Source: Candidatus Aenigmatarchaeota archaeon (GTDB taxonomy: Archaea; Aenigmatarchaeota; Aenigmatarchaeia; GW2011-AR5; JAHLMP01). From it: DNA of 64,000 nt. The DNA lies in assembly GCA_018920315.1 (NCBI GenBank), contig JAHLMP010000001.1:68206-132205 (forward strand), read 5' to 3'. Positions 1-64,000 of this stretch are shown here, one piece after another (within the stretch, counting starts at the first letter, position 1; each line of letters opens with the position of its first letter). Both the position numbers and the translations under genes were made by a program. The notes below the pieces were generated by a model that saw only the letters and a list, made by a program, of their open reading frames with translations, made no database searches and was not told the origin of the DNA.

Positions 1-2575
1 TCCTTGTTAAATAAAATAATTTTAATTTATTTAGATATTCTTCTTTTTTACTTCCAGTTATATTTTTCTCTTTACAATAATCTTCGAAATCTTCCAATAT
101 CTTTTTAGGAATCTCTAAGCTATCAACCTTTTCTAATAATTCATTATCAATCTCCTTATCAAAAATAAAATCTTCTATCAAAAGCTTTCCACTCTCTGAT
201 TTCCATGGGTCTAACCCATCCTCTCCAGCAAGAAACTGAATTATCATTCCATGAGAATCTTTCACAGTTAGATCTTCGTCTACGTATAAATCTTGCAAAG
301 TATTAACTAATCTTCTTTCCATGTAGCCACTGTGTCTTGTTTGAAGCGATTTATCCATTAAATTCTCTCTTGAAGATGCTGCATCAAAGAAAAAGCCTAT
401 GGGATCTAACCCCTCCTTATAGTTTCCAAAAACGAAACCATAACCACGAAGGTTCTTCTTTCCTTTTTCAAAATGACTTGTCGTTCTATTTATATATCCT
501 CTATCTATAATTCTTCCTTCTATTACCTTTTGTCCAACTATTCCTGACATTTGCGTTATTGTTACATAACTTCCTCTTGCTCCACTTTTTGCCATGTGAA
601 CAACGTTATTATCTCTAATCTCTTCTTTTATAATTTTGCTTACATTATTTACTATTTCGCTTCCAAAGGATAATATTGTATCTTCATCAATTATGGCTTT
701 CTTTGCTTCAAACTCTTCTTCTTTTTCCGTGCAAATCTTTTCTATCCTCTTCTTAGCACTTTCTGAAATATCTGAATCCGCAAGAGAAATTGTAAAACCT
801 TTCATAGATAGATATTCTAACGCCATTCTTGATGCAGATTCTAAGAATTTCTTAGCTTCTTCATGACCAAATTGATATTCAATCTTACTTAACAACTTCC
901 CTTTCTGCTCTCCAACTGCATTCTCATCTATAACTCCTTTTATTAATTTTCCATTTTTTATCACTACCATCTCGTCTTCTGTTCCAACACCAGCAGCAGA
1001 TTTAAATTCAATGTTCAAACCTTTTGGAAGAATAAGAGAAAACAATTCTTTTCCGCTCATTTCTCTTATTTCATCTTTCATTTTTAATACATGCTCACAA
1101 CCAAAAGTAGCTAATAATAATCTTGCAACCTCTTTTTTACTTAGCTTCTTTTCTTTTGTTAGTAAATACAATCCCGAGATATGATCATGTTTAAGTGCAA
1201 TTACAGGTTTTCCGTATCGAGGTGACCTTATATGCTTTTCTACAACCATCAATTCTTCTGCCTCAACTCTAGCTTCCTCTGTTTGTGGTACATGGAAATT
1301 CATCTCATCGCCATCAAAATCTGCATTATAAGGGATTGTAGTAGGAAGGTTAAGTGTAAATGTCTTCCATGGAGTTACTCGCACATAATGGGCCATCATA
1401 GACATGCGATGTAGTGAAGGCTGACGATTGAAAATTCCAACATCTCCATCAATAAGGTGCCTTTCTACAATATAACCTTCAGTAAGCTCTTTCGCAATTT
1501 CCTCTTTATTTTCTTCTGTTATTTTCTTTCTAAGACCATCTGGTCTTATTACATAGTTTGCTCCTGGATAATTGTTTCCATTTAAAACATACTTGCGAAT
1601 TTCTTCAATATTATCCTTAGTAACTATTACAGGAATCGTGAGCTCTTTTGCTACAACTAATGGAACGCCTACTTCATTTATTCCAATCATTGTATCTGGA
1701 GAAATTACACTTCTTGCAGCAAAGTTTACTCTCTTTCCAGTAAGATTTCCTCTAAATCTTCCCTCTTTCTTTTCTAATCTTTGTACAAGAGTTTTTAGTG
1801 CTCTTCCGCTACGATGTCTTGCCGGAGGTATTCCTGGGAGTTCATTATCAATATAAGTAGAGACATGATATTGTAATAGCTCCCAAATGTCATTGATTAT
1901 AAACTCAGGAGCTCCCAATTCGATATTCTTCTTCAATCTATCGTTTATTCTTACTATGTCAACAAGCTTATGGGTTAAATCATCCTCGCTCTTTCCACCT
2001 GTTTCAAATGTTATTGAAGGTCTTACTGTTACAGGAGGTATTGGCAAAACAGTTAAAACAAGCCATTCTGGTCTTCCTCCTTTTATTTTTAGAAATTCTA
2101 AATCTTCATTTGGAATTTTTTCTAATCTTTCTCTTATCTCTTCTGGTGTTAGTCTTTTATCTCCTTCCATTATTGTTGTTGGCTTTTCAAAAACTATCTC
2201 TTTTTGTTTTTCTCCGCAATGAGGGCATTTGACAATTTTTACATTCTCATCAATTTTACTCTTGTCCTCGAACAAAACTCTTCCACACTTTCTGCAAGTA
2301 AGTTTAAGAATCTTGTAAATTCTTTTTGCATATAAAGGATTTATCACAGGTTTTGCAAGCTCTAAGTAGCCAAAATGGCCTAAACATTCTCCTATTCTTC
2401 CATTACATACTCTACATCTCATGCCTGGATCAATAACTCCTAAGCGCAAATCTCTGAGCCCACCTTCTATAGGAAATCCATCAGCATCATAAAGCTCTGC
2501 CTTCATAACTTCGCAACTTGCCATCTTTTTTATAAGTGCTGGCGAAAGCAACCCAAATTCTATTGCTTCAATCAT
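1..2575 (-). CDS. rpoA1: DNA-directed RNA polymerase subunit A' (Rpo1N); 3' end runs off the left edge
   Basis: Absent from the ORF track because it is edge-truncated. Reverse translation from the ATG at 2575 gives MIEAIEFGLLSPALIKKMASCEVMKAELYDADGFPIEGGLRDLRLGVIDPGMRCRVCNGRIGECLGHFGYLELAKPV. The catalytic NADFDGDEMNFH motif is encoded around 1295-1330. The frame is open to base 1. The ATG overlaps the rpoB stop by 8 nt, and the order rpoH-rpoB-rpoA' is canonical for archaea. Confidence 0.93.
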   Translation of the reverse strand, partial: MIEAIEFGLLSPALIKKMASCEVMKAELYDADGFPIEGGLRDLRLGVIDPGMRCRVCNGRIGECLGHFGYLELAKPVINPLYAKRIYKILKLTCRKCGRVLFEDKSKIDENVKIVKCPHCGEKQKEIVFEKPTTIMEGDKRLTPEEIRERLEKIPNEDLEFLKIKGGRPEWLVLTVLPIPPVTVRPSITFETGGKSEDDLTHKLVDIVRINDRLKKNIELGAPEFIINDIWELLQYHVSTYIDNELPGIPPARHRSGRALKTLVQRLEKKEGRFRGNLTGKRVNFAARSVISPDTMIGINEVGVPLVVAKELTIPVIVTKDNIEEIRKYVLNGNNYPGANYVIRPDGLRKKITEENKEEIAKELTEGYIVERHLIDGDVGIFNRQPSLHRMSMMAHYVRVTPWKTFTLNLPTTIPYNADFDGDEMNFHVPQTEEARVEAEELMVVEKHIRSPRYGKPVIALKHDHISGLYLLTKEKKLSKKEVARLLLATFGCEHVLKMKDEIREMSGKELFSLILPKGLNIEFKSAAGVGTEDEMVVIKNGKLIKGVIDENAVGEQKGKLLSKIEYQFGHEEAKKFLESASRMALEYLSMKGFTISLADSDISESAKKRIEKICTEKEEEFEAKKAIIDEDTILSFGSEIVNNVSKIIKEEIRDNNVVHMAKSGARGSYVTITQMSGIVGQKVIEGRIIDRGYINRTTSHFEKGKKNLRGYGFVFGNYKEGLDPIGFFFDAASSRENLMDKSLQTRHSGYMERRLVNTLQDLYVDEDLTVKDSHGMIIQFLAGEDGLDPWKSESGKLLIEDFIFDKEIDNELLEKVDSLEIPKKILEDFEDYCKEKNITGSKKEEYLNKLKLFYLTR

Positions 2576-5500
2576 TTTTCTCCTCCTCTTTTACAATTAT
2601 CTTTGGATAAATTCCCATGCATTTGAGCTCATTTAGCATTAAATTAAATGCGTAGCTCATTTCAACATCTACTATCTTACTCTTTTTGCAAATTGGACAA
2701 TATTTTTTACCTTTTGCAAAGTCTTGAATTGCAACTAAGCCACATTTAGAGCAAACTGGTATTATAGCCTTGTCTGAAGAAAATCTTTCTTTTAGCAATA
2801 AGGTTGCACCATGCGCTATTAAACAGTCTTTTTCCATCTCTCCCAATCTTAATCCACCATGTTTTGCTCTCCCTTCTGTCGGTTGTTTTGTTAATAGAGT
2901 AACTGGCCCTCTTGCCCTTACTTGAATCTTGTTCGCAACCATATGATGAAGTTTTTGATAATAAATCGGCCCTATAGTAATTCTTTGAGAGAATTGCTCG
3001 CCAGTAATACCATGCCTCATAATCTCAGTACAATCTTCTGGATAGCCAGCGTTTTTCAACTTTTCTCTTAGCTCTTTTTCAAAACTCTTCATAAATACGC
3101 TACCATCAACATCCTCGCAATAAATAGCAGCAACTTTTGCTCCAAGAATTTCTAAAAGTTGTCCTAATGTCATTCTTGATGGTATTGAATGAGGATTGAC
3201 TATTATGTCTGGAGTTATTCCATCTTTTGTGTAAGGCATATCTTCTGGAGGAACAATTAGAGCTATAACACCTTTTTGTCCATGCCTTGTTGCGAATTTG
3301 TCTCCTAATTCTGGAACTCTTTGTTCTCTTAAAGTTATCTTTACTAATTTGTTTCCATCTATAGTTTCGGTAATCATCACCTTATCTACAATTCCTTGCT
3401 CACCGTGGCGAACAGTTTCAGAAGTTTCATATCTATTTTGCGTCTCTAATAAAAAGCTTTCTACTGGACCGAAAAATCTTAGTGGAGAAGTTTTTCCTAT
3501 TAAAACTTCATCTTCGTTAACCATTGTCTCAGGATTTACTATTCCATCTTCATCGAGCCAACGATAACTTTCCTCTTGTCTATAGCCCCTAATTCCTTTT
3601 GGAGGAATTCTTATTTCATCTCTTTCAATTGCCCAATATTTTCTTTCTTCTGTTTCATAAGTTCTGAAGAAGATACTTCTTCCTATGCCACGCTCTATAG
3701 ATGCTTTATTTATTATTATTGCGTCCTCCATATTATAACCATAGAAGCTCATCAACGCAACAACAACATTTTGGCCATGTGGATATTTATTTATGTAGGT
3801 TTCTTTTCCAACAATAGTAGAAACTAATGGTTTTTGTGGATATATTATTATATCTGCTTTTGTATCTGTCCTCAATAGAAAATTCGAGACATATAGTCCT
3901 AAACTTTGGCCACACATCTTTGCTCCAATATTTACTCTATCTCCTCGATCATGATTCGAATAAGGTATTAGGTTTGCAGAAATTCCAAGCATTGTGCCTG
4001 GATTTATTTCTAGATGTGTATGCTTTTTCGAGATTTCCCATGGCCAAATAGCAACTAAAGCATCTTCCTCTTCTTCTGCATCAAGATACTCTATTACTCC
4101 TTGTTTTACTAAATCGCTCCATTTCAATTTACCCTCTTTTAAAAGCTCGATATGCTTTTCAGTTAATTTCGGTTTCATATCATCTAATATTATAAGAGGT
4201 CTCATCAATCTTCCTGCATCACAATTTATTCTTATTTCATTAAGCTCTTCTAACCAAGAGATTCCGATATAAGGACTTATTAAACCCATTCTTCTTTTTT
4301 GTCTTATCTTTTCTACAAGCTCTTTTGGTCTAGATGTTCGTCCTATCAATCTACCATTTAAGAATATTGGCACATCTCCTTTTTCATCACGAACTATTTC
4401 ATATATTGCATTTATATCCTCTTTACTTGCTGTCTTAGAAACAATTGCAAATACTGCAAGGTATTTTCTCAAACCAATATTCACGCCTTCCGGCGTTTCC
4501 TCTGCGCAAAGTCTTCCAAACTGAGTAGGATGTAATGTTCTTGCCTTAAAGTGCTCTTGAGAAGAGGATAGTGGAGAAACAACATTTCGCATATGATCTA
4601 TTGCTCTTATCCAATTTGTCCTTTCTAATCTTTGGCATATGCCTGTTAATCCTCCTACCCATTGTCCAGTAGCCATGTGAGATATTAGTCTACTTGTCAA
4701 ATAGCCTCCTTCAACAATAGATTGTAGTGAAGGTATCTTTCCACGCTTGGACATTCTTTGGTAACGATATATTATTCTTGTTATTAATCCATACTTTCCT
4801 AGAAGAATAGATCTTATGAGCGTTTCGAGAAAGTCGCCTACACATCTTATTCTCTTATTTCCATAGTGATCAATATCTTGTTTTTCGATCTCTCCTGCTG
4901 CCAAAGCAATAAGTTTTCTTGCAACCAAGCAAAGATAAATGGCCTTTTCTTTTCTATTTTTTTTATCTTGTCCTATATGAGGCAGTAAATAATTGTCAAG
5001 AATTTCATTAACTCTACTTATCCTTTCTTGTGTAATATGTAATTTTTTCGCAATATATATTTTCGCTTCTTCAGAAGTTTTGACATCAAACTCTGAAATA
5101 TTATAATAAAGATATTCCTCCATTGCTTTAGTAGGAGAGATTAAATCAATTATCTCTTTATCTGTTTCCATTCCTAGAGCTCTTAAAAGTATTATTAAAG
5201 GTAACTTCTTTACATTAGCAAAAGAAATATACAAAATTCCATCTTTTCTTTCTATAAGATGCATTTGAACAAAGCCTGCGCGCTCAGAATTTATTCTTGC
5301 TATTTCAACATCTTTTCTTTTTTCAATAATTGGAAGGTTGGAAAGAATTTGCTCACTCATTACAACTACTCTTTCAGTCCCATTTATTATGAAATAACCT
5401 CCAGGATCGTCTGGGTCTTCTCCAAGTGCTATAAGTTCTTCTCTGCTTAGCTTACTTAATAAACACTTCTCGCTTTTTATCATAATAGGAAGCTCTCCTA

Positions 5501-5885
5501 TTTTTACTTCTTGTTTTTCTTGTTCTACTCCATTTATTACAGGTGTCATCTCTACTATAATTGGCGATGCATACGTAAGATTTCTGATTCTTGCTTCCAT
5601 TGGTGTTATCTGTCTTACTGCACCATCAGCCTCTTTTATACATGGGGATTCTACCCTTACTCTTCCTAACCTTATTCTAAAATCTCCTGCTTCAGTTTCT
5701 AACTGAATTTCCTTTATACTATCTATTATATTTTGCAATCTATAATTTACAAATTCGTTGAAAGAATCTATTTGATGTTTTACAAATCCATACTCTTCTT
5801 TAAATGCCTTTATCAGTACTCTATAATTTTCAAGAAGTCTTTCTTTAAGTATAATATCCTCTTCTAATTTGGCCATACCGATCAT
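2568..5885 (-). CDS. rpoB: DNA-directed RNA polymerase subunit B (unsplit, 1105 aa)
   Basis: Full-length ORF with typical Rpo2 motifs (GDKFATRHGQKG, GLRLGEMEKDC, C-terminal Zn ribbon CSKCG...CPICK). It lies between rpoH and rpoA'. Confidence 0.97.
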   Translation of the reverse strand: MIGMAKLEEDIILKERLLENYRVLIKAFKEEYGFVKHQIDSFNEFVNYRLQNIIDSIKEIQLETEAGDFRIRLGRVRVESPCIKEADGAVRQITPMEARIRNLTYASPIIVEMTPVINGVEQEKQEVKIGELPIMIKSEKCLLSKLSREELIALGEDPDDPGGYFIINGTERVVVMSEQILSNLPIIEKRKDVEIARINSERAGFVQMHLIERKDGILYISFANVKKLPLIILLRALGMETDKEIIDLISPTKAMEEYLYYNISEFDVKTSEEAKIYIAKKLHITQERISRVNEILDNYLLPHIGQDKKNRKEKAIYLCLVARKLIALAAGEIEKQDIDHYGNKRIRCVGDFLETLIRSILLGKYGLITRIIYRYQRMSKRGKIPSLQSIVEGGYLTSRLISHMATGQWVGGLTGICQRLERTNWIRAIDHMRNVVSPLSSSQEHFKARTLHPTQFGRLCAEETPEGVNIGLRKYLAVFAIVSKTASKEDINAIYEIVRDEKGDVPIFLNGRLIGRTSRPKELVEKIRQKRRMGLISPYIGISWLEELNEIRINCDAGRLMRPLIILDDMKPKLTEKHIELLKEGKLKWSDLVKQGVIEYLDAEEEEDALVAIWPWEISKKHTHLEINPGTMLGISANLIPYSNHDRGDRVNIGAKMCGQSLGLYVSNFLLRTDTKADIIIYPQKPLVSTIVGKETYINKYPHGQNVVVALMSFYGYNMEDAIIINKASIERGIGRSIFFRTYETEERKYWAIERDEIRIPPKGIRGYRQEESYRWLDEDGIVNPETMVNEDEVLIGKTSPLRFFGPVESFLLETQNRYETSETVRHGEQGIVDKVMITETIDGNKLVKITLREQRVPELGDKFATRHGQKGVIALIVPPEDMPYTKDGITPDIIVNPHSIPSRMTLGQLLEILGAKVAAIYCEDVDGSVFMKSFEKELREKLKNAGYPEDCTEIMRHGITGEQFSQRITIGPIYYQKLHHMVANKIQVRARGPVTLLTKQPTEGRAKHGGLRLGEMEKDCLIAHGATLLLKERFSSDKAIIPVCSKCGLVAIQDFAKGKKYCPICKKSKIVDVEMSYAFNLMLNELKCMGIYPKIIVKEEEKND

Positions 5886-5894
5886 CTTATATTT

Positions 5895-6122
5895 TTAAAC
5901 AACAACCCTATAGTAATAATATTCTCCTGCTAACTGAGATTTTCTTGTTATTCTTATAATATCTCCTTTCTTTGCTCCAATCAACTTTACTATTGGATCT
6001 GTTGCTAGTATCTTTGGTAGATGTTTTTTTGTAGTATTATATTTTTTCAACAACTCTTCCTCTTCTTCTTTGCTCAGAATTTCGTGCTTAGGAACAAGTT
6101 CATTATCTAATATGTCAATCAA
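5895..6122 (-). CDS. rpoH: RNA polymerase subunit H (Rpo5)
   Basis: A 75-aa ORF with [12 protein letters not shown]...[28 protein letters not shown], typical of RpoH, directly upstream of rpoB. The start codon is TTG, preceded by GAGGGTG (SD-like) 6 nt upstream. Confidence 0.9.
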
Positions 6123-6288
6123 GTCAACACCCTCAACAATAAATAGTAAGATATATCATAAAAAATATATTTTTGCAAATATATCTAAACTGATAGCTAA
6201 ATTTAATTCTACCAAATAAAAATATTTAAACCTTTCGGTAATTAAAATTCAAGTGAGATTTGGTAAGATAGCCTTCTATTTTGCTTTC

Positions 6289-7299
6289 TTACTTTCTTAA
6301 AATTTCCTTTATTCTATCTTGTAGCGGAACTTCATCTACGTTAACATTTCTCATCTTTCCAAGATGCAGGCTAATAATATCTCCGCGATATATTAAAGAA
6401 AATAATTTTGCAAGCTTGTTTTCTCCAATGCTCCATATCTCTTTTATTATTGCTCTATTTTTCAAAATATCTTCAGTATATTCAATCCTTTTTATAATCC
6501 TTTCATTTTCATCCTTAGTTCTCAAGAAAATTACAGCAAAATTGCTTTTCTTAACCTCTTGCCAACCAGAAATTTCATTATGATTTAATTCTGGAAGCAA
6601 AGAAAACCAAGAGAGCATTTTACTATTCTCGTTTATTTGTGTTTTAATTCTCGTTGCCACGCCTTTTAAATGCTCAGAAGAATAAATCAAGATTGCATCC
6701 TTTTTATAAAAAAGCTTTGCAATCTCATAAAGCATGCCCTCTTGTTTTAGCTCTTTTTTCTTTTTATCAAAATTTTCTTCTCTTATCTTTTCAATAATTT
6801 CAATTGCTTCTTCAATTCCTTCTAAAATCATAAGCTCTTTTTTGAAGCTATCAATTATCTTTAATAGAGATATAAACAAGAATGGAAAAGCAGCTCTTGG
6901 CTTTAGTTTAGGAGGTATCTTTATTAAAGGTATTTTATATTTCTTGCAAAGATTTTCTAAAATTCCGTTTGAAGTTATGCAAACTATTTTTGCCTTTTTC
7001 TTTATCGCTTGCTTAAAACAACTAATAGTTTCTTCTGTATTTCCAGAATATGAAATTAAAATAACTAAAGAATCCTCCTTTACAAAATTTGGAAGTTCGT
7101 AATACCTGCAAACCTCTATAGGAATTTCTATTTTATCTTTTATCAAATCTATTAAAACATCACCACTTATTGCAGAACCTCCCATTCCAACAATTACTAT
7201 ATTTTTCAGCTTTTTCTCGATGATAAAATCTACTTCTTTTTTCAAAGCTTTTTTCATCATTTCAGGAAATTCATACAAAGATTTTTCTATCTCGCTCAT
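6289..7299 (-). CDS. bifunctional phosphoglucose/phosphomannose isomerase-like (SIS domain)
   Basis: 336 aa. It has the SIS nucleotide/sugar-phosphate binding pattern VIVGMGGSAISGD...ISYSGNTEET and the length and layout of archaeal PGI/PMI. Confidence 0.7.
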   Translation of the reverse strand: MSEIEKSLYEFPEMMKKALKKEVDFIIEKKLKNIVIVGMGGSAISGDVLIDLIKDKIEIPIEVCRYYELPNFVKEDSLVILISYSGNTEETISCFKQAIKKKAKIVCITSNGILENLCKKYKIPLIKIPPKLKPRAAFPFLFISLLKIIDSFKKELMILEGIEEAIEIIEKIREENFDKKKKELKQEGMLYEIAKLFYKKDAILIYSSEHLKGVATRIKTQINENSKMLSWFSLLPELNHNEISGWQEVKKSNFAVIFLRTKDENERIIKRIEYTEDILKNRAIIKEIWSIGENKLAKLFSLIYRGDIISLHLGKMRNVNVDEVPLQDRIKEILRK

Positions 7300-7312
7300 G
7301 CTATCTCATTCC

Positions 7313-8266
7313 TTATCTTTTATTATTTTCTAAATTCTCGAAATAAATTTTCTTAGCAATTCTTGCAGCTCCGATTGAAGGCTCTTTGACTATAATTATT
7401 CTATTTCTAAAACTTTTCTTTAGCTCTTCTAGAATAATCTTTGAATTAAATACGCTTCCGACAAGTGCAATCTTAAAATTATCTTTAAGTTCAACCCTTT
7501 TTGCAACTGCCTTTATTCCAATGACGTATTCTCTTGCGCAATCTTTCAATATCTTTTTAGCAATGCTATCTCCTTTCTTTGTCGCGATATCTGCAAGTGG
7601 AGCAAAACTCGCAACAATAGCTTTCATCTTTTCTTTATAAACAACATCTTTAATCTCTCTCATGTTTTTTATCTTTGCTTTCTTCATTACCAACTTTTCT
7701 AGTAATGTCTTCTTTCCTCTTCCGTCATAGCTTCTTAAAGCTGCTCTTAATACCCTTTGTCCAATATCAAATGCGCTACCTTCGTCAGCAAGAATATATT
7801 CTAATCCACCTGCCCATGCCTTTTTATCTTTATTTACCCCGAGAAAATTTGATCCAGTGCCACCAATTGCTGCAACACCATTTTCTATATTTGCTGCAGG
7901 AAGTATAATTTCAGTATCATTCATAAGAATAATTTTTGCTTCTCTTTCAAGTAATTTTCCAATCTTACCTTTTCTTATTCTATCTAAAACAATTTTTCTA
8001 TCATTTTCTGAATCTATAGAAGCAAGGCCGAAGCAAATTGCATCGATCCTCTTTACTTTTCTTAAACATTCTTTTATCAGTTTATAAAGATTTTCTTCTG
8101 CTGTATCAAGTCCAAGAACCTTGTAATTACTTCCTTTCCCGAAAAGCTTTAGCAATATTTTTTCATTCTCATCTATTGCTACAAGTTTAGTTTTTGTTGC
8201 TCCTCCATCAATTCCAACAAAAACTAAGCGTTTATTGCTTTTATTCATTTTCTTCATCTTTCTCAA
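7313..8266 (-). CDS. BadF/BadG/BcrA/BcrD-type ATPase, putative hexose/GlcNAc kinase
   Basis: The motifs VFVGIDGGATKTKLV and GGTGSN are typical of the N-acetylglucosamine-kinase-like ASKHA family. The track start at 8266 is TTG and overlaps the HIT gene. The ATGs at 8257 or 8248 are more likely starts. Confidence 0.6.
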   Translation of the reverse strand: MRKMKKMNKSNKRLVFVGIDGGATKTKLVAIDENEKILLKLFGKGSNYKVLGLDTAEENLYKLIKECLRKVKRIDAICFGLASIDSENDRKIVLDRIRKGKIGKLLEREAKIILMNDTEIILPAANIENGVAAIGGTGSNFLGVNKDKKAWAGGLEYILADEGSAFDIGQRVLRAALRSYDGRGKKTLLEKLVMKKAKIKNMREIKDVVYKEKMKAIVASFAPLADIATKKGDSIAKKILKDCAREYVIGIKAVAKRVELKDNFKIALVGSVFNSKIILEELKKSFRNRIIIVKEPSIGAARIAKKIYFENLENNKR

Positions 8267-8747
8267 AAATTTCTTTATGTTTCATTAATCTTTCAAATGT
8301 TTCATTTAGACTTTCTGACATAACCTTAGTTTTTGAAACTACTTCCATAAAGCCAAAATCTGTTTTAAATCTAGGAACAATATGAATATGCAAATGATTC
8401 TCAATAGAAGCTCCACTATATTTTCCCATATTTATACCGATATTAAAACCTGTTGGCTTTAAAGAAATTCTTAGAATTTTTATACATCTCTTTACAATGG
8501 CAAAAAGCTTTTTTATCTCCTCATCGCTTAAATCATCAATACTTTTAATATGTTTAACCGGTGCTACCATCAAATGACCTGTATTATAAGGAAAGGTATT
8601 CATCATAACAAGAACATCTTTATCTTTGAATAGAATTTTTGCTTTTTCCTTGCCTATAGCAACTTTGCAGAATAAACAACCTTTATATCTTCTCTTCTTT
8701 TCTTCAAGCCATTTCATTCGATTTGTAAAAATCCAACTCTCTATCAT
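8241..8747 (-). CDS. HIT (histidine triad) family nucleotide hydrolase/transferase
   Basis: The histidine triad HLHIHIVPR is present, and the 168-aa length fits. Confidence 0.85.
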   Translation of the reverse strand: MIESWIFTNRMKWLEEKKRRYKGCLFCKVAIGKEKAKILFKDKDVLVMMNTFPYNTGHLMVAPVKHIKSIDDLSDEEIKKLFAIVKRCIKILRISLKPTGFNIGINMGKYSGASIENHLHIHIVPRFKTDFGFMEVVSKTKVMSESLNETFERLMKHKEIFEKDEENE

Positions 8748-8779
8748 AAAATCAACTTATGAAAATTCTCTTTCATATT

Positions 8780-10525
8780 TTATTTGCCTGCTCCTTTCAA
8801 ATATTTTCTAATTTCCTCTTCAACAATCTCACTCTCTGCTTTATTTTTTACTTTACTCATCACTGCTCCTAGTAATCTTTTAACATCTTTCTCATTAGTA
8901 TTTATGATTGTTTCCTTTATTATTCTTCTTATTTCTTCAATTGGCATTAACTCATATTTCTTCTCTATTTCTTCAAAGTTATTTCCATGGGCAAGCTCTA
9001 TAATAATCTCTCGTATAGCCTTTTTCGAAATCTTACCTTTCTCAATAGCATCAAAAATTTTTTCCAATTCTTTCTCATCTATTTTTTCTATATCTATTCC
9101 TTCTCTTCTTAACTCGGTAAAAGTAGATGTAAATGTTATAGAAGCTATCCTAATGGTTCTCTCGCTCTTATTTTTAATTATCTTTTCAAATAGCGGGAAA
9201 TATTTTGAAATTACCAATTGCTCTGCTATATCATTTCCTATAATCTTTTCCATTTCTTTTTTCCTTTCCAATAGACTTTTTATTCTCTTTGGTTTTGGCC
9301 AATTAGCTATTGGTAATAGATCTGTCTCTGGGTACATTCTCGCAGAACCTGGTAATGGTCTTGCATAACTTGTTGTTGCATTTTCATTTGGTCTTCTTGT
9401 TTCTTCTGGCACGCCAATTCTAAGATATTCAACTCTATTTTTAATCTCTTCTATTGCCCTTCTAGCTTCTAGGCCATGAGTTACAATTATTATATCATTT
9501 GATCCAATTTCAAAATTTTTTTCTATCTTTGAAAATATTTCTTTATTTTTTTCATCGTTCAAAAAATTTGAATATAAATCACAATTGTAAACCCCACCAT
9601 AGTCAAGAAGCTCATCTAACAAAATTTTTTTCTCGCATAAAATTCTTTGAGCAAATCTTTCAAAATTCTTAACAAAAAGAATATGCATTTCATCGATCTC
9701 TCTTATATTAACATCTATTTTTTGATTTCTTAACTCTTCTCTTATATCAAGTAAACTAACTTGTCTTTTTATTTCATTTTCTATTAACTTATCTAAACTT
9801 CTGAGCTCTTGCCAACCTTTTATTTCAACTCTAGCCCCTTTGGCTATAGAGATGTTAACATCTTGTCTTATGCTTCCTATCCCTCTTTTTACATTAAATG
9901 TTCTAAGAAAAATTCCCAAATCCTTTGCAATCCTTTTAGCATCTTCAGGATTTTTTATATCGGGTTCTGTTCCTATCTCTATTAGAGGGATTCCTAACCT
10001 AGAAAGAGAATAATACACGTATTTACCTTCTTGCTTTATTGGCTTTGCTGAATCTTCTTCTAGGCACAATGATTTTATTCTTATTCCATTAAATTTTGCA
10101 GGTCCCAAGCCAACTAGTAATGTTCTTTGAAAGCTTGTTATTGCCGAGCCATCTAACACGATCTTTCTCATTATATGAAGCTCGTGCGGGACCCATAGCT
10201 CTAAGTTATGTGCAATATTTATTGCTATTTCTAAAGCATCTTTATTTATTTCATGAGGTGGTTCTTCATCTAAATCTACTAAGCAGCACTCATCCTCATA
10301 ACCATAATAAATAAACTCTCTGTTTCTAAAAAACTCAAAAAGAGCTGCTCTATCTACTTCCCCGAGTTCAGAGACAACTGGTCTTAACTTTCTTTTAACT
10401 TCATAAATAAGGTTATCTTCTCTCATTTCAGAAGAGCAAGAACAAAACAATTTTTTTGTATTTAGCTGTTGATGTATTTCAAGTCCAATTTTGACGTTTA
10501 ATTTCTCATAATCCAAGCTTTCCAT
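8780..10525 (-). CDS. gatE: Glu-tRNA(Gln) amidotransferase subunit E
   Basis: The N-terminus KIGLEIHQQLNTKKLFCSCS is typical of GatB/E. The 581-aa length with an internal insertion fits archaeal GatE. Confidence 0.85.
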   Translation of the reverse strand: MESLDYEKLNVKIGLEIHQQLNTKKLFCSCSSEMREDNLIYEVKRKLRPVVSELGEVDRAALFEFFRNREFIYYGYEDECCLVDLDEEPPHEINKDALEIAINIAHNLELWVPHELHIMRKIVLDGSAITSFQRTLLVGLGPAKFNGIRIKSLCLEEDSAKPIKQEGKYVYYSLSRLGIPLIEIGTEPDIKNPEDAKRIAKDLGIFLRTFNVKRGIGSIRQDVNISIAKGARVEIKGWQELRSLDKLIENEIKRQVSLLDIREELRNQKIDVNIREIDEMHILFVKNFERFAQRILCEKKILLDELLDYGGVYNCDLYSNFLNDEKNKEIFSKIEKNFEIGSNDIIIVTHGLEARRAIEEIKNRVEYLRIGVPEETRRPNENATTSYARPLPGSARMYPETDLLPIANWPKPKRIKSLLERKKEMEKIIGNDIAEQLVISKYFPLFEKIIKNKSERTIRIASITFTSTFTELRREGIDIEKIDEKELEKIFDAIEKGKISKKAIREIIIELAHGNNFEEIEKKYELMPIEEIRRIIKETIINTNEKDVKRLLGAVMSKVKNKAESEIVEEEIRKYLKGAGK

Positions 10526-10559
10526 ATTTATTTATTTTTGCTAAACAAATAAAAATTCC

Positions 10560-11573
10560 ATGGGGGTTCAGCTTAGAGATATTTTAGAAGCAAAGGAAGT
10601 TGATTTGGAAACATTAAAAGGAAGGATAATAGCGATAGATGCGTTCAATTGGCTTTACCAATTTCTCTCTTCTATTCGGCAAATTGATGGCACGCCTCTG
10701 ATGGATATAAAAGGAAGAATTACTTCTCATCTTTCCGGTATTTTTTATAGAACCGCAAACCTGCTAGAAGCCGGAATAAAACCTGTATATGTTTTTGATG
10801 GAGAGAAGCCAAAATTCAAAAAATATACTATAGAGAAAAGAAAAGAAATTAGGGAAGAAGCTAAAGAAAAATGGGAAGAAGCGTTAGAAAGAGGGGATGT
10901 TGAAGAAGCTAAAAAAATGGCGCAAAGAAGCGGAGAACTTAATGAGGAGATGATAGAAGAAAGCAAAGAGCTTATAAAGGCGATGGGAATCCCAACAATT
11001 CAGGCAAAAAGCGAAGGCGAGGCCCAATGCGCAATAATGTGTAAAAATGGTGACGTCAACTTCTCTGCAAGTCAAGACTTTGATTCCTTGCTCTTTGGCT
11101 CTCCTAAAATGATTAGAAATCTCAATATTACGGGAAAAAGAAAGGTTGGTGGAAGAGAAGTTAAGATTTCTCCGGAGATTATTGATTTGGAAGAAAATCT
11201 AAATAGATTAGGAATTAAAAGAGAGCAATTAATAATTATAGGAATATTAGTTGGAACTGATTATAATCCAGGAGGTATTAAAGGAATAGGTCCTAAAAAA
11301 GCATTGGAGCTTGTAAAAAGGTATAGAAGCTTAGAAGATGTCATGAGGCATATTGATTGGGAATTTGAAATAGATTATAAAGAGATATATGAATTCTTCT
11401 TAAACCCAGATTATAATGAATATAAAGATAAATTGGCTTTCAAGCAAATAGATGTAGAAAAGATAAAGAAGATACTTTGCGATGAGCATGATTTTTCAGA
11501 AGAAAGAGTAAATCAGGTCTTAGAAAGATTAAAAGCTCCATCGCAGCCATCGCTTACATCATGGTTTAGATAG
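10560..11573 (+). CDS. fen: flap endonuclease 1
   Basis: MGVQLRDIL...[14 protein letters not shown]...SEGEAQCA...QDFDSLLFG...[17 protein letters not shown], with a C-terminal PIP-like QPSLTSWF. Confidence 0.95.
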
Positions 11574-11639
11574 ATTTAGTTTTCGAGATATTAAATTTTT
11601 AAGAAAGATTTTATATCGTTTTCCTTAAATGATGATGCT

Positions 11640-12656
11640 ATGAGAATGATTAGTGATCTTAATAAGAAGAAGATAAATAGAAAAATTGTTGCTTTGGGTA
11701 TAGTTTCTGGTGGATTAGATAGCTTATTAGCGACTTTGTTGTTAATAAATCAAGGAATAAAAGTAAAATGGATTCATTTTATATCACCTTTTTTTGATAA
11801 TTCAGAGATATGCAAAAAATTTGCTAAGGATTTTGGAATAGATATTAAAATTGTAAATCTTGGAAAAAAATATATAAAAATGTTAATAAACCCAAAATAT
11901 GGATATGGAAAAGCAATGAATCCTTGTATTGATTGCCATATTATGATGTTTAGAGAAGCTAAAAAATATGCAAAAAAGATTAAAGCAGATTTTATATTTA
12001 CTGGCGAGGTATTAGATGAAAGACCTTTTTCTCAAAGTAGAAAAGCTTTGGAGATAATAGAAAAGGAAGCTGGGTTAGAAGGAAAGATAGTTCGCCCGCT
12101 TTCAGCGAAACTTCTTCCAATTAGTGAAGCAGAATTAAAAGGATTAATAGATAGAGAAAAACTATTGGGAATAAAGGGAAGAAAGAGAAGTTTGCAAATA
12201 AAACTAGCAAAAGAATTTAGAATAAAGGACTATCCTCATCCTGCTGGAGGTTGTGTATTAACAGAAAAAGAATTTTCGGCGAAATTAGAAGATTTGTTAA
12301 GATCTAAAGGAGAAAATGTTAGCGAAGATGATATAAAACTTCTAAAAATAGGTCGCCATTTCGGATTTGAAAAATGGAAGATAATTGTTGGAAGAAATAA
12401 TGAGGAAAATGAAATTTTGAAAAAGATGAAAGGAATAAAACTTTATGTTCCAAACTATGGAAGCCCGATAACACTTTTGGAAAGCAGAGCTAGCAAAGAA
12501 GCAATTATAAAAGCAGCAGAAATAACAGCAAGATATTCTGACGCAAAAAATGAAAAAAATGTTCTAGTAAAATATAAGATTGGAAGGATAGAAAAAGAGA
12601 TTATAGTAGAACCAATGAAGCAAGAGGAGATAGAAAGATTAAGAATAAAATGGTAG
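11640..12656 (+). CDS. PP-loop ATP pyrophosphatase, ThiI/tRNA-thiolation-like (no THUMP seen)
   Basis: A SGGLDS PP-loop motif near the N-terminus and a CIDCH motif; 338 aa. Confidence 0.55.
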   Translation: MRMISDLNKKKINRKIVALGIVSGGLDSLLATLLLINQGIKVKWIHFISPFFDNSEICKKFAKDFGIDIKIVNLGKKYIKMLINPKYGYGKAMNPCIDCHIMMFREAKKYAKKIKADFIFTGEVLDERPFSQSRKALEIIEKEAGLEGKIVRPLSAKLLPISEAELKGLIDREKLLGIKGRKRSLQIKLAKEFRIKDYPHPAGGCVLTEKEFSAKLEDLLRSKGENVSEDDIKLLKIGRHFGFEKWKIIVGRNNEENEILKKMKGIKLYVPNYGSPITLLESRASKEAIIKAAEITARYSDAKNEKNVLVKYKIGRIEKEIIVEPMKQEEIERLRIKW

Positions 12657-12674
12657 TTGCATGGTGCTTTTATA

Positions 12675-12968
12675 ATGCTAAGATGCGAAAGATTTTATAA
12701 ATTACTTCCTAGTATAAGAGCAATGATAGCAAAAGAGCTTGTAATAAATCATGGTTTTTCTCAGGAAGAAGTAGCTAGAATTATGAACGTTACTCAAGGA
12801 GCTATATCACAATATATAAGAAGAAAAAGAGGAATAAAATTTGAAGAAAACAAAATTATAAGCAAGCTAATTAAAGAATTTTGCGAGAATTTGAAAAAAG
12901 GCAGCAACTTTGATGAAGAACTTTGCAAGCTTTGTACGAAGATAAATCAAGAGATTTTATCTTTATAA
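12675..12968 (+). CDS. small HTH transcriptional regulator (COG2522-like)
   Basis: EEVARIMNVTQGAISQYIRRKRG is a helix-turn-helix signature. The track start at 12657 is TTG, so I prefer the ATG at 12675. Confidence 0.5.
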   Translation: MLRCERFYKLLPSIRAMIAKELVINHGFSQEEVARIMNVTQGAISQYIRRKRGIKFEENKIISKLIKEFCENLKKGSNFDEELCKLCTKINQEILSL

Positions 12969-13005
12969 TTAAAGAATTGTATTATAACTTTTGTTTATCC
13001 CCAAT

Positions 13006-13158
13006 TTATTTTCCTATTATCACTTCATTTTTTCCTCTAAACACTGTACCAATCTTTGTTTTTTCTGGCCTATAGCCGCTTTGCAAGAGAAAAACCTCTC
13101 TGCTAATTTTCACTACCCTTCTTTTTTTCTTTTCTTTGCCTGATTTCTTTTCGATCAT
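13006..13158 (-). CDS. 50-aa basic small ORF (below track cutoff), function unknown
   Basis: An ATG...TAA ORF found by hand: MIEKKSGKEKKKRRVVKISREVFLLQSGYRPEKTKIGTVFRGKNEVIIGK. It fills an otherwise empty 250-nt gap. There is a weak resemblance to the first half of the Gar1 beta-barrel, which I have not verified. Confidence 0.25.
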   Translation of the reverse strand: MIEKKSGKEKKKRRVVKISREVFLLQSGYRPEKTKIGTVFRGKNEVIIGK

Positions 13159-13215
13159 CATAAAATAAATAATACATAAAAACAAATTTAATAACTTAAA
13201 TAAAATGATGAGTTT

Positions 13216-14109
13216 ATGGATAAAGAAATTTTAGAAAAATATATAAAAGCTGGGAGAATTGCGGCAAAGGTAAGAGATGAATGTAAATCTCTTGTTAAGC
13301 CAGGAAAAAATATACTAGAGATTGCAGAAGAAATAGAAAGAAGAATAACAGAGCTTGGCGGAGAGCTTGCATTCCCTGTTAATATAGGAATAAATAATAT
13401 AGCGGCTCATTATACACCAGAAAAGGGAGAAGATATTTTATTGAGAGAAGGTGATATAGTTAAGATAGATATTGGGGCTCATGTCGATGGCTATATAGGC
13501 GATACTGCAATAACAATTTCTTTAGGCGAATATGAAGATCTATTAGAAGCTTCTAGAAAAGCTTTAAATGAAGCAATAAAGCTCTTAAAACCTGGGATAA
13601 AAACAAATGAAATCGCAGAAACAATTCAAAAAACAATCGAAAGCTTTGGGTTTAGAGTTATAAGTAATTTGACTGGTCATGGATTAGAAAGGTTTAATAT
13701 TCACGCAGATCCACAGATTCCTAATGTAATAACATCAAATAACTATATGCTTAAAGAAGATGATGTCATAGCAATAGAGCCTTTTGCGACTACTGGGATA
13801 GGCTTTGTAAAAGATTTAGACGAAGCGAGAATATTTTCTGTTTTAATTGATAAGCGCAATATGCTAAGAAGCATGGAAGCAAGAGAGATTTATTCTTTTG
13901 GAATTAAAAGAAATGGATTGCCGTTCACATCAAGATGGCTTGAGCTATCGAAGATTAAATTTAGGTTGGGAATAAAAGAACTAAAAATGAAGGATATGAT
14001 TTATCCTTATTACATTCTTGCAGAGAAAGAGGAAGCAATGGTTGCACAATTTGAGCATACCATAATAATAAAAGATAAGCCAATTGTCACAACAATATAC
14101 GATGAATAA
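13216..14109 (+). CDS. map: methionine aminopeptidase, type 2 (archaeal)
   Basis: 297 aa with the pita-bread fold metal ligand pattern (AHYTP, DIGAHVDGYIGD, HGL, EPF, QFEHT). Confidence 0.92.
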   Translation: MDKEILEKYIKAGRIAAKVRDECKSLVKPGKNILEIAEEIERRITELGGELAFPVNIGINNIAAHYTPEKGEDILLREGDIVKIDIGAHVDGYIGDTAITISLGEYEDLLEASRKALNEAIKLLKPGIKTNEIAETIQKTIESFGFRVISNLTGHGLERFNIHADPQIPNVITSNNYMLKEDDVIAIEPFATTGIGFVKDLDEARIFSVLIDKRNMLRSMEAREIYSFGIKRNGLPFTSRWLELSKIKFRLGIKELKMKDMIYPYYILAEKEEAMVAQFEHTIIIKDKPIVTTIYDE

Positions 14110-14157
14110 ACTTATTTGATTTTAATTTAAAATAAGAGAAGAATTAAATTATATTTA

Positions 14158-14448
14158 ATGAAAAGATCAAAAATTGTAGAAAGTAAAGGTATTTCGCAGA
14201 TAATATTTCCTGCCTCAATTTTTATTATCTCTTTCACTATTCAAATAATCTTCTCTTTCTTTTTTGAAGAAATCGAACTTACAGAGAATGTCTTTTATTT
14301 TTCTGTACTAATATTATTTTTCACTTCTTTTATTCAATATAGAAAAGAAAAAGAGGAGAATAAATTTCATTACATAATTTCATATTGGATTGTTGCGATA
14401 ATATTTCTTGCTAATTTTTTATTTAAAGTTATGTGGTATTTTATATAA
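14158..14448 (+). CDS. small membrane protein, unknown function
   Basis: A 96-aa ORF with 3 hydrophobic segments and no recognisable motif. Confidence 0.4.
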   Translation: MKRSKIVESKGISQIIFPASIFIISFTIQIIFSFFFEEIELTENVFYFSVLILFFTSFIQYRKEKEENKFHYIISYWIVAIIFLANFLFKVMWYFI

Positions 14449-14524
14449 ATTGAATTGAGATTGATAATTATACACAAACATTGAGAAAGAAATCTTTAAA
14501 TCATGAAAATTACAAATTTAAAAT

Positions 14525-15526
14525 ATGAAAAATCTTAGAGTAGCTATAAATGGATTTGGAAGGATAGGGAGAGTTTTCTTAAGGGCTGCTTTAAGAAATA
14601 AAATCAACGTAGTAGCAGTCAATAGTACAGTAGATGCAAAAACAAGTGCACATTTATTTAAATGGGACTCTGTTTATGGAAAATTTGAAAAAGAGGTTAA
14701 AGCAGAGGACGATAAAATAATAATAGGAGATAAAGAAATTAAAGTAGTAAGTGATAGAAACCCAGAAAATCTTCCTTGGAAAAAACTTGATATAGATGTA
14801 GTAATAGAATCTACAGGGGTTTTCACTAATCGCGAAGATGCGGAAAAGCATATAAAAGCTGGAGCAAAAAAAGTGATAATTTCGGCTCCAGCAACTAATC
14901 CAGATGTAACAATAGTTCCTGGAGTTAATGATAATTGGCTAAAAAAAGAGCATAAAATAATATCAACTGCATCTTGCACAACAAATTGCTTAGCACCAAT
15001 AGCAAAAATTCTTCATGAAAACTTTATTATCAAAAAAGGTTTTATGAGTACTGTCCATGCATATACTAATGATCAACGCGTACTTGATGGGACTCATAAA
15101 GATTTAAGAAGAGCTCGTGCATGCGCTTTGTCGATAATACCAACTACAACAGGGGCAACGAAATCTGTTGCAGAGGTTATTCCAGAATTGAAAGGAAAGC
15201 TAAACGGCTTGGCCTTGCGAGTACCTGTTGCAGATGGCTCTATTGTTGACTTTGTTGCAGAAGTAGAGAAAAAAACTACCATAGAAGAGATAAATAAATT
15301 ATTTAAAGAGGTCTCTAAAGGAAAGATGAAAGGAATAATAGAATATACAGAAGAGCCAATAGTATCGCAAGATATAATAGGAAATCCTCATTCAGCTATT
15401 TTCGATGCATTATCTACAATGGTACTTGATGGAAACTTCATCAAAGTGTTTGCATGGTACGACAATGAGTATGGCTATTGTTGCAGAATGGTAGATGTTA
15501 TAAAAATGATTGAAAAAATGAAGTAA
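14525..15526 (+). CDS. gap: glyceraldehyde-3-phosphate dehydrogenase, class I (bacterial/eukaryal type)
   Basis: INGFGRIGR Rossmann motif, active-site SCTTNCLAP, and WYDNEYGY near the C-terminus. Confidence 0.93.
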   Translation: MKNLRVAINGFGRIGRVFLRAALRNKINVVAVNSTVDAKTSAHLFKWDSVYGKFEKEVKAEDDKIIIGDKEIKVVSDRNPENLPWKKLDIDVVIESTGVFTNREDAEKHIKAGAKKVIISAPATNPDVTIVPGVNDNWLKKEHKIISTASCTTNCLAPIAKILHENFIIKKGFMSTVHAYTNDQRVLDGTHKDLRRARACALSIIPTTTGATKSVAEVIPELKGKLNGLALRVPVADGSIVDFVAEVEKKTTIEEINKLFKEVSKGKMKGIIEYTEEPIVSQDIIGNPHSAIFDALSTMVLDGNFIKVFAWYDNEYGYCCRMVDVIKMIEKMK

Positions 15527-15614
15527 ATAACTTTTTATTTATTTTTTATTTTTATATGAAAATTCTTGTCTAAACTCTTAATTCTCGATTTTTGAAAAAC
15601 TTTAAAATAAGAAA

Positions 15615-16451
15615 ATGAAAATAATAATTGAGGGGAAGATGAAAAAGACCTTAAAGAAAAAGGTTGAGAAAAAGAAGATTAAAGAAGATGAAAAGAAAAT
15701 TGTTGAAACTAAAGTTATTGAAAATGGTATAGAAAGAATTTCTACAGGAATTGAAGGGTTGGATGAAATAATAGAAGGCGGATATCCAAAGAATTCTGTA
15801 ATCCTTGTTTCAGGTGGCCCAGGAACTGGAAAAACGCTTTTTTGTTTGCAATATCTTTACAATGGTGCAAAAAATGGAGAGTTTGGAATTTATTTAACTT
15901 TTGAAGAAGAGCCAAAAGATTTGAAAGATGCTGCAAAAAGGGTTGGAATAGATCTCGAAGCTACAAACAAAGTTAAAATCATTAAAATAGAAAATATCGT
16001 AGACGTTCCACAAATAATAAAAATATTGGAAGAAGAAATCAAGAAAAATGATGCAAAAAGATTAGTAATAGATTCTATTTCCTCCCTCGAAATCTTAGCT
16101 TCAACATTTCCTTCGGTAGGATTAGATGTATCGCCAATTAAACTAAAAGAAGGGTATGTAATAACTCCTCAAAAAGAAGCAATTATCAGAAAATTCCTTT
16201 ATAATCTAGTAAAATATCTACGCTCTCTAAAAGTTACTACAATTCTCACCTCCGAAGCGCAGAATGAAAAATACTCAAGATCTGGAGTAATAGAATTCAT
16301 TGCAGATGGAGTAATAAAATTAAGTGCAGAAGCTGTAGGTAATGTTTTAGAAAGAAATTTGTTTGTAGTGAAAATGAGAAAAACAAAGATAGAAGGAGGA
16401 TCATATAGAATTTCAATCGAGAAAGGAGGAATCAGAATCGTAGAGCGCTAA
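15615..16451 (+). CDS. KaiC/RadA-like RecA-superfamily ATPase
   Basis: ISTGIEGLDEIIEGGYPKNSVILVSGGPGTGKTLFCLQYL (Walker A) and a single KaiC-like domain, with a Lys-rich N-terminal tail. Confidence 0.8.
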   Translation: MKIIIEGKMKKTLKKKVEKKKIKEDEKKIVETKVIENGIERISTGIEGLDEIIEGGYPKNSVILVSGGPGTGKTLFCLQYLYNGAKNGEFGIYLTFEEEPKDLKDAAKRVGIDLEATNKVKIIKIENIVDVPQIIKILEEEIKKNDAKRLVIDSISSLEILASTFPSVGLDVSPIKLKEGYVITPQKEAIIRKFLYNLVKYLRSLKVTTILTSEAQNEKYSRSGVIEFIADGVIKLSAEAVGNVLERNLFVVKMRKTKIEGGSYRISIEKGGIRIVER

Positions 16452-16544
16452 TAGATTAAAATATTTCAGAGATTAATTTTGACGAAAAGCTCCGAAAAAG
16501 TTTTCCAAAAGGTCGATGTCGATTCCCCTCATCTTTATTCTTAT

Positions 16545-17243
16545 CTATTTCTCAGTTAGATAGAGAATGAAATCTCTACCTCTTATGTCTTTTACTATCT
16601 TTTTAAGTTTAACATCTCTATCCGTAAATCCAGATATTATACCAGAAAGCATCCCGCGAAACATCGTGAAATCTATATCTTTATACCATTCAAGCCATGG
16701 AAAATATTTTACGAAAATTTCATATCTTCCTTCTTTTCTAGAAGCTAATATGTCTCCAAAGCCCAAAGCAGGAAAGAAGTCCATAATAAACTTGCAAGGT
16801 TCTTGTTTTCCAGAAATTTCAGCCAATCTCTTACCAAAACCAAAACTGCAATCCCAAAGAATTTTTAAACCATTTTTAATCTTTTTCAATTCTTTCTCTA
16901 GAATATACATAAAGCTTGCCTCGCATAGAAAGAAGCGTTCGCGATGATAAGTAACTTGTCCATGCTTATAATCAAAGAAGCCAGCATCTATCAAAGACTT
17001 TAAGCTATTTCTTGCCCAGCTTGTTGGTCGAATCTCGTTAAAGATTTTATACTCTCGAGAAAGCTCAGCTTTTTCTAATTTTCTACATCTTATTGGCTTA
17101 TATCCCATTTTCACAAGCATCTTGTAAGGAGCTGCGATCACTTCGCACTCTTTATCTCCTCTACCTTGGCACTTGATTTGAATTGCTTCTATGCTTTGAT
17201 CTTCACAAGCATAAGCCCAGATGCCTGTTATATATCCTTTCAA
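16545..17243 (-). CDS. hypothetical protein with V4R-like Cys motif at N-terminus
   Basis: The N-terminal GYITGIWAYACEDQSIEAIQIKCQGRGDKECEVIAA resembles the end of a V4R domain. The rest is unassigned. Confidence 0.4.
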   Translation of the reverse strand: MKGYITGIWAYACEDQSIEAIQIKCQGRGDKECEVIAAPYKMLVKMGYKPIRCRKLEKAELSREYKIFNEIRPTSWARNSLKSLIDAGFFDYKHGQVTYHRERFFLCEASFMYILEKELKKIKNGLKILWDCSFGFGKRLAEISGKQEPCKFIMDFFPALGFGDILASRKEGRYEIFVKYFPWLEWYKDIDFTMFRGMLSGIISGFTDRDVKLKKIVKDIRGRDFILYLTEK

Positions 17244-17276
17244 TTAACATCCTATACCAAATTTAAATAATAAGAA

Positions 17277-18746
17277 TTATTTCATCATTCTTATCATATC
17301 GCAAAGCTCTGAAATTTTAACTCTTATTTGCTCTGTAGTATCACGATTTCTTATTGTTACTGTATTATCTTCTAATGTTTTATGATCAATAGTAATGCAG
17401 AAAGGAACGCCTATCTCATCTGCTCTTGCGTAACGCTTTCCTATGCTTCCTGACTCGTCATAAAAACAATCAAATTCCTTTCTCAACATCTCAAAAACTT
17501 CTCTTGCTTTTTCTGATAGTCCATCTCTAGCTATCAATGGAAAAACACCTAAAGTATATGGAGCAATTCTCGGTGAGAAAGAGAAATAATCCCAACCTCT
17601 TTGTGGATCAATTCTATATGCATGGAGCATGACGCAAAATAGAGTTCGATCTATTCCTTGAGAAATTTCCCAAACATGAGGAATAAGCTTTTCTTTTGTT
17701 TTCTCGTCATAAATACTCAAATCCTTTCCACTAAATTTTGAATGAGAGCTTAGATCATAAGAGCCACGATAATGATTTGCAACGATTTCAACCCAACCTA
17801 ATGCGGTAGCGATCTCGCAATCAAATGCATATGTTGCATAGAACGGCTTTTCATCTTCTTCCTGTTCTCGAAATCTTATAGAATTTAAAGGAATTCCTAG
17901 GGTATTTAAAAATTGTTGAAGTTTTCCAAGATAATATGCAACAAGCTCGTGTTCTACTATTCCATTTTCGATAAGCTCTTCAAGACTTAAAGCTTCAACT
18001 TTTTCAGAACCTTTGAGTAAAACATTTATTTTATAATCCTTCATCTTCTCAAATTTAGGAAATTCCTTTTCCTTTGGATTTAAAAATATTTCTAACTCGG
18101 CTTGCGTAAATTCTCTTTGCCTTAGCAAAGCGTTTCTCGGAGAGATTTCGTTTCTAAAAGATCTTCCTATTTGCGCTATACCAAAAGGAAGCTTTGCTCG
18201 CATCGCTCTAAAAACTTGTAAAAAATCTACAAATATCGCTTGACACGTTTCTGGTCTCAGATAAGCTATCTCGCTATCCTCTGTTGGTCCTACATTTAGC
18301 TTGAACATCATATTAAAGAATCTAGTTTTCGATAATTCGCCGCTACAAGAAGGGCATTTTATATTCTCTTTATCTATAATTCTGTCAAACTCTTCTAAGC
18401 TTGTTCTCTCTGGCACAAAAACTCCTTTTTTCTCTTGTATCAATTTATCTGCTCTATAAAAACTATTGCATTTCTTGCATTGTACTATAGGATCAGAAAA
18501 ACCTTTTACATGACCAGAAGCGATAAAAACCTTTTCTGGCATTATATTACTACCTTCTATCTCAAAGAATCCTTCATCTTTAATGAAGCATCTTCTCCAC
18601 TCTTCTTCAATCTTCTTTTTTAACAAAACACCTAATGGCCCGTAATCCCAAAAACCAGCGATAGGCTTATAAATTTCAGCGCTTTGATAGAAAAATCCTC
18701 TTCTCTTTGCAATTGATATGATGTTATCTACTATATCATTGCTCAT
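17277..18746 (-). CDS. glyS: glycyl-tRNA synthetase (archaeal/eukaryal class II type)
   Basis: IAKRRGFFYQSAEIYKPIAGFWDYGPLG, FRNEISPR (motif 2), and a C-terminal anticodon-binding domain; 489 aa. Confidence 0.9.
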   Translation of the reverse strand: MSNDIVDNIISIAKRRGFFYQSAEIYKPIAGFWDYGPLGVLLKKKIEEEWRRCFIKDEGFFEIEGSNIMPEKVFIASGHVKGFSDPIVQCKKCNSFYRADKLIQEKKGVFVPERTSLEEFDRIIDKENIKCPSCSGELSKTRFFNMMFKLNVGPTEDSEIAYLRPETCQAIFVDFLQVFRAMRAKLPFGIAQIGRSFRNEISPRNALLRQREFTQAELEIFLNPKEKEFPKFEKMKDYKINVLLKGSEKVEALSLEELIENGIVEHELVAYYLGKLQQFLNTLGIPLNSIRFREQEEDEKPFYATYAFDCEIATALGWVEIVANHYRGSYDLSSHSKFSGKDLSIYDEKTKEKLIPHVWEISQGIDRTLFCVMLHAYRIDPQRGWDYFSFSPRIAPYTLGVFPLIARDGLSEKAREVFEMLRKEFDCFYDESGSIGKRYARADEIGVPFCITIDHKTLEDNTVTIRNRDTTEQIRVKISELCDMIRMMK

Positions 18747-18849
18747 AATAGCAAAAATAATTAATTAAATTTAAAAAAGGTTAAGAAAAGCATAAAGAAA
18801 TTTTTAAATAAGCAAATTAAAAGATTTAGAACAACAATTTTGTAGATTT

Positions 18850-19095
18850 CTACTCTATCTTAAATACTTCATCTCCTTCTCTAACTCTTTCTACAACCTT
18901 CAATCCTACAGAATCTCCTTTGCTAGCTTTTTCCACTTGTTCATGCTCTATTTGCATCGACTCTACAATTTGCTTAAAATTTGTTGTCTTACCTTTTATC
19001 AAAATCTCATCTCCAACTTTAATTTCATCTAAAACCTCTACTACTGCTACGCTTATCTTTGGATAGAAATGTGTTACCTTTCCAACAAGTTTCAT
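18850..19095 (-). CDS. EF-Tu domain-2-like beta-barrel protein
   Basis: 81 aa; ...VGDEILIKG...ASKGDSVGLKV...VREGDEVFK is the translation-factor domain II pattern. Confidence 0.55.
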   Translation of the reverse strand: MKLVGKVTHFYPKISVAVVEVLDEIKVGDEILIKGKTTNFKQIVESMQIEHEQVEKASKGDSVGLKVVERVREGDEVFKIE

Positions 19096-19352
19096 TATAT
19101 CACCTTAATAATTATTTGACTTTTGAATTTAAAAATGCTTTTTTCGGTTTATAGTTGCTCTCTGAATAATATTTCTAAAGCATTTCAACATATTTTACTT
19201 TTTGGTTTTTATCTCGCATCGATTTTCTTCATTCTAGAAAGTTATAATAGAACTTAAAAGATATATATAAGCTATTGATTAAGCTGGCATTTTCATATAA
19301 TTAAATTTACCTGCTCATTTCTTATTCAAGCAGAATCCTACATATGATATAA

Positions 19353-20432
19353 TTATAAAAGGTCTACTCCTCTTTTTCTTTCAAAATTTTCTAATCTCTC
19401 TTCTAGTGCGTGCGCAATTAATGGTAATGCTATGGTAGCATCGCAATACACTTGGACAAAGTTTCCTGTTGCGCTTATCTTTCCCCAACTAATTGCCTCT
19501 TCAAAAGTACAACCACTTAAACCTCCAAATTGGGGAGTATCTGTAGTTATTTGTACTGCATACTTATGAGGATAATGCGTTTCTATTATCTTATCTTTTT
19601 CTACTACTTTCATTCCTTTATTTTTTCCCGGTACTTTTCTATCTGGATATAATAAATTAGAAGTCACTGCAAATAATTGGATAAAATCCTTTGGAACCCC
19701 TCCCCCAATGTATATTACTCCACTTTCTTTAATCTTTTCTGAAATTCTCATGAATTCAACATAATCCTTTGCTTCATCTATTACAATATTGAAGCCCTTA
19801 CTTTTTGCAATTAGAATTGCGTCTCCATAAGGACTATCTATCAGTGCAGGACAAAATACTGGCACGCGATTTCTCGCGGCAGCTGTTACTATTGATTCTA
19901 TTCCTCTTTTCTCGAGCCATTTTCCAAACAAATATAGAATTTCTTTTGATGAATAGCAATAGCCTTCTTTTAGTTCTTTCATATAAAAGTCTGCAATAAG
20001 CTCTGTCATTTTCATATAATCTGATTCTTTAACAAAAACATCGTAATATCTATTTATGCTAAACTTGCATAGTATTCTGTCGTCTATCTTTTCACTTCCT
20101 TGCCAATACCCGAAACCCATTGCATCTACGATATCCTCAGAAATATTTGCTCCGGTAGGTACTAAAACATCAATAAAATTTCTTTCTATAAACCATTTTA
20201 TTATCTTCCACTGTCCTGTTGTTGATAGAGAACCTGTATATCCGAGAAATATAGTTACCTCTTTATCTCTAATCATTTTTTCTATAATATCAACTGCGAT
20301 TCCAAGTCTTTTACCCTGAAATCCTGTATTACTCATCTCCCTAAGAAGTTTTGATATTCGCTTATCCTTTTCAACTTCTATTGCCTCTACCTTTTTCACA
20401 AGCAAATCTCTAATTGAAATTTTCTTGTTCAT
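19353..20432 (-). CDS. dys: deoxyhypusine synthase-like
   Basis: 359 aa; GYTGSLSTTG and IGGGVPKDF motifs and overall DHS layout. Confidence 0.75.
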   Translation of the reverse strand: MNKKISIRDLLVKKVEAIEVEKDKRISKLLREMSNTGFQGKRLGIAVDIIEKMIRDKEVTIFLGYTGSLSTTGQWKIIKWFIERNFIDVLVPTGANISEDIVDAMGFGYWQGSEKIDDRILCKFSINRYYDVFVKESDYMKMTELIADFYMKELKEGYCYSSKEILYLFGKWLEKRGIESIVTAAARNRVPVFCPALIDSPYGDAILIAKSKGFNIVIDEAKDYVEFMRISEKIKESGVIYIGGGVPKDFIQLFAVTSNLLYPDRKVPGKNKGMKVVEKDKIIETHYPHKYAVQITTDTPQFGGLSGCTFEEAISWGKISATGNFVQVYCDATIALPLIAHALEERLENFERKRGVDLL

Positions 20433-20549
20433 AAATTGAAATTAGAGCAGCTTTAATTTAAAATTTATAAAGATATTATTGAAGAATATTACAATCGTTT
20501 GAGAAATACTCTTACAAAAAAATTCGACAATAAAAAACTCAAAACTAAA

Positions 20550-21005
20550 CTATAACTTAACTTTTGATAATTTTTCAACATATCTTTGCAATTTGTTTAA
20601 TTCATTTTCAAGTGCATTGAGAATTCTTTTTGTTTTTTCTTCTTTTACTACATTTTTATAATTTTCAAATTCTTTCATCACTTCTTTAACCTCACGCTCT
20701 ATTTTCAGAATAACTATCTTCTTTAATGCAGAAAGTAAATCCCCTTCTAGCTTTACATAAATTTTTCTATCTCCGCTCTTTTTGAATTTTCTAACAACCC
20801 CGAGAAGTTCGAGAAAATCAATCGACAAAGAAATAGATCCTAAAGAATAATTTGTCTTCTTACTTATTTCTTGTAGTGATAAAGGTCTTTTCTCAGCTAA
20901 AAGAGAAGCAAGTATTCTTCCATGAACCTCTGAATAACCCAAAGAGCTTGTAGCTCTTGCAAATATAGAATAAATCTTTTTCTCTATTTCTTGCTGGGAT
21001 GACAT
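20550..21005 (-). CDS. winged-helix transcriptional regulator (GbsR/MarR-like)
   Basis: HGRILASLLAEKRPLSLQEISKKTNYSLGSISLSIDFLELLGVVRK is a wHTH pattern. It is divergent from the radical-SAM gene. Confidence 0.55.
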   Translation of the reverse strand: MSSQQEIEKKIYSIFARATSSLGYSEVHGRILASLLAEKRPLSLQEISKKTNYSLGSISLSIDFLELLGVVRKFKKSGDRKIYVKLEGDLLSALKKIVILKIEREVKEVMKEFENYKNVVKEEKTKRILNALENELNKLQRYVEKLSKVKL

Positions 21006-21056
21006 AAAATAAAGATAAAAATAAACTTTTTAAATTTTTAAAAAGTATTAAAAGTT

Positions 21057-22760
21057 ATGAATAAAAATCTTGCGAAGAAAGGAAGCAAGAATAGAGAAAA
21101 AAGTGCGAAAACTATAAGAAAAAAAGAGAAAAAAGTTCTTGAAAAATCGAAAAAGTTGGCAAAGTTATCAAAAATAGAAAATGAGTTGGAAAAAGTAGAA
21201 AGAATTTTAGAGCACACGCAAAGCATTTGTCCAGAATGCTTTAAAGAAAGAAAGATTCATAAAATAAACGCTAGCATTGTTGAAGAAAATGGAAAGATTT
21301 GGATTAAGAAGCGTTGTGAAAAACATGGAACCTTTAAATCAATTGTTTTCAACGATTCAAAGCTTTATTATAAATGGATAAAGTATAAAGTAGATGGAAA
21401 GCCTATAAGATATAAAAGCCCTAAAGGAGAGATAAAAAGCATAGATGCTACCCCTTCCCTTAGTGGAAAGCTATATGATTTGCATCTTTCTCAATCTGTT
21501 TTAACAAATTTATTGGTAACTAATAGATGCAATCTAAGATGCTCATATTGCTTTATGAATGCTGGAGCAAGTGGTTATGTTTATGAGCCAAGCTTAGAAG
21601 ATTTGAAAAAAATTATGAAGCAAGCGAGAGAAGCAAAACCAGTGCCTTCAAAAGCAATCCAGATTACTGGTGGCGAACCAACTGTAAGAGATGATTTAGT
21701 TGAAATAATAAAAGCTGCAAGAGAGCTTGGTTTTAGACATGTGCAGCTAAATACAAATGGAATAAAACTTGCAGAATCCTTAGAATATTGCAACGAAATT
21801 GTAGAAGCAGGAGTTAATACTATTTATATGAGTTTTGATGGTGTAACTAAGAATGCAAATCCATGGATTGAAGAGAATAAAAAAGCAATTGAAAATTTAA
21901 GAGCAGTGGATTTTCATAGCGTAGTTTTAGTTCCTGTTGTTACAAAAAGCAATCTTTTAGAGATGCCAGAAGTTGTTAAATTCGCTTCTCGCAACATAGA
22001 TGTTATTCGTGGCATTAACTTTCAACCACTATCCTTTTGTGGAAGATTGCAAAATGTTACAGAAGATTTTATAGAAAAGCAACGCGTGGATTATGTTGAC
22101 TTATTTAAAACTTTGGAAAATGGATTAGATGGTCAAATAACTATAGATGATTTCTATCCTGTGCCATTTGTTTATCCAGTCTCAAAGCTTGTTGAAAAAT
22201 TAAAAGGCTATGGACAAGTAGAATTTACAGCCCATCCAACTTGCGGAGGAGCTACCTATGTTTTTGTTGAAAAGCAACGCGATAGCATAAAACTTACTCC
22301 AATTACAAGAATTGTCGATGTAGAGAGCTTGATGGAATTCATAAAAGATTTATCAAAAATAGAAGGAAGCTTTTTGAAATTAAGGATAGCGCTTGCCTTT
22401 CTTAGAAATATAAATAAATATGTGAAAGATGAAGGTAAGTTTTTGAAAAAATTACTTTGGAAAGCTTTGGTTTCTGGAAGCTATGAAGGCCTTAGAGAAT
22501 TCCATTATAATACGCTTTACATCGGCTCTATGTGGTTTCAAGACCCTTGGAATTTAGATTTAGAAAGATTAAAGAGATGTGTTGTGCATTATGCAACAGA
22601 AGAAGGAATTGTACCATTCTGCTCTTATAATGGCTTAGGTATTGGCGAGTTGCTCAGAAGAAAGTACTCTATACCAATAGAAGAATGGGAAAACAAAACT
22701 GGAAGAAAATTAGAAGATGACTTGTGGAAAGGTGGAGTTATAACTCAAAGACTAGAATAA
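21057..22760 (+). CDS. radical SAM enzyme with N-terminal Zn-ribbon (COG1964-like; possibly tetraether lipid synthase Tes/GDGT-MAS family)
   Basis: CNLRCSYCFMNA is a CxxxCxxC radical-SAM cluster motif. The upstream CPECF...CEKHG ribbon and the 567-aa length fit this class. The Tes assignment is from memory of family architecture only. Confidence 0.75.
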   Translation: MNKNLAKKGSKNREKSAKTIRKKEKKVLEKSKKLAKLSKIENELEKVERILEHTQSICPECFKERKIHKINASIVEENGKIWIKKRCEKHGTFKSIVFNDSKLYYKWIKYKVDGKPIRYKSPKGEIKSIDATPSLSGKLYDLHLSQSVLTNLLVTNRCNLRCSYCFMNAGASGYVYEPSLEDLKKIMKQAREAKPVPSKAIQITGGEPTVRDDLVEIIKAARELGFRHVQLNTNGIKLAESLEYCNEIVEAGVNTIYMSFDGVTKNANPWIEENKKAIENLRAVDFHSVVLVPVVTKSNLLEMPEVVKFASRNIDVIRGINFQPLSFCGRLQNVTEDFIEKQRVDYVDLFKTLENGLDGQITIDDFYPVPFVYPVSKLVEKLKGYGQVEFTAHPTCGGATYVFVEKQRDSIKLTPITRIVDVESLMEFIKDLSKIEGSFLKLRIALAFLRNINKYVKDEGKFLKKLLWKALVSGSYEGLREFHYNTLYIGSMWFQDPWNLDLERLKRCVVHYATEEGIVPFCSYNGLGIGELLRRKYSIPIEEWENKTGRKLEDDLWKGGVITQRLE

Positions 22761-22842
22761 ACAAATTGAATTTGACATTTGAGATTTCGTAATTTTTAAA
22801 GATTAGAAAATTATTAAAACTTAAAATGTAATAGAATGAAGG

Positions 22843-24066
22843 ATGATTGAAATGAAAAGATTTGAAATAAGAATTATTTTGGCTATTTGCTTTATAATAC
22901 CATTTCTTTCTAGCGTAAGCCTCGCTTTTATAACTTCTAACCTTCAAATTCAATTGCTTCGTTATGAGCCATTTCCAGCAGAGCCAGGAGGATATGTTAG
23001 AATTTGGCTCAATATCGAAAATACTGGTCTTGCAACTGCGAAAAATGTTGAAGTTCAAGTCATGCCAGAATATCCTTTCTTTTTAGATGAAAGAGAAAAT
23101 GCTACTCGATATTTTGGAGAAATATTGGCAAAAGATAATGTAGTTATAGATTATTTAATTAGAATAGCGCCAGATGCTGTAGAGGGAAAAAATAATATCA
23201 CAATAAGATTTCGAGAAAAGGAAAGTGAGATTTGGAACGAAAAGAAGGTTGAGGTTTATATAAAATTTTCTTATCCTACAATTTCCATAGAAAATGTTAG
23301 ATTAATACCTACTTTCATTGAACCGGGGAAAAGTGCTACTCTATCTTTAATGCTAAAAAATATGGGAGAAAGTGATCTTAGAAATATAATAATAAAACTA
23401 GATCTGACAAATCAACAAATAGTAATGAATAATGATGTAAATGAGAAAATAATAAAATATATGAAAGGAAACGAGAGTAAAGAAATAAGTTTTAATATAT
23501 TATCCTATCCTAATGCTACTTGCGGATTTTACAAAATACCAATATTTATAAAATATTACGATTATCTTGGAAATGAGTACTTGAAGGAGTATTTTATTAC
23601 GTTTGTTATTGGAGAGCAACCAAAATTAGAACTTAACTTAGAAAAATCTGAAGTTTTAAAGAGCGGCGATTATGGAAATATTGAAGTAAGGGTAATAAAT
23701 AGAGGAAGTTGTGAAGTTAAGCTAGTCAAAATAATTTTAGAAGAGAATAACAACTTTAATATTTTGTCATCTAGCAAAAACTTCTATGTTGGCTCTATTT
23801 CTCCAGATGATTATGAAATTTTTGATTTCAAAATTTTTGTCAAAGGTAATGAAAAAATTGTAGAAATTCCTTTAACATTAGAGTATGAAGATGAAAACAA
23901 AAATCAATATAGCGAAAGAAGAAGCTTAATGCTTAGATTATATTCTAATGAGGAAATATCCAAGCTATATTCAAAAGGAAATAATATGAATATAATAATT
24001 TTCGCAATAGTTCTTGTTATTGTCATATATTTTCTCTATAAAAGAAGAAAGAAGAATAGAAAATAG
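22843..24066 (+). CDS. secreted CARDB/COG1361-like beta-sandwich repeat protein with C-terminal TM anchor
   Basis: An N-terminal signal/TM, repeated ~100-aa units (...PG..A.L.L.L.N.G...), and a C-terminal IIIFAIVLVIVIYFLYKRRKKNRK. It lies upstream of an FtsX permease plus ABC ATPase, a common archaeal triad. Confidence 0.55.
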   Translation: MIEMKRFEIRIILAICFIIPFLSSVSLAFITSNLQIQLLRYEPFPAEPGGYVRIWLNIENTGLATAKNVEVQVMPEYPFFLDERENATRYFGEILAKDNVVIDYLIRIAPDAVEGKNNITIRFREKESEIWNEKKVEVYIKFSYPTISIENVRLIPTFIEPGKSATLSLMLKNMGESDLRNIIIKLDLTNQQIVMNNDVNEKIIKYMKGNESKEISFNILSYPNATCGFYKIPIFIKYYDYLGNEYLKEYFITFVIGEQPKLELNLEKSEVLKSGDYGNIEVRVINRGSCEVKLVKIILEENNNFNILSSSKNFYVGSISPDDYEIFDFKIFVKGNEKIVEIPLTLEYEDENKNQYSERRSLMLRLYSNEEISKLYSKGNNMNIIIFAIVLVIVIYFLYKRRKKNRK

Positions 24067-24135
24067 TGTAAAATCTAATTTTGAGAATTAAATTTTCATT
24101 AGAATAAAAATTTTGTTTTTAGAAGGTCGTGAAAA

Positions 24136-25344
24136 ATGATTAGTGAATACATAAAAATTGTTTTCATAAATCTGAAAAACAGAAAGCTTAGATCTGCTTT
24201 AACAATAATAGGAATTTTTATTGGAATAGCAGCGGTTGTTTCTCTTATTTCTATTAGTGAAGGGATGAACATTGCAATAAAAGAACAGTTTGAAAAAATG
24301 GGAGCAGATAAAATTATTATAATGCCTGGTGGAGGAGAAGGGATGTTTTTTACTTTTGGGCTTGCTCCTAAGCCACTAACTAAGGAAGAAGTTAATAAAG
24401 TTGCAAGCATTCAAGGCGTTGACATTGCAAGCGGAGTATTATATCGAGTAACAAAGGTTTCTTTCAATAATAAAGCAAAGAATACATACGTTATTGGTAT
24501 ATCCAAAGAAACTATAGATGTTGTTAAAACTATGCAACAATATGAATTGGAGAAAGGTAGAGATTTTTCATCTAATAGATTTGAAGCTATCGTTGGGCAT
24601 GACTTTGCCTATGAAATCTTCGACCGAGAGATCAAATTAGGAGACGAAATTAGAATAAATGAATATAATTTTAAAGTGGTGGGAATTTTAAAAAAGATTG
24701 GAACTAGAAGCGATGATATGTCAGTAATAATAAGTTTAGATAATGCTGAAAAGATTTTTAATACGAGGGATGAGGTTTCGATGATAGTTGCGAAAGTAAA
24801 AGAAGATATAGATGTAGAGAGAGTAGCGAGCGAAATAAGAGAAAAGCTTAGAAAATTTAGAAATGAAAAGAAAGGGGAGGAGAGTTTTCAAGTGCAAACC
24901 TCGCAACAATTGCTATATAGGATACAACAAGTTTTAGGAATGTTTCAAATATTGCTCATTGGAATTGCAGCAATCTCACTTATTGTAGGAGGCGTTGGTA
25001 TAATGAATACTCAATATACTTCTGTGTTGGAAAGAACAAGAGAAATAGGAATAATGAAAGCTATAGGGGCAAGTAATATAGATATTATGATAATATTTTT
25101 AATAGAAGCAGGAGCTATTGGCTTATTAGGCGGGTTTATCGGTTGCATTCTTGGCATTGGAATTGCAAAAACTATAGAGATTTATGCAAGCTCTTCTGGA
25201 TTTGCAATGCTGAAAGCTTATACTAGCCCAGTTTTAATTATATTTTCTCTTTTATTTTCATTCTTTGTTGGTGCAATATCTGGTTTTGCGCCAGCATTAA
25301 GAGCAGCTAGAATGCAACCAGCTGAGGCGTTGCGATATGAATAA
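24136..25344 (+). CDS. ABC transporter permease, FtsX/MacB family
   Basis: 402 aa with an N-terminal TM, a large periplasmic-type domain and a C-terminal FtsX 3-TM bundle. It overlaps the ATPase gene by 8 nt. Confidence 0.85.
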   Translation: MISEYIKIVFINLKNRKLRSALTIIGIFIGIAAVVSLISISEGMNIAIKEQFEKMGADKIIIMPGGGEGMFFTFGLAPKPLTKEEVNKVASIQGVDIASGVLYRVTKVSFNNKAKNTYVIGISKETIDVVKTMQQYELEKGRDFSSNRFEAIVGHDFAYEIFDREIKLGDEIRINEYNFKVVGILKKIGTRSDDMSVIISLDNAEKIFNTRDEVSMIVAKVKEDIDVERVASEIREKLRKFRNEKKGEESFQVQTSQQLLYRIQQVLGMFQILLIGIAAISLIVGGVGIMNTQYTSVLERTREIGIMKAIGASNIDIMIIFLIEAGAIGLLGGFIGCILGIGIAKTIEIYASSSGFAMLKAYTSPVLIIFSLLFSFFVGAISGFAPALRAARMQPAEALRYE

Positions 25345-26050
25345 AAAAACGAATGAAGATAGAAAAGCAATTGTTGAATTGGAGAATGTAAAAAAGATAT
25401 ATAAGCTTGGCAATGTTGATGTTTATGCAATCAAAGGTATTAGTCTTAAAATCTATGATGGAGAATTTTTAGCAATTGTTGGAAAATCTGGTTCTGGAAA
25501 AAGCACTTGCTTAAATTTAATTGGTTGTTTAGATAAGCCAACAAGTGGAAGAATAAAGGTTCTTGGTAAAGATATTTCTCAATTTTCTGAAAATGAAATT
25601 GCAAAAATAAGAGGAAAAACAATCGGATTTGTTTTTCAAATGTTCAATTTAATTCCTACTCTAAATACAATAGAGAATATAATGCTTCCTATGATTTTTC
25701 AAGGTGTTAAAAAAGAGGAAAGAATGAAAAAAGTAAAGGAAATTATTAAACTTGTAGGTCTTGAAAATAGAATGTTACACAAGCCAAATGAATTATCAGG
25801 GGGCGAGCGTCAAAGAGTTGCGATAGCAAGAGCTTTGGTCAACGAGCCAAAAATAATTCTTGCAGACGAGCCTACAGGAAATCTTGACTCGAAAAGCGGA
25901 AAGGTGATTATAGATTTGTTGATAAAAATAAACAAAGAAAGAGGAACAACATTAGTTGTTGTGACTCATGACATAGAGCTTGCTTCTCTTGCGGAAAGAA
26001 TAATAAAGCTAGAGGATGGAAGAATAGTTGAAGAAAAAATTAGAAGATAA
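25337..26050 (+). CDS. ABC transporter ATP-binding protein (MacB/LolD-like)
   Basis: Walker A GKSGSGKST, signature LSGGERQR, and Walker B ILADEPTGNLD. Confidence 0.93.
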   Translation: MNKKTNEDRKAIVELENVKKIYKLGNVDVYAIKGISLKIYDGEFLAIVGKSGSGKSTCLNLIGCLDKPTSGRIKVLGKDISQFSENEIAKIRGKTIGFVFQMFNLIPTLNTIENIMLPMIFQGVKKEERMKKVKEIIKLVGLENRMLHKPNELSGGERQRVAIARALVNEPKIILADEPTGNLDSKSGKVIIDLLIKINKERGTTLVVVTHDIELASLAERIIKLEDGRIVEEKIRR

Positions 26051-26085
26051 GAAATAATTTATTTGTTCTCGGTTTAAATAATTCT

Positions 26086-28383
26086 ATGATGTTTTACATA
26101 AAAACAATATTTAAAGAGTTAGCCTTTATCTTTACTCTAACTCTATTATTCTCTTCTATTTCTAATGCATCATTTATAAAGCTTATAGAAAATGATTTTC
26201 TAATCAAAGCGAATGATAATGCTTGCTTTACTTTTATCTCAAGCTGCGATACTTTAAAGCTGCTTGTTAATGAAAATTTTTTAAAAGATATTGAAAATTT
26301 TGAAGGAAATTTTATTAAAGAATGCATTTTGCTAAGTAATTATGGAAATTATAAAATAGAGTTGAAATGTAACGAAGCTTCAATATATTTTTTTGTAAAT
26401 TCTTCAAACTATACTTGCAAAAATTCTCGAGAAGAAGTAAAAATAATTGATATTAAAATTAATAATAATACAAAGCAATATGAAGAAAATGAATTAAAAA
26501 TAATTGTGAAAAATTTTGGATGTAAAGGGAAAGCAACACTTCTAAAAATTTTTGTTAATGACAATCTCGTAGATGAGAATAGAATTTTTATAATGCCAAA
26601 TGAAACAAAAGAGATAGAAAAAAAGATAAGATTATTAGATAGTGGAAAAAACAAAATAAAAATTGAAATCGATGAAAATTCTCATGAAAAAGAAATATAT
26701 GTAGAAAAGAGAAGCGCTTCAATTTTTCCATTATTTCTTATTTTCTTGATTTTACAATTTATAATTTTATTTAGAAAATATGAAATTTCTTTAGCTTTTG
26801 ATATCTTCATTTATCTTTTCATTTCCTCCATAGTTTTTCTTGGTTACCTATTCGATAAGCTTGATATTTTTTTGTTTTCTTTCAAATTTTCTTTATTGCT
26901 ATTTTTCTTCATGGCTGCGCTCCTCCTAATATCCAGAAATTTTATTTTTAAAAAAAGTGAAAGAAGAAAAATAAAAAGAAATGAAGATTTAAAACTTTTT
27001 GCTATTGCATTTATACTAATTCTCTTCTTTACATCATTGCCAAAAATAATTACAAAAACTCAAAATACTTATTGGAATGTTTTCTATGAAAGACAGGCGA
27101 GAGAAACATTTTATAATGGCTTATCGCCGCGATTTGATGAGCTTAGCTATTTAGGAAGAGAGATGAGTTATCCAACAGGCTATTTTATTCTAAAATCTTC
27201 TTTACTTTGGTTATTTAATTTAAGTTACAACTACACCTTTGATATACTCTTAGAAATTTTCTTTAATGCTATGCTTATAATTTCTTTAATTCATCTAACT
27301 AAAAATTTAAAAGTAAATTATTCCTTAATTTCAAGATTAATATTTCTCTTAAGCTTTTGCTCTTTTGTTTTCATCTTTACTTTATTATCTGCGCATTTAC
27401 TTCATGTACCTTCACTTGCTTTATCATTTTATTCTTTAGCTATTCTCTTGGATAAAAACATATCACAAAACAAAAAATTTTTTTTAACATCTTTTCTTTT
27501 ATTTTCGGCAAGCTTGATTCATCCTTATGCTTTAATCCTTTATTTAGCTTTCTATTTATTTTTTGTTATTATTCGTGAAATAGAATTTAACTTTAAGCTT
27601 ATTATTCCACTTTTGATAGCATCGTTTCCATTTATCGGAAAAAGCTACTCAAGCTCAAATGTTGCTCTTGCTTCTCAATGGGGTTGGTTCTTGAAAGGAG
27701 GATTTACTGGATTAATTAAAGAATTTTCATTTTTGTTTTTAATAGCCTTATTGATAATCTTGCTCGATATCTTTGAGATTTTTAGAAAAAGAAAAATAAA
27801 TGAAAAACAAAAAAGAAGATTAATTACAGAAACTTTGTCAATTTTATCATTAATAACTTATGCATTAGTATCCTTCCGCGTTAATATTTTAGCTTGCTTT
27901 TTCATCTCTTTTGTTTTAATGGATTTTATAAATAAAAGAAATAACATAAAATGCGAGAATTGGAAGAATAATTTTCTCTTTTCCTTAATTTTATTCTTTG
28001 TTTTTCTCAATTATCTTTACTCTATTTATGAGATAACCTATGGATATAACCTAGGAGGCTATATAGATGAAGCTACATTACTTGTGATTGAAAATTTAGG
28101 CTCTAATGGCTACTTTATCAAAAGCGATGAAAAGATTATCGCTGACCCATTCCTTGGGCATGCTATTACATTTATCTCTGGAAAGAAAGTTCTTGCTGAT
28201 CTTTATGTAGAGTATGCAAACGAGACGAAACTTAAAGATGCTATAGAATTTTCTACAAAAAATAATTTCTCGATCGCTGAAAAATATAACATAAGTAAAG
28301 CTCTTACAAAAGATTCTTGCAAAGATTGGAATAAAATATATGATAATCTAGCATACAAAATATGTGAAAAATTTGAAAACTAA
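26086..28383 (+). CDS. large polytopic membrane protein with N-terminal extracellular domain (possible GT-C-type glycosyltransferase)
   Basis: 765 aa with a signal peptide, a ~200-aa beta-rich domain, then at least 12 hydrophobic helices. No catalytic motif is confidently recognised. Confidence 0.45.
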   Translation: MMFYIKTIFKELAFIFTLTLLFSSISNASFIKLIENDFLIKANDNACFTFISSCDTLKLLVNENFLKDIENFEGNFIKECILLSNYGNYKIELKCNEASIYFFVNSSNYTCKNSREEVKIIDIKINNNTKQYEENELKIIVKNFGCKGKATLLKIFVNDNLVDENRIFIMPNETKEIEKKIRLLDSGKNKIKIEIDENSHEKEIYVEKRSASIFPLFLIFLILQFIILFRKYEISLAFDIFIYLFISSIVFLGYLFDKLDIFLFSFKFSLLLFFFMAALLLISRNFIFKKSERRKIKRNEDLKLFAIAFILILFFTSLPKIITKTQNTYWNVFYERQARETFYNGLSPRFDELSYLGREMSYPTGYFILKSSLLWLFNLSYNYTFDILLEIFFNAMLIISLIHLTKNLKVNYSLISRLIFLLSFCSFVFIFTLLSAHLLHVPSLALSFYSLAILLDKNISQNKKFFLTSFLLFSASLIHPYALILYLAFYLFFVIIREIEFNFKLIIPLLIASFPFIGKSYSSSNVALASQWGWFLKGGFTGLIKEFSFLFLIALLIILLDIFEIFRKRKINEKQKRRLITETLSILSLITYALVSFRVNILACFFISFVLMDFINKRNNIKCENWKNNFLFSLILFFVFLNYLYSIYEITYGYNLGGYIDEATLLVIENLGSNGYFIKSDEKIIADPFLGHAITFISGKKVLADLYVEYANETKLKDAIEFSTKNNFSIAEKYNISKALTKDSCKDWNKIYDNLAYKICEKFEN

Positions 28384-28440
28384 AGTTGAATGTAATATAA
28401 AATAAAATCAAAAGAATGAGATTAAAAATTATTCTAAAAT

Positions 28441-29214
28441 CTATCCGATATAACTAACCTCTTTATTCTCTTCCTTTGCTGACAGAATCTCCTTTATCAT
28501 TCTCTTCTGAAATTCCTCTGTTTTCTTTATTTTCTTTTCCAACTCTCTTGCTTCCTTCTCAAGCTCAGAAAGGTCTATCTCTATATCTAAAATTTTCATT
28601 AAAACTCTTAGCACAGCCTCTGCTCCTATTGGATCAGCAATTACTATAGGAAAGCCTGTTGTTTCTGCCAAAAGAGAGATAGCATCTATACCTCTTATTG
28701 CAGCAAGACCTACTAATAAGCCAGAAACTCCTACAATGCTTCCTACAAGATTTCCATCGAATATTATTTCATAATTCTTGAATCTTTCTAACAATTTTTC
28801 ATTATTAACAGCTCCGACAACTCTTGGCTTTCCGCTAAATTCTTCTCTAGCAAGACCTCCTAATGTTATGATTAAATTCACATCAAACTTTCTTGCAACA
28901 TCTAAAATTGCATTAGATAAATCGTAATAGCCTTCTGGAGTAGATGCTTGTGTATCACCTATAACTATTATAAGATCGTTCTTCTCACCTTTGTAATAGT
29001 AGAATTCTATTCTCAATAATCTTGCTATGCCATCTTTTTGTAAAATTACTGAAGGGAAGAAATCGCTTGAATATAGCTCTGCAAAATTTTTTGCTTTCAA
29101 TTTTTCAACAAGATAGCCTGCTGCTATCCTTCCTATATTTCCAATTCCAGGCAACCCCTCTATCATTATTACATTATTTAACTTAGGCTCCTCAAGATAT
29201 ATTGTTTCTATCAT
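28441..29214 (-). CDS. PAC2-family proteasome assembly chaperone (COG1938)
   Basis: The N-terminal VIMIEGLPGIGNIGRIAAGYLVEKL pattern and an acidic coiled C-terminus; 257 aa. Confidence 0.7.
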   Translation of the reverse strand: MIETIYLEEPKLNNVIMIEGLPGIGNIGRIAAGYLVEKLKAKNFAELYSSDFFPSVILQKDGIARLLRIEFYYYKGEKNDLIIVIGDTQASTPEGYYDLSNAILDVARKFDVNLIITLGGLAREEFSGKPRVVGAVNNEKLLERFKNYEIIFDGNLVGSIVGVSGLLVGLAAIRGIDAISLLAETTGFPIVIADPIGAEAVLRVLMKILDIEIDLSELEKEARELEKKIKKTEEFQKRMIKEILSAKEENKEVSYIG

Positions 29215-29304
29215 TTTACCTCATCTAATATAATTTAGAAAGGAATGTTTATATACTTTAGTTACTTTTAGTTTACTCTTCGTGAAACATTTTCTATCTT
29301 ATTG

Positions 29305-29889
29305 TTATACTCTATTTTCTCTAAAATCTTTAATAATCTTAGAAATTTTTTCAAGAATTTCTTTCAATCTCTTCTCGCTTACAGAATTATCTATAATTAC
29401 ATCATAAAATCTTTTGTTACAAGGATTTATTTTATAAATTTTTTTATATTTTTCTAAATCGCTTTCATCTCGCTCTCTTATTTTTTTCATGGCCTCTCTT
29501 ATCGATAAACCATCCCTCTTTGCAACTCTTTGCGATCTTATTTTTAATGGACAATCAACGAAAATTCTGAAACAATTTTTTAACTTGCCTTCATTCAAAA
29601 GCTTTGTGGCAACATAACCAGAAAGCCTACCATCTATTATCACATTTCCCTTTCTTAATAATCTTTCTGTCTCTATATCTGTAATCAAATCTATATCTTT
29701 ACTTCTCGTTTTACAAAACTCTTCTAAAGATTTACTCTCGCTCTTTGCAATCTCTCTGAAAATTTCTCCAGCAGATTTGTGTCTCAGCTTAAGCTTTTTA
29801 GCAATAAACTTTGCAACATAAGTTTTTCCAGAGCCAGAAAGACCAGAAACAGTAATTACAACTTTCTTTTTTCTATTTTTGCCTATCAT
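29305..29889 (-). CDS. cmk: cytidylate (CMP) kinase, archaeal type
   Basis: VITVSGLSGSGKTYVAKFIAKKLKLRHKSAGEIFREIA is a P-loop with the archaeal cmk N-terminal pattern. Confidence 0.75.
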   Translation of the reverse strand: MIGKNRKKKVVITVSGLSGSGKTYVAKFIAKKLKLRHKSAGEIFREIAKSESKSLEEFCKTRSKDIDLITDIETERLLRKGNVIIDGRLSGYVATKLLNEGKLKNCFRIFVDCPLKIRSQRVAKRDGLSIREAMKKIRERDESDLEKYKKIYKINPCNKRFYDVIIDNSVSEKRLKEILEKISKIIKDFRENRV

Positions 29890-29923
29890 CTTTTATTCTT
29901 TATGTTCAAAAAATTAAAAATCT

Positions 29924-30565
29924 TTAAAGCTCGCTATCGATTTCAACTATTCTTACCTTATCCTCTCCTCTTGCTTTTTCTTCTCTTCTCGGTTTTTCTT
30001 CTCTTCTTTTTGATAAAAAGCTTAAAATTTCCGAGACTATTATGTAGAGACAAATAACACCAAATAATATTGTTAATGAGATTACATGAGCTGGAGAGAG
30101 AAGAATATTATTTTTCGTTTTCTCTTCAAGTTCCAATCTCAATCTCTCTACATCAGATAACTGACTCTTTAAAGTACTTATCTCTTCCTCTATTTTATTT
30201 AACTCATTCTCTAATTTTATTTTATTCTCATTCTCTTCTTCAAGAGTTTTTCTAAGCTCTTCTATCTTTTCCTTTCTTTCTTCTAATTTTATAATAGTTT
30301 CTTCTATCATCTTGTTTATTTCATTTATCCTACTTAAATTCTCTATAAATATTCTTCTATAAGTAATTTGCTTTCCATCATAGGTAACGATAACCTGCTC
30401 TTCTGATAAAACTCTGTAAATTGTAGCATTAGAAGATTCGTTGCCCTTAACATCTTGAATTGTATTTTCTTGTGCTGCAAAAACTATAGATGAAGCTAAA
30501 CTAAATGCCAAAATTATTGCTAATAATTCTATTTTCAAAAATTTATTCTTCTTCACTTTCTTCAC
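29924..30565 (-). CDS. secreted coiled-coil protein with C-terminal TM anchor
   Basis: Signal peptide LAIILAFSLASSIVFAAQE, a long heptad-rich segment, TM VISLTILFGVICLYIIV and a charged tail. The anchor is homologous to that of the 324-aa neighbour. Confidence 0.6.
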   Translation of the reverse strand: MKKVKKNKFLKIELLAIILAFSLASSIVFAAQENTIQDVKGNESSNATIYRVLSEEQVIVTYDGKQITYRRIFIENLSRINEINKMIEETIIKLEERKEKIEELRKTLEEENENKIKLENELNKIEEEISTLKSQLSDVERLRLELEEKTKNNILLSPAHVISLTILFGVICLYIIVSEILSFLSKRREEKPRREEKARGEDKVRIVEIDSEL

Positions 30566-31517
30566 CTTTTCTTAAATTTATGTAAATCGAATAGCCCACC
30601 AAGATTATGAATAGTATTGCAACTATAATGACTTGGTTAGAAGAGACAAGATAATGCTCTTTCAATAACTTTTCTATATCGCTTTTCTTTCTATTCTCTT
30701 CATCTATCCTTTCCATAAAACTTAGCTTCTCGCTTTCCTTTTCTTTAATACTTTCATTTATTCTTGATATTTCCCTTCTTATACCGTCTATTTCATATAG
30801 CAGTCTATACTCTTCCTCATCTAATTCCTTAAATCCTGACTTTATTTTACTCAAATCATATAACAATTCTTCTTCTCTTGTTCTATCTTCTATTATCAAA
30901 GGATTTACAATAGGATAATCTACAAAATCTACTGTAAGCTTTCCATCAGAATCGCTTCTGAATATATAAATCATTCTCTCATTAAGATTATAACTCCATT
31001 TTATGTTTGTAAGTCCAACTATTCTTGTAGGCCTTTTTTCAGAATATATAAATATTTCGTTTCCTTTTCCATCAAAACTTATTCTTAGTTGCTTATTGAT
31101 TTTATAATAAGATGTTTCATTTGGATTTATAAATAATCCTGAAGTCTTAGGAAGAATTGCAAACTCGCTAATTCTTGCAAAGCTCCAAGTTTCATTCTCT
31201 TTTATAAATGGTCTAAAAGTAATCCACTTACCATTAACAACATTAACATAAACTTCTATTTCTCTGCTCTCTCCAAGATTCTTAACAAAACCTACATAAA
31301 GCTCCATTCCATTTTTAGTTATAAACTTTTTTACTTCATAGCTTACATTCTCTTCTAAAACAACTAATATATCTTTGCTTTCATTCTCTTCGCTTGTTTT
31401 TGCTTGCAAGATTTTATTCTCATCTTCTATAGCATATATTCTATTCATATTAACAAAGCTAACTAATGCAAAAGTTATCAAAACTCCTATAAACAATAAA
31501 ATTAAACTTCTTCTCAT
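30543..31517 (-). CDS. secreted beta-rich + coiled-coil protein with C-terminal TM anchor
   Basis: A signal peptide, a ~200-aa globular part, a coiled coil and TM VIIVAILFIILVGYSIYI. It shares a 4-nt ATGA overlap with the upstream gene. Confidence 0.6.
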   Translation of the reverse strand: MRRSLILLFIGVLITFALVSFVNMNRIYAIEDENKILQAKTSEENESKDILVVLEENVSYEVKKFITKNGMELYVGFVKNLGESREIEVYVNVVNGKWITFRPFIKENETWSFARISEFAILPKTSGLFINPNETSYYKINKQLRISFDGKGNEIFIYSEKRPTRIVGLTNIKWSYNLNERMIYIFRSDSDGKLTVDFVDYPIVNPLIIEDRTREEELLYDLSKIKSGFKELDEEEYRLLYEIDGIRREISRINESIKEKESEKLSFMERIDEENRKKSDIEKLLKEHYLVSSNQVIIVAILFIILVGYSIYINLRKGEESEEE

Positions 31518-32533
31518 TTCTTCTTCAACCTACTTTCTTCTTTTTTAGATTTTTGATTCAATATCTTTCTAATTATCAAAAAGATTATAACTATCGCGAA
31601 TAAAATGTAAATTGCTGCAAAAGGATCTTTTGCAAATAATGTGAAAAGCCCAGTAAGCCAACCTTCTTTAGCTTCTTCCTTTATTGTAGTTGTTGTCTCA
31701 TTTTTTATAATCTCTATTGTAGTTGTTTCTTCTGGCAATGTAGTTGTAATTGCTTCCTTTTCTTCAACAATCAGATTTATCTTTTCTGTTATATTATTAC
31801 TCTTAGCAAAAATATAATATTCTCCTTTTTCCTTTGGAACTATTTCAATAATTGCTGTTTTTTTATCACCTTCTTTCAAAGATTTTATTGTTGTACTTTT
31901 AATCTCCCAAGGAGTTTGCAAATCTATTGATATATCTACTGGAGGACATGTTGCTTTTATTATTGAAACGTTTATAGCAATTTTCAAACTTTCATTTACA
32001 TATCCCTTAATACTCTCAGGAACATATATCTCGTAAGAAAGTTCGCATTTAGGAGTAAAGTAGCTTGGCCCTGTATAATAAGATGTTCCACCACCTCCTC
32101 CACTTGGAGTTGTCCTCTCTGAGCAAACTCCATTTTTACAATATCCTGAAATACAGGCTACATCATAATAGCATCTTTCTCCATTTTGTAATCTATTAAT
32201 GCTTATATTCAATTCCCTACTTCCTCCTTCTCTTATTTCTTGGGAACCTTCATTAATATCTAAGCCTGCAACCTTTATTATTACATAACCTTCGCTACTA
32301 ATATCCAAAACATAATAAGTTTTTCCATCTTGAATGATTGTTGTTCTATTTGCAAGAAGATTTCCAGAGCTATCATAAGCTTCTACAACAACGCCCTGAG
32401 GAGCATAGCTATTATCTATTTTTACTGTTCCCCAAAATGATATTAATGTTGCTTGAGCAATATGAGAAAATATTATGAATGCTAAAGCTAATTGAATTAA
32501 TGTTGAACTTCTAACAAAAATTTCTTCTTTCAT
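31514..32533 (-). CDS. secreted protein with Cys knot-like motif, Gly run, Thr-rich stalk and C-terminal anchor
   Basis: A signal peptide, CYYDVACISGYCKNGVC, GGGGGTS, TTTLPEETTTIEIIKNETTTTIKE, then GWLTGLFTLFAKD + TM + a Lys-rich tail. Confidence 0.6.
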   Translation of the reverse strand: MKEEIFVRSSTLIQLALAFIIFSHIAQATLISFWGTVKIDNSYAPQGVVVEAYDSSGNLLANRTTIIQDGKTYYVLDISSEGYVIIKVAGLDINEGSQEIREGGSRELNISINRLQNGERCYYDVACISGYCKNGVCSERTTPSGGGGGTSYYTGPSYFTPKCELSYEIYVPESIKGYVNESLKIAINVSIIKATCPPVDISIDLQTPWEIKSTTIKSLKEGDKKTAIIEIVPKEKGEYYIFAKSNNITEKINLIVEEKEAITTTLPEETTTIEIIKNETTTTIKEEAKEGWLTGLFTLFAKDPFAAIYILFAIVIIFLIIRKILNQKSKKEESRLKKK

Positions 32534-32566
32534 TTTAAACCCCCTTATTTTAAAGTATTATGCAGA

Positions 32567-35278
32567 TCATTTCATTTTTATATAATATGGCCAATCTCCA
32601 TTATCGCTAAATTCTTTTAATGTGTTTAAGAAGTCTGGCCTGCTTGGATCATAAGACAACCATGAAGTTCCATTGTAATGGAATACAGCTTCGTATTGTC
32701 CTTGTATTGAGCTTAAAACATAAGGTATAGTGAAGTTTGTAAATCCTGCATCAACCAAAACTCTTCTTGGAAGGAAGAAGTAGTACCACTTATTTACAAA
32801 CGTTGGAATTAATGTCGTTGGATAGACGTTTATAAATGGATAGCCATCCTGATATGCTACAAGCTCTACTGTGTATGTGGCTGAAGTTATATTGCTCCTA
32901 TAGCCGATACAATCTTCTGAATATGCCTTAAATGTTATGTTAACTTTTGTATTATTACAAAGGTTGCAGCTATCAATATAATCGCATAAGTTTAATGTTA
33001 TAGGAGAGTTGCAATTTCTTTCTAACCAATCACTACACCAACTTGAGTTGCAAACCTGATAGTAACATTTAACAATACAATGATCTCTATCCTCAATATT
33101 AATAGTAAAGTTGGTTACAGTTTTTGTAACATTGAAAGGCGTTATTATTCTTGTTATAGGAGGAGTATTATCTAAATAATGTATCTGATACTTTATCTCT
33201 TCTTTATTGCCAAGATTATCTATGCTATAATATTCTATTCTCACATAACCATCTGGAATTCCAACAATATTGAAAGAAGTTGTATAGACATTCCAAACTC
33301 CAGAACAACTTTCATTGCCTGAGCAATATCTATAATAAGTTTTGTTTAATCCGCTGCTTGAATCAGAAGCACTTAATGTAATTGGTGTTGATGAGTTTAT
33401 AGTTTCGCAATTTATACCACAAGTTTGAGCAGAGCATTTTGGATCACCAACAATTTTTGTTGTTGTAGGTGGAGTATTATCTACTGTTACATTTTGACAT
33501 TTTTCTTGCTCTTCGTTTCCTAATTTATCTATTGCCTTGAAGCAAATTCTATGCTCTCCTTCTTGCAAAATCGTAAACTCACAACAATATTCTTGCCAGC
33601 TACCATTATCTATCCTATATAATATCTTGTCAATACCAACGCCTCCCATGCAACCTTTATCTACAGCGCTCAATCTTATCCTTGTTGAGCTATTGATATA
33701 ATCTTTTCCACAAGATGAATAGAAAGGTGTTCCATAAGTCTTATTTGATTCAGGAGCTTCACTATCTACACGATACTTTTGCTCATGCACTTTCTCGCTA
33801 TTTCCAGCAGCATCTACGCAATAATATTGTAGAGTATGATTAGAATCCTCTGTAAAATTAAACTCTACGACACAAGTATTATTATTTTCGCATGTTTTAC
33901 TAAACTTATTCCAATCTCCATTATCTACTTGATATGCCCAATACAAAGTAACATTTGGAAAGTTATCTACGCATGTTAAAGTAATCTTAGTTCTTTGTGA
34001 TATCCATGTAAAGCCGCTTCCTTCAATTTTTGGATTTCCTACAACCTTTGTTGTATTAGGCGCTACTCTATCGCATCTTGGATCATTATAATATATTGTT
34101 GGCTTACAAGGAGCATTTTGCCCTTCTGTTCTAACATCGCAAGAGCAATTTGATAAACAAACTCCATGATCAGGATAATCATAATAAGTTGAGCCATCAC
34201 AATAATCTTGAGGACAAGAGCAATCGCTATCAACTTCGCACTCCGCATTACATTTTTGCTTAGAACAAGTATGTGTTATATTCAAAACTCCTTCGGTGCA
34301 ACGCTTGTTAACTTCATCGCAAGTTGATATAAATCCTGCGAAAAAGTCCCAGGTAAATGGATTGTTATCAGGATCGTTAGTGCAAGTGTCTATTCTTGAC
34401 AAATTATTTGCGCTACAATCTCTTGGAGCTCCTCTACAAACTCCTGCCTGACAAGAATCATTTACTGTACACCATAAGCTATCGTCGCAAGTAGTACCAT
34501 CTGGCTTATTTCTTGTAGCGCCTGTATCAATCCATCTGGTATCTGTAACGTTATAATTGCAATAATCATCACTTGGTTCATAATCTCTATACTCTTGATA
34601 CATTTGCTCTTTTTCTTTACATTCATTTACAGTATCGTTTACCCATCTCTTCTCGGTAGTATTATACCATCCATCTAAATGATCACAATTATATTTCAAC
34701 TCCAGCTTTATAAGATCATGATAGCTATAACCTCCTCCACCATAATCATGAGCCTGAAACTGAATCTTGGAATGGTTTATCTGATCATTAGTATTTAAAA
34801 TATTTGTTAAATCTATTATCTCCATTTTGTCAACATTCGTATTTGTAGTATTCAGATCATATATCTCCCAAGCATTTCTATTTTTATTCCAAATTTTTAA
34901 TCTTGCTTTTAGAATATTGTTACAATCGTCCTGTTTCCATTCAAAATATAGCTTTACGCTTTCTATTGTAATATTTGAAGGAACATCAGGAGAAAAATGA
35001 AATTCTAGATAAATGGAATCGTTATATTCGTGACGATACCACCTTTGAATAGATTTATAATATATGTCATCGCTAATTCTTACGTTCTGCAAATCTGTGG
35101 GAGTTAAAATATAAATAGATACGTTGCTTGTATCTATTCCGCTTGTAGGATAAAATTCTTTAGTTGCGCTTGCTGAAAAACCTAATTGAATTAGAGAGAT
35201 TAAAATTAAATATAGCATGAAAACTTTACTTATTCTAATCCATCCGAATTTTTCTTTTTTATCAAATCTTCCGATCAT
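32567..35278 (-). CDS. 903-aa Cys-rich secreted surface protein with tandem Ig-like modules
   Basis: A signal peptide, very many Cys and N-x-S/T sequons, and the module DGTTCDDSLWCTVNDSCQAGVCRG. There are four ~100-aa repeats delimited by D(N/S)(T/E)(P/A)P...(G/T)(N/D/T)P with ...D..GN.E... ends. Confidence 0.7.
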   Translation of the reverse strand: MIGRFDKKEKFGWIRISKVFMLYLILISLIQLGFSASATKEFYPTSGIDTSNVSIYILTPTDLQNVRISDDIYYKSIQRWYRHEYNDSIYLEFHFSPDVPSNITIESVKLYFEWKQDDCNNILKARLKIWNKNRNAWEIYDLNTTNTNVDKMEIIDLTNILNTNDQINHSKIQFQAHDYGGGGYSYHDLIKLELKYNCDHLDGWYNTTEKRWVNDTVNECKEKEQMYQEYRDYEPSDDYCNYNVTDTRWIDTGATRNKPDGTTCDDSLWCTVNDSCQAGVCRGAPRDCSANNLSRIDTCTNDPDNNPFTWDFFAGFISTCDEVNKRCTEGVLNITHTCSKQKCNAECEVDSDCSCPQDYCDGSTYYDYPDHGVCLSNCSCDVRTEGQNAPCKPTIYYNDPRCDRVAPNTTKVVGNPKIEGSGFTWISQRTKITLTCVDNFPNVTLYWAYQVDNGDWNKFSKTCENNNTCVVEFNFTEDSNHTLQYYCVDAAGNSEKVHEQKYRVDSEAPESNKTYGTPFYSSCGKDYINSSTRIRLSAVDKGCMGGVGIDKILYRIDNGSWQEYCCEFTILQEGEHRICFKAIDKLGNEEQEKCQNVTVDNTPPTTTKIVGDPKCSAQTCGINCETINSSTPITLSASDSSSGLNKTYYRYCSGNESCSGVWNVYTTSFNIVGIPDGYVRIEYYSIDNLGNKEEIKYQIHYLDNTPPITRIITPFNVTKTVTNFTINIEDRDHCIVKCYYQVCNSSWCSDWLERNCNSPITLNLCDYIDSCNLCNNTKVNITFKAYSEDCIGYRSNITSATYTVELVAYQDGYPFINVYPTTLIPTFVNKWYYFFLPRRVLVDAGFTNFTIPYVLSSIQGQYEAVFHYNGTSWLSYDPSRPDFLNTLKEFSDNGDWPYYIKMK

Positions 35279-35471
35279 TTATCAATCACTCTTTACTACT
35301 TGCTAATAACTTAAAAAATAATCTTTAAATTATTATTTGCAAATACAAACGAATTACAAAGTGTATACAAGTTTTTCTTGAGTTTAACGCAATTTTTATT
35401 TAATTTTTTTGCTGTTCTCAATAGCATCAAAATTTTATCTTTCATAACATCACATTTACAAAAATTTTATT

Positions 35472-38400
35472 TCATCGACCTTTTCGAATTGCTTTTCTAA
35501 ATTCAACTTTTTTGTTCGATGATCCATTGTTATTAAAATTATCTCCATTCTTCTTTTTCCATTCCTCATACTTCTTGTAAGCATTCTCTATAGTTTTCTT
35601 TGTTTTCAAATGATCGAAAGTATAGAATCCTGTAACCGAAATAAAAATTATGGAGATGATAAATATAGTTAACAAAATTTTATCTGATCTGAATAATGTA
35701 ATCATTCCAGTAATTAGCGTTCCTTTCTCTTCTTTACTAATTGGTGTTTCCATTACTGAGCTTGTTTCAATTATTTCGCTGATATTCTCCTCTTCAATTG
35801 TTGTACTTTCTTCTATTTCACTCTGATTTTTAGGGTACTCTGGAGTATAAATTGTTGTTGTAATCTTTTCATTTACTTTTAAGCTTATCTTTTTAGAGCA
35901 AAGTAAAGATGACGTATCAAAAGCATCGAATGTAATATTATAATTTCCACTTCTAACACCCTTCAAATTCAAAATAAATGTTGCATTAGCTTGAGATTCT
36001 ATCTTTGATATTTGCGAAGTTATATTATACCAATCTTTGCTTATTCCGCTTAAGCTCGCGCGTACATTATATAAAGCAATATTTCCAACATTTCTTACGT
36101 TTATTTCTATCATTTTGTTATCTCCTTCATCTAAAACAATTGAGCTTGGAGCGTAGCATTCTAATCTTTTGAAAGATGATGAAGATGTTGTAGTCACTAT
36201 AGTCGATGTAGTTGTAGTATTCTGACAAGGAGCGCAAGGACCGCCGCAATCTATTCCTTCCTCTCCTTGATTTCTAATGCCATCGTTGCAAGTTTCTATT
36301 TCAATTGCTCCAGAGTGCATTAATCCAGAAATTATATAATAATTATTTTGAATTATGCAAGAGTATCTTGCTCCATTACTTGCATTATAGATGCTTCCAT
36401 CGCATTTTATCAAAAACTCGTTGCTAGAATTACAATTTCCGCTTATTTCGCTAATACTACTGATTTCAGAATCTTTTATGCAAACATGATTTGCATTAAG
36501 CTTTCTATCAACCCAGATCGTTTTAGTTTGATTTAAAAGTAAAGAAGAATTTAAGCCATAAATTACTAAAGATCCTCTACTAGAGTTTTCATTTTTCTTT
36601 ATTACTATGTTACTCAAATTTAGATTTCTCGTGCTGAAATTGAAATAAAACTTTACAAGAGTATTATTATTAGAATCTTTCAAAACTATATCTTTTACAT
36701 TTTCGAATTTTCTCGACAAATTTGAAGAGTTATCTATATTTATTATCAAAGTTCTTTCATTTCCATTAACAAAAAGTTTAATTCCTTCGTATAAAACTAA
36801 TCCATTCTCTCTTATTCTTGTTTCATTGCCATCTACCCAAGTCTCATTAGTTACATTATATTTACATCCTTCCAAAGAGCAATAGTGTGTGCGATACTCT
36901 TTTTTTATTTCTTTTCTTTGAGTTTTATAATCGATATCTACCCATCTAGTTTCATTTGTTTCATACCAACCATCAAAAGAACTACAACTTATATTCTCAT
37001 AGATACATGAGCAATTATTACAAATGCCTTTAATAAATATATCTCCCTCACATCTCGATACGCAATCTTCATTGCAGCTACATTCTCCTTCTACTCTAAT
37101 TCCTCTACAAACTCCTGCTTGGCAAGTATCATTTACTGTGCACCATAAGCTATCATCGCAATCAATACCATCTTCTTTATTAATTATGTTACTTGTTTCA
37201 ATTGTTTCTCTTTCCAGAACTTCATAAATACATCCATTTAAAGAGCATCTATATTCTCTTCTTTCCTTTACAACAATCTCTCTTTTTTTACATTGATCTA
37301 TATCAACCCATTCACTCAAATTATATATTCCATTCAAAGGTGAGCAATAAGAATGATTCAACTCATGCATACATTCTGCGTTTTCTACATTACAATAATC
37401 TATAGTACATTCTATGTTATCATCACAACTTTTTTGATAACAAGCACAACCTTGAGAATCTACAACCTCGCCTAGTGTAGTATTCAAGCAATTATCCATT
37501 CTATCTTTCACTCCATCTCTATCGCTATCATCTATTACCCATTCCAATGCTCTTGTGAACATTTCTTTCGCTGCATCTGTCCAATACAAAGGATAATTAA
37601 CTCCGAAGAACACTATTCTTTCTTTATTTTTATTTCCATTTGAAAGCGTTGTATTTGCTTCTGCATAAGCAATTATTATTGTTGAACTACTTGTGCTATA
37701 TGTCGCTAAACTATTCAAATTCGTTTTATATCTATCTATGAAAGTTATTGGATATCCAGAAGAGAAATGAACATCTATTGTGCCATTATACCCTTGAGTT
37801 ATTGGATGCGAAGAGTTTGTTATTGTAATGCTATGTATTCCACTTGATGTTACCTTTCCAATACCACCGCTTGAGATCCACCCCCAATCATAAAGATAAC
37901 CACATCCAACGACAATAGTAGGATAATTATTTACAGGAATGTTAGCAGCAAAAGCCCCGAGATTATCGTTAGATAAGCATTCTCTAGCAAGTATTACAAT
38001 TGCATCAAAATTTGAGAAATCTATTAAGCTATCTACAAGAGTAATATGATAGCCAAGTGCATTCAACCTTTCTATTATTGGCTTTTCATGATAATCGCTA
38101 ATTCTACTTGCATTCTTTACAACAACAGCGATATTTGCATTACCATAAGCAAATGAAATATTAGCAAAGAATATCAAAGATAAAAAGAAGATTAAAAATA
38201 TTGCATTTTTCTTCATCCATTTCTTTATCATCTTCTTTCCTAATGGCTCTTTTCTTCTATTCCAAATTATGAAGATAGCTATCGCAACTATAGCAACAAG
38301 AGCAATAGCTCCATATCTTGCAATTGCTACAATCATTCCACTTGGAGCATTGCCCTCTTTAATTGTAGTTGTTGTAAAGTTAGCGCTTTGGTTAGCGATA

Positions 38401-39803
38401 ATTATAATATCAGAAGCAAGAGCAAGATTTGGCTCGCTTTTTTCCAATGGTGAAAAAATGAAAACAATGGAACTCTCGTAATTTCCACCAGCACTTATAG
38501 GAATTGTGAAATTTACAATCTTTTTCTCATCAACTCCAAGCTCAAATTCTCTCTCGCTCAATTTTATCTTATCATAGAAATCTCCCATTAATTGAGTTTT
38601 CACTTTAATAGAATAGTTATTAACATTTGAAACTTCGATCCAGCTGCTAAGATTGCAAGGTGCTTCGCAACGTAAAATCATTCTAGGTGGCCTTATAGAG
38701 CCAATTAAAGGTTCTTCTGTCACGTTTTCAAAAGAACTATTACTTTGCGTGTTATTTGAAATTGTAGTTGAGATTGTGGTTGTTGAAGTAGAGGATTGTG
38801 AAGAGCTTCCGGCAGAGCTTCCTCCTGAGCCTCCGCCATAAGAGCTTGATATTGTCGTTGTACTTGTTGATGTTGTAGTGGTAGTTGTTTGCAATGTTGT
38901 AGTTGATAAATTTTGTATTAATGTTGTAGTTGTTGAGGTTGTGGATGTCGTAGTATTATTTCCTTGTGTTGTATTGTTTTGTTGAATTGTAGTTGTAGTA
39001 GTTGTTGGTATTGTTGTAGTTGTTTGTATTGTGGTTGTTGTAGTTGTTGTTACATTATAACTTCCTATAAAAATTACCCAGGTATCGCTAACATTTTCAT
39101 ATTTTCCATCAGTAGCTTTAACTCTCCAATACCAAGTGCCATCTCTTAATGTTATACTTTTCTCTCTTTTCAAAGTCCATCCATAAGTTAATGGAGATGA
39201 AAAGTCCTGAGAATCATCTACTTCATAATAATAAGCTAAAATGCTACTATCTTCATCGCTTGCGCTACTCCATTCCAAAGTTATAGTGGTTTCACTCGCA
39301 TTTATGAAAGTTTTATTAGCAGGAGAAATTAAACTTGGCTTGCTTGGTGCTTTATTATTATTTGTTACGCTAGTTCCATTTGCATAAACTATAATTTCAG
39401 AGCCAACTCCAACAGAGATTTCGTTCTCTGCGCTAAATGTTGCTCCTATGCTCATAGAATAATTTCCTGGTATCCAGATAAATATAGTAAACTTCACTTC
39501 TCTCTCTTGATTAGGATAAAGCGTAAAGAATGTTGCATCAGTATCTATATTTCCACTTGTTGATATGCTAACATTTACAGGAATGTCATTAACATTACTA
39601 ACAAAAACAGAGCCGTTGATTAGATTTATTGTATTGTTTGTTATGTTAGGATAAAGGATCATTCTTGCGGGCCTTATTGAGCCTGTAAGGGCAAAAGCGT
39701 TAGTAGAGAGCATTAGAATTATAGAAAAAATTAATAATGATGATTCTAAAAAATCTTTTATATTTATATTTTTGTTATTTTTCATTTCGGCCAAATTTTT
39801 CAT
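35472..39803 (-). CDS. 1443-aa giant surface protein (apparent in-frame fusion of two anchored secreted proteins)
   Basis: An N-terminal signal, two PapD/CARDB-like beta-sandwich units and an FN3-like unit (PSKPSLISPANK...WYWRVKATDGKY). A ~110-aa Thr/Ser-rich linker is followed by TM + basic loop + a second signal-like helix at aa ~490-545. After that come a TSP3-like DSDRDGVKDRMDNC, Cys-rich modules, and a C-terminal anchor. Confidence 0.75.
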   Translation of the reverse strand: MKNLAEMKNNKNINIKDFLESSLLIFSIILMLSTNAFALTGSIRPARMILYPNITNNTINLINGSVFVSNVNDIPVNVSISTSGNIDTDATFFTLYPNQEREVKFTIFIWIPGNYSMSIGATFSAENEISVGVGSEIIVYANGTSVTNNNKAPSKPSLISPANKTFINASETTITLEWSSASDEDSSILAYYYEVDDSQDFSSPLTYGWTLKREKSITLRDGTWYWRVKATDGKYENVSDTWVIFIGSYNVTTTTTTTIQTTTTIPTTTTTTIQQNNTTQGNNTTTSTTSTTTTLIQNLSTTTLQTTTTTTSTSTTTISSSYGGGSGGSSAGSSSQSSTSTTTISTTISNNTQSNSSFENVTEEPLIGSIRPPRMILRCEAPCNLSSWIEVSNVNNYSIKVKTQLMGDFYDKIKLSEREFELGVDEKKIVNFTIPISAGGNYESSIVFIFSPLEKSEPNLALASDIIIIANQSANFTTTTIKEGNAPSGMIVAIARYGAIALVAIVAIAIFIIWNRRKEPLGKKMIKKWMKKNAIFLIFFLSLIFFANISFAYGNANIAVVVKNASRISDYHEKPIIERLNALGYHITLVDSLIDFSNFDAIVILARECLSNDNLGAFAANIPVNNYPTIVVGCGYLYDWGWISSGGIGKVTSSGIHSITITNSSHPITQGYNGTIDVHFSSGYPITFIDRYKTNLNSLATYSTSSSTIIIAYAEANTTLSNGNKNKERIVFFGVNYPLYWTDAAKEMFTRALEWVIDDSDRDGVKDRMDNCLNTTLGEVVDSQGCACYQKSCDDNIECTIDYCNVENAECMHELNHSYCSPLNGIYNLSEWVDIDQCKKREIVVKERREYRCSLNGCIYEVLERETIETSNIINKEDGIDCDDSLWCTVNDTCQAGVCRGIRVEGECSCNEDCVSRCEGDIFIKGICNNCSCIYENISCSSFDGWYETNETRWVDIDYKTQRKEIKKEYRTHYCSLEGCKYNVTNETWVDGNETRIRENGLVLYEGIKLFVNGNERTLIINIDNSSNLSRKFENVKDIVLKDSNNNTLVKFYFNFSTRNLNLSNIVIKKNENSSRGSLVIYGLNSSLLLNQTKTIWVDRKLNANHVCIKDSEISSISEISGNCNSSNEFLIKCDGSIYNASNGARYSCIIQNNYYIISGLMHSGAIEIETCNDGIRNQGEEGIDCGGPCAPCQNTTTTSTIVTTTSSSSFKRLECYAPSSIVLDEGDNKMIEINVRNVGNIALYNVRASLSGISKDWYNITSQISKIESQANATFILNLKGVRSGNYNITFDAFDTSSLLCSKKISLKVNEKITTTIYTPEYPKNQSEIEESTTIEEENISEIIETSSVMETPISKEEKGTLITGMITLFRSDKILLTIFIISIIFISVTGFYTFDHLKTKKTIENAYKKYEEWKKKNGDNFNNNGSSNKKVEFRKAIRKGR

Positions 39804-39983
39804 CTCAATAGCGCCCCTATAATAGGTATTATCCTTAAGTGATTACTAAATTCCATGTATCTATTATTCAGTAGCAAGATTTAAAATATTATTTTGTAGT
39901 GCAAAAGGGTTGCAAAGGTAATATGAGAAAAAATGGAATGAAATTGGAGAAATTGAAAAAGAAAACAAAATAAAAAAATATAT

Positions 39984-41945
39984 TTAGCTTGTTAATGTCC
40001 CATTTGCATATAGCTTTATAAAGTAACCTGCATTTCTATTTACTTGCCATGCCTCACCAGGATTCATCCTTCTCTCAGAAATCTTCCATGTATTTCTCCA
40101 GAGCTCTGCGCGGCAATGATCAACTATGTAGAGCGTTGAATTAAGGGTAAAGTTGAATGGACAAGTTACTCTCCAACTCTGTGCCACAAGCAATTCTGTT
40201 GTTCCGTCATGCGTTACTTCTGGTTCACAGTCTGCTTTGCAGCTTGTTGGTGTTTCCCCCTTTTCCCACTCACAAATACCATTACCACAATGCTCTTCCC
40301 ATGGTTCTGGTTGCTGCTCGCTTAAGCATTGATAAAATGGATTGAATGTTGCCATTGAGCAACTCAAAACTTTTTGTATAAATTTCTGAATTATTTCAAG
40401 CTTGGCCCAAATTCCCTGAACTTCTCTATCTATTTTTGTTTTCCATTCATCAATTTCTTTATTATAATCTTCTATTTTTTCTATCTTTTGCTCTATTGTA
40501 TTTATTTTATTTTGCATATCCTCTACTTTCTCTCTCAAAGCTTTGAAATCAGCTCCCAAATGCTTAAACCTATTTTGCTTTGAAACATCTCTTGCAATCG
40601 CCCAAACTCCTTCGCTCGTAACTTCATCATATTCTTCTATGTCGAACCATCCTTCTGATGTTTGATTAACTATGAGCCATGTTGCTGCTTTTGCTGCTTT
40701 TTCATCTTCTCCCAACATCTCTAGAACCATTTTTGCATATGCTGTTGTTTGTGCATCTGGTGTATTTGGGTTACTTTCATCAGTCGGCCACCATCCTTCT
40801 TCTCTTTGTCCATTGATCAATTTTTCCTTTGCTAAGTTTACCAAATCTGTATATTTTCCTGTTGTTTGCATAGCTTCTATTATTCCTACAAGTCCAAGGT
40901 AATAATAAGTTATTGTATTATCGTTTATATCAAAATATCCTCCGCCTATTTTCTCTTTCATCAATTCTGCCATTGCATCTGCTTCTAATCTATAATCTAT
41001 TCCCGGATATTCGCTTAGTTTGTAGAGCGCTACTATCCAATCTCCTACATCCCAAAGAGCGACAGCATTTATTCCTTGAGATTGTCTTAAATTAAAAATC
41101 TCATTAGCAATTGCTCTGGCTCCTTTTATAGGGTCTGTAGGATTAAAACAATTTCTTTTACCTTCGTATCTTTGCTTTGCTAGATTTGCTATCATATCAT
41201 CATTTTTCAATAATGCGAGATGTGCTAAGAATAATATGTCCTTGTTGCTATCACATCCACTATTACTTTCAGTCCCAGGAGAATAACAAGTAAGTCCTGT
41301 TTCAGCGCAGGCTGAATTATAAGTTGGTGCGTGTGTCTTTATATACTGCAAAGACTTTTCCATTGCTTGCATGTAATCTTCATCTTCTGTAATCTTGTAA
41401 GCATAGTAGAGTCCCATGGAAGTTACTCCTGCCAAATTTGTGCAGGAAGGGCTTCCCTTAGGCCAACCCCAACCTCCATCAGAGTTCTGATTATTTATTA
41501 ATCTATCAGCTCCTTTGATAATTGATTGTGTTGCATTCAATTGTGTCGAGGAATACTCAACAAAAACTATTGTTGTATAATATCCTATCGGATTCTCTGG
41601 ATAAATTGTGAAAGTTGTTGTATAAATTCTACATTTCGCTGTGTTTGGATTTTCTTTTATACATTCTCCTGTAGTTGTTTGTCCTAATGCTTTCAAAATA
41701 AAAGATGTGCCATTTGGATAGAAAACTCTTGCTTTTACAATCGCATTATTTAAATTTGCTACATCATCCGGATCGCAAACCAAAGCACAAACTCTTACCT
41801 CTGTTCCATGAATATCTGAAAATGTTTCTGTAACTATTTGATTATTTACAACTTCCCACTTTGAAGCTACATAAGGTATATTATCCGCTATCGCTATAGA
41901 TGATATTAGAAGCAAACCTAAAAATAGTTCAAATATCTTTTTCAT
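39984..41945 (-). CDS. 653-aa secreted protein: beta domain + prenyltransferase/terpenoid-cyclase-like alpha-alpha toroid repeats + coiled coil + conserved C-terminal domain
   Basis: A signal peptide; repeats NQNSDGGWGWPKG, GQREEGWW and NQTSEGWF; a coiled coil; and the C-terminal CRAELWRNTWKISERRMNPGEAWQVNRNAGYFIKLY, shared with the 419-aa protein. Confidence 0.65.
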   Translation of the reverse strand: MKKIFELFLGLLLISSIAIADNIPYVASKWEVVNNQIVTETFSDIHGTEVRVCALVCDPDDVANLNNAIVKARVFYPNGTSFILKALGQTTTGECIKENPNTAKCRIYTTTFTIYPENPIGYYTTIVFVEYSSTQLNATQSIIKGADRLINNQNSDGGWGWPKGSPSCTNLAGVTSMGLYYAYKITEDEDYMQAMEKSLQYIKTHAPTYNSACAETGLTCYSPGTESNSGCDSNKDILFLAHLALLKNDDMIANLAKQRYEGKRNCFNPTDPIKGARAIANEIFNLRQSQGINAVALWDVGDWIVALYKLSEYPGIDYRLEADAMAELMKEKIGGGYFDINDNTITYYYLGLVGIIEAMQTTGKYTDLVNLAKEKLINGQREEGWWPTDESNPNTPDAQTTAYAKMVLEMLGEDEKAAKAATWLIVNQTSEGWFDIEEYDEVTSEGVWAIARDVSKQNRFKHLGADFKALREKVEDMQNKINTIEQKIEKIEDYNKEIDEWKTKIDREVQGIWAKLEIIQKFIQKVLSCSMATFNPFYQCLSEQQPEPWEEHCGNGICEWEKGETPTSCKADCEPEVTHDGTTELLVAQSWRVTCPFNFTLNSTLYIVDHCRAELWRNTWKISERRMNPGEAWQVNRNAGYFIKLYANGTLTS

Positions 41946-42129
41946 TTCTCCACCTTACTCCTTTGGGTATTTACTCTTGCTCGATGCTTATGGCAGGGCT
42001 TATAGAAAGATTTAAAAATGTTACTTCCTAATAGTAAATAATGCCCTAAGCGTCGAGTAGAGCAAGGCTCTCCAACGGATGCCTTGTTATAGCGCCCCTC
42101 CTCGGCGCTCTCCTTGAGAAAGGAGTATG
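41946..42129 (-). promoter_or_regulatory. GC-rich structured leader element, copy A (184 nt, abuts ATG of 653-aa gene)
   Basis: It is identical to copy C over 71 nt (42059-42129) and over the last ~30 nt. It has three local hairpins plus a long helix. See findings. Confidence 0.6.
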
Positions 42130-42433
42130 AAGATTTTGAGATTTTTAGCTGTTTATTTATAAACTTCAATATTGTCAATTCTTTAGCTCTCAGAAAATTT
42201 TGCAAGATTACTTTTGATTGCCAAAGATTTTGAAATAAGTTCATGGATCTCTTCGCTTACAACATAATTACATATGAATTATTTTTGAATTTCGATTGAA
42301 ATACAAAAAACATACAATTGTAATTTAGAAAAATTTACTTTTATTGATTTCTATACTTGAGTGGGTAATTGATTTGGAATACAAAGAAATTACAAATGTA
42401 ATACAATCAATTAAAGGCTAAAAAGAATTCAAT

Positions 42434-42676
42434 TCAAATCTCTCTAACTATTCTTTCTAAATTTTTCAAAACTTTCAATTTTTTTATTCCAGTAAAAAGT
42501 TTCTTCGTGAGATAGTGAAGTATCTTGGAAAAATCATTTTCTTTCTCGTTTATTATTTTATTTTTTTTAAGAATCTCAAAGATGTTTTTATATGATTGTT
42601 TCGTCTCTGCTCTAATGTTGCTTACTATCTCATTTTCTAAATCTATTGCACAATTTACAATCGAAAATACAAGCAT
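42434..42676 (-). CDS. 80-aa hypothetical; faint DUF86/HEPN-like pattern lacking the R-x4-6-H motif
   Basis: CAIDLENEIVSNIRAETKQSYKNIFEILKKNKIINEKE resembles the middle of DUF86 proteins. An 18-aa ORF fragment upstream (~42760-42815) suggests a decayed longer gene. Confidence 0.25.
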   Translation of the reverse strand: MLVFSIVNCAIDLENEIVSNIRAETKQSYKNIFEILKKNKIINEKENDFSKILHYLTKKLFTGIKKLKVLKNLERIVREI

Positions 42677-42862
42677 AGAACAAATATAAAATTTTATCCA
42701 ATTTTCTTTAATCTTCTGCGTCCTTTATTTTTGTACTTCAAGTTCTCTCTAGTATTTTCTTATATCACATAAGATTTTTCCAACCTTAGCTTTATCAAAT
42801 TTCATATTTTACAATATCGCGGGATTGAGATCTTCTTAGAGAATTTCCATAATAATTTAACT

Positions 42863-44206
42863 TTACACTGCCTTGCCGATTATATATATCCTTCCTCTAT
42901 CGAACGTTCCTATGCAAGGTATTGGGTATTGAATCTTAAACTCTACTTCCATTAATCCTTGATTTGTTAGAATGTGTTCCATAACAGATTTTTGATTGTT
43001 TGGATTTGGCATTGGTATTGGGAGAGCACCATAACATGTTGATCCTTGAAATTCGTTCTTTTCGCAAACTCCATTTCCATTAATATCTTTCCAATAACTT
43101 CCGTCTTTTATTTTACATCCGCTATTCTGATTATATTTGCTCATTTGTACCCATCCTTGCCAGCTCTGCCATTGGGTCCCGCTCCAAGCTCTATACCACA
43201 TGTATTTTTCTATCTCAAGAACGTTGCTGTCTGGACACTTTGCAGCTCCTTGAGAAGCATATAGATCAGTACCTGCTATAAAAGTAAATAGATTTACTCC
43301 TCCTTCTCCGTTGTTCTTCACCTTAATCTTGTTCAAGGAGTGAGCAACTCTTGTTACTGGATCCATAGGACCAAATCTTATTGGTTGGCCATCACTAGTT
43401 GCAACCATCATACCCAAACGTGGATTAAAAAACCATTCTTCGCTGTGCGTTGCGCTTGTAACATTGTTCCTAGAATCAAAAACCTTTAATACTAACTCAT
43501 TTTCTCCATACCAGTTGTCTTCTACGGTTATTATTATTTCAAATGCCTTGTCTGTCATAGGATTAAGAGGTGCGCCCAATCCATCGCATGAATATGGAAG
43601 ATATTGGAGAGGATTTGCTATTGCTTCCTCGCTTCCATTTACAAAAGCTTTAACATAACCAATATCTAATGCTCCATTTGGATCCCTCACAACTATCTTA
43701 TACTTTATTCTTTCTCCTGTGAATGCATACTGGCTAGTTCTCCAATTTAATGGATTAACACCTGGTGGATTTGCTTCCATACCTATATCTAACTCTCTAT
43801 CGTAAATGCATATTGTTGGCGAAAAATCTCCTCCTATAACCGGGATTTTTACCTCAACTCTTAAGGTTATATAAAATGTGTCTGGAACCAAATTTGGTTG
43901 TGCATATATTATTATCGTAAATTTTTTCGGAACATTTGGTTCTAACATAATGCTTGGAGGATATATAATTTGAAATCCTTCTGTATTAGTGTTTTTCGCT
44001 TCAACGCTTACATTCAACTCTGCTTTTACTGTGTTATTTCCATTCCAAATTGCTGTTATCTCTTTTGTAACAGATTCTCCTGCAACCATTTGAATAGTGA
44101 ACTCGCTTGGGTTAAGTATTACTGATTGAGCATAAGAAATGCTAATAAATGAAAGCAATATTGCATTTAATAAAAATGTTATTAATACTCTTTTCATATC
44201 AATCAC
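42863..44206 (-). CDS. 447-aa secreted protein, paralog of the 359-aa protein with an extra N-terminal beta-sandwich
   Basis: A signal peptide. The C-terminal ~330 aa align with ORF 47380..48459, including the identical 28-aa block SDGQPIRFGPMDPVTRVAHSLNKIKVKN and the ending IQYPIPCIGTFD.G.IYIIGKAV. Confidence 0.7.
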   Translation of the reverse strand: MIDMKRVLITFLLNAILLSFISISYAQSVILNPSEFTIQMVAGESVTKEITAIWNGNNTVKAELNVSVEAKNTNTEGFQIIYPPSIMLEPNVPKKFTIIIYAQPNLVPDTFYITLRVEVKIPVIGGDFSPTICIYDRELDIGMEANPPGVNPLNWRTSQYAFTGERIKYKIVVRDPNGALDIGYVKAFVNGSEEAIANPLQYLPYSCDGLGAPLNPMTDKAFEIIITVEDNWYGENELVLKVFDSRNNVTSATHSEEWFFNPRLGMMVATSDGQPIRFGPMDPVTRVAHSLNKIKVKNNGEGGVNLFTFIAGTDLYASQGAAKCPDSNVLEIEKYMWYRAWSGTQWQSWQGWVQMSKYNQNSGCKIKDGSYWKDINGNGVCEKNEFQGSTCYGALPIPMPNPNNQKSVMEHILTNQGLMEVEFKIQYPIPCIGTFDRGRIYIIGKAV

Positions 44207-45230
44207 TCAAATAAAAAATTATCACCTCTTTTAAAACAGGTGTTATTGTCGCGTTGGTAGTTTCAAAAAATGCTTTAAATTTTATGTATCTCGTGTTATC
44301 ATGACCACTCCATATATCGCTATCGCTTGTTGTATAATAAGTTGAACTTGAGCCATCAGGACCAACGAAATTCCAAGTTATGCCATCGTTGTTTGTTGCT
44401 AGTTGGAATTTTAATGAAGTTCCAGTTGGAATATCAGCATCCCAATATAACTTCTTCCATTTAGTTGATGCTGAGTTAGAATCGAAAGCTTGAGATTCAA
44501 ATACTCCAGAAGTTGCATAGCTCTCGACATAGGTTTTAAAGTATATGTCATCATTCGCTTGCTCAGTCCAAGTAGAACCACCATCATCAGATTTAAATCT
44601 TGCTCCATCAGGATAAAAATTGCCCTTATCTTTAATTCTTATTTTATAATCTGCTGTTCCTCTTGATTTTTGTCTTATTACTATTGCATAACTTGTTCCT
44701 GCAATAACATCTGGTGGCGTAGAAAAAGTAAAGTTATACTCTTTATCACTTCCGGTAAAATTAGTATGCGGAATTTCTGCGCTAGCCAAAATCGTGCTTC
44801 CTGGCTTTCCGCCATCAACATTTCTTAATTCTACAACCAAAGGTTGTGGATTATTTCCATCTTGTCCTTTTTTAGCCTTTATTATTACGCTTACCAACTT
44901 GCCTGTTTTTCCTGCTATAAAAGTTTGTGCTTCGTACTTATTAAGCTCAATTTTGCCGCTGTCTTTATCTTCTAATGTTTGACTTTGATCTAAAGATACT
45001 GTTTTAGCTAGCTCAACCTCTCCATTATCAATATTTGTAATTACAACATTTGTTTTAATTCCAGCATTAAAATCCTCATAGGTAGTTTGAATCCATTTTG
45101 GAGATTCTAATACTATGATAGTGGCTACTATTCTTCCATAATAATTCAAAATATCTGCAAACACTATACTTATGAGTATTAATGTTACTAATACTGTTGT
45201 TATTCCAATTCTCCTATTCATTTCATTCAT
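44199..45230 (-). CDS. 343-aa secreted/anchored beta-rich protein, unknown family
   Basis: An N-terminal TM followed by the ILNYYGRIVATIIV motif. It overlaps the downstream gene by 8 nt. Confidence 0.6.
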   Translation of the reverse strand: MNEMNRRIGITTVLVTLILISIVFADILNYYGRIVATIIVLESPKWIQTTYEDFNAGIKTNVVITNIDNGEVELAKTVSLDQSQTLEDKDSGKIELNKYEAQTFIAGKTGKLVSVIIKAKKGQDGNNPQPLVVELRNVDGGKPGSTILASAEIPHTNFTGSDKEYNFTFSTPPDVIAGTSYAIVIRQKSRGTADYKIRIKDKGNFYPDGARFKSDDGGSTWTEQANDDIYFKTYVESYATSGVFESQAFDSNSASTKWKKLYWDADIPTGTSLKFQLATNNDGITWNFVGPDGSSSTYYTTSDSDIWSGHDNTRYIKFKAFFETTNATITPVLKEVIIFYLSD

Positions 45231-45308
45231 CTCTATTTTTCAGGTTAAAATTGTTTTTCAAAATTTGAAAAAAAAAGAAAAAAAGAATAAAAAATCAAGA
45301 TATTAGAG

Positions 45309-45929
45309 TTATCTTGGAACTATATTGATTGTTATCGCATAGGTTCCTGGAATTGCGTTCGGCTTCATTCCTATCTTTACACCACAGAACTTCTGGATCA
45401 TTCCTTCACCAAGTTGGTCGGGTGCTGTTAGTTTGCAAGTTCCGCCACTACAATTCCAATATTGCTGGCTTTTTTGAAGTGGTATTGGAGTAGAGTGATC
45501 GCATGTTTGTGGTTCTTGATCACTTGCTTGATATGTTGCCCATTTTACTTCAAGTAATGACAAGCCGTCAAGAAGATCTTCTGGAAGTATATACTCCCAA
45601 TTGAAATTTATATAGTCCCAACTTCCTTCAACTGGTAGATTGTTTTTTATATAGAATTTATAATCAAATGTTTTGTTATCTCCTCCAACTATGCTTCCAG
45701 TAGGATATGTTAGTGTACATTGTCCGTAATTATCTTTGCCACAAGATTTCCATGTTGAACCATCATCTGAAATTACTAAGGATTGTGTAACATTTACAGT
45801 TCCTGTTATAATTCCGTAATAAGTTAGCAATGCTGCGCTTGCGATTCCTCCAAGAGCGATAAGCATTAATAGAAGCGCTGATACTTCCTTTCCAAGTATT
45901 ACAAATCTCTTAGATAATAATCCTTTCAT
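45309..45929 (-). CDS. 206-aa secreted/anchored protein, unknown family
   Basis: The N-terminus KRFVILGKEVSALLLMLIALGGIASAALLTYYGIITGTVNV, a motif shared with the 343-aa protein. Confidence 0.6.
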   Translation of the reverse strand: MKGLLSKRFVILGKEVSALLLMLIALGGIASAALLTYYGIITGTVNVTQSLVISDDGSTWKSCGKDNYGQCTLTYPTGSIVGGDNKTFDYKFYIKNNLPVEGSWDYINFNWEYILPEDLLDGLSLLEVKWATYQASDQEPQTCDHSTPIPLQKSQQYWNCSGGTCKLTAPDQLGEGMIQKFCGVKIGMKPNAIPGTYAITINIVPR

Positions 45930-46057
45930 TCTTCCAACTCACCTTTTACTTGGGTATTTAGCCTTCTTTAAGAATATTTTTGGAGAAGGCCAAGGCTCTC
46001 CAACGGATGCCTTGTTATAGCGTCCCTCCTCGGCGCTCTCCTTGAAAGAGGAGTATG
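45930..46057 (-). promoter_or_regulatory. GC-rich structured leader element, copy B (128 nt, short variant)
   Basis: It shares the core CATACTCC...GGAGAGCCTTG with A and C (3 substitutions) and has a different short hairpin in place of the long helix. It fills the gap between the 419-aa gene stop and the 206-aa gene ATG. Confidence 0.55.
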
Positions 46058-46070
46058 AAAGGCTATGCAC

Positions 46071-47276
46071 TCAACTCACCCTTCCATAAAGTTTGATATA
46101 ATATCCAGCTCCTCTATTCACAACCCAGCTTTCTCCAACTTGCATTATTCTTTCAGATACATACCAAGAATTTCTCCAAAGCTCTGCTCTGCAGTTTATT
46201 ATCGTGTAAGTAACTCCATTATAATTGAATGTAGAAGGACAAACAACGCTCCAATTCTCAGTTATGAAAATCTCAGTAGGATTAGTAGGTATTGTGGTTG
46301 TTGTGCTTTGACTTATCGTAGTGGTTGTTGTTTGTCCAGGAACTGTAGTAGTTTGTTGAATTGTTGTGGTTGATGATGTAGTAGTTGTTGAAGTAGTAGG
46401 TATTGTGGTTGTTGTGGTTATAGGAGAGTTACAAATTGAAAAGCTATGAACAGAGCAGATAGCAAGCTTTATTAAATTAACAAGATTTTCTAAGAAGCTT
46501 AATCTTGATCTTGTATCTTCTAAACAATTCCAAAGAGTTTCTGCTTTGAAGCTGCTTGAAGACCAATTAGAATAATATTTGCCATCGTAAGCTCTAACTC
46601 TCCAATAATATTTTACGCCCTCGCTTATTGGGATTTTTATCGAAGTGTTAGGAACAATTCCTTTATCTAAAATAATAGAAAAATCGCTGTACTTGCTTAT
46701 CTCATATTGATAAGCAATAATACTACTATCTTGATCACTTGCCTGGCTCCAAGAAAGTATTGCATAGTTTCTACAAATCCTTTCATTGTTTGAAGGGCTT
46801 ATTATACTAGGTTGAGAAGGAGCCTTGCTATTGTTAGAATTTCCTAAATAGTTTGGATTGATATTTACAATTGTTTCCATACTTAAGCTTATTGTTCCAT
46901 CATTTGCTGTGGCTATTATCTTACCGCTTCTTGAGATTGCATCAGAAAGTATTATATAAAGCGTTACATTCTTTGATTCTCCTGCATCTAATTCAAATTC
47001 TCTCTCAGATAGATGAACAAAATCTTTTATGTTATCAGTAACGCTTAATGTAATTCTTTCAGGAATGCTTCCTGGATTCCCATATCTTAATTGATGAGAA
47101 ACAATTGTTAATTCTCCCACTTTAACATTAGGATTAGAAACAACATTATAAGGAATTGAAAGCTCTGCAGCATAAGAATTTGAGAATAGAAATGAGATTA
47201 TTAATATTAAGATTAACCTTCTTACATTTTTTACTAAATTTTCATATTCTATTTCTCTAATTTTTACCATTTTCAT
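46071..47276 (-). CDS. ~400-aa secreted protein: beta-sandwich + FN3-like + Thr-rich linker + conserved C-terminal domain
   Basis: The track start at 47330 is TTG; the ATGs at 47276/47270 precede the signal peptide LILILIISFLFSNSYAAE. It has the FN3-like PSQPSIISPSNN...YYWRVRAYDGKY, a TTTTIPTTSTTTTSSTTT linker, and the C-terminal CRAELWRNSWYVSERIMQVGESWVVNRGAGYYIKLY. Confidence 0.7.
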   Translation of the reverse strand: MKMVKIREIEYENLVKNVRRLILILIISFLFSNSYAAELSIPYNVVSNPNVKVGELTIVSHQLRYGNPGSIPERITLSVTDNIKDFVHLSEREFELDAGESKNVTLYIILSDAISRSGKIIATANDGTISLSMETIVNINPNYLGNSNNSKAPSQPSIISPSNNERICRNYAILSWSQASDQDSSIIAYQYEISKYSDFSIILDKGIVPNTSIKIPISEGVKYYWRVRAYDGKYYSNWSSSSFKAETLWNCLEDTRSRLSFLENLVNLIKLAICSVHSFSICNSPITTTTTIPTTSTTTTSSTTTIQQTTTVPGQTTTTTISQSTTTTIPTNPTEIFITENWSVVCPSTFNYNGVTYTIINCRAELWRNSWYVSERIMQVGESWVVNRGAGYYIKLYGRVS

Positions 47277-47379
47277 CAGCTTTTTAATTTTAAATCTCAA
47301 ATTTACGCCAAAAGGTTTGAAATTTTTCAAAAAACAAAAAAGAAAAAATCAAAAAATTCTTTTTAGTTTTCTATTTACT

Positions 47380-48459
47380 TTACACTGCCTTACCAATTAT
47401 GTATATCTTTCCGCTGTCGAATGTTCCTATGCATGGTATTGGATATTGAATCTTGAATTCTATCTCTAGCAATCCTCCATTTGTTAGTATGTGCTCTAGT
47501 ACATCGTCATCATCATCTGGATCTGGCATAGGCACTGGAAGACCTCCGTAGCATGTTGGTCCTTTATACTCGGTTGAAACATCGCACATACTATTGGTGT
47601 TAGTATCATTCCAATAGTCGGATGTTAAATTATTTCCTACATTGCATCCATCGTTCTGGTTGTATTTGCTCATGTTTGTCCATCCCTGCCAGCTCTGCCA
47701 TGAAGTGCCTGACCATGCCCTGTACCACATGTATTTTTCTATTTCAAGAACATTGCTTGTTGGACACTTCGCTGCTCCAGTTGTGTCAAACAAATCAGTA
47801 CCTGCTATGAAAGTAAATAGGTTAACTCCTCCTTCTGCTGTGTTCTTTACCTTAATCTTGTTCAAGGAGTGAGCAACTCTTGTTACTGGATCCATAGGAC
47901 CAAATCTTATTGGTTGGCCATCACTTGTTGTAACTTGCATTCTCAACTCTGGGTTAAAGAACCACTCTTCGCTGTGCGTTGCGCTTGTTGCTACATTCTG
48001 AGAGTTGAAGACCTTCAAAAGAACTTCCATCGGACCATGCCAACTGTCTTCAACTGTTATTATTATCTTGAATCTCTTGTCTGTAGTGCTATTAACACGT
48101 CCAAGCCCGTCACAAAATATATTACCTAATGATATTTCGCTCGCCAAAGCCTCCTCATGTCCTCCGACAAAGGCCTTTACAAAGCCTATGTCTAATGCTC
48201 CGTTAGGGTCTCTTACTATAACATCATATATTATTCTCTCTCCTGTAAATGCATAAAGACTAGTTCTCCAATCCAATGGGTTAACCCCCGGTGGATTTGC
48301 TTGTGTTCCTATTTCTATATCTCTGTGATAAATACATATCGTTGGTGGCAAGTCGCCTGGCTGTGCTGATACTCCAACATCGCCAACAACTACATCAGCA
48401 AAAGCAGGCACTACTAGTAACAAACTTGCTAGTATCGCGAATAAAGCAAACTTTTTCAT
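47380..48459 (-). CDS. 359-aa secreted protein, paralog of the 447-aa protein
   Basis: Signal peptide FAILASLLLVVPAFA, and alignment with 42863..44206 over its whole mature length. Confidence 0.7.
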   Translation of the reverse strand: MKKFALFAILASLLLVVPAFADVVVGDVGVSAQPGDLPPTICIYHRDIEIGTQANPPGVNPLDWRTSLYAFTGERIIYDVIVRDPNGALDIGFVKAFVGGHEEALASEISLGNIFCDGLGRVNSTTDKRFKIIITVEDSWHGPMEVLLKVFNSQNVATSATHSEEWFFNPELRMQVTTSDGQPIRFGPMDPVTRVAHSLNKIKVKNTAEGGVNLFTFIAGTDLFDTTGAAKCPTSNVLEIEKYMWYRAWSGTSWQSWQGWTNMSKYNQNDGCNVGNNLTSDYWNDTNTNSMCDVSTEYKGPTCYGGLPVPMPDPDDDDDVLEHILTNGGLLEIEFKIQYPIPCIGTFDSGKIYIIGKAV

Positions 48460-48643
48460 TTCTCCACCTTACTCCTTTGGGTATTTACTTCTACTTGGCG
48501 CTTAGGGCAAAGCTTACAGAAAGATTTAAAAATGTTACTTCCTAATAGTAAATAATGCCCTAAGCGCCGAGCAGAGCAAGGCTCTCCAACGGATGCCTTG
48601 TTATAGCGCCCCTCCTCGGCGCTCTCCTTGAGAAAGGAGTATG
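48460..48643 (-). promoter_or_regulatory. GC-rich structured leader element, copy C (184 nt, abuts ATG of 359-aa gene)
   Basis: Same length and register as copy A. It has a perfect 12-bp inverted repeat GGCGCTTAGGGC/GCCCTAAGCGCC around an AT-rich 48-nt loop. Confidence 0.6.
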
Positions 48644-49230
48644 ATTTTTGAGAAATTTCGCAAAGGTTTTGCTCTTTCATTAATTCAAAAGAGCTATTCC
48701 CTGATAATTTTATTAAAGAATCGCTAAAACTTTGCGCCCCTCTTCCAATATTTTGCAACCTAGTAGCGATAAACATCATAATGAATACCTAACTATTAAC
48801 ATTTAAAATATTTACTACCTATACGTGAGTAATACAAACGCATTACATGTTACAATTGTAATGCGGTAAATTTTTGAGTATATTTGAAAATATTTTTATT
48901 ACTTTTAGATAATTACTTATGCTCTAAGAATTATCAATGAGAATTATCGAAAAGATTTTTAAGAGATTTTCTATAATTCTTGAGATTGCTATTTAGCTTT
49001 TTGGTAGGAGAAATAAGAGGTGGATTGAAGGACAGAGAAGAAGTGGAAAAGAATTATTAGCAAGGAAAATATTAAAAGCTCTGAAAAATGCATATTGCGA
49101 GCGATTGCCAAAGATTGGTATTATGGGAAAAGAATTTACCTTTTATCAAGTTTAGTTATATTCTTTATTCTCCCTATCTTAAACGGTATCTTAAATAATT
49201 ATGCAATCATGTAATTTTGAATTTTTATAA

Positions 49231-50526
49231 TCATTTTGAGCGATCTATTAGTAACCATTTCCAGAGAGGCGAGCATTTTATTTTCTTGCCGTTAATTTTG
49301 AGATCGTCTTCATAATCCCATGTAATTATCAAAAGATTTTTACAGCGTAAAAGCTTGCTCGCTTTTAGTAAAGCTTTGAGCTCTCGTTTCTCTATCTCAT
49401 CTTTTGCGCTAGCGTAAGTTACTTGAATCAATTGCTTAACTCTCAAGCCCTCTTTCAAGACAAAATCAACTTCGTTTTGTTGATAATCTTTCCAGTAGAA
49501 AATTTCTAGAGCATTAGAGAAGTAGCTTTTCCTTCTTAAAAGTTCTACTGCAACTACATTCTCAATTATCTTGCCAATGTCTTCTGACAATTTAAAGCCT
49601 ATAGCATTTACTATTCCTGTATCATTACAATAAACCTTTTTTGGTGCAATAAATTGTTCTTTTAGTTTTGGAGAAAACCTATTAATTATCTTTATAAGAT
49701 AAGCTTCTTCCATCCCATCTATCCAATCTTTTATAGTGTGCAAATCTTTTATTTCAAATATATTTTTCAATTTGGAGAGTGTTATTTCACAAGAAGAGTT
49801 TGATATGAGATACTTTGCAACCTCTTTAAATATAGATTTTTTCTTTATTTTTAGCCTTCTTATAATATCTTTCTCAACTATGTCTGAGAATATTCTTACT
49901 ATAATTTCCCTTCCAAGTAAATAAGCTTCTGGAAGACCGCCTATCCTTAAATAATCGTTAAGACTCTTCTTTACTAATGCTATACTCTTAGTTGAATAAA
50001 GATATTCTTTGCCAATTGCTACATTGTTATAATTTAAAAATTCATAGAAACTAAATGGAAATAAAGTGAAGTCTATATATCTTCCTGTTAATCTACTTGC
50101 AAGTTCTCCTGAAAGCAATCTTGAATTGCTTCCAGTTAATATTATTTTTTTCGTTCTTCTCAGCCTATTAACAAAAAGCTCCCAGTTATCGATATTATGT
50201 GGCTCATCAAGAATTATATGATCCACTTCTCCATATAATTCGTAAAAGCTTTGCAATAACTTTTCAAAATCTCTTGCATGAAATTCAGCTAATCTTTCGT
50301 CATCAAAATTTATGTACCCATAATTTGTCCCTTCAAAAATTTGCAATGAAAAAATGGATTTGCCACATCTTCTAATCCCTAAAACTACTAGTATATTTGG
50401 CGCAGAAAGATATTTTCTAAGCTTGCTTTTATCAACCTCTCTTTCAATTATCTTTGTTTTTTCAAACTTCTCTTTTATCTCTTCCCTTTGAGCTATTACA
50501 ACCCTTTTAATTTCCTCGGTTTCCAT
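49231..50526 (-). CDS. AAA+ ATPase with DUF4143-type C-terminal domain (COG1373-like), paralog 1
   Basis: Walker A GIRRCGKS, Walker B IILDEPHNI, and the C-terminal NEVDFVLKEG...KQLIQVTYA (PD-(D/E)xK-like pattern). Confidence 0.8.
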   Translation of the reverse strand: METEEIKRVVIAQREEIKEKFEKTKIIEREVDKSKLRKYLSAPNILVVLGIRRCGKSIFSLQIFEGTNYGYINFDDERLAEFHARDFEKLLQSFYELYGEVDHIILDEPHNIDNWELFVNRLRRTKKIILTGSNSRLLSGELASRLTGRYIDFTLFPFSFYEFLNYNNVAIGKEYLYSTKSIALVKKSLNDYLRIGGLPEAYLLGREIIVRIFSDIVEKDIIRRLKIKKKSIFKEVAKYLISNSSCEITLSKLKNIFEIKDLHTIKDWIDGMEEAYLIKIINRFSPKLKEQFIAPKKVYCNDTGIVNAIGFKLSEDIGKIIENVVAVELLRRKSYFSNALEIFYWKDYQQNEVDFVLKEGLRVKQLIQVTYASAKDEIEKRELKALLKASKLLRCKNLLIITWDYEDDLKINGKKIKCSPLWKWLLIDRSK

Positions 50527-50527
50527 G

Positions 50528-50572
50528 ATATTATATTCACAAACATTTTTAAAAAGTTTGTGAATATAATAT
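50528..50572 (-). promoter_or_regulatory. palindromic promoter/operator of paralog 1
   Basis: Perfect 17-nt arms ATATTATATTCACAAAC / GTTTGTGAATATAATAT flank ATTTTTAAAAA. The centre is 24 nt upstream of the ATG at 50526. Confidence 0.55.
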
Positions 50573-50597
50573 AATGTATTCCTTATCTTTTCATCAT

Positions 50598-51923
50598 TTA
50601 TCTAGGTAAAAGTAGCCATTTCCAAAGAGGTAAGCATTTTATTTTCTTTCCTTTAACTTTAATCTCGTCTTCATAATCCCATGTAATTAAAAGCAAATCC
50701 TTGCATTTCAGCTCATTGCTCGCTTTTATCAAAGCTTTTATTTCTCTTTTTTCAATCTCATCTTTACTTGAAGCGTAAGTTACTTGAATGAGTTGTTTAA
50801 TTTTTAGTCCCTCTTTTAAAACAAAATCTACTTCGTTTTGTTGATAATCTTTGAAGTAAAAAATTTCTGAATTATTGTATAAGTAATTTTTTCTTCTCAG
50901 GAGCTCTATAGCAACACAATTCTCCATTATCCTACCTAAGTTTTCCATAAACCTAAATCCAAGTAAAGTAAAGAAAGATATATCCATTAAGTAAACTTTT
51001 TTTGGAGATTTTTCTTGCGTTTTAACACTGAAAGAAAATCTTTTTATAAATTCGACCATTCTAACAATTTGAAAGTACTTCACGAATCTTTCTGTAGTTT
51101 TCAAGGGGGTTTCTAAAGTTTTACTAATATTTCTAATGTTTACTAAAGAAGATGGATTTGAAATTAGAAATCTTCCAATTGCTCTTAAATATTCATCTGC
51201 CCTTATCTTATATCTTTTCTCAATATCCTTAATAATAATTGTTTCCCAATAGCTCTCTACTATTCTTTTTCTTTTCTCCTCGTTCTTTTCTAAAACAATT
51301 TCAGGAAACCCTCCAATTTTTAGATACTCGATTATTAATTTTTTAAATAAGGAAGATTTCAAAAGAATATCTCTTTCAGAAATCTCAATATTGTTAAAAA
51401 TAAGAAATTCCTTAAAGCTAAGAGGAAGTATTTCAAAATTTATACATCTACCGGCTAAAATAGACTCAAACTCTTCTGCCATTAATTTTGCGCTACTTCC
51501 AGAAATAATTATATTTGCCTCGTTTCTTTCATGCAAACTTCTAACAAACATTTCCCAAAATTTAACTTCCTGAATTTCATCAAGAATAATTAATGGCTTT
51601 CCTTTTGGTTGAATAAACTCTTTATAAGCTTCATAAACATTAATCAAAAAATCTTTATTCAAGTTTGTTGGAAATTTCATTTCCTCGAAGTTTACATATA
51701 GTACGTTAGATGAGTCCTTTAATTTAGAAATCTCTTTGGCTATTTGCCTTAAGATATAAGATTTTCCAGACCTTCTTATTCCAAAAATGCTGATTATTTT
51801 ATTAACTCCTTCTAAACTAGAAAGAATTTCTTGAGTATATAAATCTCTCTTTATTCCAGTTTCTATTCCTTCGCCCCAAAAATTCCAACTCGAAAGAATT
51901 TCTATTATCTTCATCTTTTCCAT
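50598..51923 (-). CDS. AAA+ ATPase/DUF4143-type, paralog 2
   Basis: Walker A GIRRSGKS, Walker B IILDEIQEV, and the conserved C-terminus NEVDFVLKEGLKIKQLIQVTYA. Confidence 0.8.
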   Translation of the reverse strand: MEKMKIIEILSSWNFWGEGIETGIKRDLYTQEILSSLEGVNKIISIFGIRRSGKSYILRQIAKEISKLKDSSNVLYVNFEEMKFPTNLNKDFLINVYEAYKEFIQPKGKPLIILDEIQEVKFWEMFVRSLHERNEANIIISGSSAKLMAEEFESILAGRCINFEILPLSFKEFLIFNNIEISERDILLKSSLFKKLIIEYLKIGGFPEIVLEKNEEKRKRIVESYWETIIIKDIEKRYKIRADEYLRAIGRFLISNPSSLVNIRNISKTLETPLKTTERFVKYFQIVRMVEFIKRFSFSVKTQEKSPKKVYLMDISFFTLLGFRFMENLGRIMENCVAIELLRRKNYLYNNSEIFYFKDYQQNEVDFVLKEGLKIKQLIQVTYASSKDEIEKREIKALIKASNELKCKDLLLITWDYEDEIKVKGKKIKCLPLWKWLLLPR

Positions 51924-51930
51924 AAGTTAT

Positions 51931-51966
51931 TATATGACACAAAAATATATAAATTTGTGTCATATA
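51931..51966 (-). promoter_or_regulatory. palindromic promoter/operator of paralog 2
   Basis: Perfect 13-nt arms TATATGACACAAA / TTTGTGTCATATA flank AATATATAAA. The centre is ~25 nt upstream of the ATG at 51923. Confidence 0.55.
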
Positions 51967-52095
51967 TTAACCTTATTTATAAATAAAATCTAAAACTATC
52001 AGACGTAATTTCTTAGAGATATTTTCAGAGATCTTAAAATCTTAGTGTCATATTAATCCCGTAGCCAAAAATATTTAGATCTGAAATATTAAGCT

Positions 52096-53367
52096 CTAAG
52101 TTAGTAACCATTTCCAGAGAGGCGAGCATTTTATTTTCTTGCCGTTAATTTTGAGATCGTCTTCATAATCCCATGTAATTACAAGCAAATCCTTGCATTT
52201 AAGCTCTTTGCTTGCTTTGAGCAAGGCTTTGAGCTCTCGTTTCTCTATCTCATCTTTTGCGCTAGCGTAAGTTACTTGAATCAATTGCTTAACTCTCAAG
52301 CCCTCTTTTAAAACAAAATCAACTTCGTTTTGTTGGTAATCCTTCCAGTAGAAAATCTCAAGCAGAGCATTAGTTGCCTGTCTTCTCTTCAATTCTAAGA
52401 AAACACTGTTTTCCATGCTCCTTCCAATATTCTCTGAAAATCTTGAATATTTTTTAATGAAAAATGTATCCACCAACATAACTTTTCTTGGAGCTTTTAA
52501 TCTATACTTTATTTTTGGTGAGAAAATCTCAACAAAATAAGCGAATAATGATGTTTCTAAGTAATAAATATAGTTAGCAAGAGTGCTTTTTCCAATCTTA
52601 TATCCTAAAGACTGAAATGTGTTATACAAGCTGCTTATTGTTATATAAGTTGAATTTAGAAGAATTCTTACCAATTCTCTTACAAGTTCTCTATTTCTAA
52701 TCCTATACCTTTCTAAAATATCTCTTATTAAAAAAGTTTTGAAATACTCTTCGATCAATAAATATTTCTTTCCTTTTTCAGAAAGTACTATCTCTGGCAA
52801 ACCACCAAAATTTATGTATTCATTTAGCAAATTCAGAATTAAAGGCTCGCTTAACTTCTCTAATTCTTCATTTCTGAATTTTAAAAATTCTTTGAATGAA
52901 AGTGGGTAAAGCTCTATAGTTAAACATCTTCCCCTTAGCTCTGTTGGTATCTCTTTGCTAGAAAGTTTGGATGAAGAACCAGAAATAAAAATTTGATAAT
53001 TTCTTGTATCTAAAATTCTTCTAACCCATTTGCTCCAATTTGGAATATTTTGAATTTCATCTAGCAAAAGAATTAACCTCTTTCTTCCATACTCTTCTTT
53101 GAGCACTTCACTCAAATATGTAAGAGTTTTTATATCTTGTGGTATTCTTTCGTCCTCAAAGTTTATGTATAGAGTTTCTTCTTTTTTCATCTTCTTTGCT
53201 ATCCAAAACAAAAGAAAGGTTTTGCCAGTTCTCCTAAATCCTATTATAGGTATTGTTTTTATTACATTCCAATCTATGAATGCTGTCGGATCTACACATC
53301 TTTCTATTATTGGAGGTAATTCCCTTTCTCTCCACTCCTTCACTAAACTTTTTAATGTTTGTTTCAT
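52096..53367 (-). CDS. AAA+ ATPase/DUF4143-type, paralog 3
   Basis: Walker A GFRRTGKT and Walker B LLLDEIQNI. The track start at 53388 is TTG and lies inside the promoter palindrome. The ATG at 53367 (MKQTLKSLVKEW...) aligns with the other paralogs. Confidence 0.78.
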   Translation of the reverse strand: MKQTLKSLVKEWRERELPPIIERCVDPTAFIDWNVIKTIPIIGFRRTGKTFLLFWIAKKMKKEETLYINFEDERIPQDIKTLTYLSEVLKEEYGRKRLILLLDEIQNIPNWSKWVRRILDTRNYQIFISGSSSKLSSKEIPTELRGRCLTIELYPLSFKEFLKFRNEELEKLSEPLILNLLNEYINFGGLPEIVLSEKGKKYLLIEEYFKTFLIRDILERYRIRNRELVRELVRILLNSTYITISSLYNTFQSLGYKIGKSTLANYIYYLETSLFAYFVEIFSPKIKYRLKAPRKVMLVDTFFIKKYSRFSENIGRSMENSVFLELKRRQATNALLEIFYWKDYQQNEVDFVLKEGLRVKQLIQVTYASAKDEIEKRELKALLKASKELKCKDLLVITWDYEDDLKINGKKIKCSPLWKWLLT

Positions 53368-53377
53368 AATGTATTTA

Positions 53378-53411
53378 TCATAGTACAAAAATAAATATTT
53401 TTGTACTATGA
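53378..53411 (-). promoter_or_regulatory. palindromic promoter/operator of paralog 3
   Basis: Perfect 16-nt arms TCATAGTACAAAAATA / TATTTTTGTACTATGA with a 2-nt spacer. The centre is ~27 nt upstream of the ATG at 53367. Confidence 0.55.
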
Positions 53412-53518
53412 GAAAAATTTTGATGAAAGATCATTTACCTCTTTCAAATTTATGGAATATAGGCTCAACTCTTTACCAACATAAACTTTATAAAAACTTT
53501 ACCATAATAACAAAACAC

Positions 53519-54811
53519 TTAATACTTCGTTACCTTGTCTTTCAAAAACCACTTCCACAATGGCAAGCATTTTATTTTCTTGTCTTTAATTTTGATTTCA
53601 TTTTCATAATCCCATGTAATTACAAGCAAATCCTTGCATTTAAGCTCTTTGCTTGCTTTGAGCAAAGCTTTGAGCTCTCGTTTCTCTATCTCATCTTTTG
53701 CGCTAGCGTAAGTTACTTGAATCAATTGCTTAACTCTCAAGCCCTCTTTTAAAACAAAATCAACTTCATAATCATTTGAGTTGAAGTAAAATATCTCGTT
53801 AATTTTTCCTTCGAATTTTTTCTTCAAGAGTTGAATGGCTACTAAGTTTTCAATTTTTTTCCCAATATCTCTTGAGAATCTCGGCTCAATCCCAAAATAA
53901 ACATTATCAACTAAATAAACCTTAGCAGGGTATTGTGCTCTTTCACTATACTTTAGAGAAAATCTCTTCACAGGAAAAACAAAAAGAGCTTCTTCTACGT
54001 ACCTTAAGTAATTTGCTAAAGTCTTTTTACTAATTTTAAAACCAAATGATTTGAGTGAATTCTCAATTTTTGATATTGAAACATAAGAGGAAGAATTTGT
54101 TATACAATATCTGACAAAATAATCCATAAGTGCTATATTTTTAATTTTGAATCTTTCTATCAAGTCCTTGAAGAATATTGTAGCAAAATAAGTTCTTGCA
54201 ATTTCAAGTTTTTTATTTTTATCATCAGCCAAAAGAATTTCTGGATACCCGCCAAATTCAACATAATCTTTCAAAAGCCTTAAAATTTCTCCAGTTTTTG
54301 CTTCAGAAAATTCTTTTTCAATTTTGAATTTTTTAATTTCGAGAAATTCTCTGAAGTTGAAAGGAAAAATTATAAAAGAAATACATCTTCCTCTCAGCTC
54401 TGTTGAAATTTCTTTGCTTAAAAGTTTTGAAGAAGAGCCAGAAATTATTATTTTATATTTTTGAAGATTGTGTAAAGCTCTTATAAAAGAAGACCAGTTC
54501 TCAAGCTCTTGAATTTCATCTAAGAAAAGAAAGATCTTGCCTTCAAATAAGGAATTCACTTCTTTCAAAAATTCGGAAATCCCAACTTTTTTTGTTCTTG
54601 GATCAGTAAAATCCACGTAAACAACATTTTCTTTGCTGAATTTCTTCTCAAAAAGCTCTTTTATGAGTTGAAACATGAAGTAAGTTTTTCCTGCTCTTCT
54701 TGGTCCTATTATTGAAGCTATATGATTATTCATCCAAAATTTTATCTCTCTTTTAACTATGTTTTGTGGTAGCTCTTTCTCTTTCCATTCTAACAAAACT
54801 TCTCTTAACAT
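53519..54811 (-). CDS. AAA+ ATPase/DUF4143-type, paralog 4
   Basis: Walker A GPRRAGKT and Walker B LFLDEIQEL. The track start at 54877 extends through the promoter palindrome. The ATG at 54811 (MLREVLLEWKEKELP) matches the paralog N-termini. Confidence 0.78.
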   Translation of the reverse strand: MLREVLLEWKEKELPQNIVKREIKFWMNNHIASIIGPRRAGKTYFMFQLIKELFEKKFSKENVVYVDFTDPRTKKVGISEFLKEVNSLFEGKIFLFLDEIQELENWSSFIRALHNLQKYKIIISGSSSKLLSKEISTELRGRCISFIIFPFNFREFLEIKKFKIEKEFSEAKTGEILRLLKDYVEFGGYPEILLADDKNKKLEIARTYFATIFFKDLIERFKIKNIALMDYFVRYCITNSSSYVSISKIENSLKSFGFKISKKTLANYLRYVEEALFVFPVKRFSLKYSERAQYPAKVYLVDNVYFGIEPRFSRDIGKKIENLVAIQLLKKKFEGKINEIFYFNSNDYEVDFVLKEGLRVKQLIQVTYASAKDEIEKRELKALLKASKELKCKDLLVITWDYENEIKIKDKKIKCLPLWKWFLKDKVTKY

Positions 54812-54821
54812 AAAAGAAATA

Positions 54822-54854
54822 TAGGAAACAAAAATATATATTTTTTGTTTCCTA
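54822..54854 (-). promoter_or_regulatory. palindromic promoter/operator of paralog 4
   Basis: 13-nt arms TAGGAAACAAAAA / TTTTTGTTTCCTA flank TATATAT. The centre is 27 nt upstream of the ATG at 54811. Confidence 0.55.
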
Positions 54855-54983
54855 CAGGGAAATATAACTATATACACAAATATTCGAATATTTATATATC
54901 AAAATGCAAATTGATATTAAAAACATTCTACTATCGAAGCTATTACTTAAAATACGTGAAATTATAAAAATTGTGCGCTATCT

Positions 54984-56243
54984 TCAACTTAAAAGCCACT
55001 TCCATAAAGGCTTGAAAACAATTCTTTTATTCTTAACTTTAATCTCGTCTTCATAATCCCATGTAATTACAAGCAGATCCTTGCACTTCAGCTCTTCACT
55101 TGCTTTGAGCAAAGCTTTTATTTCCCTTTTTTCTATCTCATCTTTACCGGAAGCATAGGTTACTTGAATTAATTGCTTTATTTTCAACCCTTCCTTCAAA
55201 ACAAAATCAACTTCCCCACTCAAAGCACTAAAATAATAAATTTCACAATTCTTAAACCTTCTTTTAAGTTCAAGAAAGACAACATTTTCCATCAACTTCC
55301 CCCAGTCTGTAGAAAATCTTGGAGAAAAGAATTTTATTAAACCATTATCCACGACATAAACTTTTTTCTGTGTTTTTATAGTTTCTTTTACTTTTCTTTC
55401 AAACTTTTCAACAGAAAAAATCAAGAAAACGTCTTCCAACATTTTTACAAACTCTATTACAGTATTTTTTGAAATTTTAATCCCAGAAGATGTTAATATG
55501 TTTTGCAGCTTGGAATAAGTGTAGTAAGAAGAAAAATTTGAAACTAAAACTTTTGTCAAGAATTCGAGTGTCTTAATTTTTTTCACTTTAAACCTTTCAA
55601 CTATATCCTTGTAAAAAACACCATCTTTTATCGAAATTAGTAAATCTTGATGAAGATGTGGCTTAAGAACAGTTTCTGGAAAACCTCCTTTTTCAATATA
55701 TTCGTTTAGCATTTTAAGCAAAACCCCCCTTTCGGTATAAATTGAAAACTTATCTTCTTCAAATCTCTTAGCTCTGAGAAATTCCTTGAAAGAAAAAGGA
55801 AAAACAAAAACACCTATAGCTCTCCCCCTTAATTGAGTGGCAATTTCTTTGCTCAAAAGCTTTGAAGAAGAACCTGTGAGAAAAATTCTATAACCTCTGT
55901 CATAAAGTTCTCTAATACCAATTGGCCAATCTTTCACAACTTGTATTTCATCCAAAAACAAATTTTTTGGTTTTTCTCCATAAAGTTCTTGATATGCAGT
56001 AATCATATCATTGAAATTTTTGGCAGACGCACCAATTAGGTTTCCTCTTTCAAAGTTTATGAAAAGACAATCTTTCTTACCCATTTCCTTAATTTTTTGA
56101 TAGAGCAAGTAAGTTTTTCCACTTCTTCTAGGCCCAACTATTGTTACAAGATTATGCTCAGGAATTTCTATTTCCCTTTCTACCAAATCAGGAAGTTCAT
56201 ATTTTTCGAATTCTGCTATAGCCGCCTTGAATTCCTCTTTCAT
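54984..56243 (-). CDS. AAA+ ATPase/DUF4143-type, paralog 5
   Basis: Walker A GPRRSGKT and Walker B LFLDEIQVV. The track start at 56264 is TTG inside the palindrome, so the ATG at 56243 (MKEEFKAAIAEF) is preferred. Confidence 0.78.
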   Translation of the reverse strand: MKEEFKAAIAEFEKYELPDLVEREIEIPEHNLVTIVGPRRSGKTYLLYQKIKEMGKKDCLFINFERGNLIGASAKNFNDMITAYQELYGEKPKNLFLDEIQVVKDWPIGIRELYDRGYRIFLTGSSSKLLSKEIATQLRGRAIGVFVFPFSFKEFLRAKRFEEDKFSIYTERGVLLKMLNEYIEKGGFPETVLKPHLHQDLLISIKDGVFYKDIVERFKVKKIKTLEFLTKVLVSNFSSYYTYSKLQNILTSSGIKISKNTVIEFVKMLEDVFLIFSVEKFERKVKETIKTQKKVYVVDNGLIKFFSPRFSTDWGKLMENVVFLELKRRFKNCEIYYFSALSGEVDFVLKEGLKIKQLIQVTYASGKDEIEKREIKALLKASEELKCKDLLVITWDYEDEIKVKNKRIVFKPLWKWLLS

Positions 56244-56250
56244 AATGTAT

Positions 56251-56290
56251 AGTATAGTGGACAAATATTTAAATTTTTGTCTAATATACT
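56251..56290 (-). promoter_or_regulatory. palindromic promoter/operator of paralog 5 (imperfect)
   Basis: 15-nt arms AGTATAGTGGACAAA / TTTGTCTAATATACT (2 mismatches) flank TATTTAAATT. The centre is ~27 nt upstream of the ATG at 56243. Confidence 0.45.
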
Positions 56291-56296
56291 ATTAGG

Positions 56297-56395
56297 TTAT
56301 TTTTCCAAAAGCCACTTCCATAAAGGCTTGAAAACAATTCTTTTATTATTCACTTTAACTTCATCTTTGTACTTCCATCTCGATCTCATAAGATA
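56297..56395 (-). pseudogene. 3'-terminal remnant of a sixth ATPase paralog
   Basis: Reverse translation gives ...RWKYKDEVKVNNKRIVFKPLWKWLLEK*, which matches the last ~30 aa of paralog 5 (VKNKRIVFKPLWKWLLS). The nucleotide string ccacttccataaaggcttgaaaacaattcttttatt is identical to that around 54995-55030. No upstream ATPase body is present. Confidence 0.7.
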
Positions 56396-56657
56396 CTTTT
56401 AGCGCAAAGCCCCTAAAAAATTAAACTATCAACAAATTCTAGAATTGCATGTGAATCAAAAAATATATGTTGTCAATTAAATTTCTACTTATCTCTTTTA
56501 CAATTCTTCTCTTTTTCTCTGAGTTGTAAAAATCTTATAGTAAGCTAGACTTATAGTCACCATGAAATTAAATTATTATAAAAATTTTGAAAATTTTCAA
56601 ATATTTAAAATCTCATTTGCAAAACAATACATGAATAAAACTTATTTTATATTCGAT

Positions 56658-57959
56658 CTACTTTTTAATCTCCCTTAAAAAATTGCTTGCGATCCTTTCT
56701 ATTCTTTCAAGGAAATCTTTTTTGATATTTCTCTTAAAAGTTGAGAATAAGATTAAATATAATGTGGCAGATTCTTCTATGTAGCGAAGTGGTTGAAATG
56801 TTGTGTTAATCTTAACATCAACAGCACCTTTTCTTTCAGATAACTCGCTGAGAAAGCCTAAACAACCAAATCTTAGAATAAAAGAAAGAATGAGAACATT
56901 AAATATTCCAAAATTTTGAGCGAGAAAGCCGCCAACTAGATTTCCTAAAATTGTTGCAAGCTCTATAGAAGAGTTGTAAGTAGAAGTTATTTGAAAAACA
57001 TTGCTCTTTTTTGCAAAGTCAGAAAAATATGAAAAGCTTGCAATCTCAAAACCAGCCCAACCAAGAGAGCCAAAAACAATGAGAAAGTAGAGAAGCGTCA
57101 CACTTGGTGTTATAGCATAAAATAAAGGTATTGTAGAGATAAGCAAAACGCAAGAAAGCATAGTAATCTTTCTTCCAATAAAATCAACTACAACTCCCCA
57201 TGGCTTATAAAAAATAATGTAAGTTAAAGAGCTCATTAATGAAATTATTGCAACATCTATTGTATTGCCTTTAAGTGCAGTAACTACATAAATAGAAAGG
57301 AATGGAGCAGCTAATCCAACTGCAAAATTTAGAAAGGCTCTCCCTGAAAGCAATAGCTTAAAATCTCTATTTGATTTTTCCTCAAACTTTTGTTTTGGAA
57401 ATATAATAAAATTTTCTTTCACTCCTTTTATTGAAAAGAATTGCAAAGCTGCAAAAATTCCGAAAATTGTCGGAATTAAAAATATTGCTTGTATAAATCC
57501 ATAATTCTTTATTAAATACCCTGATATGATAGTTGCAAACATAGAACCAAGAACGCTTCTTCTGTTTATCTCGGCTATTATTCTACCTCTTTTGTAAGAA
57601 GGTATTGTATTAACTAGTAAAGCTGTCCAAGAGAGTGTAATGGCAGCAGAGAATATCGCTTGCACTGCTAAAAATAAAATAAGTTCATAAGCATTAGAGC
57701 TTTTTCCTATGAGAATCCACATTAATGCCCAAGTAATTGTTGATAATAATAGTGCAAACCTTCCAGAGAATTTTCTTCGCTTTAATAAGTAAAAGCTAAT
57801 AATAAGCTGCATTACTATATAAGAAAATTGTATAACTGCATTTAGGTAGCCTATAATAAGATTTGATGCTCCTAAGAATAAAGCAAAGACTGAGATGAAA
57901 GGAGATATAAAGCCTGAAGAGAATGCTCTGAAAAATTCAAAGCGATAAAATCTTTTCAT
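56658..57959 (-). CDS. MFS-type transporter
   Basis: 433 aa with ~12 hydrophobic helices in a 6+6 arrangement and a central loop. Confidence 0.65.
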   Translation of the reverse strand: MKRFYRFEFFRAFSSGFISPFISVFALFLGASNLIIGYLNAVIQFSYIVMQLIISFYLLKRRKFSGRFALLLSTITWALMWILIGKSSNAYELILFLAVQAIFSAAITLSWTALLVNTIPSYKRGRIIAEINRRSVLGSMFATIISGYLIKNYGFIQAIFLIPTIFGIFAALQFFSIKGVKENFIIFPKQKFEEKSNRDFKLLLSGRAFLNFAVGLAAPFLSIYVVTALKGNTIDVAIISLMSSLTYIIFYKPWGVVVDFIGRKITMLSCVLLISTIPLFYAITPSVTLLYFLIVFGSLGWAGFEIASFSYFSDFAKKSNVFQITSTYNSSIELATILGNLVGGFLAQNFGIFNVLILSFILRFGCLGFLSELSERKGAVDVKINTTFQPLRYIEESATLYLILFSTFKRNIKKDFLERIERIASNFLREIKK

Positions 57960-58013
57960 GTGAATTCTTTTGTTTTAATTAAGATTTAAAGTTTTCGAAT
58001 AATAGCTTTTACA

Positions 58014-58487
58014 ATGCTTTCAGAAATTTATAATAGAATTTATAATAATAAAAGAAAAGAAAAATTAGAATTATATTTGAGTCCGGAGATTGAAGATCAT
58101 TATTCAAAAATTTTGAAGGATATCGAAACTGGAAGAAAAGAGGCTAACAATACTCTTTCTGATTTTTTGAACTTTAGCTTAGATATTCCATATCCTAAAA
58201 TGATTAGCGTAGAAAAACTTCCAATAATAAAATATAAAGGAAGGTTTTATCCAATTCTTGGAGAAGAAGATGGGGAATTTATAAGAATAAATAAGGCATT
58301 CTACACTACAGATTTCTTTCCTTTAATTATTGACTTTGATGAAAATGCTATTTACACATTACCAATTTATTATAGACTTAAAGATGATCTCGCCTATACC
58401 ACAATATCTCATGAGTTCTTGCATCATGCATTAAGAGATAGAATGATAAATGAAGCTTTGGTGCATAAGCTTTCTAAAAATAAGTGA
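58014..58487 (+). CDS. hypothetical protein with HExxH motif (possible Zn-metallopeptidase-like)
   Basis: 157 aa. TTISHEFLHHALRD contains HEFLH. There is no other support. Confidence 0.3.
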   Translation: MLSEIYNRIYNNKRKEKLELYLSPEIEDHYSKILKDIETGRKEANNTLSDFLNFSLDIPYPKMISVEKLPIIKYKGRFYPILGEEDGEFIRINKAFYTTDFFPLIIDFDENAIYTLPIYYRLKDDLAYTTISHEFLHHALRDRMINEALVHKLSKNK

Positions 58488-58602
58488 ATAAAGTAATAAA
58501 AACGCAAGAGACGAAAAGAAAGCTAAAGAATAGATAAAGAGCAAGAATATATTTTCAAAACTCTTAAAATTAGTTTATATTTCTTATATCTAAATTTTTA
58601 TC

Positions 58603-59769
58603 ATGATAGAGATTGCTATTGTAGGAAAACCCAACGCTGGAAAAAGCACTTTTCTAAAGGCTGCGACTCTTGCTGATGTTAAAATAGCAAGCTATCCTTT
58701 TACAACTATAAATCCTAATTTCGCAATTGGTTATGTAACTACGAAATGTGTTTGCAAAGAGCTTGGATTAAATTGTAACAATTGCATAAATGGCATTAGA
58801 TTCATTCCAATAAAATTGATAGACGTTCCTGGTCTAGTTCCAGGAGCTCATAAAGGCAGAGGCTTAGGTAATAAATTTCTCGATGACCTTAGACAAGCAC
58901 AAGCATTTATTCATGTTGTAGACTTTTCTGGGCTCACAGATAATGAAGGCAATCCAACAAGAAATCATAACCCTCTTGAAGATATAAAATTTCTTGAAAG
59001 CGAGATTGATGAATGGCTGCTTTCAATTATACTAAGAGCATTGGAAAGATATTTCAAAACAAGGAAGAGGAGCGAGTTTGAAAAGATTGACGAGCTATCG
59101 AGCTTAATAGCAAAGCAACTTACTGGCTTAGGAATAAATGAAACTATTATAAAATCTTGTTTGCTTGAACTAAAAGAAGAGTTAAAAGAAGATAATCTAC
59201 GAGAGTTTGCAACTTCTCTTAGAAAAATGGCAAAACCAATGTTAATAGCAGCAAACAAAATTGATATAGAGGAAGCGAAAGAAAATTACTTTAAATTAAA
59301 GGATAAGATAGATTATCCAATAATTCCTTGCTCTGCAGATTATGAACTAGCTTTAAGGATTGCCAGCAAGAATGAAATTATAGATTATCTTCCAGGAGAT
59401 AACGATTTTAAAATAAAAGGTAATTTGAGTGAAAAGCAAATTGCTGCTTTAGAAAAGATAAGAAAGATGCTTATGGAATTTGGCTCTACTGGTGTGCAGG
59501 CTTGCTTGAACAAGATCGTTTTTGATTTGTTAAATTATATAGTAGTTTATCCTGTTGAAAATGAAAACAAATTTTCTGATAAAAAAGGAAATATTTTGCC
59601 AGATGCATTTCTACTTCCTAAGGAGGCAAAACCAATTGACCTTGCTTTTACAATCCATAGCAATCTTGGAGAAAATTTTATCTGCGCGATAGATGCAAAA
59701 ACTAAGCAAAGGGTTGCAAGTGATTATAATCTTAAGAACAATGATATTATAAAAATTGTAACAAGATAA
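58603..59769 (+). CDS. Obg-family GTPase/ATPase (YchF/DRG-like) with C-terminal TGS domain
   Basis: G1 GKPNAGKST, G2 YPFTT, G3 DVPGLV, G4 NKID, and the C-terminal ...NNDIIKIVTR. Confidence 0.85.
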   Translation: MIEIAIVGKPNAGKSTFLKAATLADVKIASYPFTTINPNFAIGYVTTKCVCKELGLNCNNCINGIRFIPIKLIDVPGLVPGAHKGRGLGNKFLDDLRQAQAFIHVVDFSGLTDNEGNPTRNHNPLEDIKFLESEIDEWLLSIILRALERYFKTRKRSEFEKIDELSSLIAKQLTGLGINETIIKSCLLELKEELKEDNLREFATSLRKMAKPMLIAANKIDIEEAKENYFKLKDKIDYPIIPCSADYELALRIASKNEIIDYLPGDNDFKIKGNLSEKQIAALEKIRKMLMEFGSTGVQACLNKIVFDLLNYIVVYPVENENKFSDKKGNILPDAFLLPKEAKPIDLAFTIHSNLGENFICAIDAKTKQRVASDYNLKNNDIIKIVTR

Positions 59770-59777
59770 AATTATTT

Positions 59778-61499
59778 ATGAAAAAGAGCGGAAGAAAGGA
59801 AAAAAGAAAAAACGATAATATTTATGCAATAGAAAATGTTTATGAAGAATGTAAGAAAATATTAAAAAAGTCTAAGCTTGTTAAGCATGTTGAAAAAATA
59901 AAATTAGAAACACCAAAGGAAAGAATAAATGCAGATCTAGCTATTCCTTGTTTCTCTTTAAGCAAGAAGCCAATTGAGCTTGCGCTAAAGCTTGCTGAAT
60001 TTTTCAACAAATATAAAGGAAAAAGATTAATAAAAAAAGCTGAAGCTATTGGGCCTTATCTAAACCTTCAAATTAATTATGAGAATTTTGCAAAAAATGT
60101 AATTGAAGATGTTATAAAGATGCAAGAATATTATGGAGCTAGAAATGAAGGTGGGGGCAAGATAGTAATAATAGATTATTCTTCTCCGAATGTTGCAAAG
60201 CCCATGAGTATAGCTCATTTAAGATCAACTATAATAGGACAATCTTTGTATAATATATTAACATTTCTTGGTTACAGATGCATAGGAGATAATCATCTTG
60301 GTGACATTGGCACGCAGTTCGGAAAGCTTATAGTTGCTTATAAGCTATGGGGTAATAAAGATAGAGTAGAAAAAGAGCCAATAAAAGAGCTTATGAATCT
60401 ATATGTAAGATTTCATAGAGAATCGAATGAAAGATTAGAAGAGCTTGCAAGAGATTACTCTAAAAAGATGGAAGAAGGTGATGAAGAAGCTTTAGCAATA
60501 TGGAAATGGATCGTAGATCTTAGTAAGAAAGAATTTAACAAAATCTACGAGATGCTTAGAATAAAATTTGATCTTGAGCTTGGAGAAAGCTTTTACTTAA
60601 GTATGACTAAAGAGGTTATAGAAGATGCTATAAGAAAAGGAATTGCGAAAGAATCTGAGAATGCTTTAGTTATTGAGTTTGAAGACATGCCAAGCCTTTT
60701 AATTCAGCGTTCAGACAAAGGAAGTTTATATCAAACTAGAGATCTAGCAACAATAAAATATAGAAAGAAAAGATTCGATTTTTACAAATGCTTATATGTC
60801 GTTGGCTCTGAGCAAAAACTTTATTTTAAACAGCTATTCAAAGCTGCGGAAATGCTTGGATATATAAAGAAAGACGAATGCGTTCACGTTGATTTTGGAC
60901 TCATGAGATTAAAAGAAGGAAAATTGTCAACAAGGGAAGGAAGGGTTATTTTGTTAGAAGATCTGATAAAAAATGCTATAGAGCTTTCTAAATCACTTAT
61001 AAAAGAGGCTAAAAACGAGGAAGAGAAAGATGAGATAGCGAAAAAGGTTGGAATTGGAGCTATAATATTTAATGATTTGAAAGAAGATCGCATAAAAGAC
61101 GTTGTTTTTGATTGGGAAAAAGCATTGAGCATGGAAGGCGATTCTTGTCCTTATGTTCAATACGCTTGCGTAAGGGCAAAGTCTATCATCGAGAAATATG
61201 GAAGGGAAATATCAGCAAAAGGTTTGAAATTTAAAAACCTTGAAGAGGAGGAAAAGCTCTTGATAAGGAGAATAGCAGATTTTCCAAAGATTATTTTGAT
61301 AGCTGCAAATAGTTACAAACCTCACTACATAGCTCAATATCTTTTAGATGTTGCAGACGCTTTTAACAAGTTTTATGAGAAGCACAAAGTAATAGGTAGT
61401 GAAAAGGAAAAAGAAAGAGTAGCAATTGTTAAAGCAGCCTATATTACTCTAAAGGTCGGACTAAAGCTTTTGAATATAGAATTACCTGAAAAAATGTAA
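59778..61499 (+). CDS. argS: arginyl-tRNA synthetase
   Basis: SSPNVAKPMSIAHLRSTIIG (HIGH-region variant typical of ArgRS) and a C-terminal DALR anticodon-binding region; 573 aa. Confidence 0.9.
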   Translation: MKKSGRKEKRKNDNIYAIENVYEECKKILKKSKLVKHVEKIKLETPKERINADLAIPCFSLSKKPIELALKLAEFFNKYKGKRLIKKAEAIGPYLNLQINYENFAKNVIEDVIKMQEYYGARNEGGGKIVIIDYSSPNVAKPMSIAHLRSTIIGQSLYNILTFLGYRCIGDNHLGDIGTQFGKLIVAYKLWGNKDRVEKEPIKELMNLYVRFHRESNERLEELARDYSKKMEEGDEEALAIWKWIVDLSKKEFNKIYEMLRIKFDLELGESFYLSMTKEVIEDAIRKGIAKESENALVIEFEDMPSLLIQRSDKGSLYQTRDLATIKYRKKRFDFYKCLYVVGSEQKLYFKQLFKAAEMLGYIKKDECVHVDFGLMRLKEGKLSTREGRVILLEDLIKNAIELSKSLIKEAKNEEEKDEIAKKVGIGAIIFNDLKEDRIKDVVFDWEKALSMEGDSCPYVQYACVRAKSIIEKYGREISAKGLKFKNLEEEEKLLIRRIADFPKIILIAANSYKPHYIAQYLLDVADAFNKFYEKHKVIGSEKEKERVAIVKAAYITLKVGLKLLNIELPEKM

Positions 61500-61549
61500 A
61501 GAATTTTTATTATAGAATTCTATAGGTTATTAGTTTTTTCTTAGTGTTT

Positions 61550-62332
61550 TCAAATTCTATAATCTAAGCTTCTTTTGAAACATTCTCTAAAATAATCCAA
61601 CATGGTTACTGACATTCTTCTGCTAAATGAATTTCTAATCCCTTCCTCTATTATATTTCGAATCGTTTCTTTCTCATCCTCTTCTACGCTCATTATCTCA
61701 GAAAGATTATTTAAAATAATTTGCGGGTTAGAAGAACGAAATATATCTTTTCTTTTTGCATTTTTTGCTGTAGTTCTCAAAGCATAATAAAATGCTCTTT
61801 TGTAATTTTCATTACTCTCATCCAAACCTTCTAGTTTTTTTATATTTGCATTATAAAACGAAGATTTATAAAAATTACAATTAATTGCTTTAACTTCATC
61901 TAAAGTAGAACCATCAAAGCGCGCTTTGCTCATGTTTGAATAGCTTAGGTCAACTCTCTTCATTCGAGTATACTCAAAATTGCTAAATGGCGCATAAACT
62001 TCTCTAAAATCCACATCTACAAATATTCCATAAGAGAGATTTGCGTATGGTATTCTTGCTCTATTAAAAGTAGATCTCCTTGCAACTAAATGTGGTAGCC
62101 AAAGCGAAATTCTTTCGGCCTTAATTCCACTTAAATCAGAATTCTCTAAGTTTATTTTTTCCGTTTGTTTGTTTTCAATAAAATATAAATTAAGGTTCAA
62201 CATCAACTCAAAATCCTTATCGAAGTTATAGCCTTTTATGCTTACGTCTCTAAAATCTCTTTCTCCTTTCATTATCTTCTTTATAAACTCTTCGCCACTC
62301 ATTCTAATTTTTTCTGTCATTTTTGCACCCAT
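61550..62332 (-). CDS. pentapeptide-repeat protein
   Basis: Consecutive A(D/N)LxX-like pentads (NLENSDLSGIKAERISL..., ANLSYGIFVDVDFREVYAPFSNFEYTRMKRVDLSYSNMSKARFDGSTL). The track start at 62353 is TTG, so the ATG at 62332 or 62320 is more likely. Confidence 0.55.
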   Translation of the reverse strand: MGAKMTEKIRMSGEEFIKKIMKGERDFRDVSIKGYNFDKDFELMLNLNLYFIENKQTEKINLENSDLSGIKAERISLWLPHLVARRSTFNRARIPYANLSYGIFVDVDFREVYAPFSNFEYTRMKRVDLSYSNMSKARFDGSTLDEVKAINCNFYKSSFYNANIKKLEGLDESNENYKRAFYYALRTTAKNAKRKDIFRSSNPQIILNNLSEIMSVEEDEKETIRNIIEEGIRNSFSRRMSVTMLDYFRECFKRSLDYRI

Positions 62333-62457
62333 GAAAAATATCGAACAAAACAATTTAAATTTTTCTAATATCTCTTGCTATTTTCTAGATTTTATGAAAA
62401 TTTTAATCCATGCTATTAATTCAAACTATTTAAAAGTATTCATCAATTATAATAAAT

Positions 62458-62715
62458 ATGCTCAAGATAAGAGGAGAACAATTTATAGGAAAATTTGTGA
62501 TAAGCGAGGAAACAGGAAGAAAGTTTGGGACAGTGAGCGATTTTAAATTTATTGTAGAATCAGGAGAACTTCTAAGCCTTCTTTTGAGCGAGGTTACAAG
62601 CTATGCAAAAGAGGTTGGAATAGAGCAAGATGAAAAAGGAAGATTCATGATTCCATTCTCTACAGTAAAGTCTGTTGGAGATTTCATAATAATAAGCGAA
62701 AGAGAGTTAGTGTAA
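62458..62715 (+). CDS. PRC-barrel domain protein
   Basis: 85 aa; GKFVISEETGRKFGTVSDFKFIVESGELLSLLL...IPFSTVKSVGDFIIISE is the PRC-barrel pattern. Confidence 0.6.
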   Translation: MLKIRGEQFIGKFVISEETGRKFGTVSDFKFIVESGELLSLLLSEVTSYAKEVGIEQDEKGRFMIPFSTVKSVGDFIIISERELV

Positions 62716-62735
62716 CTGCTTAATCAACGATTTGC

Positions 62736-63023
62736 TCAGCCTAACAAATAGGCAAGAAGTAAGCAAATCGCTCCTATTAGATAAGTGAAGAAGTAGCCTG
62801 CAATAATTCTTGGTATTATTGTTTGCAATCTTTTATTTTTTGATAAAACGCTTTCAAACTTCTTTACGCCCGGAATTTTTAGTATTATTTTATGGATTGG
62901 TTCTACTACCTTTTCAGGAAGAATTAATCCTATTCCTAAAGCAACTAGAAATTGTGATCCAAAATCTGGAACAAAAAAATTCGTGAAAAAAAGCCCAATT
63001 GTAATTAGCACTTCTTTAAGCAT
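62736..63023 (-). CDS. small membrane protein, unknown function
   Basis: 95 aa with 3 hydrophobic helices. Confidence 0.35.
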   Translation of the reverse strand: MLKEVLITIGLFFTNFFVPDFGSQFLVALGIGLILPEKVVEPIHKIILKIPGVKKFESVLSKNKRLQTIIPRIIAGYFFTYLIGAICLLLAYLLG

Positions 63024-63215
63024 ATTTATTCAATTTTTAACCCTGAAATAAAAAGCTTTATTTGCAAATTCTGCAAGCTTAGATAGATTTTTAACCTCAG
63101 ATTTTTGCTTAGTTTTTCTATAAAATTGTAACTATCTAAAGATAGTTACAAATATTAAAATTTAAATATTTTAAAAACAATAAAGTAAGAATTAAAATTT
63201 GCAAAAGGTGAGAAA

Positions 63216-63596
63216 ATGGAAGATTTGAATCCAAATATACAAAATCATTTTTTATATGAAGGTTTGCCTGAGATTTATAACAGTGATCTTGCACAAAATT
63301 CATCTAAACTCAATAAAAATGAAAATTTCGCAAACGAAAATTGCATAAGTGATTTCGACTTAAGAATTCTTTTAGAAATAGCAAAGCAAGAAGAAGATAA
63401 AGGAAATTTTGAGCATGCTGCCGTAGCATATAAATTTGCTGATAGATTTGGTGATTATCTTAGATGCATGGACGTAGCGATAAGAATAGCTGAAGAAGAA
63501 AAAGATTATCATAGAGCAACTATACTGGCTGAGCAAATTGCAAGCGAAGATGTAGTAGAAACATATAGAAGGCTTGAGAGATTGAAAAGCATTTAA
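63216..63596 (+). CDS. hypothetical helical protein
   Basis: A 126-aa ORF with a clean ATG and an upstream GGTGAG. No motif is recognised. Confidence 0.35.
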   Translation: MEDLNPNIQNHFLYEGLPEIYNSDLAQNSSKLNKNENFANENCISDFDLRILLEIAKQEEDKGNFEHAAVAYKFADRFGDYLRCMDVAIRIAEEEKDYHRATILAEQIASEDVVETYRRLERLKSI

Positions 63597-63605
63597 TGAA
63601 ATTGA

Positions 63606-64000
63606 TTATATTGTAGTTGTCGTTATTGGAATCTCTACTGGCTTTGTCACAGCGATTACAGTATCAAAGAATGTTTTATTTATTATTATGGTATAATTAT
63701 ACCTTGGTCTTTCTCCTGCGACTCTAGCTAATAAGCTTAACAAATCATCTTTCATTGAGGGCGTTCCTATGTAAGTCATAAAAGTATTACAACTTATCTT
63801 TCTGCAATTTGGTGCTTCATTAAAAAACTGATAACAAAAATATTTTCCTAAACCAATTTTATTCTCAGAAATAAGAACGGAAACTTTGTCAGGAGGCTCT
63901 TCGTCGCTATAATTTGAAACATATACTGCTCTTATGCTTTCTGGCAAAGAAATTTTGTAATAATAAGTTTCTCCTATTCCTCCTACTAAGCAAGTTCTTT
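63606..64000 (-). CDS. hypothetical protein, 5' end beyond right edge
   Basis: The track ORF starts at a TTG (63947), but the frame stays open to base 64000 (...RTCLVGGIGETYYYKISLPESIRAVY...). The C-terminus ends in ITTTTI. Confidence 0.4.
   Translation of the reverse strand, partial: RTCLVGGIGETYYYKISLPESIRAVYVSNYSDEEPPDKVSVLISENKIGLGKYFCYQFFNEAPNCRKISCNTFMTYIGTPSMKDDLLSLLARVAGERPRYNYTIIINKTFFDTVIAVTKPVEIPITTTTI

Follow-up and report, generated by a model that had tools for sequence, protein, structure and literature searches.

Each of five tandem ATPase genes in a Candidatus Aenigmatarchaeota MAG is preceded by its own palindrome, centred on a TATA-like box at a near-constant distance from the ATG. 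Each palindrome is probably the site at which the protein encoded next to it binds and regulates its own gene, straddling the core promoter of a leaderless mRNA. We regard own-promoter binding and control as most likely because relatives in many archaea and bacteria carry palindromes of their own in the same arrangement.

Five palindromes in a tandem array of PDC-S01 genes

The array lies within a 64 kb stretch of DNA (the window), and its five family genes all occupy the minus strand.

49231–50526, minus strand: paralog 1, 431 aa from ATG 50526; AAA_14 ATPase, winged helix and PD-(D/E)XK-like domain (DUF4143)
50598–51923, minus strand: paralog 2, 441 aa from ATG 51923; architecture as paralog 1
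52096–53367, minus strand: paralog 3, 423 aa from ATG 53367; listed TTG start 53388 over-extended
53519–54811, minus strand: paralog 4, 430 aa from ATG 54811; listed GTG start 54877 over-extended
54984–56243, minus strand: paralog 5, 419 aa from ATG 56243; listed TTG start 56264 over-extended
56307–56378, minus strand: remnant of a sixth paralog, of which the 3' end alone is left (...KPLWKWLLEK*); 87.5% identical to 54991–55062

All five paralogs matched PF13173 (AAA_14; E 1e-31 to 1e-35), an N-terminal P-loop ATPase domain, and PF13635 (DUF4143; E 1e-15 to 1e-23) at the C-terminus. They also matched the PADLOC PDC-S01 model PDLC04787 over nearly their full length (E 1e-99 to 1e-106). The combination of AAA_14 and DUF4143 defines the family as PDC-S01 / COG1373, a single-gene candidate defence. 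DUF4143 has been placed in the PD-(D/E)XK superfamily (PMC3424549). PDC-S01 is reported to be the fourth commonest defence candidate across prokaryotes and enriched in Archaea, and belongs to the core defensome, for most of whose PDCs experimental validation is pending (PMC12988326). Within the searchable literature, we found no description of its mechanism or regulation, nor of promoter palindromes at its genes.

The family HMM N-terminus and the orthologues favour internal ATGs for paralogs 3–5, in agreement with the initial annotation, which had judged the listed open reading frames too long at the N-terminus. The intergenic regions of the array measure 71–172 nt and hold no small ORF, and the ATPase is the first gene after each palindrome. 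Because the copies follow one another on one strand, each palindrome also lies 25–170 nt 3' of the previous stop codon. Gene conversion is visible at the 3' ends of the array genes. Tandem arrays of 5–7 family copies recur in several genomes, and the family moves between phyla and between domains.

50524–50576, minus strand: palindrome of paralog 1, the top-scoring palindrome of the window; 26-nt arms, 2 mismatches; core 50528–50572 with arms ATATTATATTCACAAAC and central box TTTTTAAAAAT; centre 50550, 24 nt upstream of ATG 50526
51926–51971, minus strand: palindrome of paralog 2; core 51931–51966 with arms TATATGACACAAA and box TTTATATATT; centre 51948.5, 25.5 nt upstream of ATG 51923
53374–53415, minus strand: palindrome of paralog 3; core 53378–53411 with arms TCATAGTACAAAAATA; centre 53394.5, 27.5 nt upstream of ATG 53367
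54822–54854, minus strand: palindrome of paralog 4; arms TAGGAAACAAAAA, 13 of 13 positions matched; 7-nt spacer, box ATATATA; centre 54838, 27 nt upstream of ATG 54811
56249–56292, minus strand: palindrome of paralog 5 (56251–56290 in the initial annotation); 17-nt arms, 2 mismatches, box AATTTAAATA; centre 56270.5, 27.5 nt upstream of ATG 56243

All five palindromes were present where they had originally been located, and their centres, placed 24–28 nt upstream of the best ATG, measured 24–27.5 nt. In a scan of the whole 64 kb window, they ranked 1, 2, 3, 4 and 7 among all palindromes. Markov-1 simulated sequence of the same 64 kb length yielded 1.45 palindromes at the score of the weakest and zero at the score of the best three, while simulation at the composition of the array intergenic regions yielded approximately 0.07 per 980 nt. 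A chance origin of the five palindromes is excluded. Every 13-nt half-site has an exact copy in the window at its own promoter only. The ACAAA...TTTGT core said to be common to the palindromes was indeed found in all five, but the core itself is array-specific and other clades use different ones. Spaced as ACAAA-N8-14-TTTGT, it occurred nine times in the window (1.66 expected), and five of these nine are the five promoters. Three further ACAAAA-N9-TTTTGT matches lie inside paralogs 1–3 (49460, 50821 and 52313) on QQNEVDFV codons of the conserved domain, where coincidence with the coding sequence is the simplest explanation.

The predicted TATA-like box was borne out as an A/T-only palindrome centre about 26 nt from an ATG without a Shine-Dalgarno motif, this distance being counted to the ATG in lieu of a mapped transcription start. 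A TTTAAAT-like box sits at about -27 in other window genes that appear to be leaderless. Between -18 and -3, an SD-like 4-mer was detected in 3 of 95 archaeal family genes versus 7 of 33 other window genes. These features suggest that the array mRNAs are leaderless. Part of the inner ACAAA/TTTGT symmetry may be a BRE-like element beside a symmetric TATA box.

Promoter palindromes across archaea and bacteria

The survey of the family covered 77 loci from other genomes, with 110 family genes and 316 non-family genes of the same loci. A palindrome centred 20–32 nt upstream with a score of at least 8 was carried by 50% of the family genes, leaving about half of family promoters below this threshold, and by 3.2% of the non-family genes. 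At a score of at least 10, the proportions were 33% and 0.6%. The concern that similar palindromes might be equally frequent at unrelated genes is thus answered by the neighbours themselves. Of 63 strong cases, 40 had their centre 22–31 nt from the ATG (median 26.25), and the central 8–9 nt were 91% A+T. Genes present as a single copy, whose upstream neighbours are unrelated, keep this dyad and its spacing to the ATG, and homology between orthologous loci starts at the distal arm. Among distant bacterial relatives (27–37% identity), a dyad scoring at least 9 within 120 nt upstream was present in 41% of 59 genes versus 4% of 514 controls. The two arms of these bacterial dyads lie on either side of a -35 or -10 box, in sigma-70-like promoters identified by eye. 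The feature is therefore family-wide and cross-domain, and no peculiarity of this locus.

Each gene carries its own pair of arms

The proposal that the arms are gene-specific held up across genomes: they are matched within each gene, common to its orthologues elsewhere, and different between co-resident paralogs. At least 10 of 13 arm positions were complementary in 45% of 105 unique promoters, compared with 5% of chimeras whose left and right arms came from different genes and 3% of shuffles. Changes in one arm are mirrored in the other, for example from CAAAC/GTTTG to CAAGC/GCTTG. Operator type tracks protein clade across phyla, with cores elsewhere including GCGAA/TTCGC, AGAAAGC/GCTTTCT, GCAAAG/CTTTGC, GGGAAA and others.

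Promoter identity within arrays averaged 0.48 (54 pairs), which equals background, and arms were never common to co-resident paralogs. For pairs between genomes at 60–90% protein identity, promoter identity averaged 0.69. The arms of paralog 4 recur upstream of orthologues in L002–L006, L008 and L015. Over the 60 nt preceding the ATG, the promoter of the paralog 5 orthologue L070:5274 is nearly identical to that of paralog 5; its 2 differences fall at the palindrome edge or farther upstream. No conserved neighbour gene accompanying the family gene was found in the neighbourhoods of family loci. The operator is linked to the gene across genomes and domains.

About one fifth of archaeal promoters bear a third, inverted half-site at -43 to -57. 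Extra half-sites were counted in 19 of 58 promoters against 8.1 expected by permutation, a raw count of moderate significance because 1 of 200 permutations reached 19. The convincing part of this signal is the 12 that cluster, inverted, at -43 to -57. Two candidates occur in the array.

54857–54863, minus strand: candidate third half-site of paralog 4; plus strand reads GGGAAA, inverted relative to the distal arm; short and weak in the window
52042–52054, minus strand: candidate extra half-site of paralog 2; AATATGACACTAA, 11 of 13 arm matches, centred about 124 nt upstream of the ATG

The former is longer in orthologues L004–L006 and L008; the latter may have arisen by chance.

A candidate DNA-reading domain

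A winged helix had been thought plausible for the middle region, and it is confidently modelled there (pLDDT about 92), between the ATPase and the nuclease-like domain. The AlphaFold model of paralog 2 (pLDDT 92.7) comprises an AAA+ domain (residues 41–180), a lid (183–238), the winged helix (243–312) and a nuclease-like alpha-beta-beta-beta-alpha-beta fold (326–438).

50958–51218, minus strand: winged-helix segment of paralog 2, residues 236–322; proposed operator-reading domain
49597–49860, minus strand: equivalent segment of paralog 1
52444–52713, minus strand: equivalent segment of paralog 3
53882–54157, minus strand: equivalent segment of paralog 4
55323–55598, minus strand: equivalent segment of paralog 5

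Foldseek analysis of the isolated winged helix returned CzrA, SmtB, CadC, MepR, MexR and AbfR2 as the nearest solved folds; all are ArsR/SmtB- or MarR-type repressors that bind operators, and the E-values were weak (1e-3 to 1e-2). Sequence searches of the middle domain gave HTH or winged-helix matches below threshold only, NCBIfam gave no match, and the PDB sequence search gave P-loop noise alone. Similarity to Apaf-1/CED-4 and RFC was also seen for the full-length model. The winged helix that follows the lid in STAND proteins and many AAA+ proteins can have a structural role instead of binding DNA. When operator similarity was correlated with protein identity region by region (N-terminus, AAA, lid, winged helix and nuclease), the winged helix did not stand out; correlations were 0.06–0.30 (rho) in all regions and dominated by shared ancestry. 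The reading domain is not narrowed to the winged helix by this analysis because other regions correlate equally well.

Proposed mechanism of autoregulation

Our data suggest a model in which each palindrome serves the next gene downstream as its operator. The A/T-only centre would be the TATA box, with the purine-rich inner edge of the distal arm at the BRE position, and transcription would start at the ATG or a few nucleotides off to give a leaderless mRNA. The winged helix of the AAA+/PD-(D/E)XK-type product would read a half-site of about 11–13 bp. A dimer or higher oligomer could then bind both half-sites, one on each side of the TATA box with about 20 bp between their centres, and in some relatives the third half-site just upstream as well. 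Bound in this way, the protein would lie over the BRE side and over the DNA from the TATA box to the start. As this would hinder recruitment of TFB and RNA polymerase, negative autoregulation is expected. Since the half-site sequence differs for each paralog, the array copies would be regulated independently. We infer that the binder is the gene's own product; its effect is presumably repression, and ATP may play a role in binding.

Alternative explanations

The palindromes could instead be symmetric, bidirectional core promoters (BRE-TATA-inverted BRE) whose symmetry would serve the general factors TBP and TFB and not a dedicated regulator. A real bidirectional case exists in the window, where ACTTTTTAAAttTTTAAAAAGT at 21025–21046 separates divergent genes (20550–21005, minus strand; 21057–22760, plus strand) with both ATGs about 21–31 nt from its centre, and the inner ACAAA of the ATPase arms sits at the expected BRE position. 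However, arms of 13–17 nt are far longer than a 6–7 nt BRE, they differ among paralogs that must depend on one and the same TFB and co-vary per gene, and upstream of them lies the 3' end of the preceding same-strand paralog, not a divergent gene. With equivalent dyads also present in bacterial relatives, which have neither TBP nor TFB, we consider symmetric core promoters quite unlikely. Binding by a separate host transcription factor instead of the ATPase also appears improbable, as operator and gene move together between phyla and into bacteria, no other conserved neighbour moves with them, and five operators per array would require five factors. In its favour, the identity of the binding protein is not directly visible from these sequences, and dyad operators over BRE/TATA are usual for archaeal repressors, such as those of the TrmB and Lrp families (PMC4158304, PMC2995911).

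Arms that co-vary as stems do, at 25–170 nt from the preceding stop codon, would also be compatible with nucleic-acid structure, either an RNA hairpin (terminating or stabilising the upstream transcript, or masking the start codon) or a DNA cruciform. This has little probability in our estimation. The mismatches show no G:U bias (of 81, 11 are G:T-type, 16 A:C-type and 54 other), and pure A/T loops of 7–11 nt are poor for hairpins. The single-copy genes keep the dyad at the same ATG distance next to unrelated upstream neighbours, while third half-sites and bacterial dyads split around a -35/-10 box fit protein binding and not a stem. No tRNA or Rfam family was found in the 64 kb window, and known structured RNA is therefore no explanation for the palindromes. 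Recombination or mobility sites (integron attC- or dif-like) that build the arrays would accord with the recurrent arrays of 5–7 copies, the movement of the family between phyla and domains, and the gene conversion at 3' ends. Yet all units hold one gene family, as opposed to the diverse cassettes of integrons, and the palindrome keeps a fixed place relative to the ATG and TATA-like box, not to a cassette end. It also accompanies single-copy genes, the homology of orthologous loci sets in at the distal arm, as a promoter would predict, and no recombinase lies consistently beside the family gene, making such sites very unlikely.

Comparison with known systems

The closest parallels to autoregulation by the ATPases come from defence and archaeal transcription. 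TrmB/TrmBL1, Lrp-type LrpA, MDR1 and Phr are archaeal repressors with dyad operators over the BRE/TATA or start site. Such repressors likewise combine a core-promoter dyad with a winged-helix/HTH reader and frequent autoregulation, and they block recruitment of TBP/TFB or RNA polymerase, the mechanism proposed here (PMC4158304, PMC2995911). Their half-sites are usually contiguous, about 10–11 bp centre to centre, and beside the TATA box. Unlike these, the half-sites of the PDC-S01 array enclose the TATA box, with about 20 bp between them, and the putative reader is fused to an enzyme. Controller (C) proteins of type II restriction-modification (R-M) systems similarly pair a defence-related gene with its own palindromic core-promoter operator, the C-box, whose sequence differs between systems and limits cross-talk, as operators differ here; C genes often have leaderless mRNAs and autogenous feedback, both proposed here too (PMC2632904, PMC2275141, PMC2175313). 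C proteins are small, separate and experimentally tested Xre-type HTH proteins, whereas the putative winged-helix reader here lies inside a 430-aa ATPase/nuclease-like protein known from sequence and models. No separate small C-protein-like gene upstream of the nuclease gene was found in the array intergenic regions. Toxin-antitoxin operons, BrxR/CapW and RptR also hold defence or toxic genes low via inverted repeats at their own promoter, but use a dedicated regulator or antitoxin where the array has one gene and one polypeptide (PMC12255303).

Structurally, the best full-length match was to SSO1545-type ATPases (PF01637; PDB 2fna), which have AAA+ plus a winged helix and, like PDC-S01, form a multi-paralog archaeal family of unknown function. 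They belong to a different Pfam family (PF01637 matched PDC-S01 below threshold only) and lack DUF4143. Orc1/Cdc6 (PDB 2qby; 20th in Foldseek) shares the AAA+-lid-winged-helix arrangement at fold level only, and ORB elements at archaeal origins are likewise inverted repeats around an A/T-rich stretch beside the protein's own gene. In contrast, the array proteins have no Cdc6/Orc Pfam match and an extra PD-(D/E)XK-like domain; their five sites fall within 6 kb, each at promoter distance from an ATG, and the bacterial dyads lie on sigma-70-like promoters. A replication-origin reading was dropped on the lack of a Cdc6/Orc match and the promoter distance of the sites.

Implications

A co-evolving core-promoter dyad found in archaea as well as bacteria predicts that the winged helix binds DNA sequence-specifically, that PDC-S01 genes autoregulate, and that paralogs are insulated from each other. 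A speculative and rather doubtful extension is that the half-site is the DNA specificity of the whole ATPase-nuclease. Each protein would then be a sequence-specific, ATP-driven sensor/nuclease, the array, through its mutually exclusive half-sites, a repertoire of specificities against invading DNA and the gene-converted C-terminal module a common effector, with the site at its own promoter coupling expression to free protein. If so, foreign DNA that titrates the protein could, for example, cause derepression, and the promoter dyads would provide a computational read-out of target specificity for a defence candidate that ranks among the commonest still uncharacterised.

Half-sites flanking a TATA box would represent an unusual control geometry for an archaeal promoter. 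As cognate and non-cognate operators are now defined for five proteins of one locus, the question is experimentally simple. The family would offer a large natural set of protein-operator pairs from which to derive recognition rules of winged helices and orthogonal repressors.

Palindromes upstream of each gene in a tandem ATPase array

Five tandem minus-strand genes, numbered by rising coordinate as paralogs 1–5, each encode a protein matching AAA_14 (PF13173) and DUF4143 (PF13635). Each is also a full-length match to PADLOC's PDC-S01 model (E about 1e-100). DUF4143 has been placed in the PD-(D/E)XK superfamily (PMC3424549), and PDC-S01 is reported to rank fourth in frequency among prokaryotic defences and to be enriched in Archaea (PMC12988326). 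Experimental validation of this candidate defence gene, which numbers roughly 39,000 members, was not found in the literature searched. Paralog 2 shows 100% identity to a protein from a Candidatus Aenigmatarchaeota MAG, and among the other products of the window are an Rpb2-type RNA polymerase subunit B in unsplit form, a GatE-like protein, and a GTPase of archaeal type; the host is therefore a DPANN archaeon of about 30% G+C.

An inverted repeat around a TATA-like box precedes each paralog. All five palindromes were found where the initial annotation had placed them, and their centres, claimed to lie 24–28 nt from the start codon, measured 24–27.5 nt from it when gene coordinates were drawn from the best ATGs. 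The longer ORFs of copies 3–5 had been suspected of over-extension; their starts indeed fall inside or upstream of the palindromes, and neither the N-terminus of the family nor the orthologues agree with them.

Paralog genes, palindrome centres (distance upstream of the A of the ATG) and homogenised 3′ ends
49231-50526, minus strand, paralog 1; centre 50550, 24 nt; 3′ end 49231-49500
50598-51923, minus strand, paralog 2; centre 51948.5, 25.5 nt; 3′ end 50598-50870
52096-53367, minus strand, paralog 3; centre 53394.5, 27.5 nt; 3′ end 52096-52360
53519-54811, minus strand, paralog 4; centre 54838, 27 nt; 3′ end 53519-53790
54984-56243, minus strand, paralog 5; centre 56270.5, 27.5 nt; 3′ end 54984-55250

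In a palindrome scan over the whole 64 kb window (arms ≥10 nt, no more than 2 mismatches, spacer ≤14 nt), those of the paralogs took ranks 1, 2, 3, 4, and 7. Markov-1 simulated sequence of 64 kb contained a mean of 1.45 palindromes scoring as high as the weakest paralog palindrome, and none that equalled the best three. Simulation at the composition of these intergenic regions (23% G+C) gave about 0.07 per 980 nt. The spaced motif ACAAA-N8-14-TTTGT occurred 9 times in the window against 1.66 expected, with paralog palindromes making up five of the nine.

Other symmetric sequences were also present. Rank six is a perfect 12-nt palindrome (TTGTAACTATCT aa AGATAGTTACAA, 63126-63151), located between ORFs 62736-63023 (minus strand) and 63216-63596 (plus strand). 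A perfect 10-nt palindrome (ACTTTTTAAA tt TTTAAAAAGT, 21025-21046) is centred between the divergent genes 20550-21005 (minus strand) and 21057-22760 (plus strand, radical SAM), whose ATGs are both about 21–31 nt away from its midpoint; the arrangement resembles a symmetric TATA promoter that serves two leaderless genes in opposite directions. Within the coding sequence of paralogs 1–3, ACAAAA-N9-TTTTGT (49460-49480, 50821-50841, 52313-52333) has a core identical to that of the promoter dyads. It corresponds to QQNEVDFV codons in a conserved region and is probably a coding coincidence.

Overall identity among the paralogs is only about 44%. Over the final ~70 codons, DNA identity is 79–83% and third-position identity is 0.69, compared with about 0.41 elsewhere. 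This pattern indicates gene conversion homogenising the 3′ ends, whose product is the C-terminal half of the nuclease-like domain; the promoters and the N-terminal parts, by contrast, remain different from copy to copy. A sixth-paralog remnant (56307-56378), consisting of a 3′ end only (...KPLWKWLLEK*) and 87.5% identical to 54991-55062, is positioned immediately upstream of the paralog 5 palindrome.

Downstream of the array, about 450 nt (48780-49230) lack a convincing ORF. This region holds a G+C-richer palindrome (ACCGCATTACA-N9-TGTAATGCGTT, 48837-48867) and a further one at 48940-48980. The former is about 70 nt from the ATG of a 107-aa ORF (48456-48779), on its upstream side; a separate TTTTAAAT box belongs to this ORF at about -27. 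Near-identical sequences (...GTAAATACCCAAAGGAGTAAGGTGGAGAA ATGAAA; 41946-42005 and 48460-48519) lie upstream of ORFs 39984-41945 and 47380-48459, which look unrelated, and a similar AAATACCCAAG...GGTGAG precedes ORF 45309-45929. These three ORFs share a leader and Shine-Dalgarno module, and the proteins of this cluster are without Pfam matches.

Promoter dyads across the family

A scan of representative genomes yielded 77 family loci, mostly from archaeal MAGs of many phyla with few bacterial, and several contained arrays of 5–7 copies. Nanobdella aerobiophila (P0057) and Nanoarchaeota YN1 (L073) are among the carriers in cultivation. An inverted repeat flanking an A/T-only box at a constant distance from the ATG precedes nearly every archaeal family gene, although about half of the family promoters fall below the palindrome threshold. 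Such palindromes might have been equally frequent before unrelated genes. Instead, palindromes centred 20–32 nt upstream with a score of at least 8 were found for 50% of 110 family genes and 3.2% of 316 other genes on the shared DNA. Raising the score cut-off to at least 10 left 33% and 0.6%; of the controls just two genes remained, and both use a single divergent promoter. Among 63 strong cases, the central 8–9 nt were 91% A+T and 40 dyads were centred 22–31 nt from the ATG (median 26.25). In some of the promoters below threshold the start codon may be misassigned: a second cluster of centres at 40–50 nt may comprise upstream sites or short leaders. An inverted third half-site is present between -43 and -57 in about one fifth of promoters.

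Two contigs from bacterial MAGs, L001 (Omnitrophota) and L041 (WOR-3), bear family genes that, promoters included, resemble Aenigmatarchaeota loci at 82% identity or almost perfectly. The counterpart of L041 is locus L040, with which it agrees down to the TATA-type promoter. Such likeness reflects either mis-binning or a cross-domain transfer of very recent date.

The ACAAA/TTTGT core described in the initial annotation is present in all five window palindromes. Arms vary from clade to clade across the family (CACAAAC/GTTTGTG, TAGAAAGC/GCTTTCTA, GCGAA/TTCGC, GCAAAG/CTTTGC, GGAAACAAAAA, and GGGAAA among the types seen), yet within a gene the two correspond. Arms were complementary at 10 or more of 13 positions in 45% of 105 unique promoters, compared with 5% of chimeras joining one gene's left arm to another's right and 3% of shuffles. 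When promoters were sorted by protein similarity, operator type tracked protein clade across phyla, and compensatory changes were seen (CAAAC/GTTTG to CAAGC/GCTTG, for example). For window paralogs 1, 4, and 5, orthologues from other genomes retain the arms. The proposed gene specificity was upheld inside arrays, where no copies shared arms. Within-array promoter identity averaged 0.48 (54 pairs), equivalent to the background of 0.46, while between-genome pairs at 60–90% protein identity averaged 0.69. Around same-clade members in different phyla, no conserved neighbours were found besides the family gene; gene and operator therefore form an autonomous unit.

In plasmid homologues of about 29% identity (Moraxella osloensis, L080; Enterococcus gilvus pCR1A, L082; Lactobacillus, L083), the promoters are overlaid by half-sites in repeat or by long dyads. 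A further 59 unique relatives (27–37% identity) came from IMG/VR contigs; most appear bacterial because sigma-70-like promoters and GGAGG ribosome-binding sites lie upstream. Dyads scoring at least 9 within 120 nt upstream were present for 41% of these relatives versus 4% of 514 control genes, straddling the -35 or -10 box of promoters identified by eye. At locus L104, for example, 16-nt arms surround TTGATA-N17-TATAAT, and L143 and L136 are alike. The three-half-site layout recurs in some of these relatives. As the dyads also occupy bacterial promoters, symmetry is not a property of TBP/TFB promoters as such. One homologue, on Treponema saccharophilum plasmid pTS1 (L078, 297232-298467), is flanked by hsdR and a DNA methyltransferase gene. 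These surroundings form a type I restriction-modification operon, the sort of 'embedded' context by which PDC genes are picked out as candidates for defence.

A predicted winged helix

The initial annotation considered a winged helix plausible in the middle region, and the AlphaFold model of paralog 2 (82-sequence alignment, pLDDT 92.7) predicts a canonical one; the middle domain modelled alone reached pLDDT 91.7.

Domains of paralog 2 in the AlphaFold model
residues 41-180, AAA+ core
residues 183-238, helical lid
winged helix: helices 243-254, 263-270 and 274-286, strand 259-261, wing strands 290-293 and 308-312
residues 326-438, nuclease-like alpha/beta domain

The full-length model was nearest SSO1545 (2fna), then STAND proteins, RFC, and Orc1/Cdc6, which have the AAA+-lid-winged-helix plan in common. 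For the isolated middle domain, the nearest solved folds were the operator-binding repressors CzrA, SmtB, CadC, SqrR, MepR, MexR, SlyA, and archaeal AbfR2, with TM-scores of about 0.6 and modest E-values. Sequence profiles alone did not detect the winged helix, which is probably why it had gone unnoticed within 'DUF4143'. Five proteins with five different operators have almost the same gene-converted C-terminal ~85 residues, so this part cannot set specificity.

Probable autoregulation and alternative readings

The most economical reading of the family dyads, and in our judgement probably the correct one, is autoregulation by the gene's own product. The A/T centre of the dyad would be the TATA box of a leaderless gene. 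Shine-Dalgarno-like motifs precede 3 of 95 archaeal family genes versus 7 of 33 other window genes, and other apparently leaderless window genes have a TTTAAAT-like box at about -27. The winged helix would read an 11–13 bp half-site on either side of the box, the half-sites being ~20 bp, or two helical turns, apart. Repression would be expected because bound protein would cover both the BRE side and the TATA-to-start side. Private half-sites would allow each paralog to set its own level. The wide, variable spacing and the optional third site suggest one winged helix per half-site, while the AAA+ part may supply oligomerisation, possibly in a nucleotide-dependent manner. The evidence is wholly comparative, and binding, the sign of regulation, start sites, and the link to defence are all putative.

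A symmetric bidirectional promoter would account, at most, for the inner ACAAA/TTTGT; the 13–17-nt private arms and the bacterial cases are left unexplained, and we regard this reading as improbable. Binding by a separate host regulator is equally improbable, because nothing but the gene accompanies the operator. A palindrome acting as an RNA hairpin or terminator is a shade less probable still, given mismatches with no G:U bias (11/81) and identical dyad placement in single-copy genes. Recombination sites seem the least probable: the palindromes are tied to the ATG and the TATA-like box, and arrays hold a single family.

The closest functional analogue of the proposed autoregulation is the C-protein/C-box circuit of restriction-modification systems, where a gene that is often leaderless is under autogenous control and has promoter palindromes that differ from system to system (PMC2632904, PMC2275141). 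The window locus falls outside that class because a separate C protein is absent. The dyads also resemble archaeal repressor-operator pairs (PMC4158304, PMC2995911), and the architecture is like that of Orc1/Cdc6 with ORB repeats, although the family is not a member of Orc1/Cdc6. Full-text literature searches returned no description of promoter dyads or DNA binding by the family. Its novel element would be autoregulation by a winged helix embedded in an enzyme, reading half-sites on both sides of the TATA box and conserved in Archaea and Bacteria alike.
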